Position numbers and translations under genes: made by a program
The notes under the pieces: model-generated
Told to the model about the DNA's origin: nothing
The model's database searches: none
The model's input: only the letters and a program-made list of their open reading frames with translations
Assembly: GCA_950097015.1 (NCBI GenBank)
Contig: CATNEN010000038.1
Span: forward strand, 15,934,001 to 15,998,000
Source of the DNA: Macrostomum hystrix
Lineage: Eukaryota; Animalia; Platyhelminthes
Direction: 5' to 3'
Length of the DNA: 64,000 nucleotides
Shown here: positions 1 through 64,000 of the stretch, in pieces
Layout of the letters: each line of letters begins with the position of its first letter
How positions within the stretch are numbered: position 1 is the stretch's first letter

Positions 1-346
1 CATTACTATGTCACAATTAATTATAAATGGTCACATGACAACTCTGAGCCAATAATAGGGCCTAACATACTTGCTGTTGCAATCAATTGAAAAGGCCAAA
101 ATTATTAAAAAACCTATAGAAAGTTCACTTTTATACAAATTAGCAGTAGGCCTAACTAACAGACTTAAGGGCCATATGTAGGCTTCAGTTAGCAAAATTA
201 GTACTAATTTTATTAATTGGATGAATACAAGAGAAGTAAAAAATTCTTAGTAAAATTTTACATTTCTGAACCTGAATGTCTCAATGTCAAAGAGAAAGAA
301 ATCAATCATAATGCTGCTTTCTTTTCTTGTCTGCTATACTATCAAG

Positions 347-638
347 CATACATGTGCAACCTCCCAAATCTTAGCCAGCTGTGCGACTTTGTTTTTGCTC
401 TATTTACGACTTAGTTTGCTCTCATTTGCGACTTAGTTCATTTCATTGCTCTATTTACAACTTAGTTTGCTCTCATTTGCTCTCTTTTTCTCTCCCCCTT
501 TTCCTTTTCTTCACGCCTTCCTTTTTTGTCCCTTGGTCCCCCCTTTGATTTTTTTGTGCTTGGTCAATTGGTTTTGCGACTTACCTTGCTTGGCCCTCGT
601 TTCACACGGCCATTTCGGCCAGGTGTTGCGCATGTATG
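347..638. mobile_element. MITE-like element
   Basis: Terminal inverted repeats CATACATGTGCAAC (347-360) / GTTGCGCATGTATG (625-638) and internal GACTTAGTTTGCTCTCATTTGC repeats. No clear target-site duplication. Confidence 0.55.
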
Positions 639-2107
639 AACTGTATAAATAGCTAGGCTAGGCCTAACAAAAGTCTATAAGAAATCTATGCATAAATCTT
701 GCCTTGCTGATTGGCACTCAGTAGAGTTTCTAAATTATTATGTATATCTAAATAACATATTAATCAAAAAAGAAGATATACTAACTGGACCACTTATTAA
801 AATTGAAGCATATCATGAAACTTCACTGCTAACTATATTATTAATAGTATGTTATATAAAACATTGTGTCAAGCAAGAAAAAAGATGATTTTATAGTACA
901 TGACAAGACTGCTGACTAGCTACCATAGCTCTTACTAGCTCTGTCCAAGGATAAAAAAGGGTGTGCCACACCTTACTCCTTTATAATTGACTATGATTGA
1001 GGTTGGAAGCATATTTGTTTTGGCACTCCAAAGAAGGCAAAAAGTTTGTTCATAACTTCATAGGCTATATTTCCAATATATTATATCTATATTAAATTAA
1101 AATGTCAACATAGGAACCAACATTAGAAACAACTTAAGTTTTTAATTCAAATTTGAAATGAAGTTATTTGACTGCTTTGTCAAATATGCAGTTGTCTTAG
1201 ACCTACACTTGTGTCAACCTCAAATCTACCCACCCAAGCAATCCAATATTGGACAATCTGTGGTCTAGTGTATTTGGGTAGATAGCAAAGCCCAGGTTAC
1301 TACAAACGCTAGAGCCACAAATGCTCTTAACGCACAACGCACATAAAAGTACAACACACAATCAGTCATTCACCCCAACCCTCTCTAGCTCTGGCATTCT
1401 TGATATATGGCAGGTGGTTTTGCCCCACATTTTGCCCATTTTTTGTAATAATAATACGGTAGGCCTAACTAGAAATACTATCAGGCCTAATCTGATCACC
1501 AAAGTGATAAGAAATACAAGATAAAATAAAATATAAGGTAACTGGTCATTTTGGTCATAATAATTTTTGCTATAGGCCTAGGCATAACCATTTCAGCCCA
1601 AAACCATTTCGACCTTAAACTAATTTGGCACACTACCACTTATAAAATAATATAACTTACAAGATGTTATGTATTTTATCTAAACTAAATTAAAAAAATA
1701 TTTTAACCTAAAAAGTTAAAATTTTAGGATTTGATAAATGTAAGAAAGAATTTCAAGTTCAGATACAAAAGCTTTTCACTCTATTGTGATGAAGTTATAG
1801 CAAATTTGGGTTTAGATTTTGTACTTGGTGTAGTAGTGTGTAGAGATAAGTTTACATTTGAATTTAATTAAATTACAATTACAACAAACAAAAGTGACAC
1901 TGTGAGACTACTAAAGCATTCTAAAATATACTATGGTGTATTTAATTGATTGACTTGAAAATTTAGGCTTATAATTGTTTACAAACAAAATAGTGTTAAA
2001 TGTATAACATTTGAGCATGTAATGTGGCCAAAATTGCTTTAGAACAACAAGGTTTTGGGCCATGGCCGAAAACATAGGAATTTAAATGCTGAGGTAGCTA
2101 TAAAAAA

Positions 2108-2472
2108 GGTAGTTGTTATTTGTCCGGTTAACCACCCAAGGACTTAATTTCTCCCCTTTCAATGAGCAGGAGCAACGATCCTCCCAAAGACCACTCTTGC
2201 CCTGCTAATAGCCATCTTGAGTCTTGACCTCACAAAGACCAAACTATACCCTTGAACTAAGTTAGTCCCTGAAACAACCGAATTTCTGGAAAAGGTTTTA
2301 ATTTTTTTAACTAGCTGATAAGCGAAAATAATTTGAGACACAAACTTCAAATCTGAATGACTGTCCTTTTGCAGCTTGTTAATTATTTTATCTTACAAAT
2401 GATAGAGGTTCTCGTGGTAGCGCTACAACCCCTACAACCTCGATTAACCAGACGAATAATCAAACAACTGCC
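2108..2472. mobile_element. Degenerate MITE-like element
   Basis: GGTAGTTGTT.ATTTGTCCGGTTAA versus TTAACCAGACGAATAATCAAACAACTGCC form imperfect inverted termini. Confidence 0.4.
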
Positions 2473-3049
2473 ATAAATAAATAAAGCCAAGAAACCCCTG
2501 GGCACTGTTGAGTTGACTGGCTATCAGTCCCTACCACAGTACCACTGCCACTGACGCCTAACGACTGGTCCCAGCGTGGTGCATTGGTATGTATAAGGTA
2601 GTAAGTTGATAACCACCAGACGTTTCAGTAAGGGCCTATTATTATTTTGGCGTCGCAAAGTTTCTGCTTCATAAAAATGTCATTCTATTACTAAATTTTT
2701 TTGTTTTTCATGCCTTTTTTCATCTAAAGAACAAAGTGATGTCTTCTGCTCGTTCATTTTATCTTCTTCACCACATTCTTTTAAATTAAATGCTGTGGAA
2801 AATTTAAAAAAGCTAAATTACAGCTGTTTTAGTATGTTAAAACAACATAAGTACCTTTAAAGCTTTAATTGAATTCTAGTATTAAAAAAATGTGCCGCAT
2901 ATCTTATGGGTCAACTTAAATTTTAAGGCTAATACACCTAGGTTAGGCTTTAATTTTATTCTTACATTCTGTTTCATCAGTCCCAGTTTTTATGCTTACG
3001 TTGTCAATGTCTATTATTTAAGGAAAGATCTAAATACACGTAGCAACTG

Positions 3050-3278
3050 CTAAAAGTGACACCACTCTCACTTGTCCGCAAGTGACACAACTTGCGCCAT
3101 TGCGAAGGCAAGGATTAACGGAAGAGGGTACAGTGCAAACATTAAAAGAGAGAATCACGACAATCACATTGTCATGCGTCACCAAACCAACTAACGACTA
3201 AAGTGAAAGAAATTTTCTCCTTGTGGCTGTGAGGCAGTGACACTTTGCTAGTGTTGTCCCTGTGGTGTCACTTTTTAG
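3050..3278. mobile_element. Degenerate MITE-like element
   Basis: CTAAAAGTGACACCAC / GTGGTGTCACTTTTTAG inverted repeats. Confidence 0.45.
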
Positions 3279-3885
3279 TCTTGACTGTTACTTAGTAAAG
3301 TCATGAAATATAGCCTAGTCTAGCTAGCTTTTACATAGCCGGCGAACAGGCCTAGTGTGCACTGTAGAGGAGGGGCTATCTATCGAAATAGTAGGCCTAT
3401 CTGAAAGCAAAGTTTATTATTCAGTGTAGGCGTAGGTCTAGGCTCTATCCTAAACCTTGGCCCTTTGAAAGATCTTTAATACTGTGCAGTTTGTTGGGCT
3501 TAATTTGCGCTCATATCGCTATAATATTTATTTTGTCTTTTGTCATTGCCATGTAATTTTTTGGATAACTAGCTAATTAAGTCTTGCAGCCTGACCTTGA
3601 AAAATCATTCGATTCAGATGATTTGGATGACCTTTTCAGTCCCAAAAGTTGCAATGTTTTTATATGAGCTAGGCCAAACTCTATTGTATATAGGCCTAGC
3701 TCAGCATATGACATAAAATTTATCAAAGAAGCTTAGAAGATAAAAAATTTAAGTCTATCCTCCTATCTAATCTTCCTAACTGTCTACCTATTGAGAAATA
3801 TGAACAAAAAAATTTGTTGATGATTTCATTATGTGAGTAGTCATTTTGATCAGCTAGCAGACAAAAGACAATTGATGTGAGCTAT

Positions 3886-4640
3886 TGAGGCAGGCCCAAA
3901 TTTATCGTATATTCTTAAAGTTGAATTCCCGCCAAATGCTTTTCCTCAGTTTTATATTTTTGGTTTGTTTTAATGTGTTGCACCAACCGCCCCAATTTTT
4001 GCTATAAATATAGACGCAGTTTAACCCAAAAAGCCCCAACCGGTGCCCCGTGCCCAGTTCGGAGAGCAAAAAGGAGAATAAATCTCAAAGTGTTTTTCAA
4101 TTATTTTAGAGAGGAGAAAAGCAGGTCCGTGTTAATACACAAGCCAGGAGTATTCGAAAGAATAAAGAAGGGAATAGTCATAAAAAGCAGTGGAGTGTAA
4201 AACTAAAGAGCAGAAGGGTAAATCCCGATTGGTGGAAAAGCACTGTGTGCAAAGTTGGGCAACTTCAGTCCATTGGAAGCCTTGAAAGACTGGGAACAAA
4301 CCAGAGAGCCAGACAGTTGTGAGTAAGTAGAGGAGAGGAAGAAGTGTCTTGCCGCTCGGACACTCGTGAGAACGCTACCAATTTTGGAAGGAAAGTAGCC
4401 TATCTGGCCAAGTTAAGCAATATATGCATATGTAATAAGAGGATACATAGCTAGCCTATGAAGAATAACTAAGTCATAGACAAAGGAAATTAAGAGTTAT
4501 TTCAAAGGTTAATTCAAGGTGTGAAATAAGCAATTGTTAATATTTAATAAAAGAGTATCGGTGATATTTAAACCCAAAGAGGAGAGAGCCTACGACAACT
4601 TAGTGGCAGCTGTAAGATAAAAGAAAGGAGCCCTACGACA
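3886..4640 (+). repeat. 5' LTR (755 bp)
   Basis: Begins TGAGGCAGGC and ends CCCTACGACA. No difference from the 3' copy seen by eye, and both give the same 75-aa spurious ORF. TATAAATA at about 4003, several AATAAA. Confidence 0.95.
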
Positions 4641-4643
4641 ACT

Positions 4644-4664
4644 TGGTGACAGCGGTAAAGGATT
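4644..4664 (+). promoter_or_regulatory. Primer-binding site, probably tRNA-Leu
   Basis: TGGTGACAGCGGTAAAGGATT starts 3 nt after the 5' LTR. It resembles the complement of the tRNA-Leu 3' end (TGGTGGCAGCGGTGGGATT type). Confidence 0.75.
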
Positions 4665-4710
4665 GGAATCCAGCTAAAGCACACAGTCAGTTTGAAAGTT
4701 AGATAAAGGT

Positions 4711-5610
4711 ATGGCCGCAGGAATTAATGATGCTATTGGCTTGTTAGCAGAAGAATTAAGAAATAGACTAGAATTAGGACCCATGAGACACGTAAAGATC
4801 CAAAAGTACACACCTAGCCAGGACATCAGAATTTGGCTCAAAGCATTTGATCAGAGATGCGACAATGAAGGATTAGAACAGGATGAACATAGGAAGAATG
4901 AGCTGTTAGCTAATCTAGACCTCGCGACCGCATTTGCAGCCGTTCAGCGGTTGAATCTGCCAGAAGACTTAACGTATGAGGAGTTGAAGGAAAGACTAAT
5001 CGAAAGATTCGGAAGACTAGGAAGCTCAGCCGAGTTTAGGGAGGAATTTAGAGGTAGAATGCAAGGGAGGAATGAGCCCGTTGACTCATTCGCAGATGCC
5101 TTGATTGAGTTGTCCGCGCAAGCATTCCCCAATATGAATGCAGAACAAAGGGAGGAGGAAGTAGTAGAGCAGTTCATTAAAGGAGCGAGAATCCCTTCCG
5201 ACACTAGGGAAAAGTTAATATTTGCACAGCCAGCCAGCCTGCAAGAGGCTAGAAGGATGTTGAGACGCATCGAAGCAGCGTGGCATATGTCACACAAGAG
5301 TGGAGTTCGAGTTGTTAAAGACGAGCAATTCGACGAGGATCGGAATAAGAAGATGGAGGAGACCATCGAGAGGCAGAAGTATGAAATCAATAAGCAGAAG
5401 AAGCTGATTGAAGACCTGATTCAGGAAAGAAGGAAGGCTGAATGCCAGAGGGTAACACCTCAGCCGCTCATGCAGCCGAAGACGTACCTGAAGCCGCAGC
5501 AACAGTCGAGGCCTCCGCCGACATGTTTTAACTGTAACAAAGTTGGGCATATTGCCAAGTACTGCAAGAGCTCACAGCAGCAGCAGCAGTACCGATATCA
5601 GGGAAACTGA
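4711..5610 (+). CDS. gag: Retrotransposon Gag (capsid-like plus CCHC zinc knuckle), 299 aa
   Basis: Q-x-x-x-E-x-V-x-x-F major-homology-like motif (MQGRNEPVDSF) and CFNCNKVGHIAKYC zinc knuckle. First ORF after the PBS. Confidence 0.95.
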   Translation: MAAGINDAIGLLAEELRNRLELGPMRHVKIQKYTPSQDIRIWLKAFDQRCDNEGLEQDEHRKNELLANLDLATAFAAVQRLNLPEDLTYEELKERLIERFGRLGSSAEFREEFRGRMQGRNEPVDSFADALIELSAQAFPNMNAEQREEEVVEQFIKGARIPSDTREKLIFAQPASLQEARRMLRRIEAAWHMSHKSGVRVVKDEQFDEDRNKKMEETIERQKYEINKQKKLIEDLIQERRKAECQRVTPQPLMQPKTYLKPQQQSRPPPTCFNCNKVGHIAKYCKSSQQQQQYRYQGN

Positions 5611-5674
5611 ATATCGAGGGACGAGAGTCGAGGCCGCGCCCCTCTAGTAAACCCCGATTCGAACCTCAGGCCTC
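5601..5674 (+). promoter_or_regulatory. -1 programmed ribosomal frameshift signal (G GGA AAC plus predicted H-type pseudoknot)
   Basis: X_XXY_YYZ heptamer at 5601-5607 in the gag frame just before TGA; pol is in the -1 frame. Stem 1 is GAGGG 5616-5620 / CCCTC 5640-5644. Stem 2 is GAGGCC 5630-5635 / GGCCTC 5669-5674. Confidence 0.85.
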
Positions 5675-8600
5675 TAAGAATCGGCGATACCAAGCCCAGT
5701 CGTCGAATTTGCGTAATGCACAAAAGCAATCGAGTTACCCTGCGTCAGCACCATCTGCGTCAGCACCTATTGCGTCAGCACCATCTGCGTCAGCACCATT
5801 TGCGTTAGCACCATCTGCGTTAGCACCATCTGCGTCAGCACCCATTGCGTCAGCACCATCTGCGTCAGCACCCATTGCGTTAGCCGCCGCAACATCTGGA
5901 AAATACTCAAGGACACGTGAGAATAAACGCAAAGTATTTGTTTCTAATTCTAAACTAGAACTTATTAAACCTGAAGGATTTGAAGCTGTAATTGTAGGAA
6001 AATTTAAGAATCAGGAAATTAATTTTATCCTAGACACAGGGGCTAGGAACAGCTTTTTGAGCAAATCTATTTGGTCAAAATTACTTAAGCCAGAACAGAT
6101 AAGAAGTACAGACAAGCGAGTCTCTACTTTCGACGGAACCAGAGTACAATTGGAAGGCGAGAGTTGTATTCCAGTTAGATTCGGAGACATCCAGATAGAA
6201 ATAGAATTCCTTTTGTGTGGACATGAGAGCGACAATATCTTAGGAATGGAATTTTTCCTAGGACATTGTGATAGCATTCATCTTGCTAAAGGCATGTTGA
6301 TTCTAAATGAAGGAGCAAGCATTCCTATGCAGTTCACTCATCTACCTGTAAAAGTATGCAGAGTGTATACTCAGGAGAAAGTAGTGATTCCTGCAAATAG
6401 TGCGTTGAGAATCCCAGTGAGATTGGCGAAAGATGCCGAGTGCAATTTTGGAACACCTATGACAGTGAGTATGATTGGCGAAGGCGTAAAAGCCAAAGAA
6501 TTGACAGTCGAGATGGCTCCCACTCTAGTCACAATGCGAGAAGGTTCCGCCATTGTGGAGATTGTGAATAACAATTCAGTTGAGGTGAAGCTGTCGAAGT
6601 CAACATTGGTAGGCCTAGCCAAACCAGTGAAGGCAAGTGAATTGAAATATTTCGAAGCCGAAAAAGAAGTAGTCAGTCAACCTACCGGACGAGTCAATCA
6701 GACACAGACTGTGGAAGATGCGTGGATCCATGAGGTCAAGATTGGTCAAGATCTTACCGATGATCAAAGGAAGTCAGTGATTGAATTGATGAAAGAGCAT
6801 CGTGAAGCTTTTTCACAGAATGAGTTGGATATGGGTTTAACCCATCTGATCACACATGAGATCTCACTGAAGGATGAGACTCCCGTGAGGATCCCAACTA
6901 GGAGAATACCACCCCATCTCCAAAAGCAAGTCGACACACAGTTGGATGACATGTTGGCTAAAAATTTAATCAGGCCCAGTTATTCAACTTATTCTACACC
7001 ATTAGTCATTGTGCCGAAAAAGGACGGATCCATACGGATTGTAAGTGATTTCAGAGTGTTAAACTCGAAGGTGAACTATGTTCCGTATCCGCTTCCTAAC
7101 ATTCATCAGACTTTCACCTATTTATCTGGTAGTCAGTACTTTAGTAGTCTCGATTTGAATTCTGGTTATTGGCAGGTGCCGATAAAGGAAGAACACAAGT
7201 TCATGACCGCCTTCTCTACTTTAACCCGAGGCCAGTTTGAGTATGAGGTTATGGCGCAAGGTTTGTCCAATGCCCCAGGAACCTTCCAAAGGCTCATGAA
7301 TCTTGTACTTTTAGGGATTCAACATCAATTTGCTATGTCGTATATAGACGATATAGTTACCTATTCGAAGAACTTTAATGACCACCTTTCCCATCTAAAG
7401 GAAGTGTTCAAGAGATTAATAATCGCAGGATTGAAGCTAAGGCCAAAGAAATGTAACCTTTTTCATAGAGAGTTAAAGTACTTAGGACATGTGATCAGTA
7501 CAGAAGGTATCCGTACGGATGAGACGAAGATTGAAGCAATCAAGACCTGGCCGAAGCCAAAAGATGTGAAGGAGCTACGCAGTTTCCTTGGTTTATGTAA
7601 TTACTATAGCCGTTTCATTAAAAATTATGCAGAAGCTGCCCATCCCCTTTTCCAGCTAACAAGGAAAGGAATTAAGAACTTTCAAGAGAGATGGAGCAAA
7701 GAGCATGACGAAGCGTTTGAGTCGCTAAAGAACCGGATGATGTCCACTGAAGTCTTAGCGTATCCCGAATTTGTGGATGATGAGAAGGTGAAGATGGTAT
7801 TGGATACCGATGCAAGTGATAGCCGTATTGGCGCTGTACTTAGCCAGATCCAATCAGATGGCATAGAGAGACCCATAGCTTATTTCAGCCGAGCTATGAA
7901 AGAGTCGGAAAAACGCTACCCTATCACTAGAAAAGAACTCTTAGCCCTAGTGGATGCCATGAGGCATTTCCGTTTCTACCTGTTAGGCAAGAAGTTTTTG
8001 GCAAGAACGGATCATAAGGCGATAATTTGGCTGTTAAGGCAAACAGAAGCTCAAGGAATTCTTGGCCGGTGGGTCGAGCGCCTAAACGAATTCTCGTTCG
8101 ATATAGAACACAGAAGCGGTGCAAAGAACCAGAACGCTGACAGTCTGTCAAGAAGACCAGCTGATGTCCCTGAAGCAGAGCAAGTTATTGAGCCGATAGT
8201 GCAAAGCTGCAGTGTAATGGAAGAGTCAGGACAGGAAGTTAAGGCTAATGATAGCTCATGTAGCTTGACACAGCCCCAGACTGCCCTAAGTGAAGGAGAG
8301 AAAAAGACGTTAGATCCCAATAGCAGGATCCAGTCTACTATCTCAGGACAAGGAGAGGTGAGAATTCCCAGTGAACTTGAACATGACTCCAGCATTCCGC
8401 TTCCGAGTCCAGTTCCTGAAGAATTTAATCCTATTGAGAGTGAGGATATGCTGCAAGCAACAAGTAGCAAGTGCGAGAAGTTATTGACCGATTTCTTACC
8501 CAGCCCATTGAAACGAGAGCAAATTATTGCGTCACAAAGAGATGACCCAGTAATTAAAGTGCTAATTGAATGGAAGAAATCAGGAGAGAACAATCCCCAG

Positions 8601-10256
8601 TTACCTGAAATTGTCAGCCCAGAATTGAAGAAGATGAGGAAATTCTTTGAGGATATGAAGGTAGAGAATGAGATGCTAATCATTAGCGAAGATGACAGTT
8701 GGAAAGTTGTACTGCCCCAGTCCTTGGATAAGCTAGTTCTCAGCGATCTGCATGATAGCCCACTAGCAGGACATTTGGGACGCGATAAAACAATTCAACG
8801 TGTCAGGCAGAGATTTTGGAGACCAGGATTGGTCAAAGCAGTGGAAGCTCATATCGCAGAGTGTATTCCGTGCCTGGAAAGCAAAAGAGGAAATCCGATA
8901 CAGGCGCCAGTGCAATCGTTCCCTATCAGTGAACCTTTCCATCGCCTGCATGTCGATTTTATAGGACCACTATCCAAAGAGAGCAAAAGAGGGCACAAGT
9001 ATGTCCTAACTATTGTGGATAGCACCACTCGATATCCGTTTGCATTCCCAACTAGAAATCAAAAGTCAGATACTGTGATCAAAATCTTACAGGAAAGAAT
9101 CTTCGCAGAGTATGGGCAATGTCAGTGGTTACACACAGACAATGGCAAGGCATTCGCTAGCAAGCAGTTCAAAGCTTTTTGCGAAATGTATAACGTGAAG
9201 CATACGTTTACAACACCCTACCATGCCCAAAGCAATGGATTGGTGGAGAGATTTAACAAGCAAATTAAGTCGATAGTAACTTGTCTCATTGAGAAAGATC
9301 ACAGTGATTGGGACCTTATGATCCCAGCTGCATTAGTTGCTGTCCGCACTAGTGTGAACAAAACCACAGGCTTTACTCCCCACTACCTGTTATTTGGACG
9401 GGAAGCAGTATTGCCTATGGACAGTCAAATCAGCCAACCAAAGTCATTCGCCAGTTATCCATCTTATGTGACAGAACATGCCGAACGATTGAAGATTGCG
9501 AGAGACATTGTCAAAAGAAAATTGGAGAAGGTTGTCAGTAACAGACAAGAGTCTGCGAAAAACGGCAAATTGCCTAAGACAGTCCCAGTTGGAAGTCTTG
9601 TGTTGATTAATAATCCACAGTTGAACAGCGAGGAGTCGCACAAATTTCATAGGAAAAAGAGATCAGCCTTCAGAGTAATAGAGCAAATATCAGATGTAGT
9701 ATTTCGAGTGCAAAAGGAGGAGCAAGGACAACTAGTGGGCAATGTCATGATTGTCCACAGAGACAACATAACTATTGTGCCTAATTCAACCCAAGAGGAA
9801 TTAATTAGGGGAAGCCAGGCCGCACCAGAGAAGAAAGCTAAGAAGACAGAGGTCAAAGTTAGGGGAAGCCAGCCGAAGGAGAAGGGAAGATTTGTTCTAA
9901 CAGAGGAAGATGAATCCGAAGAGGAAGAAGACAGATTAGAATGGCAATGTCATTTTAGAGAAAACCCAAGTGAAATTAATGGAGAAGATTTGGAACTAGG
10001 AGCTGAGATAGAAGTGGAGGATGAATCACACACCGAGCCTGAGGCTACGAGCAGTGAAGAGGAGAGCGAAAGCGAAGGGACAGCTGAGGGTCTGGCGACA
10101 GCCACCTCAGAAGGAGGCATGTACATTGCACAGAATGAAGAAAGGGAAGGAGTGACAAGCCGTCCGCGCAGACAAATCAGACCCCCCGCGAGGTTTGAAG
10201 GCTATTTGCAGAGGCTTGCCACCGTGTTCAGTATACTTGGGAATTTACAGATCTAG
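5601..10256 (+). CDS. pol: Pol polyprotein (aspartic protease, RT, RNase H, integrase), expressed by -1 frameshift from gag
   Basis: ILDTGA protease, SYIDDI RT, DTDAS...TDHK RNase H, HHCC (LHDSPLAGH...CIPC) and D-D-E integrase (HVDF, HTDNG, VERFN). The frame is open from the slippery site at 5601 to the stop at 10256. The ORF-track start at 5709 is a TTG. Confidence 0.97.
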   Translation, partial: GKLNIEGRESRPRPSSKPRFEPQASKNRRYQAQSSNLRNAQKQSSYPASAPSASAPIASAPSASAPFALAPSALAPSASAPIASAPSASAPIALAAATSGKYSRTRENKRKVFVSNSKLELIKPEGFEAVIVGKFKNQEINFILDTGARNSFLSKSIWSKLLKPEQIRSTDKRVSTFDGTRVQLEGESCIPVRFGDIQIEIEFLLCGHESDNILGMEFFLGHCDSIHLAKGMLILNEGASIPMQFTHLPVKVCRVYTQEKVVIPANSALRIPVRLAKDAECNFGTPMTVSMIGEGVKAKELTVEMAPTLVTMREGSAIVEIVNNNSVEVKLSKSTLVGLAKPVKASELKYFEAEKEVVSQPTGRVNQTQTVEDAWIHEVKIGQDLTDDQRKSVIELMKEHREAFSQNELDMGLTHLITHEISLKDETPVRIPTRRIPPHLQKQVDTQLDDMLAKNLIRPSYSTYSTPLVIVPKKDGSIRIVSDFRVLNSKVNYVPYPLPNIHQTFTYLSGSQYFSSLDLNSGYWQVPIKEEHKFMTAFSTLTRGQFEYEVMAQGLSNAPGTFQRLMNLVLLGIQHQFAMSYIDDIVTYSKNFNDHLSHLKEVFKRLIIAGLKLRPKKCNLFHRELKYLGHVISTEGIRTDETKIEAIKTWPKPKDVKELRSFLGLCNYYSRFIKNYAEAAHPLFQLTRKGIKNFQERWSKEHDEAFESLKNRMMSTEVLAYPEFVDDEKVKMVLDTDASDSRIGAVLSQIQSDGIERPIAYFSRAMKESEKRYPITRKELLALVDAMRHFRFYLLGKKFLARTDHKAIIWLLRQTEAQGILGRWVERLNEFSFDIEHRSGAKNQNADSLSRRPADVPEAEQVIEPIVQSCSVMEESGQEVKANDSSCSLTQPQTALSEGEKKTLDPNSRIQSTISGQGEVRIPSELEHDSSIPLPSPVPEEFNPIESEDMLQATSSKCEKLLTDFLPSPLKREQIIASQRDDPVIKVLIEWKKSGENNPQLPEIVSPELKKMRKFFEDMKVENEMLIISEDDSWKVVLPQSLDKLVLSDLHDSPLAGHLGRDKTIQRVRQRFWRPGLVKAVEAHIAECIPCLESKRGNPIQAPVQSFPISEPFHRLHVDFIGPLSKESKRGHKYVLTIVDSTTRYPFAFPTRNQKSDTVIKILQERIFAEYGQCQWLHTDNGKAFASKQFKAFCEMYNVKHTFTTPYHAQSNGLVERFNKQIKSIVTCLIEKDHSDWDLMIPAALVAVRTSVNKTTGFTPHYLLFGREAVLPMDSQISQPKSFASYPSYVTEHAERLKIARDIVKRKLEKVVSNRQESAKNGKLPKTVPVGSLVLINNPQLNSEESHKFHRKKRSAFRVIEQISDVVFRVQKEEQGQLVGNVMIVHRDNITIVPNSTQEELIRGSQAAPEKKAKKTEVKVRGSQPKEKGRFVLTEEDESEEEEDRLEWQCHFRENPSEINGEDLELGAEIEVEDESHTEPEATSSEEESESEGTAEGLATATSEGGMYIAQNEEREGVTSRPRRQIRPPARFEGYLQRLATVFSILGNLQI
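5741..5885 (+). repeat. 15-bp coding tandem repeat (ASAPS/ASAPI, about 9 copies) upstream of the protease
   Basis: TGCGTCAGCACCATC units in frame with pol. Confidence 0.9.
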
Positions 10257-10259
10257 GCA

Positions 10260-10460
10260 GAGATTGGGGTGACGCAATAGTAACACAAGGAAACCACGTG
10301 CAAGGGATAGAAAGGGAGTAGGGGTTAGCCACTTCCAGTCAATTAGGTAGGGGTTAATTGAAATCAGTAGGGAACCAATAGGATTAGAAATAAGCCAGTA
10401 TAGCCCAATAAAAATCTGAGACACAATGAAGAGTGTCAGTTTCGCGCCTATATAAACAAG
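10260..10460 (+). promoter_or_regulatory. Putative internal Pol II promoter for ORF3
   Basis: ATTGG at 10263, CCAAT at 10375 and 10405, TATATAAA at 10449-10456, about 64 nt before the ORF3 ATG. Confidence 0.6.
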
Positions 10461-10519
10461 AGCCCTGGGAACACAAAACAAACATAAGCAGAGAGAAGAA
10501 GTCATACTGACAAAGAAGA

Positions 10520-11686
10520 ATGGAGCAAGATCAAGAAGCCATAAGCGCAAGCGAATTTGAGAAGTTGTTAGAAGCTGTGACTGTAGATTTCTCGGATAAT
10601 GAGAATGTTGAGCCGGATAGAGTGAAGCAGGATAAGGAGAAAAGAGTCGATAATGACGAAGAAGATATTATTCAAGTGATCATCGATGAGTCGGAAGAAC
10701 TCGAGGCGCCATTGCGGCAGAGGACGCAACCGTCTATGGTTGGTCAGCAATCGAGGGCAAACAGCCAGAAGCGAGCTGCCACCACGATGCAAGAAGAAAT
10801 CGCGAGTAAGAGGAAACTGCCGAGTTCAAGGCTACCGGTTTTCCTCGATGCCACCGCAAGGGTAAACCAACTCCGACAGCAGTCAATCGCACCAGTGGCA
10901 GCATTGGAGAAGGCTCAAAATATGCCCACGGAGGTGGCCAGAACCATCAAAGTCATCAGTACACCAAGCCAGGAGCCAGGTCGACGAGCTGCCGGACAGC
11001 GGTCGATAGCGCCGAAGCCGATTCCGCAGCCGCAGCCACCGCCTAAGGGTCGGCACATAGCACCAAAGGCGCAGAGGGTACCAATCCAGTACCAATACAG
11101 GACAGACTTCCAGCAACAGCCGCAGCCGCAGTCGTCACAGCAGTCGCAGTCGCAGCCCTCGCAGTCGTCACAGCAGTCGCAGCCGCAGCCCTCGCAGTCC
11201 TCGCAGCCGGCACAGCCGCAGTCATCACAGCAGCAGCTGCAGCTGCAGCCGTCGCAGCAGCCGTTGCAGCAAGAGCAGCCACTGCAGCAGTCGCCACAGC
11301 CGCAGCAGCGACCAGAATCAGATGAGGACATCGATATGGAGCCCGCGGAGAATCAGGAAGAATTCGCCCGAATAATGGCGGAAATTCCTCAGGCCCAACA
11401 CGAGCATTACACGCGGCTCATCCGTCACCTGAAGGGCTACATCCTGGATGCCGGACTGTACAACAATGATCGGCGATATCCGCAGCGGGCCGCAATCTAT
11501 TCCGCTATGCGTGTTCTATGCGAGAAGTTCGCCCGGAGCCATTGTATAGCCGCCTGGAAAAGGGCTGTACAATATGCGCGAAAAGTAATCAACCGCAGTC
11601 CACTGCCGGTAAACCGCATCCCCCTCAACATTGAGGAGGTGGATGGCGAGTACGGTCGGTTGGCCCCGCAACGAGAGATTGCCTGA
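10520..11686 (+). CDS. Retrotransposon ORF3, non-env protein of unknown function (388 aa)
   Basis: Intact ATG-to-stop ORF between pol and the PPT. Acidic N-terminus, Q/S/P-rich middle, ordered-looking ~100-aa C-terminus. No signal peptide or transmembrane segment. Confidence 0.8.
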   Translation: MEQDQEAISASEFEKLLEAVTVDFSDNENVEPDRVKQDKEKRVDNDEEDIIQVIIDESEELEAPLRQRTQPSMVGQQSRANSQKRAATTMQEEIASKRKLPSSRLPVFLDATARVNQLRQQSIAPVAALEKAQNMPTEVARTIKVISTPSQEPGRRAAGQRSIAPKPIPQPQPPPKGRHIAPKAQRVPIQYQYRTDFQQQPQPQSSQQSQSQPSQSSQQSQPQPSQSSQPAQPQSSQQQLQLQPSQQPLQQEQPLQQSPQPQQRPESDEDIDMEPAENQEEFARIMAEIPQAQHEHYTRLIRHLKGYILDAGLYNNDRRYPQRAAIYSAMRVLCEKFARSHCIAAWKRAVQYARKVINRSPLPVNRIPLNIEEVDGEYGRLAPQREIA

Positions 11687-11862
11687 AGACTGTTATTTTT
11701 CTTAAAAAGGACAATTTGGTCGTGTTTTAATCGTTTTATTTGGTGTTGTATTTTACTTTTCTAAAAAATTTTTCTGCTACCCGTTTTTTGCTATCCGTTT
11801 TATTTTGTGTACGCTATTGTTACTATAAATTTTGTCACGCGTGTCTTATTCCAAAATGTATA

Positions 11863-11875
11863 TAGGGGAAGCCAG
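11863..11875 (+). promoter_or_regulatory. Polypurine tract (plus-strand primer)
   Basis: TAGGGGAAGCCAG lies immediately 5' of the 3' LTR. Confidence 0.8.
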
Positions 11876-11876
11876 T

Positions 11877-12631
11877 TGAGGCAGGCCCAAATTTATCGTA
11901 TATTCTTAAAGTTGAATTCCCGCCAAATGCTTTTCCTCAGTTTTATATTTTTGGTTTGTTTTAATGTGTTGCACCAACCGCCCCAATTTTTGCTATAAAT
12001 ATAGACGCAGTTTAACCCAAAAAGCCCCAACCGGTGCCCCGTGCCCAGTTCGGAGAGCAAAAAGGAGAATAAATCTCAAAGTGTTTTTCAATTATTTTAG
12101 AGAGGAGAAAAGCAGGTCCGTGTTAATACACAAGCCAGGAGTATTCGAAAGAATAAAGAAGGGAATAGTCATAAAAAGCAGTGGAGTGTAAAACTAAAGA
12201 GCAGAAGGGTAAATCCCGATTGGTGGAAAAGCACTGTGTGCAAAGTTGGGCAACTTCAGTCCATTGGAAGCCTTGAAAGACTGGGAACAAACCAGAGAGC
12301 CAGACAGTTGTGAGTAAGTAGAGGAGAGGAAGAAGTGTCTTGCCGCTCGGACACTCGTGAGAACGCTACCAATTTTGGAAGGAAAGTAGCCTATCTGGCC
12401 AAGTTAAGCAATATATGCATATGTAATAAGAGGATACATAGCTAGCCTATGAAGAATAACTAAGTCATAGACAAAGGAAATTAAGAGTTATTTCAAAGGT
12501 TAATTCAAGGTGTGAAATAAGCAATTGTTAATATTTAATAAAAGAGTATCGGTGATATTTAAACCCAAAGAGGAGAGAGCCTACGACAACTTAGTGGCAG
12601 CTGTAAGATAAAAGAAAGGAGCCCTACGACA
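11877..12631 (+). repeat. 3' LTR (755 bp)
   Basis: Direct repeat of 3886-4640, preceded by the PPT and followed by the CTAT duplication. Confidence 0.95.
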
Positions 12632-13085
12632 CTATATAAATAGGCCTTTTTACCATTCTTCCATTTTACTGTTACTGTTTTACTGTTTAGGCCCTTAATT
12701 TTCTCAGTTTTACCAATATTTTCTATTTATATAAAAAGTGACTTTATTGTTTAAAGTCTATTTTAGTCTAGCTAGATACAAAGAAAGTAATTTAAATCAC
12801 ACTTACAGCATAATTTTTTTTAATATATAAGAATAGAAAATACCCCTTTAATCTTATGTTCTCAGCATCTCAAGGTAGAAGATAAGGGAAAACACCCTAT
12901 ATAATTGGCAATAAAGAAATTTATTATTCTTTTTTAACTAAGAATTACTAATTTTAATATTTCAAATCATATTTCATGAATCCTCAGAGCCGTCTACAAA
13001 TACAGAGCTGTCACAGCTCTCTTCATTTTTATTTATAAAAAGCATTGCAACCAGCCCTGATAAGCTTTACACCAGAATAGCATCA

Positions 13086-16000
13086 ATGGACAGGTGTCTT
13101 GTGACCTTCTTTGGTGATGCAAGCAGTGATTCAGAAGACAATGAGATTTTGTTAAAACAGGCTACAGCTGGCACTGAGGCAGAATCGGCTGCCTTCAGTC
13201 AAGGCGGTCATACCAGGCATTCGAGCAACAGTGAAAGTGCATCCAAGAATCAAAACTCAATCAGACGATCTGAACGCCGACGATGTCGAACAGAGCGAAA
13301 CAGTGACAATCACGATATGAAAGTCAGGCATTCTGACGTTGATGACAGTTGCACTGAAAACTGGGATAGGCAAGTGATGCACTGCAGCAAGAGCTGCGGA
13401 GAGCTGCTTCCATCTAGCCTGCCACCCGAAAATGACGAAGGCAATGTTGAGTACAAGCTGAAGCTGGTTAGGCCGACCTCCTCTAGACTGGAGCATTTGG
13501 TCACACAGTTGAAGTGGCGCCTAGCGGAGGGTCAAGGCCAGGCTGTGTACGAGCTGGGCGTTGAGGACAACGGTGTGGTACTCGGTCTAACTAAAGTTGA
13601 ACTAAACGAGAGTCTGCGCACTTTGAACGCCATGTGTCGCCGGCTGAACGCCAGCTATTCTATTCTGCGCGAGCGTCAGGTGAGGGTTTTATAAACCGAA
13701 CCATTAACAAATCAAAGAAAACTAGCTGTTAGGCAACGATAGTTAAGCGATACGATATAGAATGGAAAATTATATTGTTAGAATGCGTTACAAAAATGAC
13801 GCATTGCGCGGCACTTCTAGAGGCTCTGTACAGCTGTTCAGTTCGTGGAATGAGAAGGACGACGCTACGGTATAGTGTCCTGCCCAATGACAGTTTGTTC
13901 TCTTTGGGCTGAGATTCATTCTCTCGACCTGTACTGTCATAGAGTGAGTGATAGAGGAGGATGGAAAAAATCAGGATAAGTAGTGATTACAGAACAAAGA
14001 TCAGTTTTCTGACTGGTAATGACAGAAAAAGGATATCTATAGATGACTAGTGACAAAAGAACAAGGATCAGGGGCAGGATGACTAGTGCTGACAACAAAG
14101 ATCAGTTACTAAATCTAGTCAGCATCGTATCATATACTAATTTGAGTAAAATCCGTGCATCTCAGGTTGACAATGGCACTCGCAAAGCACAAGAGATTCT
14201 CATACGCCGATTGCCAAACGACAAAATTGACCTAGTCGAAAGTCGATTAGCAGTTCTGGGAAATTTGGACGCCGGCAAGTCCACGCTGCTGGGCGTGCTG
14301 ACGCAAGGAGATCTGGACAACGGTCGCGGCCGAGCCAGGTTGAACCTGTTCCGGCATCCTCACGAAATCCAGACTGGCTACACGTCCAGTGTTAGCTCGG
14401 AGATTTTGGGATTCGACGCCAAGGGAAATCTAATCAATTATAGTGGAAACCGTTGCGTTGAGGATATTCTAGAAGAGAGTAGTAAACTTTACCGACTTAT
14501 TGATTTGGCTGGTCACATCCGGTATCAAAAGACTACACTGAGAGGCCTGATGGCTCACGATCCACATCTGGTGGCACTAGTCGTGTCTTCTGTTACTGGA
14601 CTAACAGATATGGCGCAGGAACACGCAGCATTGGCTATTGGGCTGCAGGTGAGACCGGGTGTTCTGCTAAATGGTACTCGTATATAATTGGCTGGAGGTG
14701 AGACTACTGATGATAGATAACAGATGCGGGTGTTTTTTATTTGATCGATAATTGGCTGCAGATGAGACTAGTTCTTCTGTTAATTGATAGATAATTGGCT
14801 GCAGGTGAGAACAATGATGCCTTATTCCTAAACTCGTTTATAACATCTGCAGGTGCCATTCATAATTGTGATCACAAAGATCGACCTGTGCAATCACGAG
14901 CCGGTGCTTGCCTCAGTGGAGGCCTGGTTGAAGGCAACGGGCAATAAGCGAATACCGCTCGTTGTGCGCACTAAAGATGATGCCATCACGGCTGCAGACA
15001 ATCTGCTGCAGTCGGCCGGCAGTTTGACGCCCATCTTTCTGATGTCTTGCATCACTGGCGTAGGGCTACCGCTCCTGACCGAGTTTCTGAATGTTGTTCC
15101 GGCTAATTCGCAATCGCGATCCTGGCAGCAGCAGCAGCAGCAGCTGTTGCATCAGCATCAGCAATTTGCGCAGGAGTTCTGCGTTGACAGCGTGGCCAGC
15201 TTGTCCGACGGTAAAAGTTCACAGACCTATTGGCGCTACGTTCTATCTGGCCCAGTTTTGAAAGGCCGACTAAAAGAGGGCGACCTGCTACAACTGGGAC
15301 CCGGCGTTGATGGAGTCTTTGTTCCGGTGCGTATCGCCAGTTTGAACCGGAACCGGCTATCCTGCGGCGCTGTGCAAGCCGGACACTGGGCCTCCGTCAC
15401 CGTGGAGTTGAAACTCGACGGCAGGTGAGTTTTGTTACCTGTAATTGTCTAACCAGCAAGATTTTTATTGAGATTCGTGATCTTCAGTCTTTTACGATAT
15501 ATTTCTACATTCCAAAGAATTAAATAAATTTGTTTTTCAGGATGTTTCTTAAATCTTTCACTATCAAATATTCTTGCATCAGAATCTTTCTGGAAACTTT
15601 TAGGGTCTCTCTAAAATCCTTCAGGAGCTTTCTCAAATCCTTCAGGAGCTTTCTCAAATCATTCAGGAGCTTTCTCAAATCCTCAGGAGCTTTCTCAAAT
15701 CCTTCAGGAGCTTTCTCAAATCCTTCAGGAGCTTTCTCAAATCCTTCAGGAGCTTTCTCAAATCCTTCAGGAGCTTTCTCAAATCCTTCAGGAGCTTTCT
15801 CAAATCCTTCAGGAGCTTTCTCAAATCCTTCAGGAGCTTTCTCAAATCCTTCAGGAGCTTTCTCAAATCCTTCAGGAGCTTTCTCAAATCCTTCAGGAGC
15901 TTTCTCAAATCCTTCAGGAGCTTTCTCAAATCCTTCAGGAGCTTTCTCAAATCATTCAGGAGCTTTCTCAAATCCTTCAGGAGCTTTCTCAAATCCTTCA

Positions 16001-17858
16001 GGAGCTTTCTCAAATCCTTCAGGAGCTTTCTCAAATCCTTCAGGAGCTTTCTCAAATCCTTCAGGAGCTTTCTCAAATCATTCAGGAGCTTTCTCAAATC
16101 CTTCAGGAGCTTTCTCAAATCCTTCAGGAGCTTTCTCAAATCCTTCAGGAGCTTTCTCAAATCCTTCAGGAGCTTTCTCAAATCCTTCAGGAGCTTTCTC
16201 AAATCCTTCAGGAGCTTTCTCAAATCCTTCAGGAGCTTTCTCAAATCCTTCAGGAGCTTTCTCAAATCCTTCAGGAGCTTTCTCAAATCCTTCAGGAGCT
16301 TTCTCAAATCCTTCAGGAGCTTTCTCAAATCCTTCAGGAGCTTTCTCAAATCCTTCAGGAGCTTTCTCAAATCATTCAGGAGCTTTCTCAAATCCTTCAG
16401 GAGCTTTCTCAAATCCTTCAGGAGCTTTCTCAAATCCTTCAAGAGCTTTCTCAAATCCTTCAGGAGCTTTCTCAAATCATTCAGGAGCTTTCTCAAATCC
16501 TTCAGGAGCTTTCTCAAATCCTTCAGGAGCTTTCTCAAATCCTTCAGGAGCTTTCTCAAATCCTTCAGGAGCTTTCTCAAATCATTCAGGAGCTTTCTCA
16601 AATCATTCAGGAGCTTTCTCAAATCCTTCAGGAGCTTTCTCAAATCCTTCAGGAGCTTTCTCAAATCCTTCAGGAGCTTTCTCAAATCCTTCAGGAGCTT
16701 TCTCAAATCCTTCAGGAGCTTTCTCAAATCCTTCAGGAGCTTTCTCAAATCCTTCAGGAGCTTTCTCAAATCCTTCAGGAGCTTTCTCAAATCCTTCAGG
16801 AGCTTTCTCAAATCCTTCAGGAGCTTTCTCAAATCCTTCAGGAGCTTTCTCAAATCCTTCAGGAGCTTTCTCAAATCCTTCAGGAGCTTTCTCAAATCCT
16901 TCAGGAGCTTTCTCAAATCCTTCAGGAGCTTTCTCAAATCCTTCAGGAGCTTTCTCAAATCCTTCAGGAGCTTTCTCAAATCCTTCAGGAGCTTTCTCAA
17001 ATCCTTCAGGAGCTTTCTCAAATCCTTCAGGAGCTTTCTCAAATCCTTCAGGAGCTTTCTCAAATCCTTCAGGAGCTTTCTCAAATCCTTCAGGAGCTTT
17101 CTCAAATCCTTCAGGAGCTTTCTCAAATCCTTCAGGAGCTTTCTCAAATCCTTCAGGAGCTTTCTCAAATCCTTCAGGAGCTTTCTCAAATCCTTCAGGA
17201 GCTTTCTCAAATCCTTCAGGATAAGGACCAGAATTTCTAGATTTGCTCCCAGGATATGGCTCTGATGCATACCGCTTCACTCCGTGCGAGATCACTCATA
17301 GCCTCTGCTACTCGTCTCAGGTGCTGGGGCGCCCATACTCTGCCGCGCGTAGCCGAAAGCTTCGCTCGCCGCGGTGCCTTTCTGGTCTCGTTGAACAGCC
17401 AGCCGCCGGCGGTGCTCAGCTTCAGCGCTCAGGTGATGCCGCACTCGTGCCGCAGGCAGCAACACCTGACTGGCCGATGCGACAGTGGCAGCCTGTTCAG
17501 ACCAGGCCGGAGAATCAATGTTCTCAGCGGCAGCGTCTGTCAGATGGCCATTGTTGGCAGTAAAACTAGTCTATTAAAATCCAACGTCCCTGCTGATAAC
17601 GCATCGAGCTCTAGTAGCAGCAGTGGTACCAGCAGTACAGCGCGAAAACAATCATCTGCTAGTAGTAAAAATAAGAGGCAACAGCAGCAGTGTACAGGTA
17701 GCAACAATGCCGAGCCTGCCCCGCAACAATTGATTGGTTTGCGTTTCGCTAAACAGGCCGAACTCTTACGGCCCGGAGATCGATTGGTTCTACGCGTTGG
17801 TCATCGCGTGGTGGGTGTTGGGCGAGTTCAACGAATTAACAACCTGCTGCAGAATTGA
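13086..17858 (+). CDS. GTPBP2: GTP-binding protein 2 (translational GTPase), 4 exons, about 728 aa
   Basis: Exons 13086-13679, 14166-14648, 14853-15424, 17321-17858 with GT-AG introns in consistent phase. Motifs LPPENDEGNVEYKLKL, GNLDAGKSTL, LFRHPHEIQTGYTSS, DLAGH, TKID. Confidence 0.93.
15611..17221. repeat. 21-bp minisatellite (about 76 copies) in GTPBP2 intron 3
   Basis: AAATCCTTCAGGAGCTTTCTC tandem array, nearly homogeneous. Confidence 0.98.
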
Positions 17859-17917
17859 AACTTGCTTCTCTGCGTTCTATTGCGTCTCTTTGATTCTTGA
17901 ATAGGTAGATTTGGAAA

Positions 17918-19160
17918 CTAGTTAGCAGTCTCTTGCGCAGGACTGACACTAGTTGGCAGTCTCTTGCACAGGACTGACACCAGTTAGCAGTCTCTTGCAC
18001 AGGACTGGCACCAGTTAGCAGTCTCTTGCGCAGGACTGACCCCAGTTAGCAGTCTCTTGCGCAGGACTGACACACTAGTTTGCAGTCTCTTGCACAGGAC
18101 TGGCACCAGTTAGCAGTCTCTTGCACAGGACTGACACCAGTTAGCAGTCTCTTGCTCAGGACTGACACCAGTTAGCAGTCTCTTGCTCAGGACTGACACC
18201 AGTTAGCAGTCTCTTGCGCAGGACTGACACACTAGTTGGCAGTCTCTTGCACAGGACTGACACCAGTTAGCAGTCTCTTGCTCAGGACTGACACCAGTTA
18301 GCAGTCTCTTGCTCAGGACTGACACCAGTTAGCAGTCTCTTGCTCAGGACTGACACCAGTTAGCAGTCTCTTGCTCAGGACTGACACCAGTTAGCAGTCT
18401 CTTGCGCAGGACTGACACACTAGTTGGCAGTCTCTTGCACAGGACTGACACACTAGTTGGCAGTCTCTTGCACAGGACTGACACCAGTTAGCAGTCTCTT
18501 GCACAGGACTGACACCAGTTAGCAGTCTCTTGCGCAGGACTGACACACTAGTTGGCAGTCTCTTGCTCAGGACTGACACCAGTTAGCAGTCTCTTGCACA
18601 GGACTGACACCAGTTAGCAGTCTCTTGCGCAGGACTGACACACTAGTTGGCAGTCTCTTGCGCAGGACTGACACACTAGTTTGCAGTCTCTTGCACAGGA
18701 CTGGCACCAGTTAGCAGTCTCTTGCGCAGGACTGACACACTAGTTGGCAGTCTCTTGCTCAGGACTGACACCAGTTAGCAGTCTCTTGCGCAGGACTGAC
18801 ACACTAGTTGGCAGTCTCTTGCACAGGACTGACACACTAGTTGGCAGTCTCTTGCACAGGACTGACACCAGTTAGCAGTCTCTTGCACAGGACTGACACC
18901 AGTTAGCAGTCTTGCTCAGGACTGACACCAGTTAGCAGTCTCTTGCTCAGGACTGACACCAGTTAGCAGTCTCTTGCACAGGACTGACACCAGTTAGCAG
19001 TCTCTTGCGCAGGACTGACACACTAGTTGGCAGTCTCTTGCGCAGTACTGACACCAGTTAGCAGTCTCTTGCACAGGACTGACACCAGTTAGCAGTCTCT
19101 TGCGCAGGACTGACACACTAGTTGGCAGTCTCTTGCTCAGGACTGACACCAGTTAGCAGA
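17918..19160. repeat. 31/33-bp minisatellite downstream of the GTPBP2 stop
   Basis: CCAGTTAGCAGTCTCTTGCACAGGACTGACA units interspersed with a CACTAGTTGG variant. Confidence 0.97.
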
Positions 19161-20033
19161 CTGTTAAACAGACAAAGTAGCAATGGTTTGACAATGTTGT
19201 CTAAAATAAATGAAGCAAGATAAGTGAGCCTTATTATTTTTGTGCGTATTATTCACGTTAGAAGTTTTTTTGTTTTGCAATCGTTTGCAATTCTGCAAGA
19301 TTGTTTTAACAAGGCTGATTCGGTTAAGTTCTTTGTTTTGTCGTTATATTTTTTTAACCAGAAGTTAAAGTTTTGTTTTGTTTTTGTTGCTTAAATTAAC
19401 TAGACAAGTAAACTGATTCTTATCGTTACTTAAAGAAATGTCAGGCAATTGTAGCGCTTTAAGCACTTGAATATATATTGAAGTGTTTAGACAAACGTGT
19501 GCTTTGAGTGATAATTTGTCAGATATCTAGCCCACCCACATGTGGTCATTTCTAAACATGTACGCCCTAATCTAATGTTTGCATGGGTGCCTGTTAAACT
19601 TTCCGCCTAATTTAATTCGAGTGTGTCTTGTTAACTGGCTAAGGAATATTATTATGAGCTCAAATGCTATCGATTTTTAAGGTGTCTCACTATCTAGCTG
19701 CAGCACTTGTTTCATTTTATTCTCATTTGTGTTCTCTATATTGTTTACTTTCTATTATATATATATATATGTTTTATTTTTATTTTATTTTATCAGCAGA
19801 TTTTTTGTCTCCTTTTTTCTATGTACAAAAGTTATACCTAATAAAAACGTTAAAATTCATTAAATAATAAGCTTCTATCGAGCCTTAATACTTTATATTT
19901 AGCTGCACTTAGCATTTCTTTGTCTTCTTTTTGTAATAAAATAATAAAAATTAACGACACCTGGCCCATAATAACTTTTAAACAAATTTAAAAAGGTCAT
20001 AAAAGCCAGGAAATCGAATCGCACTAAATTTTA

Positions 20034-20145
20034 GCCAATCAGCGAGGGTGAATTATCAACCAATCAGCGAGGGTGAAGTATCAACCAATCAGCGAGGGTG
20101 AAGTATCAACCAATCAGCGAGGGTGAAGTATCAACCAATCAGCGA
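20034..20145. repeat. 25-bp tandem repeat, each unit with a CCAAT box
   Basis: CAACCAATCAGCGAGGGTGAAGTAT, about 4.5 copies. Confidence 0.9.
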
Positions 20146-21039
20146 CAGTTGATGTTTAGGAGCTATCGTGAAGTAGGCAGTGGATATTTGAAATACGCCC
20201 CCGTGGTCTTTCCCCATGCAGGGAGAAAAATAGCCTGGCCTTTCTACTGTTAAATAACCAAAAGTATACAAGAAAGCAAACAATATAAGTTACTGTTATG
20301 TAGTTGCATTTGGAATTAACAAAGCTGTTGACCTTAAGAAGAGCCTTATTCATCGTTTCAAAAGCTATCACATACTCATGGACAACTGTACACGTACGCA
20401 AACTATAAAATGAATTTACAAGGCTCAGTAGGAATTGCGGCACCCTCTCTAAGATAAGCGTCTGTTCGCCGCTGTCTAAGCCGGCTAGCCCAGTCTAGCG
20501 CAGCTCCGCCCAGCCAATCACGGCTGGTCCACCCCGCGCAGCCGTGACCAATCAGCTCGCGGGTAGCAGCTAAGCCATCCTCAGCATGGCCAGCGGTGTT
20601 AGGTCGCCTAGACGACTTCAAGCATTCGGCGAAGCTCCGGCTAGCAGGAGGACGTGAACTCCGGACGTAGAACTAACCCGATGCAGGCTGGTCTCGCCGA
20701 GCAGATCGGCGGAAGTGGCATCGGCGCCGGATTCAACGAGAAACTCCAGCAGAGCCGCAGCGTCATTGAGTCACAGTCAGCTACAAGCATGAGCACAGTA
20801 TGACGGACCAGAGTCATAGTGGCGAGCCGCCTCAGCTGAGCATTAGTCGCCACGTATTGCCAATTGGGCCAATTCGCTTATCGTAGTCATGGCCTAAAAA
20901 CACGTTTTAAAAAATAGGCAACGATATACTATTAGTTATAAAGTAGTATGTTTCGATTATGCTTTTATAAACAACATATTTTGCTATTAGGCGGCTACCC
21001 AAGTGATTTTGAATTAATTTTTAATAGATAATAATAACA

Positions 21040-21312
21040 ATAATTGATTAAAGTTGCCACAATCGGACCCGATGTGCAGCCGCTGCTATTGCGGGGCGGT
21101 TCTGATAGCTTCAAACAGCTGTTCAGTCCATGGACTGGGGGGACGCCACACGAACCATTAATTACCACAACAAATGCTGGTACCAATTTAACAGCTTGGT
21201 GAACTGAAGCAATGCACAGTGAAGTGTCTTATTAAACAGAACAAGTTATTCCAGAGAATTCGGGAATCGAACCCCCGACCTTAAACACTATACCCACTAG
21301 GCTACAAAGAGC
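21040..21312 (-). mobile_element. tRNA-derived SINE, family A
   Basis: Minus strand carries an A box (TAGCCTAGTGG) and a B box (GGTTCGATTCC). The body is shared with copies near 23850, 25715, 27545 and 56634. Confidence 0.8.
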
Positions 21313-21764
21313 GGTGACTGCTGTTAATGGTCGAAAAGAACTAAAAAAATGAATTGAACAAAGGTGGAAATTCGATTATAAGATACATCAATTTAGCTGC
21401 TTGTATATGAAGTAAAATGTCGTTGATAATGTACGCACAATCGTTAAACGGAGAATATAAAAAGACTCCATGAATGCAGTACATTGTTAGCAAAATACCT
21501 TTCTATACGAGCTAGAAACCACAGTCCATGCATTCCTTCCAGACAAGAAAACTGCAGAACAGAAGAGAGAGAGAGAAGCGAGTGTACAGAGGCTGAGAGA
21601 GGAGACAGGCCGTAAGAGCTGCTTCAGCTGTTGCTCCTAACCTGCTGTACATTTCTCTATCCACACGCCTCTACTAATACATTGGATGCCTGTTGGCTCT
21701 CTTCATCACATATTCCACTCCGTCGTTTGTCTCTAGTCGCATATCGCCGGTCTGCACTGCAGCC

Positions 21765-22166
21765 ATGGCACAGAAGCATCTAATGACAAACGTGAACATG
21801 CTCTACGACAGTCTAATGTCAACTGGGCATGTGCACAGCTGCGCCCTGCTGTCCAGAGCCGATGGCTCAGTACTAGCCAGCAGCGTTGGCTATAGCCCTG
21901 CTCCAGAGCAGCTGCAGGTCGTCCTGGACGCCTTCGCCAGTCCTGCCGAGGCCAGAAAGAATGGCGCCGCTTTTGAAGGCCGCGACTACAAGGTGATGCG
22001 GGCGGACAAGAACTCGGTGTACGCCAGGGCTGGCAAGAAGGGCCTAGTGGCGGTCCGAACCAATGGACACGTCATTCTAGCCACCTACGCGGACGCAATG
22101 TGCCCAGCTGTGTGCATCGAGGCCTGCGAGAAGCTGGGCGAGTATCTCAGATTGAAGGACAAGTAG
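21765..22166 (+). CDS. Profilin (profilin-4-like), intronless, 133 aa
   Basis: LMSTGHVHSCALL...DGSVLASS...G-x-x-FEGRDYKVMRADKNSVYA...EACEKLGEYL profilin pattern. ATG in GCCATGG context. Confidence 0.88.
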   Translation: MAQKHLMTNVNMLYDSLMSTGHVHSCALLSRADGSVLASSVGYSPAPEQLQVVLDAFASPAEARKNGAAFEGRDYKVMRADKNSVYARAGKKGLVAVRTNGHVILATYADAMCPAVCIEACEKLGEYLRLKDK

Positions 22167-22363
22167 AACTCTACAGACTGGCGACCTTTGCGTGCGGTCG
22201 ATAGGTAGACAATAATAGAATTGTGTAAAGCATTAGGATTCGCATTTTACGAATACACTTATATAAAGGAATTAAATCACCATTCCACTGCTTTGTGTGA
22301 GGTTCTGGGATATTATGCAGGTACTGTTTCTATCGTAAGTCTTTTTGGATATTTGTCACTTAA

Positions 22364-23002
22364 TCTATCGTAGTAGGTTTTGGGAGTTGTGACACCATCT
22401 ATCGTAGTAGGTTTTGGGAATTGTGACACCATCTATCGTAGTAGGGTTTGGGAATTGTGACACCATCTATCGTAGTAGGTTTTGGGAGTTGTGACACCAT
22501 CTATCGTAGTAGGTTTTGGGAATTGTGACACCATCTATCGTAGTAGGGTTTGGGAATTGTGACACCATCTATCGTAGTAGGTTTTGGGAATTGTGACACC
22601 ATCTATCGTAGTAGGTTTTGGGAATTGTGACACCATCTATCGTAGTAGGGTTTGGGAATTGTGACACCATCTATCGTAGTAGGGTTTGGGAGTTGTGACA
22701 CCATCTATCGTAGTAGGGTTTGGGAATTGTGACACCATCTATCGTAGTAGGGTTTGGGAATTGTGACACCATCTATCGTAGTAGGGTTTGGGAATTGTGA
22801 CACCATCTATCGTAGTAGGGTTTGGGAATTGTGACACCATCTATCGTAGTAGGCTTTGGGAATTGTGACACCATCTATCGTAGTAGGTTTTGGGAATTGT
22901 GACACCATCTATCGTAGTAGGGTTTGGGAATTGTGACACCATCTATCGTAGTAGGTTTTGGGAATTGTGACACCATCTATCGTAGTAGGGTTTGGGAATT
23001 GT
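22364..23002. repeat. 34-bp minisatellite
   Basis: TCTATCGTAGTAGGTTTTGGGAATTGTGACACCA, about 19 copies. Confidence 0.97.
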
Positions 23003-23849
23003 AACAAAAATTTATCCGAGCACATTTTTGTGATATTTGACACCATAAATTTGGATAGCCAAGCATGCCTTGCACGGCAACGGTAGTAGATAGGTCACAA
23101 GATAACAAACGGTCCATTACAAGAAAGTAATGCATGCAATATAAATGGCATGGTTTTTCTGATAATATAATGTTATATTTTTAGAATTTTTGCTTACAAA
23201 AAACATGCATGTCGACTTATAAAAACTTTAATAGAGAACATTTCTAAATAGACGCGATTATATTTGAGTTTAGTTTGTGTACCACTTCTTATCCCAGTTT
23301 TTCACTATCGTAGTAGGAGCCTAAATATTAGGCTCCTAAATATTAGCCTAAATCTTATTTAGCAGCCTAAATAAGAAACAAACTAATATTTCTTTAAAGC
23401 AACGAAATGTTTTTATAGCGAAGAAAAATCTTAATAAGCTGAAGTGGCAAATAAAGACATTGTATTTCTGAAAAATTAGACGCAAAGTTGTAAAAAAATG
23501 ATCTAAAGATTTCAAGTGTAAAAAATGTTGTGCGGCAAAGTTCAACAAAATAGGCACGACAATGACTTACGGTATAAGCGTGTAAGAGTTATTTTTTGAC
23601 GACGACATGATATATGATCTGAATAATGATTTCTAAGAAGTGATCACTATAAACACTTAGAAACAGTTATATATTTACGCACTCATCGTAATAAACATTT
23701 CGTCATAGAATATATTGTGCAAAAGTATTTTTAATAATGAGTTGCTCAGGAATAAAACTCAAATCTAAGAAAAACGAAAACGTGGGAAAAATTGTAGTTT
23801 TCCTTTACATTTTTATCAATTTTAAGTAATGTGAGACAATTGGAGGGTT

Positions 23850-24040
23850 ACTGTTTTAGTGCGTGATTGAAGGTCTGGGGTTCGATTCCCAAATCCACTG
23901 GAACAACTTGTCCTTTAGCAAGGCTGTTGAATGCTGTTAAAAGGGTGCCAGAATTTGCTGGGGAAATTGAGTTTGGGTGTGGCGCCACACCAGTCCATGG
24001 ACTGAACAGCTGTACGCTGTAAATTGAATAACTAATTATT
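23850..24040 (+). mobile_element. tRNA-derived SINE family A, degenerate copy
   Basis: B box GGTTCGATTCC at 23879, CCTTTAGCAAG, and the CAGTCCATGGACTG palindrome. Confidence 0.7.
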
Positions 24041-24133
24041 TTGTTACTACTAATTGTCAAAATGGATAACAAATAAAGTCAGGACATTATCTCTACGCCT
24101 GCAAACCTAGCCATAGAGACTAAAGAATTCAAA

Positions 24134-27100
24134 TCAAAACACTGAATCATCCGTACCAGTTTCGGTCAGGAACTGCTTCCAGACAACCGGGAATCGGTTA
24201 AACACCGAGTCTTTGAACTGATCCCGATTAGTTGACAACTGGCGGACGCAGTATTTCAACAATTCCGAACCAATGTCCTGCCACCTACGAGTAGTCTCAT
24301 CGGTCAGTGCCAGCCAGGACTGGATTTCGCTGACTCGCTTTCGAATCATCTTCCTGTGCCGTTCGGCGTCAAACTGGCCGGGCCGTTTGGCGCCGAACGA
24401 GGCGGCGGCTTTGATCTTTTCGCGCAGAGCGCGCACCAGAATGTACCAGGCTGTTTTCTTTTTTAATAGGCCAATTACCTCCTGCTTGGCGTCGACAAAG
24501 TACAGAACCTCGCCTTCGTAGCCGTAGCCTCGACGAATCTGAAGCGGCGAGGGTTAAGATTCTGAGTAGTAACTGAGTGACAGAGCTGTCTAACGCGTGT
24601 GCCTGTATGACTAAACAGTATGACTGATTGCATGATGCACTGAATGACTAAACAGTATGACTGATTGCATGATGCACTGAATGACTAAACAGTATGACTG
24701 ATTGCATGATGCACTGAATGACTAAACAGTATGACTGATTGCATGATGCACTGAATGACTAAACAGTATGACTGATTGCATGATGCACTGAATGACTAAC
24801 CAGTATGACTGATTGCATGATGCACTGTATGACTAAACAGTATGACTGATTGCATGATGCACTGAATGACTAAACAGTATGACTGATTGCATGATGCACT
24901 GTATGACTAAACAGTATGACTGATTGCATGATTCACTGTATGACTAAACAGTATGACTGATTGCATGATGCACTGAGTGACTAAGCAGCATATGGTTTAA
25001 TTGCATAATCTAGTGCATGAGTACTTACCGTCTCGCAGACGGCCTCAAACTGCGCAGGGTCGCAGGTCTCGTAGCTGGTCGGGTCAAGGCCGAAGCTGTC
25101 GCGAGCTAAATCAATGGCAGTGTCTGGCGGCATGTAGGACATGCTGACGCTGTCAATATCGTGACTGGTGAACGTGATGAACTTTGGAATCGGCCTGATC
25201 GGTGTATTGAGGATTTTCGCGAGGTTTTGGAAGACGTCAGCGTGCGAAATACATTGCTAATATTACGATAGTAAACAGTAATAATAATAGTAATTATATT
25301 GCAGGAGGGCTGCGGGCAATAGCACATCATTTGGTGACACTAGACCCGCAGCCAGCGAGGAGGCAATTCTGCCCGTTTCGCTGACTCCTGAGCTCATACG
25401 CACACAGATACCGTATGTAGGTTTACGCTCACAGTTGTGTACATCTGCCCTGATCTTCTCAACGACAGTCAGTGTACACTCTCACTGTGCCTTGGAGGTT
25501 GGCCCCCACAATTTACGGAGGTTGGCGTAAATTGCACGACAAGCCTTTAAACCCTTTTTCAGGGTTAGCGTCCCAAATGAATGCGGCCTCGCTGCAGAAT
25601 CGAGCTCAGGGACCTTGGTGCCAACGCGTTAATCGCCCTGCCACCTAATCCCCGGAGTTCAAAGTAGAAATACCTTGCTTTTTCTCCTCCCGCCATAGTA
25701 TGAAGGGAGCGGAATTTCATGTGCGGCCCACAGCACAGCCGCAGCTATTGCGCGGCGCATCTGAAGGCTGCGTACGGCTGTTCAGTCCATAGACTGGTGG
25801 GACGTCACACACACTATCAATCACCCAGCCAATGCTGGTACCGATTTAACAGCTTGGTGGACTATAGTGGCAAAGGACACGAATTATTCCAGTGGAGTCA
25901 GGAATCGAACCCCCTTCTACGCAATGCAGACACATCTGTGCAAGGTGTACATCAGAAAGTTAGTTAGCGTTTCGAGAATTTCGTGTGCTCAGCGTTACTC
26001 AATTCCGGCCAAACCCTGCGTACTTCTACTTTTTTAAAAGAAACAAACATACGCATCATTAGTCAGCAGTTCAACATGCTGATGATCCTTATAAAGGATT
26101 TCAAACACGGCTGTCAGCGCCCGCTGCCTCAGGTAGGTAACAAAGGACTCCCGCTTATCAATCGGCAGCTGGTCAAAGTAGCGCAGAAAGTCGGCGCAGA
26201 ACTGTCTGGCTACTCGACATCTGTCATGCGTGAAATACTGCAGATCCTCTGCGCGCAGCGCCGACAAGCGTTGGATGGAAAAATATTTCTTTAGTTATTG
26301 CGCAAATAAAAAAAGCACGAAAAAGCTGCATTTACCAAATCTGCGAAACAAGACGTGATTATTCTTTGATCCGGCCAAAAAATAGTCGCAGCCAGCTAGT
26401 CTAATCACGGCCACGTGCAACGCCTCGCCGTTGGCTTTGCGAGTTCTAACTAGCCTCTTCGCTTCACCGATTGGCTTAGAGAAATACTGATACCACACCT
26501 GCAAGATGAACATTGTGAGGCTCGGAAGTAACCGCTATTTGATTTGATTGATTGAATAGAAGACCAGGGGGGCATTTCAAATACCCGCTGCCTACAAATA
26601 TACAACTTTCAAAGACGTCAGCATCGTCGAGATATTCAGCGATTCTTATCGAAGACCGTGGTGACAAGGACAACTAACATTTCTCTGCATAAACCTCTAC
26701 GGCAAATCCATATTGACTCAATAATCAGAGTTTATCTGTCGTAGGGACCCTTGTTCTCAACATCCCAGGCACCAGGGCACGCTTGATCGCCGTCTGGAGC
26801 ATCCGCGGCGACCGTCGGGACCTTCATCAAAAGCGGTCGTCTTTAAGATGCCGATTTTGTGCTTTTGTTGGTCCCCGACCATGGTACCCGACGGTCGCCG
26901 CTCCAGGCGGCGATGAAGGGGACCATGGTGATTGGGATGCAAAGGTCCCTGCGATTAATTGACATTGTTTGTGAATTTTGTAAGCACAAAAATACGCCTA
27001 TAGTGGTTGTTTTCGTCCCGACGTGAATCGTTTAATATCTCGACGATGTTTTGTGATTCTCGAAAGTTTTAGCCTTGTGTTCAGGATTTTTATGGCGATT

Positions 27101-28156
27101 GGCGAAATATTTAAAGGTATACAGAAATAAGAAAAATGTGGTATTTTAAATACCCTCTAGTGGTCTATTTTATTTAAAATACCAAATTATTTAAAATAAT
27201 TTATCAAACACGCTTGCTGATTTAGAAACCGACCTGGTCAGCCACATTCTCCGATCTGTCATCGTCGTCGCCTGAGCCGCCGGTGAACTTTCTCAACGCT
27301 TTCAACGCCACATAGGTGCCATGCGGTGCCGACTGTCCATCCGAGCTGTCTGTGTCACCGGCACCCTTTTTAAATAGTCGCACCTCTAGCACGGTGTTGC
27401 CACGGGCAACCATTTTACGCAGATCTGCGTGCCTGTCGTAAATAGCGTCGTCTGGGCCATATTTTACCTTCACCTACCAGGCAGAGAATGTTTCTAGTTT
27501 AATATACAAAACCCGAAGCTTAATTAGATATGTAATAATTATTAATAATAATTAATTGCACCTGCCCAATCGGGTCAGATTTGCAGCTATTGCGCGGTGA
27601 ATCTGAAGGATGCGTACGGCTGTTCAGTCCATGGACTTAGGAGTGCCGCACCCACCCTTGATTGCCCCAGCTTGTACCCGCGAGCCAATCACAAATTTAA
27701 GCGAAGGGGGGTCAAAATTGCTAGTTAAATATACAAAAACAAGATTTAGGGAAGGGGTTTTATCGAAGAAGCACATCGATTCCATTGTTTATCGCACAAC
27801 ACAATTTCGCTGTGCAGCCAAAGTAAAAAAATTAAATGCAATTTAAACGAAGCACGAATATTACTTAACTAACCTGAACATCGTGTAAAATGCACTGATA
27901 ACCCTTGGGCAGGATGCAGTCTGGCACTGTTGTTGTATGCATCTTAACATGAGAATGATTTGAAGCCCAGTGCAGATATCTGTCAGTTTTAATAAGGGAA
28001 GATTATTAACATCGATCGATAGAATGAGAACAGCGTTGACTAAACGTACAAGTGCTCGAATTACCTCTCGCCCTGTTCATTGCGCTCTGCCCAGGAAGGA
28101 CAGGAATCAGAAGCAGCTGATTTTGAGCGCGAATCTTCATCAACTGCTTCTGACAT
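24134..28156 (-). CDS. Stand-alone ATP-dependent RNA ligase (Trl1/T4 Rnl1-like adenylyltransferase), 7 exons, about 455 aa
   Basis: Exons 28156-28065, 27979-27874, 27473-27234, 26498-26336, 26248-26053, 25194-25029, 24538-24134. All introns are GT-AG and phases are consistent (1368 nt). Motifs in order: ARG, LRKFTG, KANGE (I), GSKN (Ia), FEIL...HQHV (III), EGEVLY (IV), LLKKK (V). Confidence 0.8.
24608..24990. repeat. 37-bp minisatellite in the last intron of the ligase gene
   Basis: ATGACTAAACAGTATGACTGATTGCATGATGCACTGA, about 10 copies. Confidence 0.96.
25300..25650 (-). mobile_element. SINE-like element, family B
   Basis: Degenerate A/B-box-like head on the minus strand. The body (GCAGATGTACAC...CAGGAGTCAGCGAA...TCCTCGCTGGCTGC...GGTCTAGT) matches 29690-29890 in the opposite orientation. 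Confidence 0.65.
25715..25915 (-). mobile_element. tRNA-derived SINE family A copy
   Basis: GGAATCGAACC (B-box complement), TGCTGGTACCGATTTAACAGCT and CAGTCCATAGACTG. Confidence 0.75.
26743..26950. mobile_element. Foldback/MITE-like element in ligase intron 3
   Basis: AGGGACC...CATCCCA / TGGGATG...GGTCCCT termini, and internal inverted arms ATCGCCGTCTGGAGC...GCGGCGACCGTCGGG / CCCGACGGTCGCCGCTCCAGGCGGCGAT. Confidence 0.6.
27545..27680 (-). mobile_element. SINE family A, 3' fragment
   Basis: GCAGCTATTGCGCGG...CTGAAGG.TGCGTACGGCTGTTCAGTCCATGGAC is shared with 25741-25795. Confidence 0.7.
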
Positions 28157-28749
28157 TGCTGCAAATTACAAATTAAAGTATTAAAATTATATTTCAATAG
28201 TTTTTTTAAACATAGGCTACATAAATTAGACTAAGTGACTTGAGTGAGTCATCATACTGTATGATTTCTGAGTCACCAGAAGTACAGCAGTCTCCAATTG
28301 AATAAAAAAGCAAAAAACAGTTAGCACACACGTGAACACCGTGCTCCGGCGAAATGATCCTTATTAACTTAGCATTAGTCTCAAAACAGTATATATATCA
28401 TCAGGAAAGTGCACAATCCGTTATAAATTTATCATTATAAATTAAAAACACAAGACTAACATGATTGCTCATGAGGACACATAGGAAAATAATATACAGC
28501 TGATATAGCTGTAGCTACATAATATTTTACTCATAAAAAGTATTCCATTAAATATGCAAAATTTACAAAATTTAGTTGCCGTATTGTTTAGACCTATATA
28601 ATAACAATTATATTATTTCTGTACTTTCCAATTGACACGGAAAAATATACTAAGGTTTGAGTTAGCATTTATCAAAGTCAGGCTCTTATAGATCATGTAG
28701 ATGATTATTTTAGTCAATGTGATTAATAGCGCTTCACTGATAACATCTT

Positions 28750-28960
28750 GAGATGGTCTACATCGAAGGGATAGAGATATTGTCGATATTTTGTACATCG
28801 AAGGGTAGGGAATCGTCGATTGTGTACATTGAAGGAGAGAGGAAATTGTCAATTGCGTACATAGAAGGGGTAGGGAAATTGTCTAGTGTGTACATCAAAG
28901 GGCTAGGAAATTCGTCACTTGTGTACATCGAAGGGGTAGAGAGATTGTCGAGAGTATGAA
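28750..28960. repeat. Degenerate ~33-bp tandem repeat
   Basis: Recurring TACAT(C/T/A)GAAGGG...ATTGTC, about 6 copies. Confidence 0.75.
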
Positions 28961-29689
28961 TAATAGTATAAACTTTATTTTTCATTCTTCCCTTTTATGC
29001 TGTGAGAAAGAAATAAAGAAGAATATTAAAATATTTTAAAATATCGTACTAGTACAAAACGTTTAGATGCAATAGCAAAAAAGCAGTTTAATAAATAGAT
29101 TAGAACTAATAAAATATCATTCCGGATACAAAACAGCTACATCCTAATTACTTACAAAGCAACGCATGAGATTATGAAGAATTAAATTTAAAAAACCGGA
29201 GATATTGATCTTTTGAGGTTTCGAAGGAGGTTTAACGGTTTGACTGATTTACTCACAGGGCATGCAAGGATGTCTTTTCAGAACACGAATTAAATACAAC
29301 GCAGTACGCATCAATTTAAGATAAAGCTTTCCTCATTCCTTCACTTTGTCGGACCAAAACTTAACACACAATAGCGTAATGCAGTAGGCAAATAATTATT
29401 ATTACATGTTTATATCGCGTTGCGTCACAATTAGTTATAAATAAAAAAGGCTAGATGACGGCTATGGAGAGCAATTTGCAGAGGGATAGAGCAACGATGT
29501 AAGAAATTATTAAATGAAAGACTGAACAATTTTTTACATTCGAAATTAAATAACTATTAAATGATAACAGTTTAAAACATTTCTGTGCTTTGATAAGCAA
29601 CTAGGTAAATGATTAGGGCGATACCAGGCTACCAGGCATGTTAAAAACACTGTCTGTGTATCAATTGTAGAAGGAATTTATATATATTT

Positions 29690-29890
29690 TTGGGGCGCAG
29701 CTGCGGAGAGAAAGCTCGGTGGCTGGCTTGAAAGTGTACACTTCCTGACGGTGAGAAGAAAGTCAGTGCAGATGTACACACCTGTGTGAGCGTGTGCCTG
29801 CGTACGGTGTTTGTGTTTGTGTGTGCTCAGGAGTCAGCGAATAGGGCGGAATCGTATCCTCGCTGGCTGCAGGTCTAGTATCACCATTTC
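29690..29890 (+). mobile_element. SINE-like family B copy, 3' of ATG13
   Basis: Reverse-complement similarity to 25332-25480. Confidence 0.6.
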
Positions 29891-29968
29891 CCGAGCTTCC
29901 TAAAGCTTTAACAACAGGTCTACAAGCTCCTGCTACAGCCAGCTAATCTATAACCGCATCGACCGAGC

Positions 29969-32900
29969 TCACGCAGCGTGGCAGTCCGCGTCTTCCCTAG
30001 CCAGAATGTCGTTCAACAGCAGGTCAAAGTCGGCTAGATCGCGTTCGAAAAAGTCCAACTGCTGCGGAATAGCGCCGATGCGGCTAGCCAGAGGACCGCA
30101 GCCCGCAAACATGCTCAGCCGGATGTTCAACGACTTCAGGCGACGCACCAGCTGCTGACGTCGCTCCTCCGCTTCCGCCTCGGAAACTGCCGCGGTAGCG
30201 TCGTCATCAGCGTTGGCAAAACAGGCGGCCAGCTGACTGTCGGTCATGGAGGCCTGCGGATAGTTTGAGAAGCAAAGTATCAAGTTAGTCTGTCTGACCA
30301 GCTTTACAGACTGGTCACTGGTCTGGTGCAAATATTGCCTAATATCACCTTCTTCTGGGTAACTAAAAGTTTTCTCTCAGTAACTGAAGTGTCTTCTCTG
30401 TTACGGAAGTGTCTTCTCTGTTACGGAAGTGTCTTCTCTGTTACGGAAGTGTCTTCTCTGTTACGGAAGTGTCTTCTCTGTTACGGAAGTGTCTTCTATG
30501 TAACTGAAGTGTCTTCTATGTAACTGAAGTGTCTTCTATGTAACTGAAGTGTCTTCTATGTAACTGAAGTGTCTTCTATGTAACTGAAGTGTCTTCTATG
30601 TAACTGAAGTGTCTTCTTGTTAACTGAAGTGTCTTCTCTGTACAAGACTTGGCTCCTCTGTAATTGAAGTGCCTCTTCTGTAACTGAAGTGTCTACTATG
30701 TAACTGAAGTGTCTTCTCGGTAACTGAAGTGTCCTCAATGTAACTGAAGTGTCTTCTCGGTAACTGAAGAAGAACAAGAATTGTACAAGAATTGGCTCCT
30801 CTGTAATTGAAGTGCCTCTTCTGTAACTGAAGTGTCTTCTATGTAACTGAAGTGTCCTCAATGTAACTGAAGTGTCTTCTCGGTAACTGAAGTGTCTTCT
30901 CGTTAAATGAAGTGTCTTTTCTGTACAAGACTTGGCTCCTCTGTAATTGAAGTGCCTCTTCTGTAACTGAAGTGTCTACTATGCAACTGAAGTGTCTACT
31001 ATGTAACTGAAGTGTCTACTATGTAACTGAAGTGTCTTCTCGGTAACTGAAGAAGAACAAGAATTGTACAAGAATTGGCTCCTCTGTAATTGAAGTGCCT
31101 CTTCTGTAACTGAAGTGTCTTCTATGTAACTGAAGTGTCTTCTTGTTAACTGAAGTGTCTTCTCTGTACAAGACTTGGCTCCTCTGTAATTGAAGTGCCT
31201 CTTCTGTAACTGAAGTGTCTACTATGCAACTGAAGTGTCTACTATGTAACTGAAGTGTCTTCTCGGTAACTGAAGTGTCCTCAATGTAACTGAAGTGTCT
31301 TCTCGGTAACTGAAGAAGAACAAGAATTGTACAAGAATTGGCTCCTCTGTAATTGAAGTGCCTCTTCTGTAACTGAAGTGTCCTCAATGTAACTGAAGTG
31401 TCTTCTCGGTAACTGAAGTGTCTACTATGTAACTGAAGTGTCTACTACGTAACTGAAGTGTCTACTATGTAACTGAAGTGTCTACTATGTAACTGAAGTG
31501 TCTACTATGTAACTGAAGTGTCTACTATGTAACTGAAGTGTCTACTACGTAACTGAAGTGTCTTCTATGTAACTGAAGTGTCTACTATGTAACTGAAGTG
31601 TCTACTACGTAACTGAAGTGTCTTCTATGTAACTGAAGTGTCTACTATGTAACTGAAGTGTCTACTACGTAACTGAAGTGTCTTCTATGTAACTGAAGTG
31701 TCTACTATGTAACTGAAGTGTCTACTACGTAACTGAAGTGTCTTCTATGTAACTGAAGTGTCTACTATGTAACTGAAGTGTCTACTACGTAACTGAAGTG
31801 TCTTCTATGTAACTGAAGTGTCTACTATGTAACTGAAGTGTCTACTACGTAACTGAAGTGTCTTCTATGTAACTGAAGTGTCTACTATGTAACTGAAGTG
31901 TCTACTACGTAACTGAAGTGTCTTCTATGTAACTGAAGTGTCTACTATGTAACTGAAGTGTCTACTACGTAACTGAAGTGTCTTCTATGTAACTGAAGTG
32001 TCTTCTCTGTAACTGATGTGTCTCCTCTGTAACTGAAGTGTCTTCCCCGTAACTGAAATGTCTTCTATGTAACTGAAGTGTCTTCTCTGTAACTGATGTG
32101 TCTCCTCTGTAACTGAAGTGTCTTCCCCGTAACTGAAGTGTCTTCCCCGTAACTGAAATGTCTTCTCTATGAGTGAAGTGCTGTAACTGAAATGTCTCCT
32201 CTGCACCTGCAGTGTATTCTCCGTAACTCGGAAACTAAACTCTCAGCCTTTAAAGAGTGTTCTTAGTGAAGGAACCTTGGGTGTTCTCTGGACTACCAAA
32301 AAGTGTCTAGTTAGGTAATTTACATTTAAAAATATTTTTTTAAAAAGCAAATCAGAGACAAATAAAAAAGTAGAAAATGAACTGAACTCACATCAATAAC
32401 AGCTGTTTGTTCCACTGCGCCAGCTTTCGATTGAAATGCCAATTCCTCTTGTGCGCTACTGCTACTACTAGCAGTAGCATCGCCATCCTCGTCCTCTTCC
32501 TCTTCTTCGTCATCTTCCTCATCCTCGTCTTCATCTTCTTCGTCGACTTCTGTAGATGAGGGCTCCGCGGTGGTGGACAAACATCGACGGGATGAAATTC
32601 TAGGTGGCGGAGTTGGCGCCGAATTCAATTTCGCTCTGCGCTCTCTGTCGACTTCGTTGCGGTCGTTGACGCCAACTTCGTCGTCTTCAGCAGCGACTGG
32701 CTGACAGCCAGCAGCCAGTGAGGCCTCCAGATGCCGCGGATCTAGACCGTCACCTGAATACGGAAGATAATATACAGTGTTCAATTGAAAACCGTGGTAA
32801 AAGCCATGCATAATATATTCTCTAGATTTCTAGATGCTAGCCGTCAAAGTCTCAATCACTGCGGCAATGGGCAAAATGCGACTGCCGTTTTCGCTCCTTG

Positions 32901-34322
32901 CGAGAAAAAGCCGACAATGGGATTGAGATTTTGAATTCAGTAGCTTAAAGGGACATTAGAAAATTTTTTTAGAAATCTAACTTAAAAAATCACAAAGTGC
33001 GAGTATTAAGTCCATACGAAAATTCTCACCTGACCGATAGCAGCAGGTCAGGGTCAGCTGGCCGGCCGCTGTGCGCACGGAAGCGATTCGACGCTCGCGC
33101 GAATCCGAGCCGAGAGCGGCTGTGGCGGCGGCGCTGGCAGCGCTGGATGCGCCGTCGACTGCGCCGCCGTTGCTGCTACTGCTACTGCTGCCGCGTCGAA
33201 TATTGAAGCACATTAGCCAGCGATCGCTGACCTGTTGCCGTCTGGCAATGCGATAAGCCGGCAGGACGCGACTTAGAGACCAGAGAGCCTTCAGAGCGAC
33301 CACAAGTCGGTCAAAGGTTTTCATCCGCTTGATAGCCGGGTCCGAGTCTTCGTCGGAGAAGTGAAATGTCCACACCTATGCAATAAGGAAAGAATATATT
33401 ATAATCTTACTTTGTCTTTGAAAACCTCTTTGATAAGGATGTCTATATCTCAATTACCAATACCTCCCGTGTCTTCCACCCTCCAATGTCTGCAGTGTCT
33501 TTGCCACCTTATCATTAAATCTCCTGTCTTCCCACCACATCCTCTCAATCCTCAGTAGAATCCCCTGCCATACCTGCCTTATCTCACAATCCCGAGTAGA
33601 ATCCCCTGTCATACCTGCCTTATCTCACAATCCCGAGTAGAATCCCCTGTCATACCTGCCTTATCTCACAATCCCGAGTAGAATCCCCTGCCATACCTGC
33701 CTTATCTCACAATCCCGAGTAGAATCCCCTGCCATACCTGCCTTATCTCACAATCCCGAGTAGAATCCCCTGCCACACCTGCCATATCTCACAATCCCGA
33801 GTAGAATCCCCTATCATACCTGCCTTATCTCACAATCCCGAGTAGAATCCCCTGTCATACCTGCCTTATCTCACAATCCCGAGTAGAATCCCCTGCCATA
33901 CCTGCCTTATCTCACAATCCCGAGTAGAATCCCCTGTCATACCTGCCTTATCTCACAATCCCGAGTAGAATCCCGTCTTATCTTTCAATACCCCGCCTTC
34001 ACCACTTCATAGTAAGCAGCATTAAACGCACCTCCAAAAAGACTCGTGCCTGACTCCGTTCAGAGCACAGGTAGATCTCGACAGAGTGGCTGTCATTATT
34101 GCGCAATTCAAAATTGCTACTAAACTGGCCTTTGATTGACACGGCAATACTGGGATCATCTTCTAGCGATAGGCCGAGAGACACCTGTGGACTATAAACC
34201 TTGCAACTGCAGCGAAACACCTTACTGGATCGACTCTGCAGGATAACTTGAATGGCCCGAAATATGAAATATCGTATTAACTTGTGCACTAGACGCCTGT
34301 CCTCTTGCTGGCTTGGCTCCAT
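29969..34322 (-). CDS. ATG13: Autophagy-related protein 13 (HORMA domain), 4 exons, about 427 aa
   Basis: Exons 34322-34032, 33375-33030, 32753-32392, 30253-29969, phases consistent. AIQVILQSR, VEIYL, LEVW, RLVVALKALWSLSRVLPAYRIAR and LTLTCCYR match the ATG13 HORMA pattern. Confidence 0.88.
30378..32200. repeat. 20-bp minisatellite with higher-order blocks in ATG13 intron 3
   Basis: TAACTGAAGTGTCTTCTATG units. Exact 60-bp trimers at 31561-31980 and larger duplicated blocks at 30600-31400. Confidence 0.97.
33554..33974. repeat. 41-bp minisatellite in ATG13 intron 1
   Basis: AGTAGAATCCCCTGCCATACCTGCCTTATCTCACAATCCCG, about 10 copies. Confidence 0.96.
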
Positions 34323-37300
34323 GCTAACTGGTCAATGTTAGAGATCCGAGATAGACTTAGATGCAGTATCCGCAAACAGATTATTATGAATAGAGAGACT
34401 GCTTCACTACAACTTCTCACAACAGAAGCCTTGTTGAAGTTTTCTTAGACAGTTCTGAAAATTGGAAAAAAAGTTGTAGGACTACCAATGTAAAATCTGC
34501 AACTTTTGTAAACTCTATCGATATTTGTTTTGCTTTGTTTGTATTAAACTTATTCATGCATTAATTTGATAAGCAAGCAAAAGTTTCTTGAGTATAAACT
34601 CTTGACTTGCATTTTAGCTCAAATAATGTAGTTAGCTTAACTTTAAATTTTTATAGAGAAGACATCCATAAAAATATTTTTAGCTATTAATAGAGCTTAG
34701 TTTTGAAATTATAATTGTAATTAATTATAATTAATTAATTATAATTAAAATGTAGATGAAGAAACTAGCTATTTTAGCAATATTCTAGTTTTGTATTTTA
34801 ATTATTTAACAAAAGATAATGTCATTCTTAGCACAGTGTGTAAATACTTTAACTTATGCAAGTCTTTATAACTATTATGAATGTATGAATGTATCATACT
34901 AATCTATGAATGTAGACCTATTCAATACAAGCTGCCATGTGGATAAGCAGAAAATTATTGGCACAGATCTGTGTGGATAAAATTGAAATTATTGCACGGG
35001 ACTGTGGGAATAAGCACTTCCAGCAATTGTGCACTTTTATTCACGAAATTATTTTTCAGATTAAATTTGAAAGTTCAAAACCAGAACATACTCTTAACAT
35101 TATACGAATAAACCAGAATATATGCTAATACACACTTTAGTCTTAGGCCTAGTCTATGGTCGAAATCCTTAGTCTATGGGCTTTGGGAAACATGCTTTTC
35201 TGGATTTGCCACTACTAAAATGCCCAGTGACAAGCTCTGTGTCCGCCACTAGAACACATTGATGAGTTGGCAAGTTTGGCAACTAAAGAGCTAAAAAGAG
35301 ACACTGTGCTCTGGCACAATTGTTAGAATTGTTCAAAGCATCAATTTTTGTCATTGATATTGTTTTCTGATTTCAAAGTTTTAAATTTAAACGAAAAATA
35401 ATTTCGCGAACGAAAGTGCACTATTGCCACACTTCCTTCTTATATAGGGCCTATGTGCAATGTGCACATTTGAAATTCTAAAAAAGTACACTGTTTCTCT
35501 CCTATATGAAACCATACTTGCAAAGACATATGGGATTTGTTCAGAACTCTTGTGAAATAAGAACTATCAGTCACTGTAATATATAGGTCTTTGTACTGAG
35601 AAAGTAGTCTACCTGTGACCTTCCCTAAACTTACTTAGATTCAAATTTATAGTTGTATTTATATTTAAAAAAATTCATATGATAGATAAAAAAGCTATTA
35701 GATAAAACTGTTGTTGCTTAATATAATTATACTTTCTATTTAAGCCACTAAACAGCTTGGATATTATAATTTCTTAGTGATCGAATGTGAACAATTTGAG
35801 AAGAATGCCAGTTTTTCCTAGGCATTAAATAGAAAAAAGCATATATATTATTATGATTTTTAATAAAGTAAAACTGTTTCGTCAAAAAATAGATAGAATA
35901 TGATAAATGTGATAAATATGATATGATAAATATGATAAATATTTATCAAAAAATGATAAAATATATAAAAATAAGCCTCAGATTGTATGTCTAGGTACCT
36001 AGAACTGACCGCAGACTGTCCAGACAATCCAGTGTTTATGAACATTCGACTTAACTATCTAAAAACATTAAAATGAATCACGAAATAAAAATACTAGCCA
36101 CCAACTAATAATGTAATAAAATCGCAACGCGGTAATGCGGTATCGAGAATATCAGAACTGCACAGAAACATCTTTAACTTAACCACCATAGAAAGTAAAA
36201 TCAATAATTTACTGAACGTTGAACCTTTGCACCAACCACGCGCGGTATATATAATGAGTCACACGTTTGCTAAATAAAATACCATTCATATAAACTTTTT
36301 CAATACTTTTAACTTATATATATATATGTTTCGCCTCTCGGAAGTAAAATAATATAAGTTAACTACCTCTGCCCTGTCGGTGTGTTTAAACTGACACTTT
36401 TTCGGCTGTTGTAAATTCGTTAATTTTTATCACTTCAGGATACAAATTTCTCGACTTAACCAATAAGGTCTAAGCTGCGAAGCAAAAACTGACAAGCGAA
36501 CGATAGCAGCGATCTAAAAATGCAAACAGATTATTTTTATGCTTGCGTCAAGCTTAAACACATTAAACACAAAGTCTATTCAATAGTCCATTAGACTGTT
36601 AAGCTAAAACAGCATCTAAAGTCATCCCTAAACTAAAAATTAGGTGTCTATGACTCTATGAGTCAATTCACTTCAGCATTAAATGCGAATCTGAGAATTT
36701 TTTTGGTAATAATTTTGCAAGAAGTTTTATTTTGTAAATATTGATTTTCTTAAACATTTCTTTTTTCCTTGAGATATTGAAGACTATGTTTTCAATCAAA
36801 GCGACACAATACTAATCCAAATAATAGCGTCTTGTCGGTACTCGACGTCTTGTTGTTAAACTCCTGTTTAAAAGACGGACAATAAAAGGCGGCGGAGTCG
36901 CGATTTTAAGTGCTAGCAGCAACCGCACAAAAAATTACCCCCCCTAAAGTTTTTTTTATTACAATTTTGTAATTTGAAGCCTGTTCATGCCGTTTCAGGG
37001 TCGATTTGCAACATGTAACTTATTTAAACAGACTCGAGACAACAAGTAAGATGTACGAGTACATACAATGTTTTTACTAGGAAATTATTATAAACAAACG
37101 GTATAACCATTTAAAAAAGCACAACACAATTGACCAAAAAGTACTTGCAATCTAGAAGCTAGAGCAGCATTGCAGAATTTTACATCATAGATTGACTTAT
37201 TTAGTTTGAATCATCAAAGGCGACTAAACACACCGGATATCTGGACCGTTAAACCCACAATCAGATTACCAACAAACGCAAATATTATCAAATTTAAATA

Positions 37301-37358
37301 TTCCCGCAGTTTCACGTGCGCACCAGTTGAAAAAACACGTTAATAATCAGAAAGGGAA

Positions 37359-39282
37359 TTAGGCTTTCTCTTTTTTAGCAACTTTTGCAGCCGTCGTCGA
37401 TGCAGACGAAGTTGGCGGCACAGGCGGTGGATGCGCCGGCCTCTGCGGTTGCTGCTGCTGAGGCGGCATCGGAGGCGGCTGCTGCTGCTGCTGCATCTGG
37501 CTATAGTAGGCCGCGCTGTACTTATTGTACCACTCCATATATTCAGCATAGTACTTCTGGTATGCCGGATCGCTATACGACGGCATATGCGGCGCAGCCG
37601 GTATGCCCCCAGCCACTGCCGGATAGTCCATCTTGGCGGACTTGGCCGCGGTTGGTCCGGCAGTGGCAGCTGCTGGCTGGCTAGAGTTGGCGCCCTCTTT
37701 GCCCCAGCCCAGTTTAGCTGAGAAGCCGCCGATTGTTGCGCCGTGCATCGCCACAATGGCCTGGGTGGCAGCGTCGTGACTTTCGAAGCGTACAAATGCG
37801 AAGCCTTTGTCTTCGTGCACTTTTACATCCTGAATGGTGCCGAATTGATTGAAATGCTCACGAATCAACGAATCGGTCAGGCCGTGTTGAATACCGCCAA
37901 CGTACACCGAGGTGTTGTACAGCGTGGTCTCATTGTACACATCGTCGTAGTTTCGCTTCATTGGGCGTCGCCTTCCAGCCCCATCGCCGGAGGCGCCGTT
38001 ACCGTTGCCACTCCAACTGCCGCCGCTACCACTGCCGCCTCCGGCGCTGCCACCTGGATTATTGCGTCGGCTAGCCTAAAATTAAAATTACAGTTTTTTC
38101 TTCGATTGAAAAATCAATAAAGAATCGCAGATCTATCAAGCATCACAGATCTATTAAGCACTGTAGATCAATCAAGCACTGTAGATCAATCAAGCACTGT
38201 AGATCAATCAAGCACTGCAGATCTATCAAGCACTGCAGATCTATCAAGCACTGCAGATCTATCAAGCACTGTAGATCTATCAAGCACTGCAGATCTATCA
38301 AGCACTGCAGATTTATCAAGCACTGCAGATCAATCAAGCACTGCAGATCTATCAAGCACTGCAGATCTATCAAGCACTGCAGATCTATCAAGCATCTAGT
38401 AGATCTAGCCAGGAACCTACCCAGGAAACGCGCATCGGTTTAAATCTGAGCAGATTGCCATTCTCAGCCGCTATAGCCGCATTAGCATCCGGCTCGTTCT
38501 CGTAGGTAAGAAAGGCGTAGGTCTTGAAGCCGCCATCCTGATGACGAATAATCTTGCACTCTAGAATCGGTCCGTAGGGTACAAACACATCCATAATTTC
38601 GCTCTCCTCAATGTCTGGCACCAAATCGCCGACAAACACATGCGAGCCCTTAGACGGATCGGGCTTAGCACCGGGCGCAGTGGCCCAATTGACTCGCAGC
38701 TCGCGACCCATCAGGGTGATATGATTCATGGCTGTTAGGGCTACCTATAATATTTAACAGGTCGTTGAGTCTGGAGTTTGATAGGACAATAAAGCTCTTT
38801 ACAAAGGTAGAATATAGAAACAATTAACGACATCTAGTCCACCTAGACTAGATGCACACAGTCTAAACAGCTGATGCTGGACTGTGCGTGTTGTGTTGTT
38901 TCTGAACAATGTCAATAACAATGTAACATTCTTTTAATAAATTAAGAATGAAAGAGTCAGTTCAATTGGCTCTAAACTGAGCCCGAAGGTATAAAAAAAT
39001 CTCCGCCATGTTGATTTGAGATCCTACCTGGGCCTGCTGATGATTGCCCAGCTCCATGAAAGCGTAATTATCCGATCCGGGATTGCCGCCGCGAATAATT
39101 TTACACGCCAGGCATTCGCCAAATTGGGCAAACACGGCCACTAGAATCTGTTCCGTGCAGTCCGGCGCTAGATTACCAACGTACAGAACGCGCTTCTCGG
39201 CTGTGCCGTTTGGCGAAGGATTTTGACCGCACGGCCCGGTTGGCTGCACTACGGGATAGCCAGGCGGTGGCATCTGGTACAT
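37359..39282 (-). CDS. TIA-1/TIAR-like RNA-binding protein (3 RRMs plus Q/Y/P-rich tail), 3 exons, about 431 aa
   Basis: Exons 39282-39028, 38744-38421, 38075-37359. LYVGNL, RELRVNWAT, HVFVGDL, NTSVYVGGI...KGFAFVRFESHDAATQAIV...WGKE. Confidence 0.88.
38128..38400. repeat. 18-bp minisatellite in intron 2 of the TIA-1-like gene
   Basis: CAGATCTATCAAGCACTG, about 15 copies. Confidence 0.95.
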
Positions 39283-42200
39283 GGTGACAATGCTGTTAGA
39301 TAGTCTGTGGATAGACGGAGTCGGGTTGGAGGAATAGTCAGGCTGAATAATAAGCACTCTAACGTATTCGATTCAAAGGTCAAAAAAGTACAGAAAAGTG
39401 TTTTTTAGCATTCTTTTTTTCTATTAGATGAGTTGAATATTTCTGTTGACTGAGCCGAAGTCGTTAGAGACAGTTGAAAACTTCTGAGGTGCTTATTGTT
39501 GTGGACTACTGGACACAATCTGCCATGTCAACAATAGACAGATATCGAAATTTGATTAGTTTTTTCAGATTTTTTACCCCCACCCACCACTTGTCAATTC
39601 GATTTAGCTATGTAAAAGAAAAGAAATGACAATAAAAAAGCAAGCAGCACAGCATTGACTGAGAATTGTTACGTGTTTTAGATTTTGGCATCAGCTCCTG
39701 AGAACACTTCTCGTTTGCCATTGAGAACACTTAGCAAATCTGAAATAAACACCATGTTTGGCAAAGAGAACAGTTCAATGATTATGATCGAGCAGAAATT
39801 GCCAAAAAAGTAGCATGATACTGCTCAACAAGAAAATTTTGGAAAGGCAGATTTAAAGAAAGAAGTATAGAAAACGGCTTACCAATTTGAATTATTGTTG
39901 CCAGTGCTGCTTGTCATTTTAAGCAACAAAATATAATATTAAACCAAAGGCCGAGTAAAATTATACCAAAGTTACATACACATGATGTCTCAGACAGGAT
40001 GCCAAAACTGACTTTTGCATTTTGCATGCCAAATTGGCAAAATATAAACTTTTTTCAGTCAGACAATTTTTATTAATGAGCACTAGATGCTTCTCAATGC
40101 TTTAAGTAAGATATTCTATTTTTTACTTACAAGTAATGCAAATCATACATAATTTACTATGATGTTTTTACTACATATGCTCTAAAATGTAAAATAATAT
40201 TTGTTATTCTGAAATCTTAAGACTTTATGAAAGCACTTAAGCTAGGGCCTACCTAGTCCCATGTAAAATGTTTTTAGTCAATGCCAGACTCAAACAGATT
40301 CTAATTGACAAACCTGAACCTCAAATCAATTTAAACCAGCCAATACTACATGAAGGACTTAACTTTAAAATAATGGAGGTTGGAGGTGTAAAGAAAGAAA
40401 CAATAAACTTACCTGGCTTTTATTGGAACAATGACAAAATGATTATACCCAGCAATGTATGAACTCCTGTGTTATAGAAGTTAGCAGTAGTTTAAAACTG
40501 AAATGAATAAATTTATAACTGTACAAAAGTTGAAAAAATATCAAAATAAAGAATACCTTTAAAATAAAATACTTAGGTCTAACATTATACATAAATACAA
40601 AATATAATGTATATACACAAAAAAAAATTTTGGCTCATAAGAAAAAATCAATCAAACATTTTGATTCTATAAGGCATAAGATTCAATGTTAATTGTTAAT
40701 TAGTAAATAAGCTATTATTATCAATTATCCTATGAAATAATATGTATATGGTATATGTATAAGCTATTGTACATTATCAGAGCCATTATTATAGTTACAA
40801 TCTGTCTTGCTTTTAAATTTTTTCTTATGTGCAAAAAAGCCAACTACAAAAGCTTTTTGCTTAGAAAACTTAATAATTACAAGTATTATAATTTCACACA
40901 CTTTAGCAAGTTGTTGTTTTACCAAATTTGTTAGAAAAAAAGCTAATATAGATAGTTATCCAGATCAATATATTAGCAAACTTCAGAATAAACAAAACAA
41001 TATGATAGTTGCTATTAAAATTAAGATATAAAGAGAAAACTAATAGCTTTATAGTAGCTATTTAGGGTTTGATATTAGTATATTATGATATTATATCTAA
41101 TATATGATATTAAAGGGCAGCCCAAATCAATTCAATAGCTACGCCTATGCTAATCTATCTAAAACTAAAACATATATAAAAATTTTATTTTAGGGAGGGC
41201 CTAGACATGTCATTTTCAAAGCTAAAAACAGGAGTGTTAAAAATCTAATATCGTATTTTATGCTATACGAATGCTGTATGTGTTTTAATATTAGAATTCC
41301 AATCAGAACAAATCTAAACAAACACAGAGTCCCTGTCATGGTTTGCCTATGGTCTAACATTAGAAATGAGCAGATAACCATAACTAGTGGCCTAGGCCTA
41401 AAGTAAATTTGGGGGTCTAACTTGTAGAACCTCATGGCAAAAGCTTAGGCCTAAAATAAGGCGGAAAAGCCATTATATTAGTTACTTTAAATTTCATATT
41501 TTCACATTTAGATTTTTTGGATTCTAAAAAATACTTCTAACATCCACATTGCATTGTATTTGTAGGTCTACAGTCCTTAGGCATTAAGCAATTATGTAAG
41601 TTAAACTTAAAATTAGGCCCTATATATTTTTAGTTTTATATGTATATGACTAAAATACTTCTAATTATTAAAGGATTTATTTTCTGGAATTGTGCCCATG
41701 CAGCGCATAAATGTCTCTAGAGTCCTGACATTTTGATTAAAGGCAGAGGTGGCAGACAAAGAAAATGCCTTTCATAAACAATGGCAATATTCTAGGCTAC
41801 TTCTGTTCGTTATATTAGTTTTTGTTTGCAAACGACAGATAACGACAAAAAACAAGTTTAACAGTAACAAAAAGTCAGTAGTTTGGTCAGATAGCTAAAA
41901 AATAGCTAAACAATAAACATTTATGATTTATATTTCCAAATTTTTATAGCCTATTATCCTTATTTGTACTTCCACGTACAGTTAGTGGCCACAGACAGAT
42001 CGTATATTTCTGGAACTCTTGCATGAAATCTAGCTGTTAGGACTACAGACCACAGTTCTGTCCTTGTTCTAAACTTTAAATCCAAAATTTTGTTTTTTTA
42101 GCTTAGATTTGGCACTGACATAGACTAGCAGTATTCACGGAAATCTGGCCTACAGCCTAAAGGCCCAATAAACATTTCTGCCTATAAATATCACTTGCGG

Positions 42201-45200
42201 TGAGATTTTCCCAATACTTTAACTTATTCGTAAGTCATGCAAGAACTTTTTCCACTTAAAAACCAGCAAAATAATCATTTGATAATTTTTTTACTTTTTA
42301 CTTGATAACTGTAAATATTTCTAGTAATAAAAAACTTATTGCAATTAGCAAAATAAAAACATTAAATTAATAAATATACTTGTGTTTAAAATCAAAGTAT
42401 TTGTTATAACACAAACAACGTTAAGCAAATAACGCATTAAACAAGCTGTATGGTAAGCTTCTAATATAAGCAATCATTTATTGCTTTCTAATGAACTTTT
42501 TCGCAGCTGTAAATACATCAGGTTTAGTATTTTTATAATTTTTTTAATAAAAAAAGAATATAACTTCGTTCCTCAATTTTCGTAAACTTTGATTTACGAA
42601 TTTTTAGGTCGAAGAAATTCCCCACGTAACACGTTACGTACGTTAAGGTTGTTTTGTGTTCTCGTACAGTATAGAAATATGCGTGGTATTAACGGAATAA
42701 GATATATATGTATGCATCATACAAAAAACTCATACTAGGCCCTACAAAGAGATAGTGTTAAATTCCTAATCTCCTCAGATTCAGAGACTCATGGCCAGGA
42801 CTCATGCTCAAGCCTCATATTAGATATCAAATTAAATGCTTAAGCCTAGGCCTATTTTTTGCAATATCCTATTATCTGTAAGACTAAAAGACTTCTACTT
42901 ACTTACTTCATGCATAATGCCTTCCCTTAGCTATATGCCGACAGAACACACCTAGCTCTTAAAAAATCTAATAATATGCCAATCTAAGTCAAGCCTAATT
43001 TTTTGTCTTTACAGTTTTTAGCCTATGAGCCAGGGTGTAAAGTCAAAGAATTTGGTTTTACCTTTATGCTGTTGCATTGGCTATTGAGCATTTACTATAT
43101 ACTTCTGGTCATTTAGGACTCATAAGTAGTTCTTGTGGTCAACAACCTTCCAAATAGCATCACCCTTGCAAACTGGACATCAACCACTGCAGACTTGTTG
43201 GCTTAAAAAGAGCCTAGGCCCCTAATGTTGAAAATGTGCTGGATTTAGTAGTTTTTATTTCTTATGTAGACAGGCTTAGTTGCATTTTTTAGGTTCAAAC
43301 AAAAGTGGCCTATTGGTATTTGTTTATAACTGGTGCATCAGCTTATGCGCTAGACCCCAAAAACATATATATTTATTGGTCTTAATGAATGGATTAGACA
43401 TAGCATAGCCTCATAGGCTTCCCAAAACTTAATCCTATAAAATTGTTCTAGTTTTTGTAGGTGCATAAATTGGTGTCATATATGTTTTTGAAGCACTGAG
43501 TTCAAAAAGAAAAACCATTTTATGTTATCTACAACTACAACTAGTTTCCATGGAATCACTTCTAGGCCTATATCACAGGATGACCACACTTAGTTGTTTA
43601 TAGAGAATTAGGAAGTTTTGAATTTAGTTTAGTTTTGTAGCAGAATAGCAAATAAATAGGATAAAAGTTCAATAGATTCAATAGGACCTATTAAATACAA
43701 CTCATATTTTTTATTGGGTGGCCTTTAGCCTATATCAGGCTTTTGCAAGGACCCTAAGACAATATATAGGAATGCCACACTAAATAGTATATAGTGATTA
43801 AAATGTTTTGGGTCAAGTAAACTCTGTACAAAAAAACAAGATTAAACTAAAAAATAGGCCTAGAGACATTGGGATCTATTGAAGATAAATACATCTAAGC
43901 ACTTTGGTGGGTATCCAAATATATCTCAAATAGGGATGACAAATGACAGCAACATCTATATTCTTGCAACAAAGCTCATGTTTTGTTAATTTATTCATAC
44001 AATAAGTTTTCTGATCATTATTGTTCATTAGGCTTATGTAAATCAAAAGAGATATATATTTTTTTCTCATAAGAATAATGAGCAAATGTGTACTATTTAC
44101 TTTAGATATATATAAATATAAAAGTTACAGGCAAACTATTAAAGTCAGTTAACAACCCAACTGACACTGTAAAGACTCACTTGAAGACAGTGGGTAAAGT
44201 TTCAAGCTAATTAGAAAGGCCAAAAAAAATTATAGAATTTAACTTAGCATTAGCAAGAAGCCCCATAACATTTGCTTTGTTGGGTTTGGCCAAAACAGTC
44301 AAACACAACTTAAGCTAGGCTTCTTTTTCTTAGAAGTACTCTATTAGATAAGAGAGTGGCTTGAAATTTTTACTAAGGCTAGGGCTTGGCAAGCTCATAT
44401 AATCAATATCAAGATCAAAGACAGGTCTTGGCCTACTGCTAAGTATTATGGTATTTTCTTTGTTGTCTAAGCCTAAGCCTAACTAACTGGTATCAATCAG
44501 GCTAAATTATTAGATTATTAAGTTATAAATTTAAATAAATATTATTAATAGGATAACTTATAAATTTATATTATTATCAGCTAAGTAAAAGTTTTATAGG
44601 TGTAGTTCAATTATTGTACTCTGTATAATTGTATATGTTAGTAGTTAATTAGCTATTTAAATATATTTTAGTGATTTTGCTTTTTTAGTTTTAGCCTATC
44701 AATTAGTTTACAATAGTCCTATCCTGTTCAGTTTTTAAAGTAGACCTGGGCCTAGCTTAATCTTTACCATAAGAAGCTAACTTATGCATAAAAAAGTAGT
44801 TACAATTTTGCATGTAGAATATCATGTTTTAATCATAAATATTATGGTTTATTTTGTTACAATTAAAATTAAACGTGGCTTAAGAAAAGCTAAACTAGAA
44901 AAGCTAAAAATAGTTCTTACCCTATACACAATCTGGTTATTGTATTTGTAGGATTGTTAAGAGAAAGTCTAATATTATTTGTCTGATTTAAAATTTCCTA
45001 AATTCAGAACTCTTTTGTTCTTACTTGTGTTTTTTTTAAACCAGGAATAGCTTTTATAATACTTTTTGGTTGTAAAACTATTATTGTCTGATGGAATGTT
45101 GTGTTGTAAACTCTTGTGGGTGTATATTTTGAATTTGTTAGAGTGTAATGCTTAAACTAAAACTAGTTTTAAAACACTGCAGCAGATGTTAGTGATGACT

Positions 45201-46285
45201 GTGATGTTTTGCACTCTCAGGTAGTAGGGATGTTTTTATGATTAAAAAAGTCAAATTCGTACCTATGCTCTTTGTTTAAATACACAAAAAAAATTTATAT
45301 GTAAAATATAATAAATATTCTGTCAAATTCATTCACTTTAACAAACCCTTTGTGTGTATATAAGCAAGTGCAATTCCTGTGAGACAAATCAAAATGAAAA
45401 GCAAATAAGCTATAACTGAGTAAGAAGGTGCTCAAGTGTTGAGTTGGTTATTTGAGGCTGTGACCCTCTGATCCATGGAAAACGCCCAGCTAAGACTGGA
45501 GAATAAGAGAACAGTGCCTTAGAAGGATAAACTGCTCATGCCGAGTGATACACTACCAAGAGAGAGGAAGATAGAGTTATAAGCCCTGTTACAATGTGAA
45601 TGTTTTAAGTCAATGTTTGATCTTATTACATAATTAAATGTTTGCTTTTACGGACACTAGCATTTTTATCCAACAGTAATTTGTCTTGAAAATCACTAGA
45701 GTAAGTACATTTTTCATCACAAAACAAACAAGTTAAAGCAGATATTATTCACAAGATAATTGCATGTTTGAGCTCAAGCTTTCTGGAAAGCATTTATTTC
45801 CATTTACCAGTAAGAATCTAGTTAAGGGATAAGTGAAACTCTAAAAGTTGGTCTTTTTGTTGAATAGCAAAAGCTAGAGCACAATAAGTACAATAAATAG
45901 AAGTCATTTTTTATATAAAAACACACAATTACTTATTGCAATTATATATTTTTGTTTGGTGTATGCTATTATAGCAAAAGCACAGCTAATTTTTATGGTT
46001 GTTAATCTTGTTAAACAAACCATGCATAAGAAACATTGTCTATGTTTTAATGCTTATTGCATGTTAGAGTTTTCATAAAGAAGAATGTTACTAAGGATAA
46101 TCTACTTTGTAATTTTCCAGATTACACATACAGACTTGCTGTTGTTTTGATTCAACTTAGTCCATCGTGGCACTACAATTTTTAAGTGCTTTGGGACGCC
46201 GACCATCTCCTCCTCTGCTAGATTGCTAACTTTGCTTTAAAACTACTATTTAATATATACCTTCAGGCAGCAAAGAGAACCAGGT

Positions 46286-48505
46286 ATGCAGCAGCAGCAG
46301 CAGCAGCAGCGGCGCAGGTTCTGGAGCAACCAGCTTGATTTCATAAAGCGCGTTGCCCTGCCAGCGATAATGAAGCTGCCAAACTCCTGGCCCTTTAAGT
46401 CTCCCGTGGATCCAGTGAAGCTTCAAATACCAGATTATCCCAACATTGTGCTTAAGCCAATGGATTTAAACACCGTTAAGAATCGACTAAATAGTGGCAA
46501 AGTCTACCAATCTGGTCAGGAGTGCATCGATGATATCAATGGCATCTTTCTCAATTGTTTTGTATTTAACGAGCCTGGCGATGATGTAGTATTCATGGCT
46601 GAAGAGGTCGAAGCCGTGTTTCGCGACAAGATGCGCAATTATCCTACTGTTGAGCATGAGATTGTCACCGATAAGCATCAGAGGGCGCCTTCTACTTCAT
46701 CGCAGTCGGACTCTGTTCCAGTAGCAGCCGCTGTAAAGCGCAAGGCTTCGATGTCCGATGCCGACACAACTTCAGCTTCGGCTGCGTCGGCATCAACAGC
46801 TGGCGGCGGCGCCGGCTCAGTGTGGCCGCTTAGCCAGCTGCAGCCGGCTAATTCTCGTGAACCAACCGGTCGGGATATAAAAAAGCCGAAACGCGAACCG
46901 GTTGTCAATAGCAACGGCACTGCTGGTGGCTTCGCGTCTGACGAAATGCGCCAATGCTCCGCTCTGCTGCGCGATGTCAGTTCCGCTAGGCAGAAAGCTA
47001 TCAACTGGCCATTCTTAGAGCCCGTTGATGTTGTAGCACTGGGTCTGCACGACTATTTTGACATCGTTAGCCAGCCAATGGATTTGAGCACTATGCGCAA
47101 GAAGATTGACTCCGGCCAGTACGCCGATAAAGAAGCATTCGCCGCCGACTTTCATCTGATGATTGACAACTGCTTGAAATACAATTCGCCGGATTCTGAG
47201 GTGCACAGACTAGGCAAGGAGCTGTCCAAGTTCTTTGTGGATCACTATAACCGAGTGTTCGCTAGTCATTCTTCAGCGGCTTCCGCTAGTGCCGTTGTAT
47301 CTCCGGCTTCTTCTGCCACATCGCCAGCGACTAAGACTGTCGCTGCTGCTACGGTGGGCAATGGAAAACTATCCTTAGCCGACGTGAACAAAGTCACTGA
47401 GCTGTCTGTTAAGGTTGAGCAACTCTATTCTCAGGTAAGTATTAATTACGAGAGACAAAAAATCTTACTTGACTTAAACATTCGCAAATGGAAAACTGCA
47501 ACAATGATGACTAAACTGCGTGTCATTTGACTGGTCAGTGAAATATATAATTTTCTGATCAGATTGATTTAATTATTATTGCTTGGTCTGAGCTGCAGAA
47601 CCGTTTCTTTAAGTAATGAACAAGTTCTTTAGGGTATAGCTGTATGTATGTATTATTTCCTAATTTCCCCGGAAAATTCAGGATATTGTTTCTCAGGCCT
47701 ATTATCTCTGAATATTCAGGAACACTAGGTTACGAATAATTCAGTGTAGTTTCCTGAGCTCTCGCAGCTTCGCATCATCGCTACTTGATGGTACTACTGT
47801 CATGCTCTGACATTGATTCAAATTTAACTGCAGATGACTGCCTGCATTGGCGAGCTGCGAACTCTAGTGGCGGCCACCATTGGTAGTAATCATCATCATC
47901 CGGCTACCTCAACTCCGAGTACTACGACTGCCAAGAAGGCGCGAACTAGCAGCGGCGGCGGTCGTCAGAGCAAAGCGCAACAACAGCAGCAGCCGCAGCA
48001 GCAACCGCCGCCAGCGCCGTCGACTCAGCCGGCCGCTCAGCATACGCCGGCTCAGGTTTTAACACCGGCAGCTAGGAAGGCGGTGCCTGCCGGTCAGAAA
48101 CGGGGTCCGAATCGCAAATCTGCCGCCGTCGCAGCCGCTGCTCCCGCCTCCGTTGCTGCCGCGCCTGCAGGCGGTAGCAGCGGCTGGGAAGCCAACGGTG
48201 GAAGTGGCGCTTATCACCAGGCGCAGCAGACCGCCGCTGCTTCGGCCGCCGTAGCCGCCGCATCCCGGCCAATGAGCTACGATGAGAAGCGCCAATTATC
48301 GTTGGATATTAATAAACTGCCCGGCGAAAGATTGGGCCGCGTTGTCCAAATCATTCAACAGCGGGAGCCTAGCCTCCGCGACTCTAATCCCGATGAGATT
48401 GAAATCGACTTTGAGACCCTGCAACTGGGCACACTCAGAGAGCTCGAAGCCTACGTTAGATCAGTTCTGCAGGCCTCGCCACCGGCTCCTCAGCCGGCTC
48501 CGCCC

Positions 48506-48536
<31 letters not shown>

Positions 48537-50499
48537 CTCAGCCGCAGCATCAGCCAGTTTCGCAGCCGCAGCCCGCCAAGCAAAAGCAGCAGCAGGCGCA
48601 GGCTCCAGCGAAACCAGTTGCCAATAGCAACAGAAGTAAGGAGCCTCGTCCAGTGGCCGCTGCGGCATCAGTGACACCTCAGCAGCCGACGCCGTCGCAA
48701 CCGCCTGCTCAAGCCCCTCTCCAGCAGCAGCAGCCAAAAGAGGTCCCTTTATCTTCATCTAAGAAAACTCCAGCTGCGCCTGTTGCAACAGCGGCACCTC
48801 CAAAGTCGGGTTAGTTTTCTTTATTTCTAATGTTAATTACAAATTGATTTAGTTTTTTTGGGTTTCCACAGTAACGATGCTTTCTTGTTTTAGCTCCTCC
48901 GACGGCTTCCACGCAGCAGCAGCAGCAACATCAATCTAGCAGTTCGTCCGATTCTGACAGCTCGTCTGATAGCTCAGATTCTGACTCGTCAGATTCCGCC
49001 TCAGATATTGAGACTAGCTGTGAGTATCATGTTCGCCCATTAGTTCTGAATAATTTATCACGCTGATTTCCCGGATCAACTCATTCTTCGATTCACGCAA
49101 CAGCTTCGCGACGACCTGCAGCTGCCGTTGTTGGCGCTGCCGCTGCGACATTGTCATCGAAGTCGACTGCCGTCTCCCAGCCGACTGCAGCTGCAGTGAG
49201 CTCCGCCCAGCAGCAGCAGGCGCCGCATCCAAGTCCGTGGAGCTCCCTGCTGCAGACCAATCCTCATCATCAGCCAGCCAAGCCGGATATCTCGGCTGCC
49301 CCGGGAGCCAACGCTGCCGCGGTGCACGCGTTTCAGAAATTTCAAAAGCAGACAGCCGACAGTAAAAAGGAGCGCGAGGCTATGCTGCGAATGCAGCGAG
49401 AGGAGGAAGCGAAACGCGCCAAAGCTGCCGTGGCGGCTGCCGCTGCTGCTAGTCGATCTGGCGTCGTTGGCAAGGACGCACCGTCGACGTCGACTTCAAC
49501 AGCGGCCGCGTCAACTTCAGCAGCGCCGGTGCCGGCACCTGCCTCTGGCCAGACTATTGGCGGTATCTCCGCCGCCGAATTGGAGAGGCGAAAGCTAGAG
49601 GAGAAACGAAAGCGTGAGGCGGTGAGTTGTCATCTTTTTTATTCTGCCGTCTCTTCCCTCAATGTTTTAAGCTGTTTTGAACTACGGGATTCCCCGCCCT
49701 AAATTATCAATCAATCACAAATCTTCAATCCCATTTATCATCATCCCAGAACCTTGATGGGGATCACAAATCTTCAATCCCATCTATCGTCATACTAGAA
49801 CCTTGATGGGGATCCTGAATCCTCAATCCCATCTATCGTCATCCCAGAACCTTGATGGGGATCCTGAATCCTCAATCCCATCTATCGTCATCCCAGAACC
49901 TTGATGGGGATCCTAAATCTTCAATCCCATGTATCGTCATCCCAGAACCTTGATGGGGATCACAAATCTTCAATCCCATGTATCGTCATCCCAGAACCTT
50001 GATGGGGATCCTAAATCTTCAATCCCATCTATCGTCATACTAGAACCTTGATGGGGATCCTGAATCCTCAATCCCATCTATCGTCATCCCAGAACCTTGA
50101 TGGGGATCCTGAATCTTCAATCCCATCTATCGTCATCCCAGAACCTTGATGGGGATCCTAAATCTTCAATCCCATCTATCGTCATCCCAGAACCTTGATT
50201 GGGATCCTAAATCTTCAATCCCATCTATCGTCATACTAGAACCTTGATGGGGATCCTAAATCTTCAATCCCATCTATCGTCATCCCAGAACCTTGATGGG
50301 GATCACAAATCTTCAATCCCATCTATCCTCGTCCCAGATCGTTAAACTATTCAGCAATCCGCATTCATCAAATCCTAAACTCGTCCCGATATTGCAGGAA
50401 GTGACCCAGACAAACCTGGGCTTGAACACCCAGGAGGAGTTGATGAACTTTGAGGAAGAGATGAACATTGGCGAGAACGACGAGTATAGCTTCTTCTAA
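46286..50499 (+). CDS. BET-family bromodomain protein (BRD4-like: BD1, BD2, ET, C-terminal motif), 5 exons, about 956 aa
   Basis: Exons 46286-47434, 47834-48809, 48894-49019, 49104-49621, 50398-50499. Two WPF bromodomains, ET domain [18 protein letters not shown]...EIEIDFETL, Ser/Asp tract, and KRKREA...QEELMNFEE resembling the BRD4 CTM. Confidence 0.93.
49715..50340. repeat. 49-bp minisatellite in the last BET intron
   Basis: TCCCATCTATCGTCATCCCAGAACCTTGATGGGGATCCTGAATCCTCAA, about 12 copies. Each unit has an internal TCCCATC/GATGGGGA inverted repeat. Confidence 0.95.
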
Positions 50500-52705
50500 A
50501 AAGTGAAAGAGCATATTCGCATATAATTCTAATATAATATACGCATAGTTTCGTTTCTATACGCCTTGTTGTAAAATTTTGTTAATAAATTTCAAACACA
50601 TAATGCAGAATTATAGTTAGCAGTAGTGACTTCAAAGTTATTCAGTTAGTTTAAATAGGCTTTTTGTTCAGTTTTGAATATGCCTGTTGTGATTGCCAAT
50701 AGTTTTGGGGACAGAATTTCACAATCCGATGTTTTGTGTGAAATCAACATAGCAGAAGAATTATACAAAGAAATAAAAATGTGAAAATCTCTTACAATGG
50801 CAGCAGTTTCGCGTTTCTTAACAGTACTGTACTGCTCGTTTGATGTCTGTTTAATTTTTTTCTTCTTTTTCAATTATTTTCTTAACTCTTCTTTATTTTG
50901 TCATGCTTGGCAATTAATTAGTTAATAATTGGTACCTATGCAGAAATTGTTAAAAGAGTTTTATATTATAATTAATTATGTGTATGTATAAACCTTGTTT
51001 CTAGCCTTAGTGTCCACACATTTGATTCCTGTCTGTTCTGCATGCTGTCAATAAACTGGATCTGAATCTAAAAATCATCTCCGCTTTTGCTTCTAGTTGC
51101 AAAGTATCACTTTAAAAATACTTATTATAAAACAACAAAAATTAGACTTCAAAAGTGTAAACGTCACAAATAAAAATTCGGCTTTCTAAAGGCAAAAATC
51201 GCTTACTTAACGTTTCTGTCAAAAAAATAATATAGAATTTCCAGTTTTGTAAACAAAAAATTCTGCATATCGCAAACAGCTCAGTTTTTTACCATCTAAT
51301 TTGATAAATTTTCTACTATTTGATCATGTATAGCAGTAGTAGTAGTATTACTATTCTCCATCTTCATTTTTTAATTGCATTGTATCGCATTATTTTGCTT
51401 TATTAAGCGACTTTTTTAATAATAGTTTCGAGCGTTGGTGCATTCGTGCACTATATGTCTATATGCGTCTTATAAAAAGTGTAACTAATATGGCATTTAC
51501 TTCTGTACCAAAAAAGGAAGCGACCTTCAAGCAAGCACAAAAGGAAAATCAATAAGTTTAACGGTTTTTCCTTGTCGAAAATTTTTTATTAAGTAGTATC
51601 TTGTTCGTAATTTATTCAGAATAGTGCGTACAAATTGAGTCTGGATTTATTCATTGCAGTGTCAAGTTCAGCATAGTCTATGGCTGCAAGTATACTTCTA
51701 TTTTAAGTAAATAGTCTAAACTTTATTTTTTACGAGTACAAACAGTTTAACCAATCAGAGCGTAGACAGAAGGGATAGAGAAATTTCGGAGAGAAGCTGC
51801 GTCAACCAATCAGAATCTAGCTGTGCTCCTGAGACTCAATGGGTTCGCCCGAAGTTCTATTATGAAATTTCTATTTGTGTATGCATTCATGCTTTTTGTT
51901 AATAATTTCAATTTCTTCGCTTTGTCCCCCTGTTTCGTTATCGGAAAAGCCTACTCTTAGACTGCTCAGTGCGTCTGTTTTGTAAACCGATTGAGCTGTT
52001 TATTTGCTTCTATCTGTGCGCGCATCTTCAATGTATTATCTCATATTATTATGTGTTTAGTTGTTTCCATGAGCTTGCTGCGCTGTTATTACAAGGCTGC
52101 AGTTCACAGTGTCTGGTCAGTTGCCCGTCCTCAACCCTCTGCCCCGCCCTGTCTCACTCCCCATCCATTGTTCTATTGTTATTCTCATTTTTCCTGTGTC
52201 TAATGACACCCTGAAGCCTGAAGACGTTTGTAGTTTTATTCAACAGGCCTGTAGCCTGTCCTTTTGTCATATTCTGTGTCCAATCTGGGCATTGAATTCT
52301 TAAACTCTTGTTTAATTAAAAAGCCTAACTGAATAAAAATAATAAACTTGTCAATTGTTAACTGTTCGCAATTTATTAAATACACTTATTATTATTATTA
52401 CTATATCATTTACTGACAACCGAGCACAAGATGCGGTTATTGTGTGAGGATAAGTAAACAAGTAAGGCTTTGTCATTTCTAGATTAGACATATCTAAATT
52501 TCTATCCCAGCTTTCCCAGTATTTCCCTTATTCTAAGAGATTCGAACTCGCATTGTCTCGGTCAGAAGTGCAGCAAGTGTACACTTTCTTACTGGTAAAT
52601 AATATTGAGCACTAGAGTCCAGTGTCTCTCTCCCAAATCCCAGATCCCCATCAAGTCGATACGATATTGCGCAAAATGTTGACTCCTTAAAAATCTCAAT
52701 TCCAG

Positions 52706-55380
52706 TCCCGCAAGCGACACCTCTCGGCCACTTTCATCGACGCCGGCAGTGCCGACGCAGATGATAGCGGCAATTTCCCCGGCTCGACTGCTCTAAAAGA
52801 GTTCGGCAATGTTCTTCAGCAACAGCAGCAGAAGAAGAAATCTGTTAATAGTCGAAAGCGTCTGTCGAAGATTTCAACTGGCAGTCGTCGCCAATCTATC
52901 GCCGTCTCCCGCGGTGGCGGCTCCGAAAGCGGCAATCCGTGCGTGCTCTGCTGGCAGGCTCCCGTTACTGACGAATCTCTACTAGCCTGGCTTGATTTAA
53001 GACGCGACGGCTCTAACACTGTGGCCGCCCACTACAAGTGCATGCTGTTTGCCAGCGCTCTGTCCCAGGCTGCAGATCCGGACGATGACGACACAGATTC
53101 TGGCGAACAGTCGCCAGTGGGAGACTTGCTAGCCGGCTTCGAGGTTGACAGCTTGACTAGGGAGGCTCAGCGAGGCCGACGACTGCGCTGCAGTTATTGC
53201 AGGTGAGAACTCTTACCTGTTGGTTTGTGTCGCTCTTACCTGTTGGTTTGTGTCACTCTTACCTGTTGGTTTGTGTCACTCTTACCTGTTGGTTTGTGTC
53301 ACTTTTACCTGTTGGTTTGTGTCACTATTACCTGTTGGTTTGTGTCACTCTTACCTGTTGGTTTGTGTCACTCTTACCTGCTAGTTTGTGTCACTCTTAC
53401 CCGTTGGTTTGTGTCACTCTTACCCGTTGGTTTGTGTCACTCTTACTAGTTCCATCAGAGCTACTCCTACTATTGTTTGCTAGGCGTGTGGGCGCCACAG
53501 CCGGCTGTTTAGAATCGCGCTGCCCTCGCAGCTATCACCTGCCGTGCGCCAAGCAGGCCGGGGCGCTGCTAATTCACGCCGATAATTTCGCTGTGCACTG
53601 CCCGACCCATTGGCCCAAGCCGCTGTTGGACGCTTTCGACGAGCGCCGGGCTGGCCTCCGCCAGAGTCAGCGGGATGAGCAGCTGGCGGCTGCGGCGGCT
53701 CATACTGAAGCAGAGTCGGCGGATCTTGCCTGTCCGGTCTGCCTTGACCCGCTGGAGCTCGACGCCGCTGAGGCTTATCGATCGATTGTGTTCGGGCCAT
53801 GCTGCCGAAAGTGCTTCTGCCACAGGGCCTGCGCTCAGGTTTGGGATTTTTTTAGAATTGTCACTCTCGTCAGGTACGGGGATCAGAGTGATGTCAAGCT
53901 GTGATTATCAAACTGGGATCAGAGCGATGTCAGACTGGAATAGACTTAAGTAAATAGCACAAAGCACTAATAAGAGTGATGACCCACAGGGATTATAGTG
54001 ATGGCACACAGGGATTATAGTGATGACACACAGGGATTATAGTGATGACACACAGGGATTATAGTGATGACACACAGGGATTATAGTGATGACACACAGG
54101 GATTATAGTGATGACACACAGGGATTATCGTGATGACACACAGGGATTATAGTGAGAACACACGGGGATTATCGTGATGACACACAGGGATTATAGTGAT
54201 GACACAAAGGGATTATAGTGATGACACACGGATTATAGTGATGACACACAGGGATTATAGTGATGACACACAGGGATTCTAGTGATGACACACGGATTAT
54301 AGTGATGGCACACAGGGATTATAGTGAGAACACACGGGGATTATCGTGATGACACACGGGGATTATAGTGATGACACACAGGGATTAGAGTGATGGCACA
54401 CAGGGATTATAGTAAGAACACACGGGGATTATAGTGATGACACACGGATTATAGTGAGAACACACGGGGATTATCGTGATGACACAGAGGGATTATAGTG
54501 ATGACACACAGGGATTATAGTGAGAACACACGGGGATTATAGTGATGACACACGGGGATTATAGTGATGACACACAGGGATTATAGTGACAACACACGGT
54601 GATTATAGTGATGACACACATGGAGATTATAGTGATGACACACAGGGATTAGAGTGACAACACATGGTATCGTGATGACACACAGGGATTCTAGTGATGA
54701 CACACAGGGATTCTAGTGATGACACACAGGGATTCTAGTGATGACACACAGGGATTATAGTGATGACACACAGGGATTCTAGTGATGACACACAGGGATT
54801 ATAGTGAGAACACACGGGGATAATAGTGATGACAGACGGGGATTAGAGTGATGCGACACACGGATTAAAGTGAGATCAGACTTGGATTATCAAAATTTAA
54901 TTCGCAGAGGTAAAAGGTGACATTCAGTCGATTAGTGTGGTCAGTGCTCAGTGAGTGTTTAAGCACAGCCGGATCCGCCCGCAGGCCTACGCGAACTCAG
55001 CCGGCAGTCACTACATCAAGTGTCCGCTGTGCGCAGACACCGATCAGTTTAATCGCGCCTGGATTCAGCAGGGCATCGAAATTCCGTGCCGCGACGCTAG
55101 CTGGGAGCTGGACGCCAACGCCTACGCAGCCCAGCGCCATCGACCCCGGCTGTGCAGCCACCCGACCTGCCCGGACCCGGAGGTTGATCACTACGGCGTC
55201 TGGCTACTCAAGATTTGCTACGTGTGCGGCGCCGATGCGTGTCACGTGACCTGCGCCGGGCTGAAGTCTGGCCGGCATCGGTACTGCTGTCCGACCTGCA
55301 GCCGGGCCATCGGCGGGAGCGCCAACGACGTGCCTGAGTTATTGGCCGCCGCTGTTGAAGCCAATGAGCATTCCGAATAA
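52706..55380 (+). CDS. G2E3/PHF7-like extended-PHD/RING finger protein without HECT domain; start codon not located
   Basis: Exons 52706-53202, 53484-53838, 54985-55380, phases consistent. HYKCMLFASAL, CSYC..RVGATAGC...CPRSYHLPC, CC...HRACAQ, KCPLC, GIEIPCRDASWELD and a C-terminal PHD. Confidence 0.85.
53210..53447. repeat. 23-bp minisatellite filling intron 1 of the PHD gene
   Basis: CTCTTACCTGTTGGTTTGTGTCA, about 10 copies. Confidence 0.95.
53983..54870. repeat. 22-bp minisatellite in intron 2 of the PHD gene
   Basis: CACAGGGATTATAGTGATGACA, about 40 copies. Confidence 0.96.
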
Positions 55381-56633
55381 ATGGACTTTATTAAATGGAA
55401 GTTTGTTTATTAGTTATTTTTATAATCTCTTTTCCGAATCGCTATCATCAGTTGTGGAACTCTCTGAACAGCTGGAAAACCACGCTTTTTTCCTTGGGGA
55501 AAGACCATCTGCTCACTTCACGATGGCTCCCAAACCCAAACGTAAAATAGTTATCAATCAAATTATAATCAGGAATAATAGCTGAAATGGTTACATAATA
55601 AAGTTTAATGAGCTGAAAAAATATGCCTATATATGTAGTTCTTGCCACCAGTCACCCCGACGAGAATCGTTGAACATCTCGACGATGCCGATTTTTTGTG
55701 TTTTGGTTGAACATTTTAAGAGGTGTACCCCAGTGGTCTTTCCCCATTGTGGAAATAGTGCTGTCTTTCTACTGTTCACTGTACTCTACTACTCAACAGT
55801 AGTGTAGCATCGATATCGGTGCAGTTTTTTTCGTCTGACTTTGTGTCAATTTTCTAAGCTTTTTGTTTCTCTACGGCATTTTTAATTGTGGCAATTAAAT
55901 ATCGTAATTATTATTTAACTCGATCATTTTCTTATTTTTCTCCAGCTTTAAGCAACTATAATGTCGAATATTAACTTTCCTTTTTTGTTTGTCTTTAAAA
56001 TACGATTGCTAAAAGCAGTTTTAAAACAATCGGTTCAATAATTATTTATTTCTGGCAATATTACAAAATACTAGCTGTTCTTATTTTTATGAAACTATAT
56101 TATTAACAGTAGTCACTTGAGGTTGCAAATACAAATGCCAACTTGTTGTAAAACCAACAATAAACTTCACGTTTCAATGATTATGAAATTAAAATAACAA
56201 CCTGTGTTCGTTGCTGGAACTTTTTTTATTCGACAATGGCAGGCTGTAAATTAATAATAGTTGTACCACATGTACTTTAGGAATGGGTTGTTGAATTGAG
56301 GTTATTAATAATCGGATATGACAAAGCATATATTAGTGCTTCGTGTGCTTGTGTCGCAAACTATCTGTCAGTGTCACTGGTCGCCCAGATCCCTGTACAA
56401 CATGCCCTTATTCATATGTCGGCTTTCAAAAAGCATCAGCCCCCCTATGTCGATGCATCAAACGCGTGTTAGAGCACTTCGGCTTATTGCATTTAGCGCC
56501 TCCGGCCATTATTCTGCACATCCAGCCCTGCTAGCTTCAGCCATTACCCAGCTGTCTTTGCCATGCTATGTAATGCATTGCCGATATACAGATTTACAGA
56601 GCATGTATGATCCATAGCCATCACGCTTCAACA

Positions 56634-56930
56634 CGGGTTGTAGCCTAGTCGTTGAAGCGTCGGACTTACAACTTGAAGGTCGAGGGTTCGATTCCCGACT
56701 CGACTCTACTGAAAAAATGTGCCCTTTAGCAAGACACTTTACTCTCTGTAGGGCATAAGTTCATCCAGCTGTTAAATGGGTAACCAGCATTAGCTGGGGT
56801 AATTGAGGGTGGGTGTGGCATCCTCCCCCCAGTCCATGGACTGACCAGCTGTACACAGCAATGGCTGCGCGGTGCAGTGCTGTCGGCTGCACATCTAGCC
56901 CATTTGGGGGCAGGCGTAATCAATTAAACA
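56634..56930 (+). mobile_element. tRNA-derived SINE family A, near full length
   Basis: A box TAGCCTAGTCG at 56641, B box GGTTCGATTCC near 56685, central CCTTTAGCAAGACACTT...CAGCTGTTAAATGGGTA, and CAGTCCATGGACTG. Confidence 0.82.
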
Positions 56931-57058
56931 ATACGTTAGCTAGTCACAACTTGTCTATCTACCCTTGTCCTCAGTTTTTTTATGACAAAGCTAAATGCCA
57001 ACTGTTGGTAGTCACTCTATGATAGTCAGTCTATCATTGGCCATCTACCATTCTTATA

Positions 57059-57667
57059 TACTCAGCAACAGCTAAAACCCCCCCAAACTCACGCTGTCAC
57101 ACGGGCACAAAAGTTAAGCAATGTCTTTAATTCTAGTCTCAGTATCGTGTGTAGGAACCACGAGCATGCAAAAGTGCCGTGACTCGTCGTGGCATCCTGA
57201 TCACCAGCCGGTTGATGAACTCTTGGGGCAGCTGCTGCCAGGCATTCAGCACCGCCAGTCGCAACTGTTCAGCATTCTGTGGGGCATCCTGCTGAACTCT
57301 TCGCTTTACAAAGTCCCAGACATGCTCGATGGGGTTCATGTCTGGAGACTTTGACGGCCAGTTCAATGTGCGAATGCCGAGCTGCTCCTTCAGCAGCTGC
57401 ACGTGTGCTGCTCGATGTGGCGCAGCGTTGTCGTCTTGAAGCATGCAGTTCTGCGGGCCGCCAAAGGTTGTTGTAGCAAATGGCAGAAACTGCTGCTGTA
57501 GCAGCTCTGCATAGGTCTGCCCACCCCCTCCCCAAATCCCCCATGCCGCACTTTGCGCTCGCGTCTGGCGGCTGCAGCCTTCACACATTTCTGAGTCACC
57601 GATGGCATACAAAACTTTTGGGCCGTGTGACAACGTGAGTTGGGGGGTTTTTAGCTGTTGCTGAGTA
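57059..57667 (-). mobile_element. Internally deleted Tc1/mariner (DD34E) DNA transposon
   Basis: ~55-bp terminal inverted repeats (TACTCAGCAACAGCTAAAACCCCCC... / ...GGGGGGTTTTTAGCTGTTGCTGAGTA) with TA on both sides. Transposase C-terminus QDDNAAPH...WPSKSPDMNPIEHVW has 34 residues between D and E. Confidence 0.92.
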
Positions 57668-58202
57668 TAGTCTTCCATTGTCACTCTAACTACTGTCACT
57701 TTACACACTTAACCTGAGTCTCTCTCTTCATATATTTTGCCATTAACAAGTGTTACAATTCATCCTAATACGGTCAATTATTTGTGCACCTCGATTGTCA
57801 ATAACTCAACAAATTAAACTAGCTCGTATTTACTTTCTCATATTTACCATAACAACGCTTTTATTTGGTAAATTCTTCATGCGAGAATTTCTGGCCCTTT
57901 TAAATTAGGCATAATTTACTTTCTAGGCGCGTTTCACACAATTTGGTCCTGAATTGAACAAATTACTACCATCAAATTAGCCCTTGATTGTGATTTACCC
58001 GACACTTTGTCGATTGTAGGTTATATAGATCTACTAGAACTTTGTAGATTTCAATTTCTCTATACTACACATTCAAATATTCTCTGATGATCTCAACATT
58101 TTTTTCTTTTAATCCTACAGTTTAATCATTCCTTCAACAACATGTTGCGTTAATAATTGTCTACTTCTAGTGCGAATCTTAAATATAAAAACAAATCCTT
58201 GC

Positions 58203-58298
58203 TTCATTCCTTCCTCCCTTCCTCCCTTTCTCCTTCCTTCCTTCCTTCCTTCCTTCCTTCCTTCCTTCCTTCCTTCCTTCTATCTATCCTTCCTTCCT
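58203..58298. repeat. (CCTT)n microsatellite
   Basis: Directly visible. Confidence 0.95.
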
Positions 58299-59221
58299 CT
58301 GTGTGTCTATATTCAAACAAATCGAATACGAAATCCCTTATTAAAAAACCTCATCAACATGCTGAAACGTGACAAATCAATAGTGGATTTTCTCCTTTAA
58401 TTGTGGAATGAAATTCGCAAAATATTTTGTTATATTCGTACTTGTTAGTTTTCCATTGTTCTTAGCAGACGTTGAGGATTGTCGCAAAAAATAATAATCA
58501 CCAACCGGATGTATAGTTTATCATGGACATTGTGCGTGACATTATAAAATTATTCGCAGTATTTTCTCACTAAATTTGCAAAGAACACAGCAGAAGCTTA
58601 CAGATCTTGTCGGTCCTGTTTACTCTCAGCATTTCTTCTTTTTGATCCGTCCATTTTTCTCCCAGAAGTGAAAATCCTCAGTCAAGGCCTTTCCTTCCCG
58701 CCCTTGTCCGGCGCATTGACCCGGCCAGCTTAATCCTCTCCGATCCGTTCTCGAATACACAAAAGCCTGAATGGGCTAGCTTTCATCGTGCGCGGCCCAA
58801 AATCTCCCCTGCCTCTTCCCCGCGCACTCTGATCCTCTCGCCAAAGCTCCCACAGGAGACAAGGCACCGTATTGAGTTAGTAACTAACGAAAAAATAGAA
58901 CTAGCTGAGTTCTCTCTGCCTCCGAGAAACCTGCCCATGTTGGTTCGGACCAACCTCAAGGGAATTCTGTTTCTGGGCAGGCAAATAGACAGCTATATTT
59001 TTGCTGAGCACAAGTCAAATGCTTCAGTAGCTGCATTCGATTGCCTCAACCTTACTCTCAACACTTTATGAGAGTCTGTTGTGCCCAAACTGGGTAATAT
59101 AGGTCTACAGCGGAATCTTTCATTCAATTCCAAAGCGTTGATTGCGAAGGTCGAAGCACGAAAAATATAATATAAGGTTCTATTATCGTATTAACGAATA
59201 TTACGAGTTCCGTGCTGTCTT

Positions 59222-60245
59222 TCTAGGAACCCCGCTGCCTACCCAGCAACCTCGGTGCCTGTCTAGGAACCCGCTGCCTGCCCAGAAACCTGGGTGCCTA
59301 CCCAGAAACCCCGCTGCCTACCCAGGAACCCCGCTGCCTGTCTAGGAACCCCGCTGCCTACCCAGCAACCTCGGTGCCTGTCTAGGAACCCCGCTGCCTG
59401 CCCAGAAACCTGGGTGCCTACCCAGAAACCCCGCTGCCTACCCAGGAACCCCGCTGCCTGTCTAGGAACCCCGCTGCCTACCCAGCAACCTCGGTGCCTG
59501 TCTAGGAACCCCGCTGCCTGCCCAGAAACCTGGGTGCCTACCCAGAAACCCCGCTGCCTACCCAGGAACCCCGCTGCCTGTCTAGGAACCCCGCTGCCTA
59601 CCCAGCAACCTCGGTGCCTGTCTAGGAACCCCGCTGCCTGCCCAGAAACCTGGGTGCCTACCCAGAAACCCCGCTGCCTACCCAGGAACCCCGCTGCCTG
59701 TCTAGGAACCCCGCTGCCTATACCCAGGAACCCCGCTGCCTACCCAGAAACCCCGCTGCCTGTCTAGGCACCCCGCTGCGTACCCAGGAACCCCGCTGCC
59801 TGTCTAGGAACCCCGCTGCCTACCCAGGAACCCCGCTGCCTGTCTAGGAACCTCGCTGCCTGTCTAGGAACCCCGCTGCCTGTCTAGGAACCCCGCTGCC
59901 TGTCTAGGAACCCCGCTGCCTGTCTAGGACCCCGCTGCCTACCCAGGAACCCCCTTCTTACCCAGAAACCACGCTGCCTGTCTAGGAACCCCGCTGCCTA
60001 CCTGGAACCCCGCTGCCTACCCAGGAACCCCGCTGCCTACCCAGGAACCCCCTTGCCTATCGAGAAACCCCGCTGCCTGTCTAGGCACCCCGCTGCCTGT
60101 CTAGGAACCCCGCTGCCTGTCTAGGAACCCCGCTGCCTACCCAGGAACCCCGCTGCCTGTCTAGGAACCCGCTGCCTACCCAGAAACCCCCTTCCTACCC
60201 AGAAACCCAGCTGCCTACCCAGAAACCCCGCTGCCTACCCAGAAA
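59222..60245. repeat. 20-bp GC-rich minisatellite with a 120-bp higher-order repeat
   Basis: AGGAACCCCGCTGCCTGTCT monomers. Identical 120-bp blocks start at 59341, 59461 and 59581. Confidence 0.96.
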
Positions 60246-60549
60246 AACAGAAAAACCACTGACTTCTAAAAAACACCACAATCTATTTAGAAAAAACCCA
60301 CTGACTCCTTGGAAGCTTCACAGTCTACTCAGTGAAACCCACAGACTCCTCAGCAAGCCCACTGGTCCCTCAGAAGCGCAACCTCCAAAATACCCAATCA
60401 AGCTATTACTATTGGCCATTCGCAGCAGCCAATAGCGTTAAACCAGTCCCGTAAGTGTGCAAATTTAGAAAACCGTTATCTGCATAAATGGAAACAATTA
60501 CATTTGCTCCGCTAATGTAGCGGAGACCTTCGACTAAAGACAAATTTTT

Positions 60550-61122
60550 ATGGCTGAATTCACCACATCAGCAAATCGGTTGCTGCAAGACACTTTGCCG
60601 CCGGCGCCGCCGCCTCCACCGCCGCCGAAGTATCCGACGCATCGTCGGGTACTATTCAGCGGCCTAGGCAGGGACAGCTGGTCTATCAAGACTGATTCCG
60701 AACGCGTCGATTCGTCCTCAAGATCATCTGGCAACTGGGACGCGAGCGAGATCGGGTTGCTGATCATTGCTTGCCTATTGTTGTGCACTATCACCATTCT
60801 CACTCTGCTGTCCATTGTCTTCTGTAGAAAGCGGAACACTGTCTTCATAGCCGAGGGTTCCTTGATGCTCGCGTCGTCTGATTCAGGTCGGTCCGGAGTT
60901 CGAAACCTGGAGCGCGCCAAGGAGCAGGAACTGATCGAGCTGGACTTAATGCTGTCCGGCCTGGATGACCGCAGCGAGCGTGCTGACGACTCCGAGGCTA
61001 ACGACTGCGGCGACTGCAGCGACGCAAGCGTTGAAGACGAGACACCGGGCTCGGACAACTCCGACGACATCGGCTGGCTGCTGCTGGCAACCAACAGGCC
61101 CAGGAGATTGCCGCGGGCGTAG
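60550..61122 (+). CDS. Putative single-pass membrane protein (190 aa), function unknown
   Basis: GC-rich ORF with hydrophobic IGLLIIACLLLCTITILTLLSIVFC followed by RKR and an acidic tail. AATAAA at about 61209. Confidence 0.6.
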   Translation: MAEFTTSANRLLQDTLPPAPPPPPPPKYPTHRRVLFSGLGRDSWSIKTDSERVDSSSRSSGNWDASEIGLLIIACLLLCTITILTLLSIVFCRKRNTVFIAEGSLMLASSDSGRSGVRNLERAKEQELIELDLMLSGLDDRSERADDSEANDCGDCSDASVEDETPGSDNSDDIGWLLLATNRPRRLPRA

Positions 61123-61414
61123 ATGACGGATGGGAACCATCGACCTTAGTTTCTGACTAGAATGCCAAGTGCGAAGTCATTCCTCATTTATGTCGATTTG
61201 CTTTATGGAATAAAACTGAAAAAGATATAAAACTTTACTTTGTAACTACTTTAATCAGTTGTATACACTGTGTCTAGACAATTCGAATATTGAATAATTA
61301 GATCATTTAGTCTGGTTTGACTGACCAATGCCAAAACTCAAAAGTCATTAATCATCAAATAAAAAAATTGGTCATATGAGTTAAGTGTTCCTGAATTTAG
61401 CTCCATACCTACCT

Positions 61415-62160
61415 CAAACCCTCCCTGCCAATCCCAAACCCTCCCTGCCAATCCCAAACCCTCCCTGCCAATCCCAAACCCTCCCTGCCAATCCCAAACC
61501 CTCCTGCCAATCCCAAACCCTCCCTGCCAATCCCAAACCCTCCCTGCCAATCCCAAACCCTCCCTGCCAATCCCAAACCCTCCCTGCCAATCCCAAACCC
61601 TCCTGCCAATCCCAAACCCTCCTTGGCAATCCCAAACCCTCCTTGCCAATTCCAAACCCTCCCTGCCAATCCCAAACCCTCCTTGCCAATTCCAAACCCT
61701 CCCTGCCAATCCCAAACCCTCCTTGCCAATTCCAAACCCTCCCTGCCAATTCCAAACCCTCCCTGCGCATCCCAAACCCTACCTGCCAATCCCAAACCCT
61801 CCCTGCGCATCCCAAACCCTCCCTGCGCATCCCAAACCCTACCTGCCAATCCCAAACCCTCCTTGCGCATCCCAAACCCTCCCTGCCAAACCCAAACCCT
61901 CCCTGTCCATCCCAAACCCTCCCTGCCAAACCCAAACCCTCCCTGCCCATCCCAAACCCTCCCTGTCCATCCCAAACCCTCCCTGCCAAACCCAAACCCT
62001 CCCTGCCCATCCCAAACCCTCCCTGCCCATCCCAAACCCTCCCTGCGCATCCCAAACCCTCCCTGCGCATCCCAAACCCTCCCTGCCAATCCCAAACCCT
62101 CCCTGCCAATCCCAAACCCTCCCTGCGCATCCCAAACCCTCCCTTCGCATCCCAAACCCG
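61415..62160. repeat. 20-bp C-rich minisatellite
   Basis: CCAAACCCTCCCTGCCAATC, about 37 copies. Confidence 0.97.
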
Positions 62161-64000
62161 GCAAACCCTCATTTATCTACCCTAAATTTGTATTTTCTTT
62201 TCCAAGCTTTCTGGCTATATATAAGTTAAATAGCCTCTTCTTTCCTAATTCTTACTCTGTCTAAATGCAAGCTCACACTCACTGTCTTTGTGAGGTATTT
62301 GAGCAGAAGCATTTATGCATAAAGCTGTCATTATATTTTCGGTCAGAACATCAAATTTAATTATTTCAAAATTCCAGGAATGGTTCCAAAAAAATTAGAT
62401 TGTGGTTTAGAAAAAAATTTCTAAAATTGTTCATTCGATTTGCAGAATAATTAATATAGCCTCAACCCTGTCTCTCTGTCTGGCCCATACTTATGTATTT
62501 ATCACTGTACATGTGTTAAGATTTAAAATTCTATTAAAAGAATTCACCAGTTATATTAAGCAATCCAGCCCAATAGAGAGAATATAATTTTGAAATATTT
62601 AGAACAGAAGCCTCAAATTTATGTGTACTGTGCGGTGTTAAGTATATATTTCTAGGGCACAACAATATGAGTGCGCCATCATTTTTTAAGCCGCCAAGCA
62701 AGTGTCACACAACCGACCTATAATTTGATGCCCTAGCTGTTTCCTAGTTCCTGAGTGCAACTATTTTTTTTTCTACTTGTTCTCTGCCGCAGCAGTGGAA
62801 CGGATATGTCACACGTCACATATTATAACAAGCTTATCTGAGAAGTGAGCACCACTCGGCGTAAACATCCGTCTCACAATTTGTTTAAAATAGAAATCAT
62901 AACCAATTGTAGATCGGCGGCGCTACCGCGTGAGTCATTCCTGTATCACATGATAACCACTTGATAAATGACCTTGAAGCTAAAAATAGCTTTAATGTTT
63001 ACGCGACATAATATAAATAAAAATTGGGCGCGGACAAATGACGAGTTAAATTGTCACTTTTTAGAACTCCGAACGAGATTGGACATTTCGTGTGTTGTGC
63101 TTTTGATAGGGCCTATTGCGATAATGCACTACACGATTTCGTTCTGCCTATATTTTGCTATATTCAAACTGATGCTATTGTATATATACACTCATTACTG
63201 CTGCTGCTGCTGCTGATGCTGCACTCAGGAATACTTTCTGTATGCGACGTTTCTCTATTATACTCGTAAATAATGAAAAAATCTTTGAAGAGTGAAAAAA
63301 TCATCGATACAGGAGGGCAAGGGCACTGCGTGTGAGTACTGACATTTTGAAAGCTCCCCTGCCTTCCACGAAGGAATCTAAAACGCTTTAATTTTCTATT
63401 TTAGGCTTTAGATCGTTTCACAATAGACCAGCTGGCAAATGAATTTTATAAACCACACTATGTTAAAAAGCCATGCAACTATATTTATAAGCATTTACCT
63501 TTTCAAAGTCAGCGAAATAAATTGCACAATGCAGACCTCATACGCTCGTGTTAATAATGTCGGAATTTTTTTAAAAAAAATCGTCAAAGTACCTCCCTAT
63601 ATGTAACCTTAGAGAGTAAACAGTTATTATTTAAGCTGTTAAGCTGTTTGTTGTCGCCCGATTGTCATGGAAACTCTAGACTTGATTTTAATTTTTTTTC
63701 TGCTTATTTGACCAATTTTGTTGCCGCGAACCGGAATTTTAGTTCTATGGACTTTTGGAGCTTTGGGATTTATTTACATTAGATGTCAGAGACTTGGATG
63801 TCAGAGACTTGGATGTCAGAGACTTTAGAATTTCAGAGACATTTGATTTTTCAGAGGTGTGGATTTTTAATTTTCGAGATTTAGGAGAATAAATATATAA
63901 AATAGGTAAAAAACGTTTCTGTCTAGAAAATATTATGAATACAATTGAATCAACTTTTCAGAATATTTTTTCATTTTTCGTTTTGTGACGGCTTGCTTTA

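Follow-up and report, generated by a model that had tools for sequence, protein, structure and literature searches.

The 64,000-nucleotide stretch of Macrostomum hystrix DNA analysed here (the window) contains, at positions 3886-12631, a complete and intact Ty3/Gypsy LTR retrotransposon. The insertion is very recent, and its two LTRs are identical. Between pol and the 3′ LTR the element carries a third gene, ORF3, which is not env. ORF3 shows signs of being a protein-coding gene under purifying selection. The explanation that fits best, and is put forward tentatively, is that ORF3 is a selected third gene transcribed from an internal promoter and encoding a predicted nuclear protein that raises or protects the element RNA.

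Architecture of the element

The element is flanked by a 4-bp target-site duplication and consists of the following parts:

3882..3885 (left) and 12632-12635 (right), unstranded: target-site duplication CTAT, 4 bp
3886..4640, forward strand: 5′ LTR, 755 bp, TG...CA, identical to the 3′ LTR
4644..4661, forward strand: primer-binding-site-like stretch, beginning with TGG, 3 nt past the LTR
4711..5610, forward strand: gag, 299 aa, with a zinc knuckle
5601..10256, forward strand: pol frame, -1 relative to gag, unbroken, with protease, RT and RNase H as well as integrase
10257..10519, forward strand: spacer between pol and ORF3, 263 nt, candidate internal promoter
10520..11686, forward strand: ORF3, 388 aa, sense, its ATG with A at -3 and G at +4
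11687..11876, forward strand: T-rich 3′ untranslated stretch, 46% T, with a short purine tract at its end before the 3′ LTR
11877..12631, forward strand: 3′ LTR, 755 bp, with AATAAA at 12068 and 12152

Pfam recognises gag followed by protease-RT-RNase H-integrase (zf-CCHC, Asp_protease_2, RVT_1, RT_RNaseH, Integrase_H2C2, rve). Access to pol would be gained by a -1 frameshift, since a slippery-type GGGAAAC at 5601-5607 precedes the gag stop and pol lies in the -1 frame. The primer-binding-site-like stretch matched no table entry; it is presumably of the tRNA-Leu type. The LTR contains a donor-like GTGAGT at 4319.

A TATA-like site is present in the LTR at 4003, and one transcript contig starts at 4038, although a start is not provable from contigs; with such a start, U3 would be only about 150 bp long and U5 unusually long. 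At the 3′ end of the LTR (4575-4670 and 12566-12631), the last bases recur as a degenerate tandem copy together with a primer-site-like stretch. This copy sits about 45 nt upstream of the true LTR end, in a region where sibling contigs vary. In the pol frame directly before the protease, a 15-nt tandem repeat (5740-5895) encodes SAPSA, SAPIA and SAPFA units. The integrase tail (9780-10256) is long, acidic and of low complexity, as in the M. lignano relatives.

Relatives of pol and transcript contigs

The initial annotation had viewed the element against Gypsy-type errantiviruses. This framing fits poorly: the nearest relatives of pol are elements of Macrostomum lignano, and non-env third genes have already been described in Ty3/Gypsy elements. 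Among 908 matches the closest are M. lignano proteins, 71 and 53% identical. These two, BOX15_Mlig011037g1 and Mlig004203g3, group with this pol (support 1.0) in a tree of RT-RNase H sequences that had 119 rows and contained no named clade references. Mlig014245, Mlig002862 and Mlig010552 are further M. lignano relatives. Integrase precedes RT in at least 15 of the pol matches, and PF02023, which we take to be SCAN and also Gmr1-like, was given for 9 out of 120. The present element has the usual RT-integrase order and nests with none of the integrase-first or PF02023 matches in this tree without named references. The integrase alignment yielded no relatives with flanking sequence. The nearest pol relatives belong to the group of M. 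lignano Ty3/Mdg4 elements (PMC12801592); the term ORF does not occur in the main text of that paper.

The stretch was found in four public runs (X1-X4). In all four, a loose 5′ end occurs at 12987, the acceptor of the neighbouring GTPase gene, and its letters are found in the M. lignano spliced leader, as given in the accessible text of PMC5173321. The runs, which all come from one study, are taken to hold RNA contigs, a reading drawn only from this spliced-leader end. In the commonest contigs, the central part of gag-pol differs from the window by about 0-2%, and the LTR and the start of gag by about 7-8%. One X4 contig crosses the junction between the left flank and the LTR (3429-3948) without any difference. 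Organism A therefore has exactly this insertion, its junction being either read through or carried as DNA.

The ORF3 product

The intact 388-aa frame that had been annotated after pol was confirmed at 10520-11686. In 500 base shuffles no stop-free frame reached this length (longest 294), and the reverse strand of the region has 10-11 stops per frame. The product is devoid of a signal peptide and of a transmembrane helix, because the maximal 19-residue hydropathy is 0.55 and only 2 Cys and one N-x-S/T sequon are present; nor is there a Cys-rich ectodomain. With membrane features absent and no Pfam family recognised, the annotation of a third gene other than env holds. No similarity to the Gag of the same element was found (best E 0.62).

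Every motif and region that had been listed from the translation is present:

10520..10705, forward strand: acidic N-terminal region, residues 1-62, pI 4.05
10880..11074, forward strand: three IAP(K) motifs, at residues 123, 163 and 180
11111..11317, forward strand: Q/S/P low-complexity tract, predicted disordered, about residues 198-266
11342..11596, forward strand: predicted four-helix domain, residues 275-359, helix 4 having a net charge of +6

In addition, the basic patch SKRK is found at residues 96-99, where it may act as a weak nuclear signal.

ORF3 had been described as richer in GC and CpG than gag-pol. This is correct for ORF3 overall, with a GC content of 0.56 versus 0.47 in gag and 0.44 in pol, and a CpG observed/expected ratio of 0.97 versus 0.74 and 0.60, respectively. 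It does not apply to the first 120 codons, which are gag-like (GC 0.49), the excess of GC being confined to the 3′ two-thirds. Codon usage is likewise divided, with a score of +0.16 per codon over the last 122 codons and of -0.02 over the first 120. For reference, scores ranged from +0.04 to +0.20 in 12 host ORFs, the ends of which may contain intron read-through, and from -0.02 to -0.20 in 14 blocks of gag/pol. Thus, of the proposal that ORF3 was captured from another source, the host-like codon usage of the 3′ half is in favour, but no donor was found. This codon usage would fit capture or a different selective regime.

Sibling elements and selection on ORF3

At least two sibling types are represented in the contigs, one of them close to the window. 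The divergent sibling is a single contig of 3056 nt. It shows 49 differences over 2471 nt spanning pol, spacer and codons 1-35 of ORF3, then replaces 247 nt by 241 unalignable letters, in frame, and past this replacement differs at 53 positions over 255 nt. A second contig covering the C-terminal domain has 88 differences over 475 nt. The divergence between siblings is thus about 20% in ORF3 and about 2% in pol, and the identity switches sharply near 10570-10620.

Among 40 of the 172 rows of differences, 33 fall in ORF3; two beside compensating gaps were dropped. The remaining 31 change 26 codons, 15 of them synonymously; 20 are at third positions and none creates a stop. The dN/dS ratio is 0.18 over codons 161-192 and 0.17 over codons 269-304 (68 codons, 29 of the 172 difference rows), these windows being assumed complete and biased to the alignable parts, and the siblings being pooled from one study. 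About 17 of the 29 changes are synonymous, compared with an expected fraction of 0.235-0.288 (p from 5e-5 to 0.003, depending on transition bias and rounding). Motifs 2 and 3 of the IAPK type carry no amino-acid change among the listed differences of the divergent sibling, and three synonymous changes lie in or beside motif 3. The contigs list indels at 11615-11635, some of which are not multiples of three, and the last 20 or so codons vary; therefore the sequence past helix 4 is variable within the family.

ORF3 is retained in all sibling types seen. Retention and dN/dS had been proposed as a check of the annotation; in the transcript contigs, which give dN/dS over 68 codons, both agree with ORF3 behaving as a gene under purifying selection.

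The divergence of both ORF3 and the LTR, set beside that of central gag-pol, raises the idea that ORF3 and the LTR form modules on a shared pol, in contigs that do not phase the ORF3 type with the LTR type. Plain linkage after recombination explains it as well.

Predicted fold and search for relatives

The model of full-length ORF3 was unusable (pLDDT 46.6). When residues 271-374 were submitted alone to single-sequence AlphaFold2, a four-helix bundle was predicted with a pLDDT of 79, reached by two of the five models (the others at 43-55), and a pTM of 0.73. A soluble helical C-terminal domain, as initially proposed, is thus predicted for residues 275-359. Residues 291-366 have a pI of 10.5.

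No clear structural match to an env protein or a described accessory ORF emerged at the thresholds set. With the 104-residue C-terminal domain, Foldseek returned nothing at E ≤ 0.001 and VIA nothing at Z ≥ 8, a result that neither makes the fold new nor excludes a viral fusogen family. The best VIA hit, AFV1 ORF140 (Z 7.2, r.m.s.d. 3.6, 78 residues), was rejected, as it ties with unrelated helical proteins and is within the background. A weak match of the domain to Med28 (E 0.47) was also rejected.

Sequence searches were likewise negative. Pfam gave no family for whole ORF3, and none for the C-terminal domain at E ≤ 10. HMMER found no match to the C-terminal domain at E ≤ 0.001 among 1.84 billion representatives. 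Among proteins of 213-679 aa, none of 87 candidates was a homologue of this domain and none of 849 a homologue of the N-terminal half. No relative of either half was found in the ESM Atlas, and none of ORF3 among PDB sequences, in metagenome and viral contigs, in 133 retrieved proteins or elsewhere in the window. An exact look-up of the sequence was blank. The literature search retrieved no account of an IAPK motif, and no such third gene in a gypsy element of Macrostomum or another flatworm; the classification of M. lignano LTR elements by Biryukov et al. 2020 could describe extra ORFs.

Candidate promoter and route of expression

The spacer of about 260 bp had been annotated as carrying CCAAT boxes and a further sequence 64 nt before the ATG. 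It measures 263 nt and contains CCAAT at 10375 and 10405 and the TATA sequence TATATAAA at 10449-10456, 63 nt before the ATG. It also contains CACGTG at 10295 and a 9-codon upstream ORF at 10426-10455, ahead of the predicted start. No ATG occurs between the TATA box and the start of ORF3. The T-rich stretch that resembles a 3′ UTR is found after ORF3 as annotated (46% T).

The spacer site is the only TATAWAW of the internal region upstream of the ORF3 end. A TATA box alone is unremarkable, being found in 9.3% of spacer shuffles. Its combination with two upstream CCAAT boxes occurred in 0.03% of 20000 spacer shuffles and at one of the 67 TATAWAWR sites of the window, in a test framed post hoc, with the site already seen. 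The spacer diverges by only about 2% between siblings, so that finding its TATA and CCAAT boxes intact does not testify to selection. It does not duplicate the LTR, with which its longest match is 9 nt, and no canonical heat-shock element was found in either. From these motifs, an internal promoter in the spacer is judged likely.

In all four runs, contigs run across the spacer. They fit a full-length RNA and are silent on a second promoter, as contigs cannot reveal transcription starts and drop rare forms. A joint from the LTR donor to ORF3 was absent from the six joints listed over the whole element in four sets of contigs. A 485-nt contig, 95% like ORF3 at 10519-10892, has 111 extra letters located upstream of 10519 by the coordinates of the record. 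At 85% likeness, these could not be joined to any part of the element; the simplest reading is that of a third sibling with a diverged spacer.

Comparison with known systems

Every single feature of the ORF3 arrangement has a precedent, and non-env third genes, including some with their own promoter, are known in Ty3/Gypsy elements. Comparisons are made with the accessible parts of the published descriptions. One precedent, among the additional ORFs of plant Ty3/gypsy elements, is gene23 of the maize element Grande, a non-env gene between pol and the 3′ LTR, without relatives, with its own promoter, nuclear, and of unknown function (PMC7264820). ORF3 shares with it the non-env nature, the position and the lack of detected relatives. 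However, gene23 is antisense and belongs to a plant element; ORF3 is sense and belongs to an animal element, and its promoter and nuclear location are only predicted. In the Oikopleura elements Tor3b/4b, an internal promoter drives a sense env gene after pol (PMC4402516). These are also animal Ty3/gypsy elements with a spacer past pol and a sense third gene, the internal promoter being a candidate in the case of ORF3. The third gene of Tor encodes a transmembrane Env glycoprotein, whereas ORF3 has no membrane features.

CERV, encoded by Cer1 of C. elegans, is a 517-aa protein made from a spliced RNA with exons shared with gag; it contains a Cys loop as well as a G-like domain, and its role is the export of genomic RNA (PMC10309623). 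Like ORF3, it is a fast-diverging orphan of an animal LTR element that combines one or more folded domains with flexible linkers; the nuclear location of CERV is only predicted for ORF3. Compared by description, ORF3 differs in being a separate single ORF after pol, with 2 Cys and a small domain predicted to be all-helical. Among invertebrate Ty3/gypsy elements, Juno and Vesta of bdelloid rotifers likewise have ORF3s other than env in the env position, which encode a GDSL esterase, a DEDDy exonuclease or transmembrane proteins (PMC5408684). These are recognisable enzymes or membrane proteins, whereas the flatworm ORF3 matches no Pfam family.

A similar layout is found outside retrotransposons. 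The Tas/Bel1 protein of foamy viruses is a transactivator. Its accessory gene, at the 3′ end, is preceded by an internal promoter (PMC7828637). The likeness lies in this arrangement of promoter and accessory gene, and the acidic region and basic patch of ORF3 would fit a transactivator. A foamy virus is however a vertebrate retrovirus with an env gene, and no match of ORF3 to Tas was found in sequence or fold.

Possible function of ORF3

It is predicted that ORF3 probably belongs to the class of nuclear regulators. In the mechanism preferred, if tentatively, a subgenomic mRNA would start near 10480, with a leader of about 40 nt free of upstream ATG, and would end at the poly(A) site shared with the 3′ LTR. 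Such an mRNA would be needed because a ribosome on the full-length RNA must pass gag, pol and the upstream ORF. Through its basic helical domain the protein would then bind the DNA, the chromatin or the nascent RNA of the element, and through its IAPK motifs it would attract a host factor. Its disordered arms, acidic and Q-rich, would serve as activation or scaffold regions, and the net effect would be more element RNA.

RNA export, or some other role, would suit basic helices and Q-rich tracts just as well. ORF3 could act post-transcriptionally, in the manner of CERV or Rev, by binding unspliced genomic RNA and aiding its nuclear exit or its delivery to particles. This is doubtful, though not far-fetched: a basic helical domain with disordered arms suits RNA binding, and unspliced element RNA may need protection, given the strong donor-like site at 4319 in the leader and a host that trans-splices. 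CERV (PMC10309623, accessible text), which is nuclear, diverges fast and is an orphan belonging to an LTR element, is a model for such a role, but ORF3 lacks its splicing, gag-shared exons, Cys loop and G-protein-like domain, and Pfam recognises no RNA-binding family in it. The fast divergence could instead reflect conflict with the host, ORF3 being a cytoplasmic, granule-forming protein that counters piRNA silencing. The contrast of about 20% nucleotide divergence in ORF3 with about 2% in pol, the unalignable 247-nt part, the long low-complexity tract and the conserved short repeated motif all agree with this proposal. Yet the alignable parts are under purifying, not positive, selection, the identity switch near 10570-10620 is equally explained by recombination between old subfamilies, and no likeness to a known suppressor was found, so that it is considered unlikely. 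A bolder extension of the preferred reading is speculative and similarly unlikely. It holds that ORF3 is a transactivator or anti-silencer whose four-helix fold is undescribed and whose host-recruiting IAPK motif is new, and that its strongly diverged alleles, along with the LTR type belonging to each, recombine onto a pol that is nearly identical, making cognate regulator-LTR pairs as in complex retroviruses.

Other readings concern the route of expression, the sign of the effect, or the very existence of a function. A functional ORF3 might be expressed env-like from a spliced LTR transcript, the TATA and CCAAT boxes being incidental; this overlaps with the functional readings above. The donor-like GTGAGT at 4319, an acceptor-like TTTACAG near 10250, the AG directly before the ATG and the contig with 111 unaligned letters upstream of 10519 are compatible with it. 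But none of the six listed joints fits, the 111 letters could not be joined to the element, the AG at 10517-10518 lacks a pyrimidine tract, and an acceptor at 10250 would include the upstream ORF, which makes this route distinctly unlikely. ORF3 could also restrain the element, as a repressor or copy-number control. Purifying selection leaves the sign of the effect unspecified, and LTR elements with self-restricting products are known, such as Ty1 with p22. Nevertheless, ORF3 resembles Gag in nothing detectable (best E 0.62), unlike p22-type inhibitors, and its acidic region looks more like that of an activator, and this reading is held to be very unlikely. The view of ORF3 as a recently captured host fragment or open frame, a passenger without function, is hardly credible and already largely refuted. 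It would account for the host-like codon usage of the 3′ half and the indels in the last 20 or so codons among copies, and CAG-rich tracts easily stay open (when the last 122 codons were shuffled, the frame was open throughout in 31 of 500 cases). It is contradicted by the dN/dS of about 0.18, the in-frame length change, the retention in all sibling types and the predicted folded domain.

LTR retrotransposons carry non-env third genes for which hardly any function is known. The question addressed by the preferred reading, that of a selected nuclear regulator with its own promoter, is whether an envelope-less animal retrotransposon regulates itself through a dedicated protein from a second promoter, like complex retroviruses. 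The element is very recent, intact and transcribed, and belongs to a genus with transgenesis and RNAi, in which an LTR reporter has already been used (PMC12801592, accessible text); self-regulation is thus directly testable. The predicted orphan helical domain and the conserved IAPK motif provide handles toward a host partner.

Neighbouring sequence in the window

The element lies about 356 nt upstream of the trans-splice acceptor of the GTPase gene (12987/12988; interval 12632-12988), in the same orientation. Given this position, its 3′ LTR could feed transcripts into that gene, which we take to be GTPBP2-like. Exons of the GTPase gene are separated by a tandem array (15515-17270) in which a 21-bp unit is repeated about 75 times, nearly perfectly, and which generates long spurious ORFs on both strands. 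Host genes at 21765-22166, 37359-39282 and 46286-49702 presumably encode a profilin, a TIA-1-like RRM protein and a BET double-bromodomain protein, respectively. An ORF of 179 aa is present on the minus strand at 57139-57678 and is presumed to be the catalytic part of a Tc1/mariner transposase.
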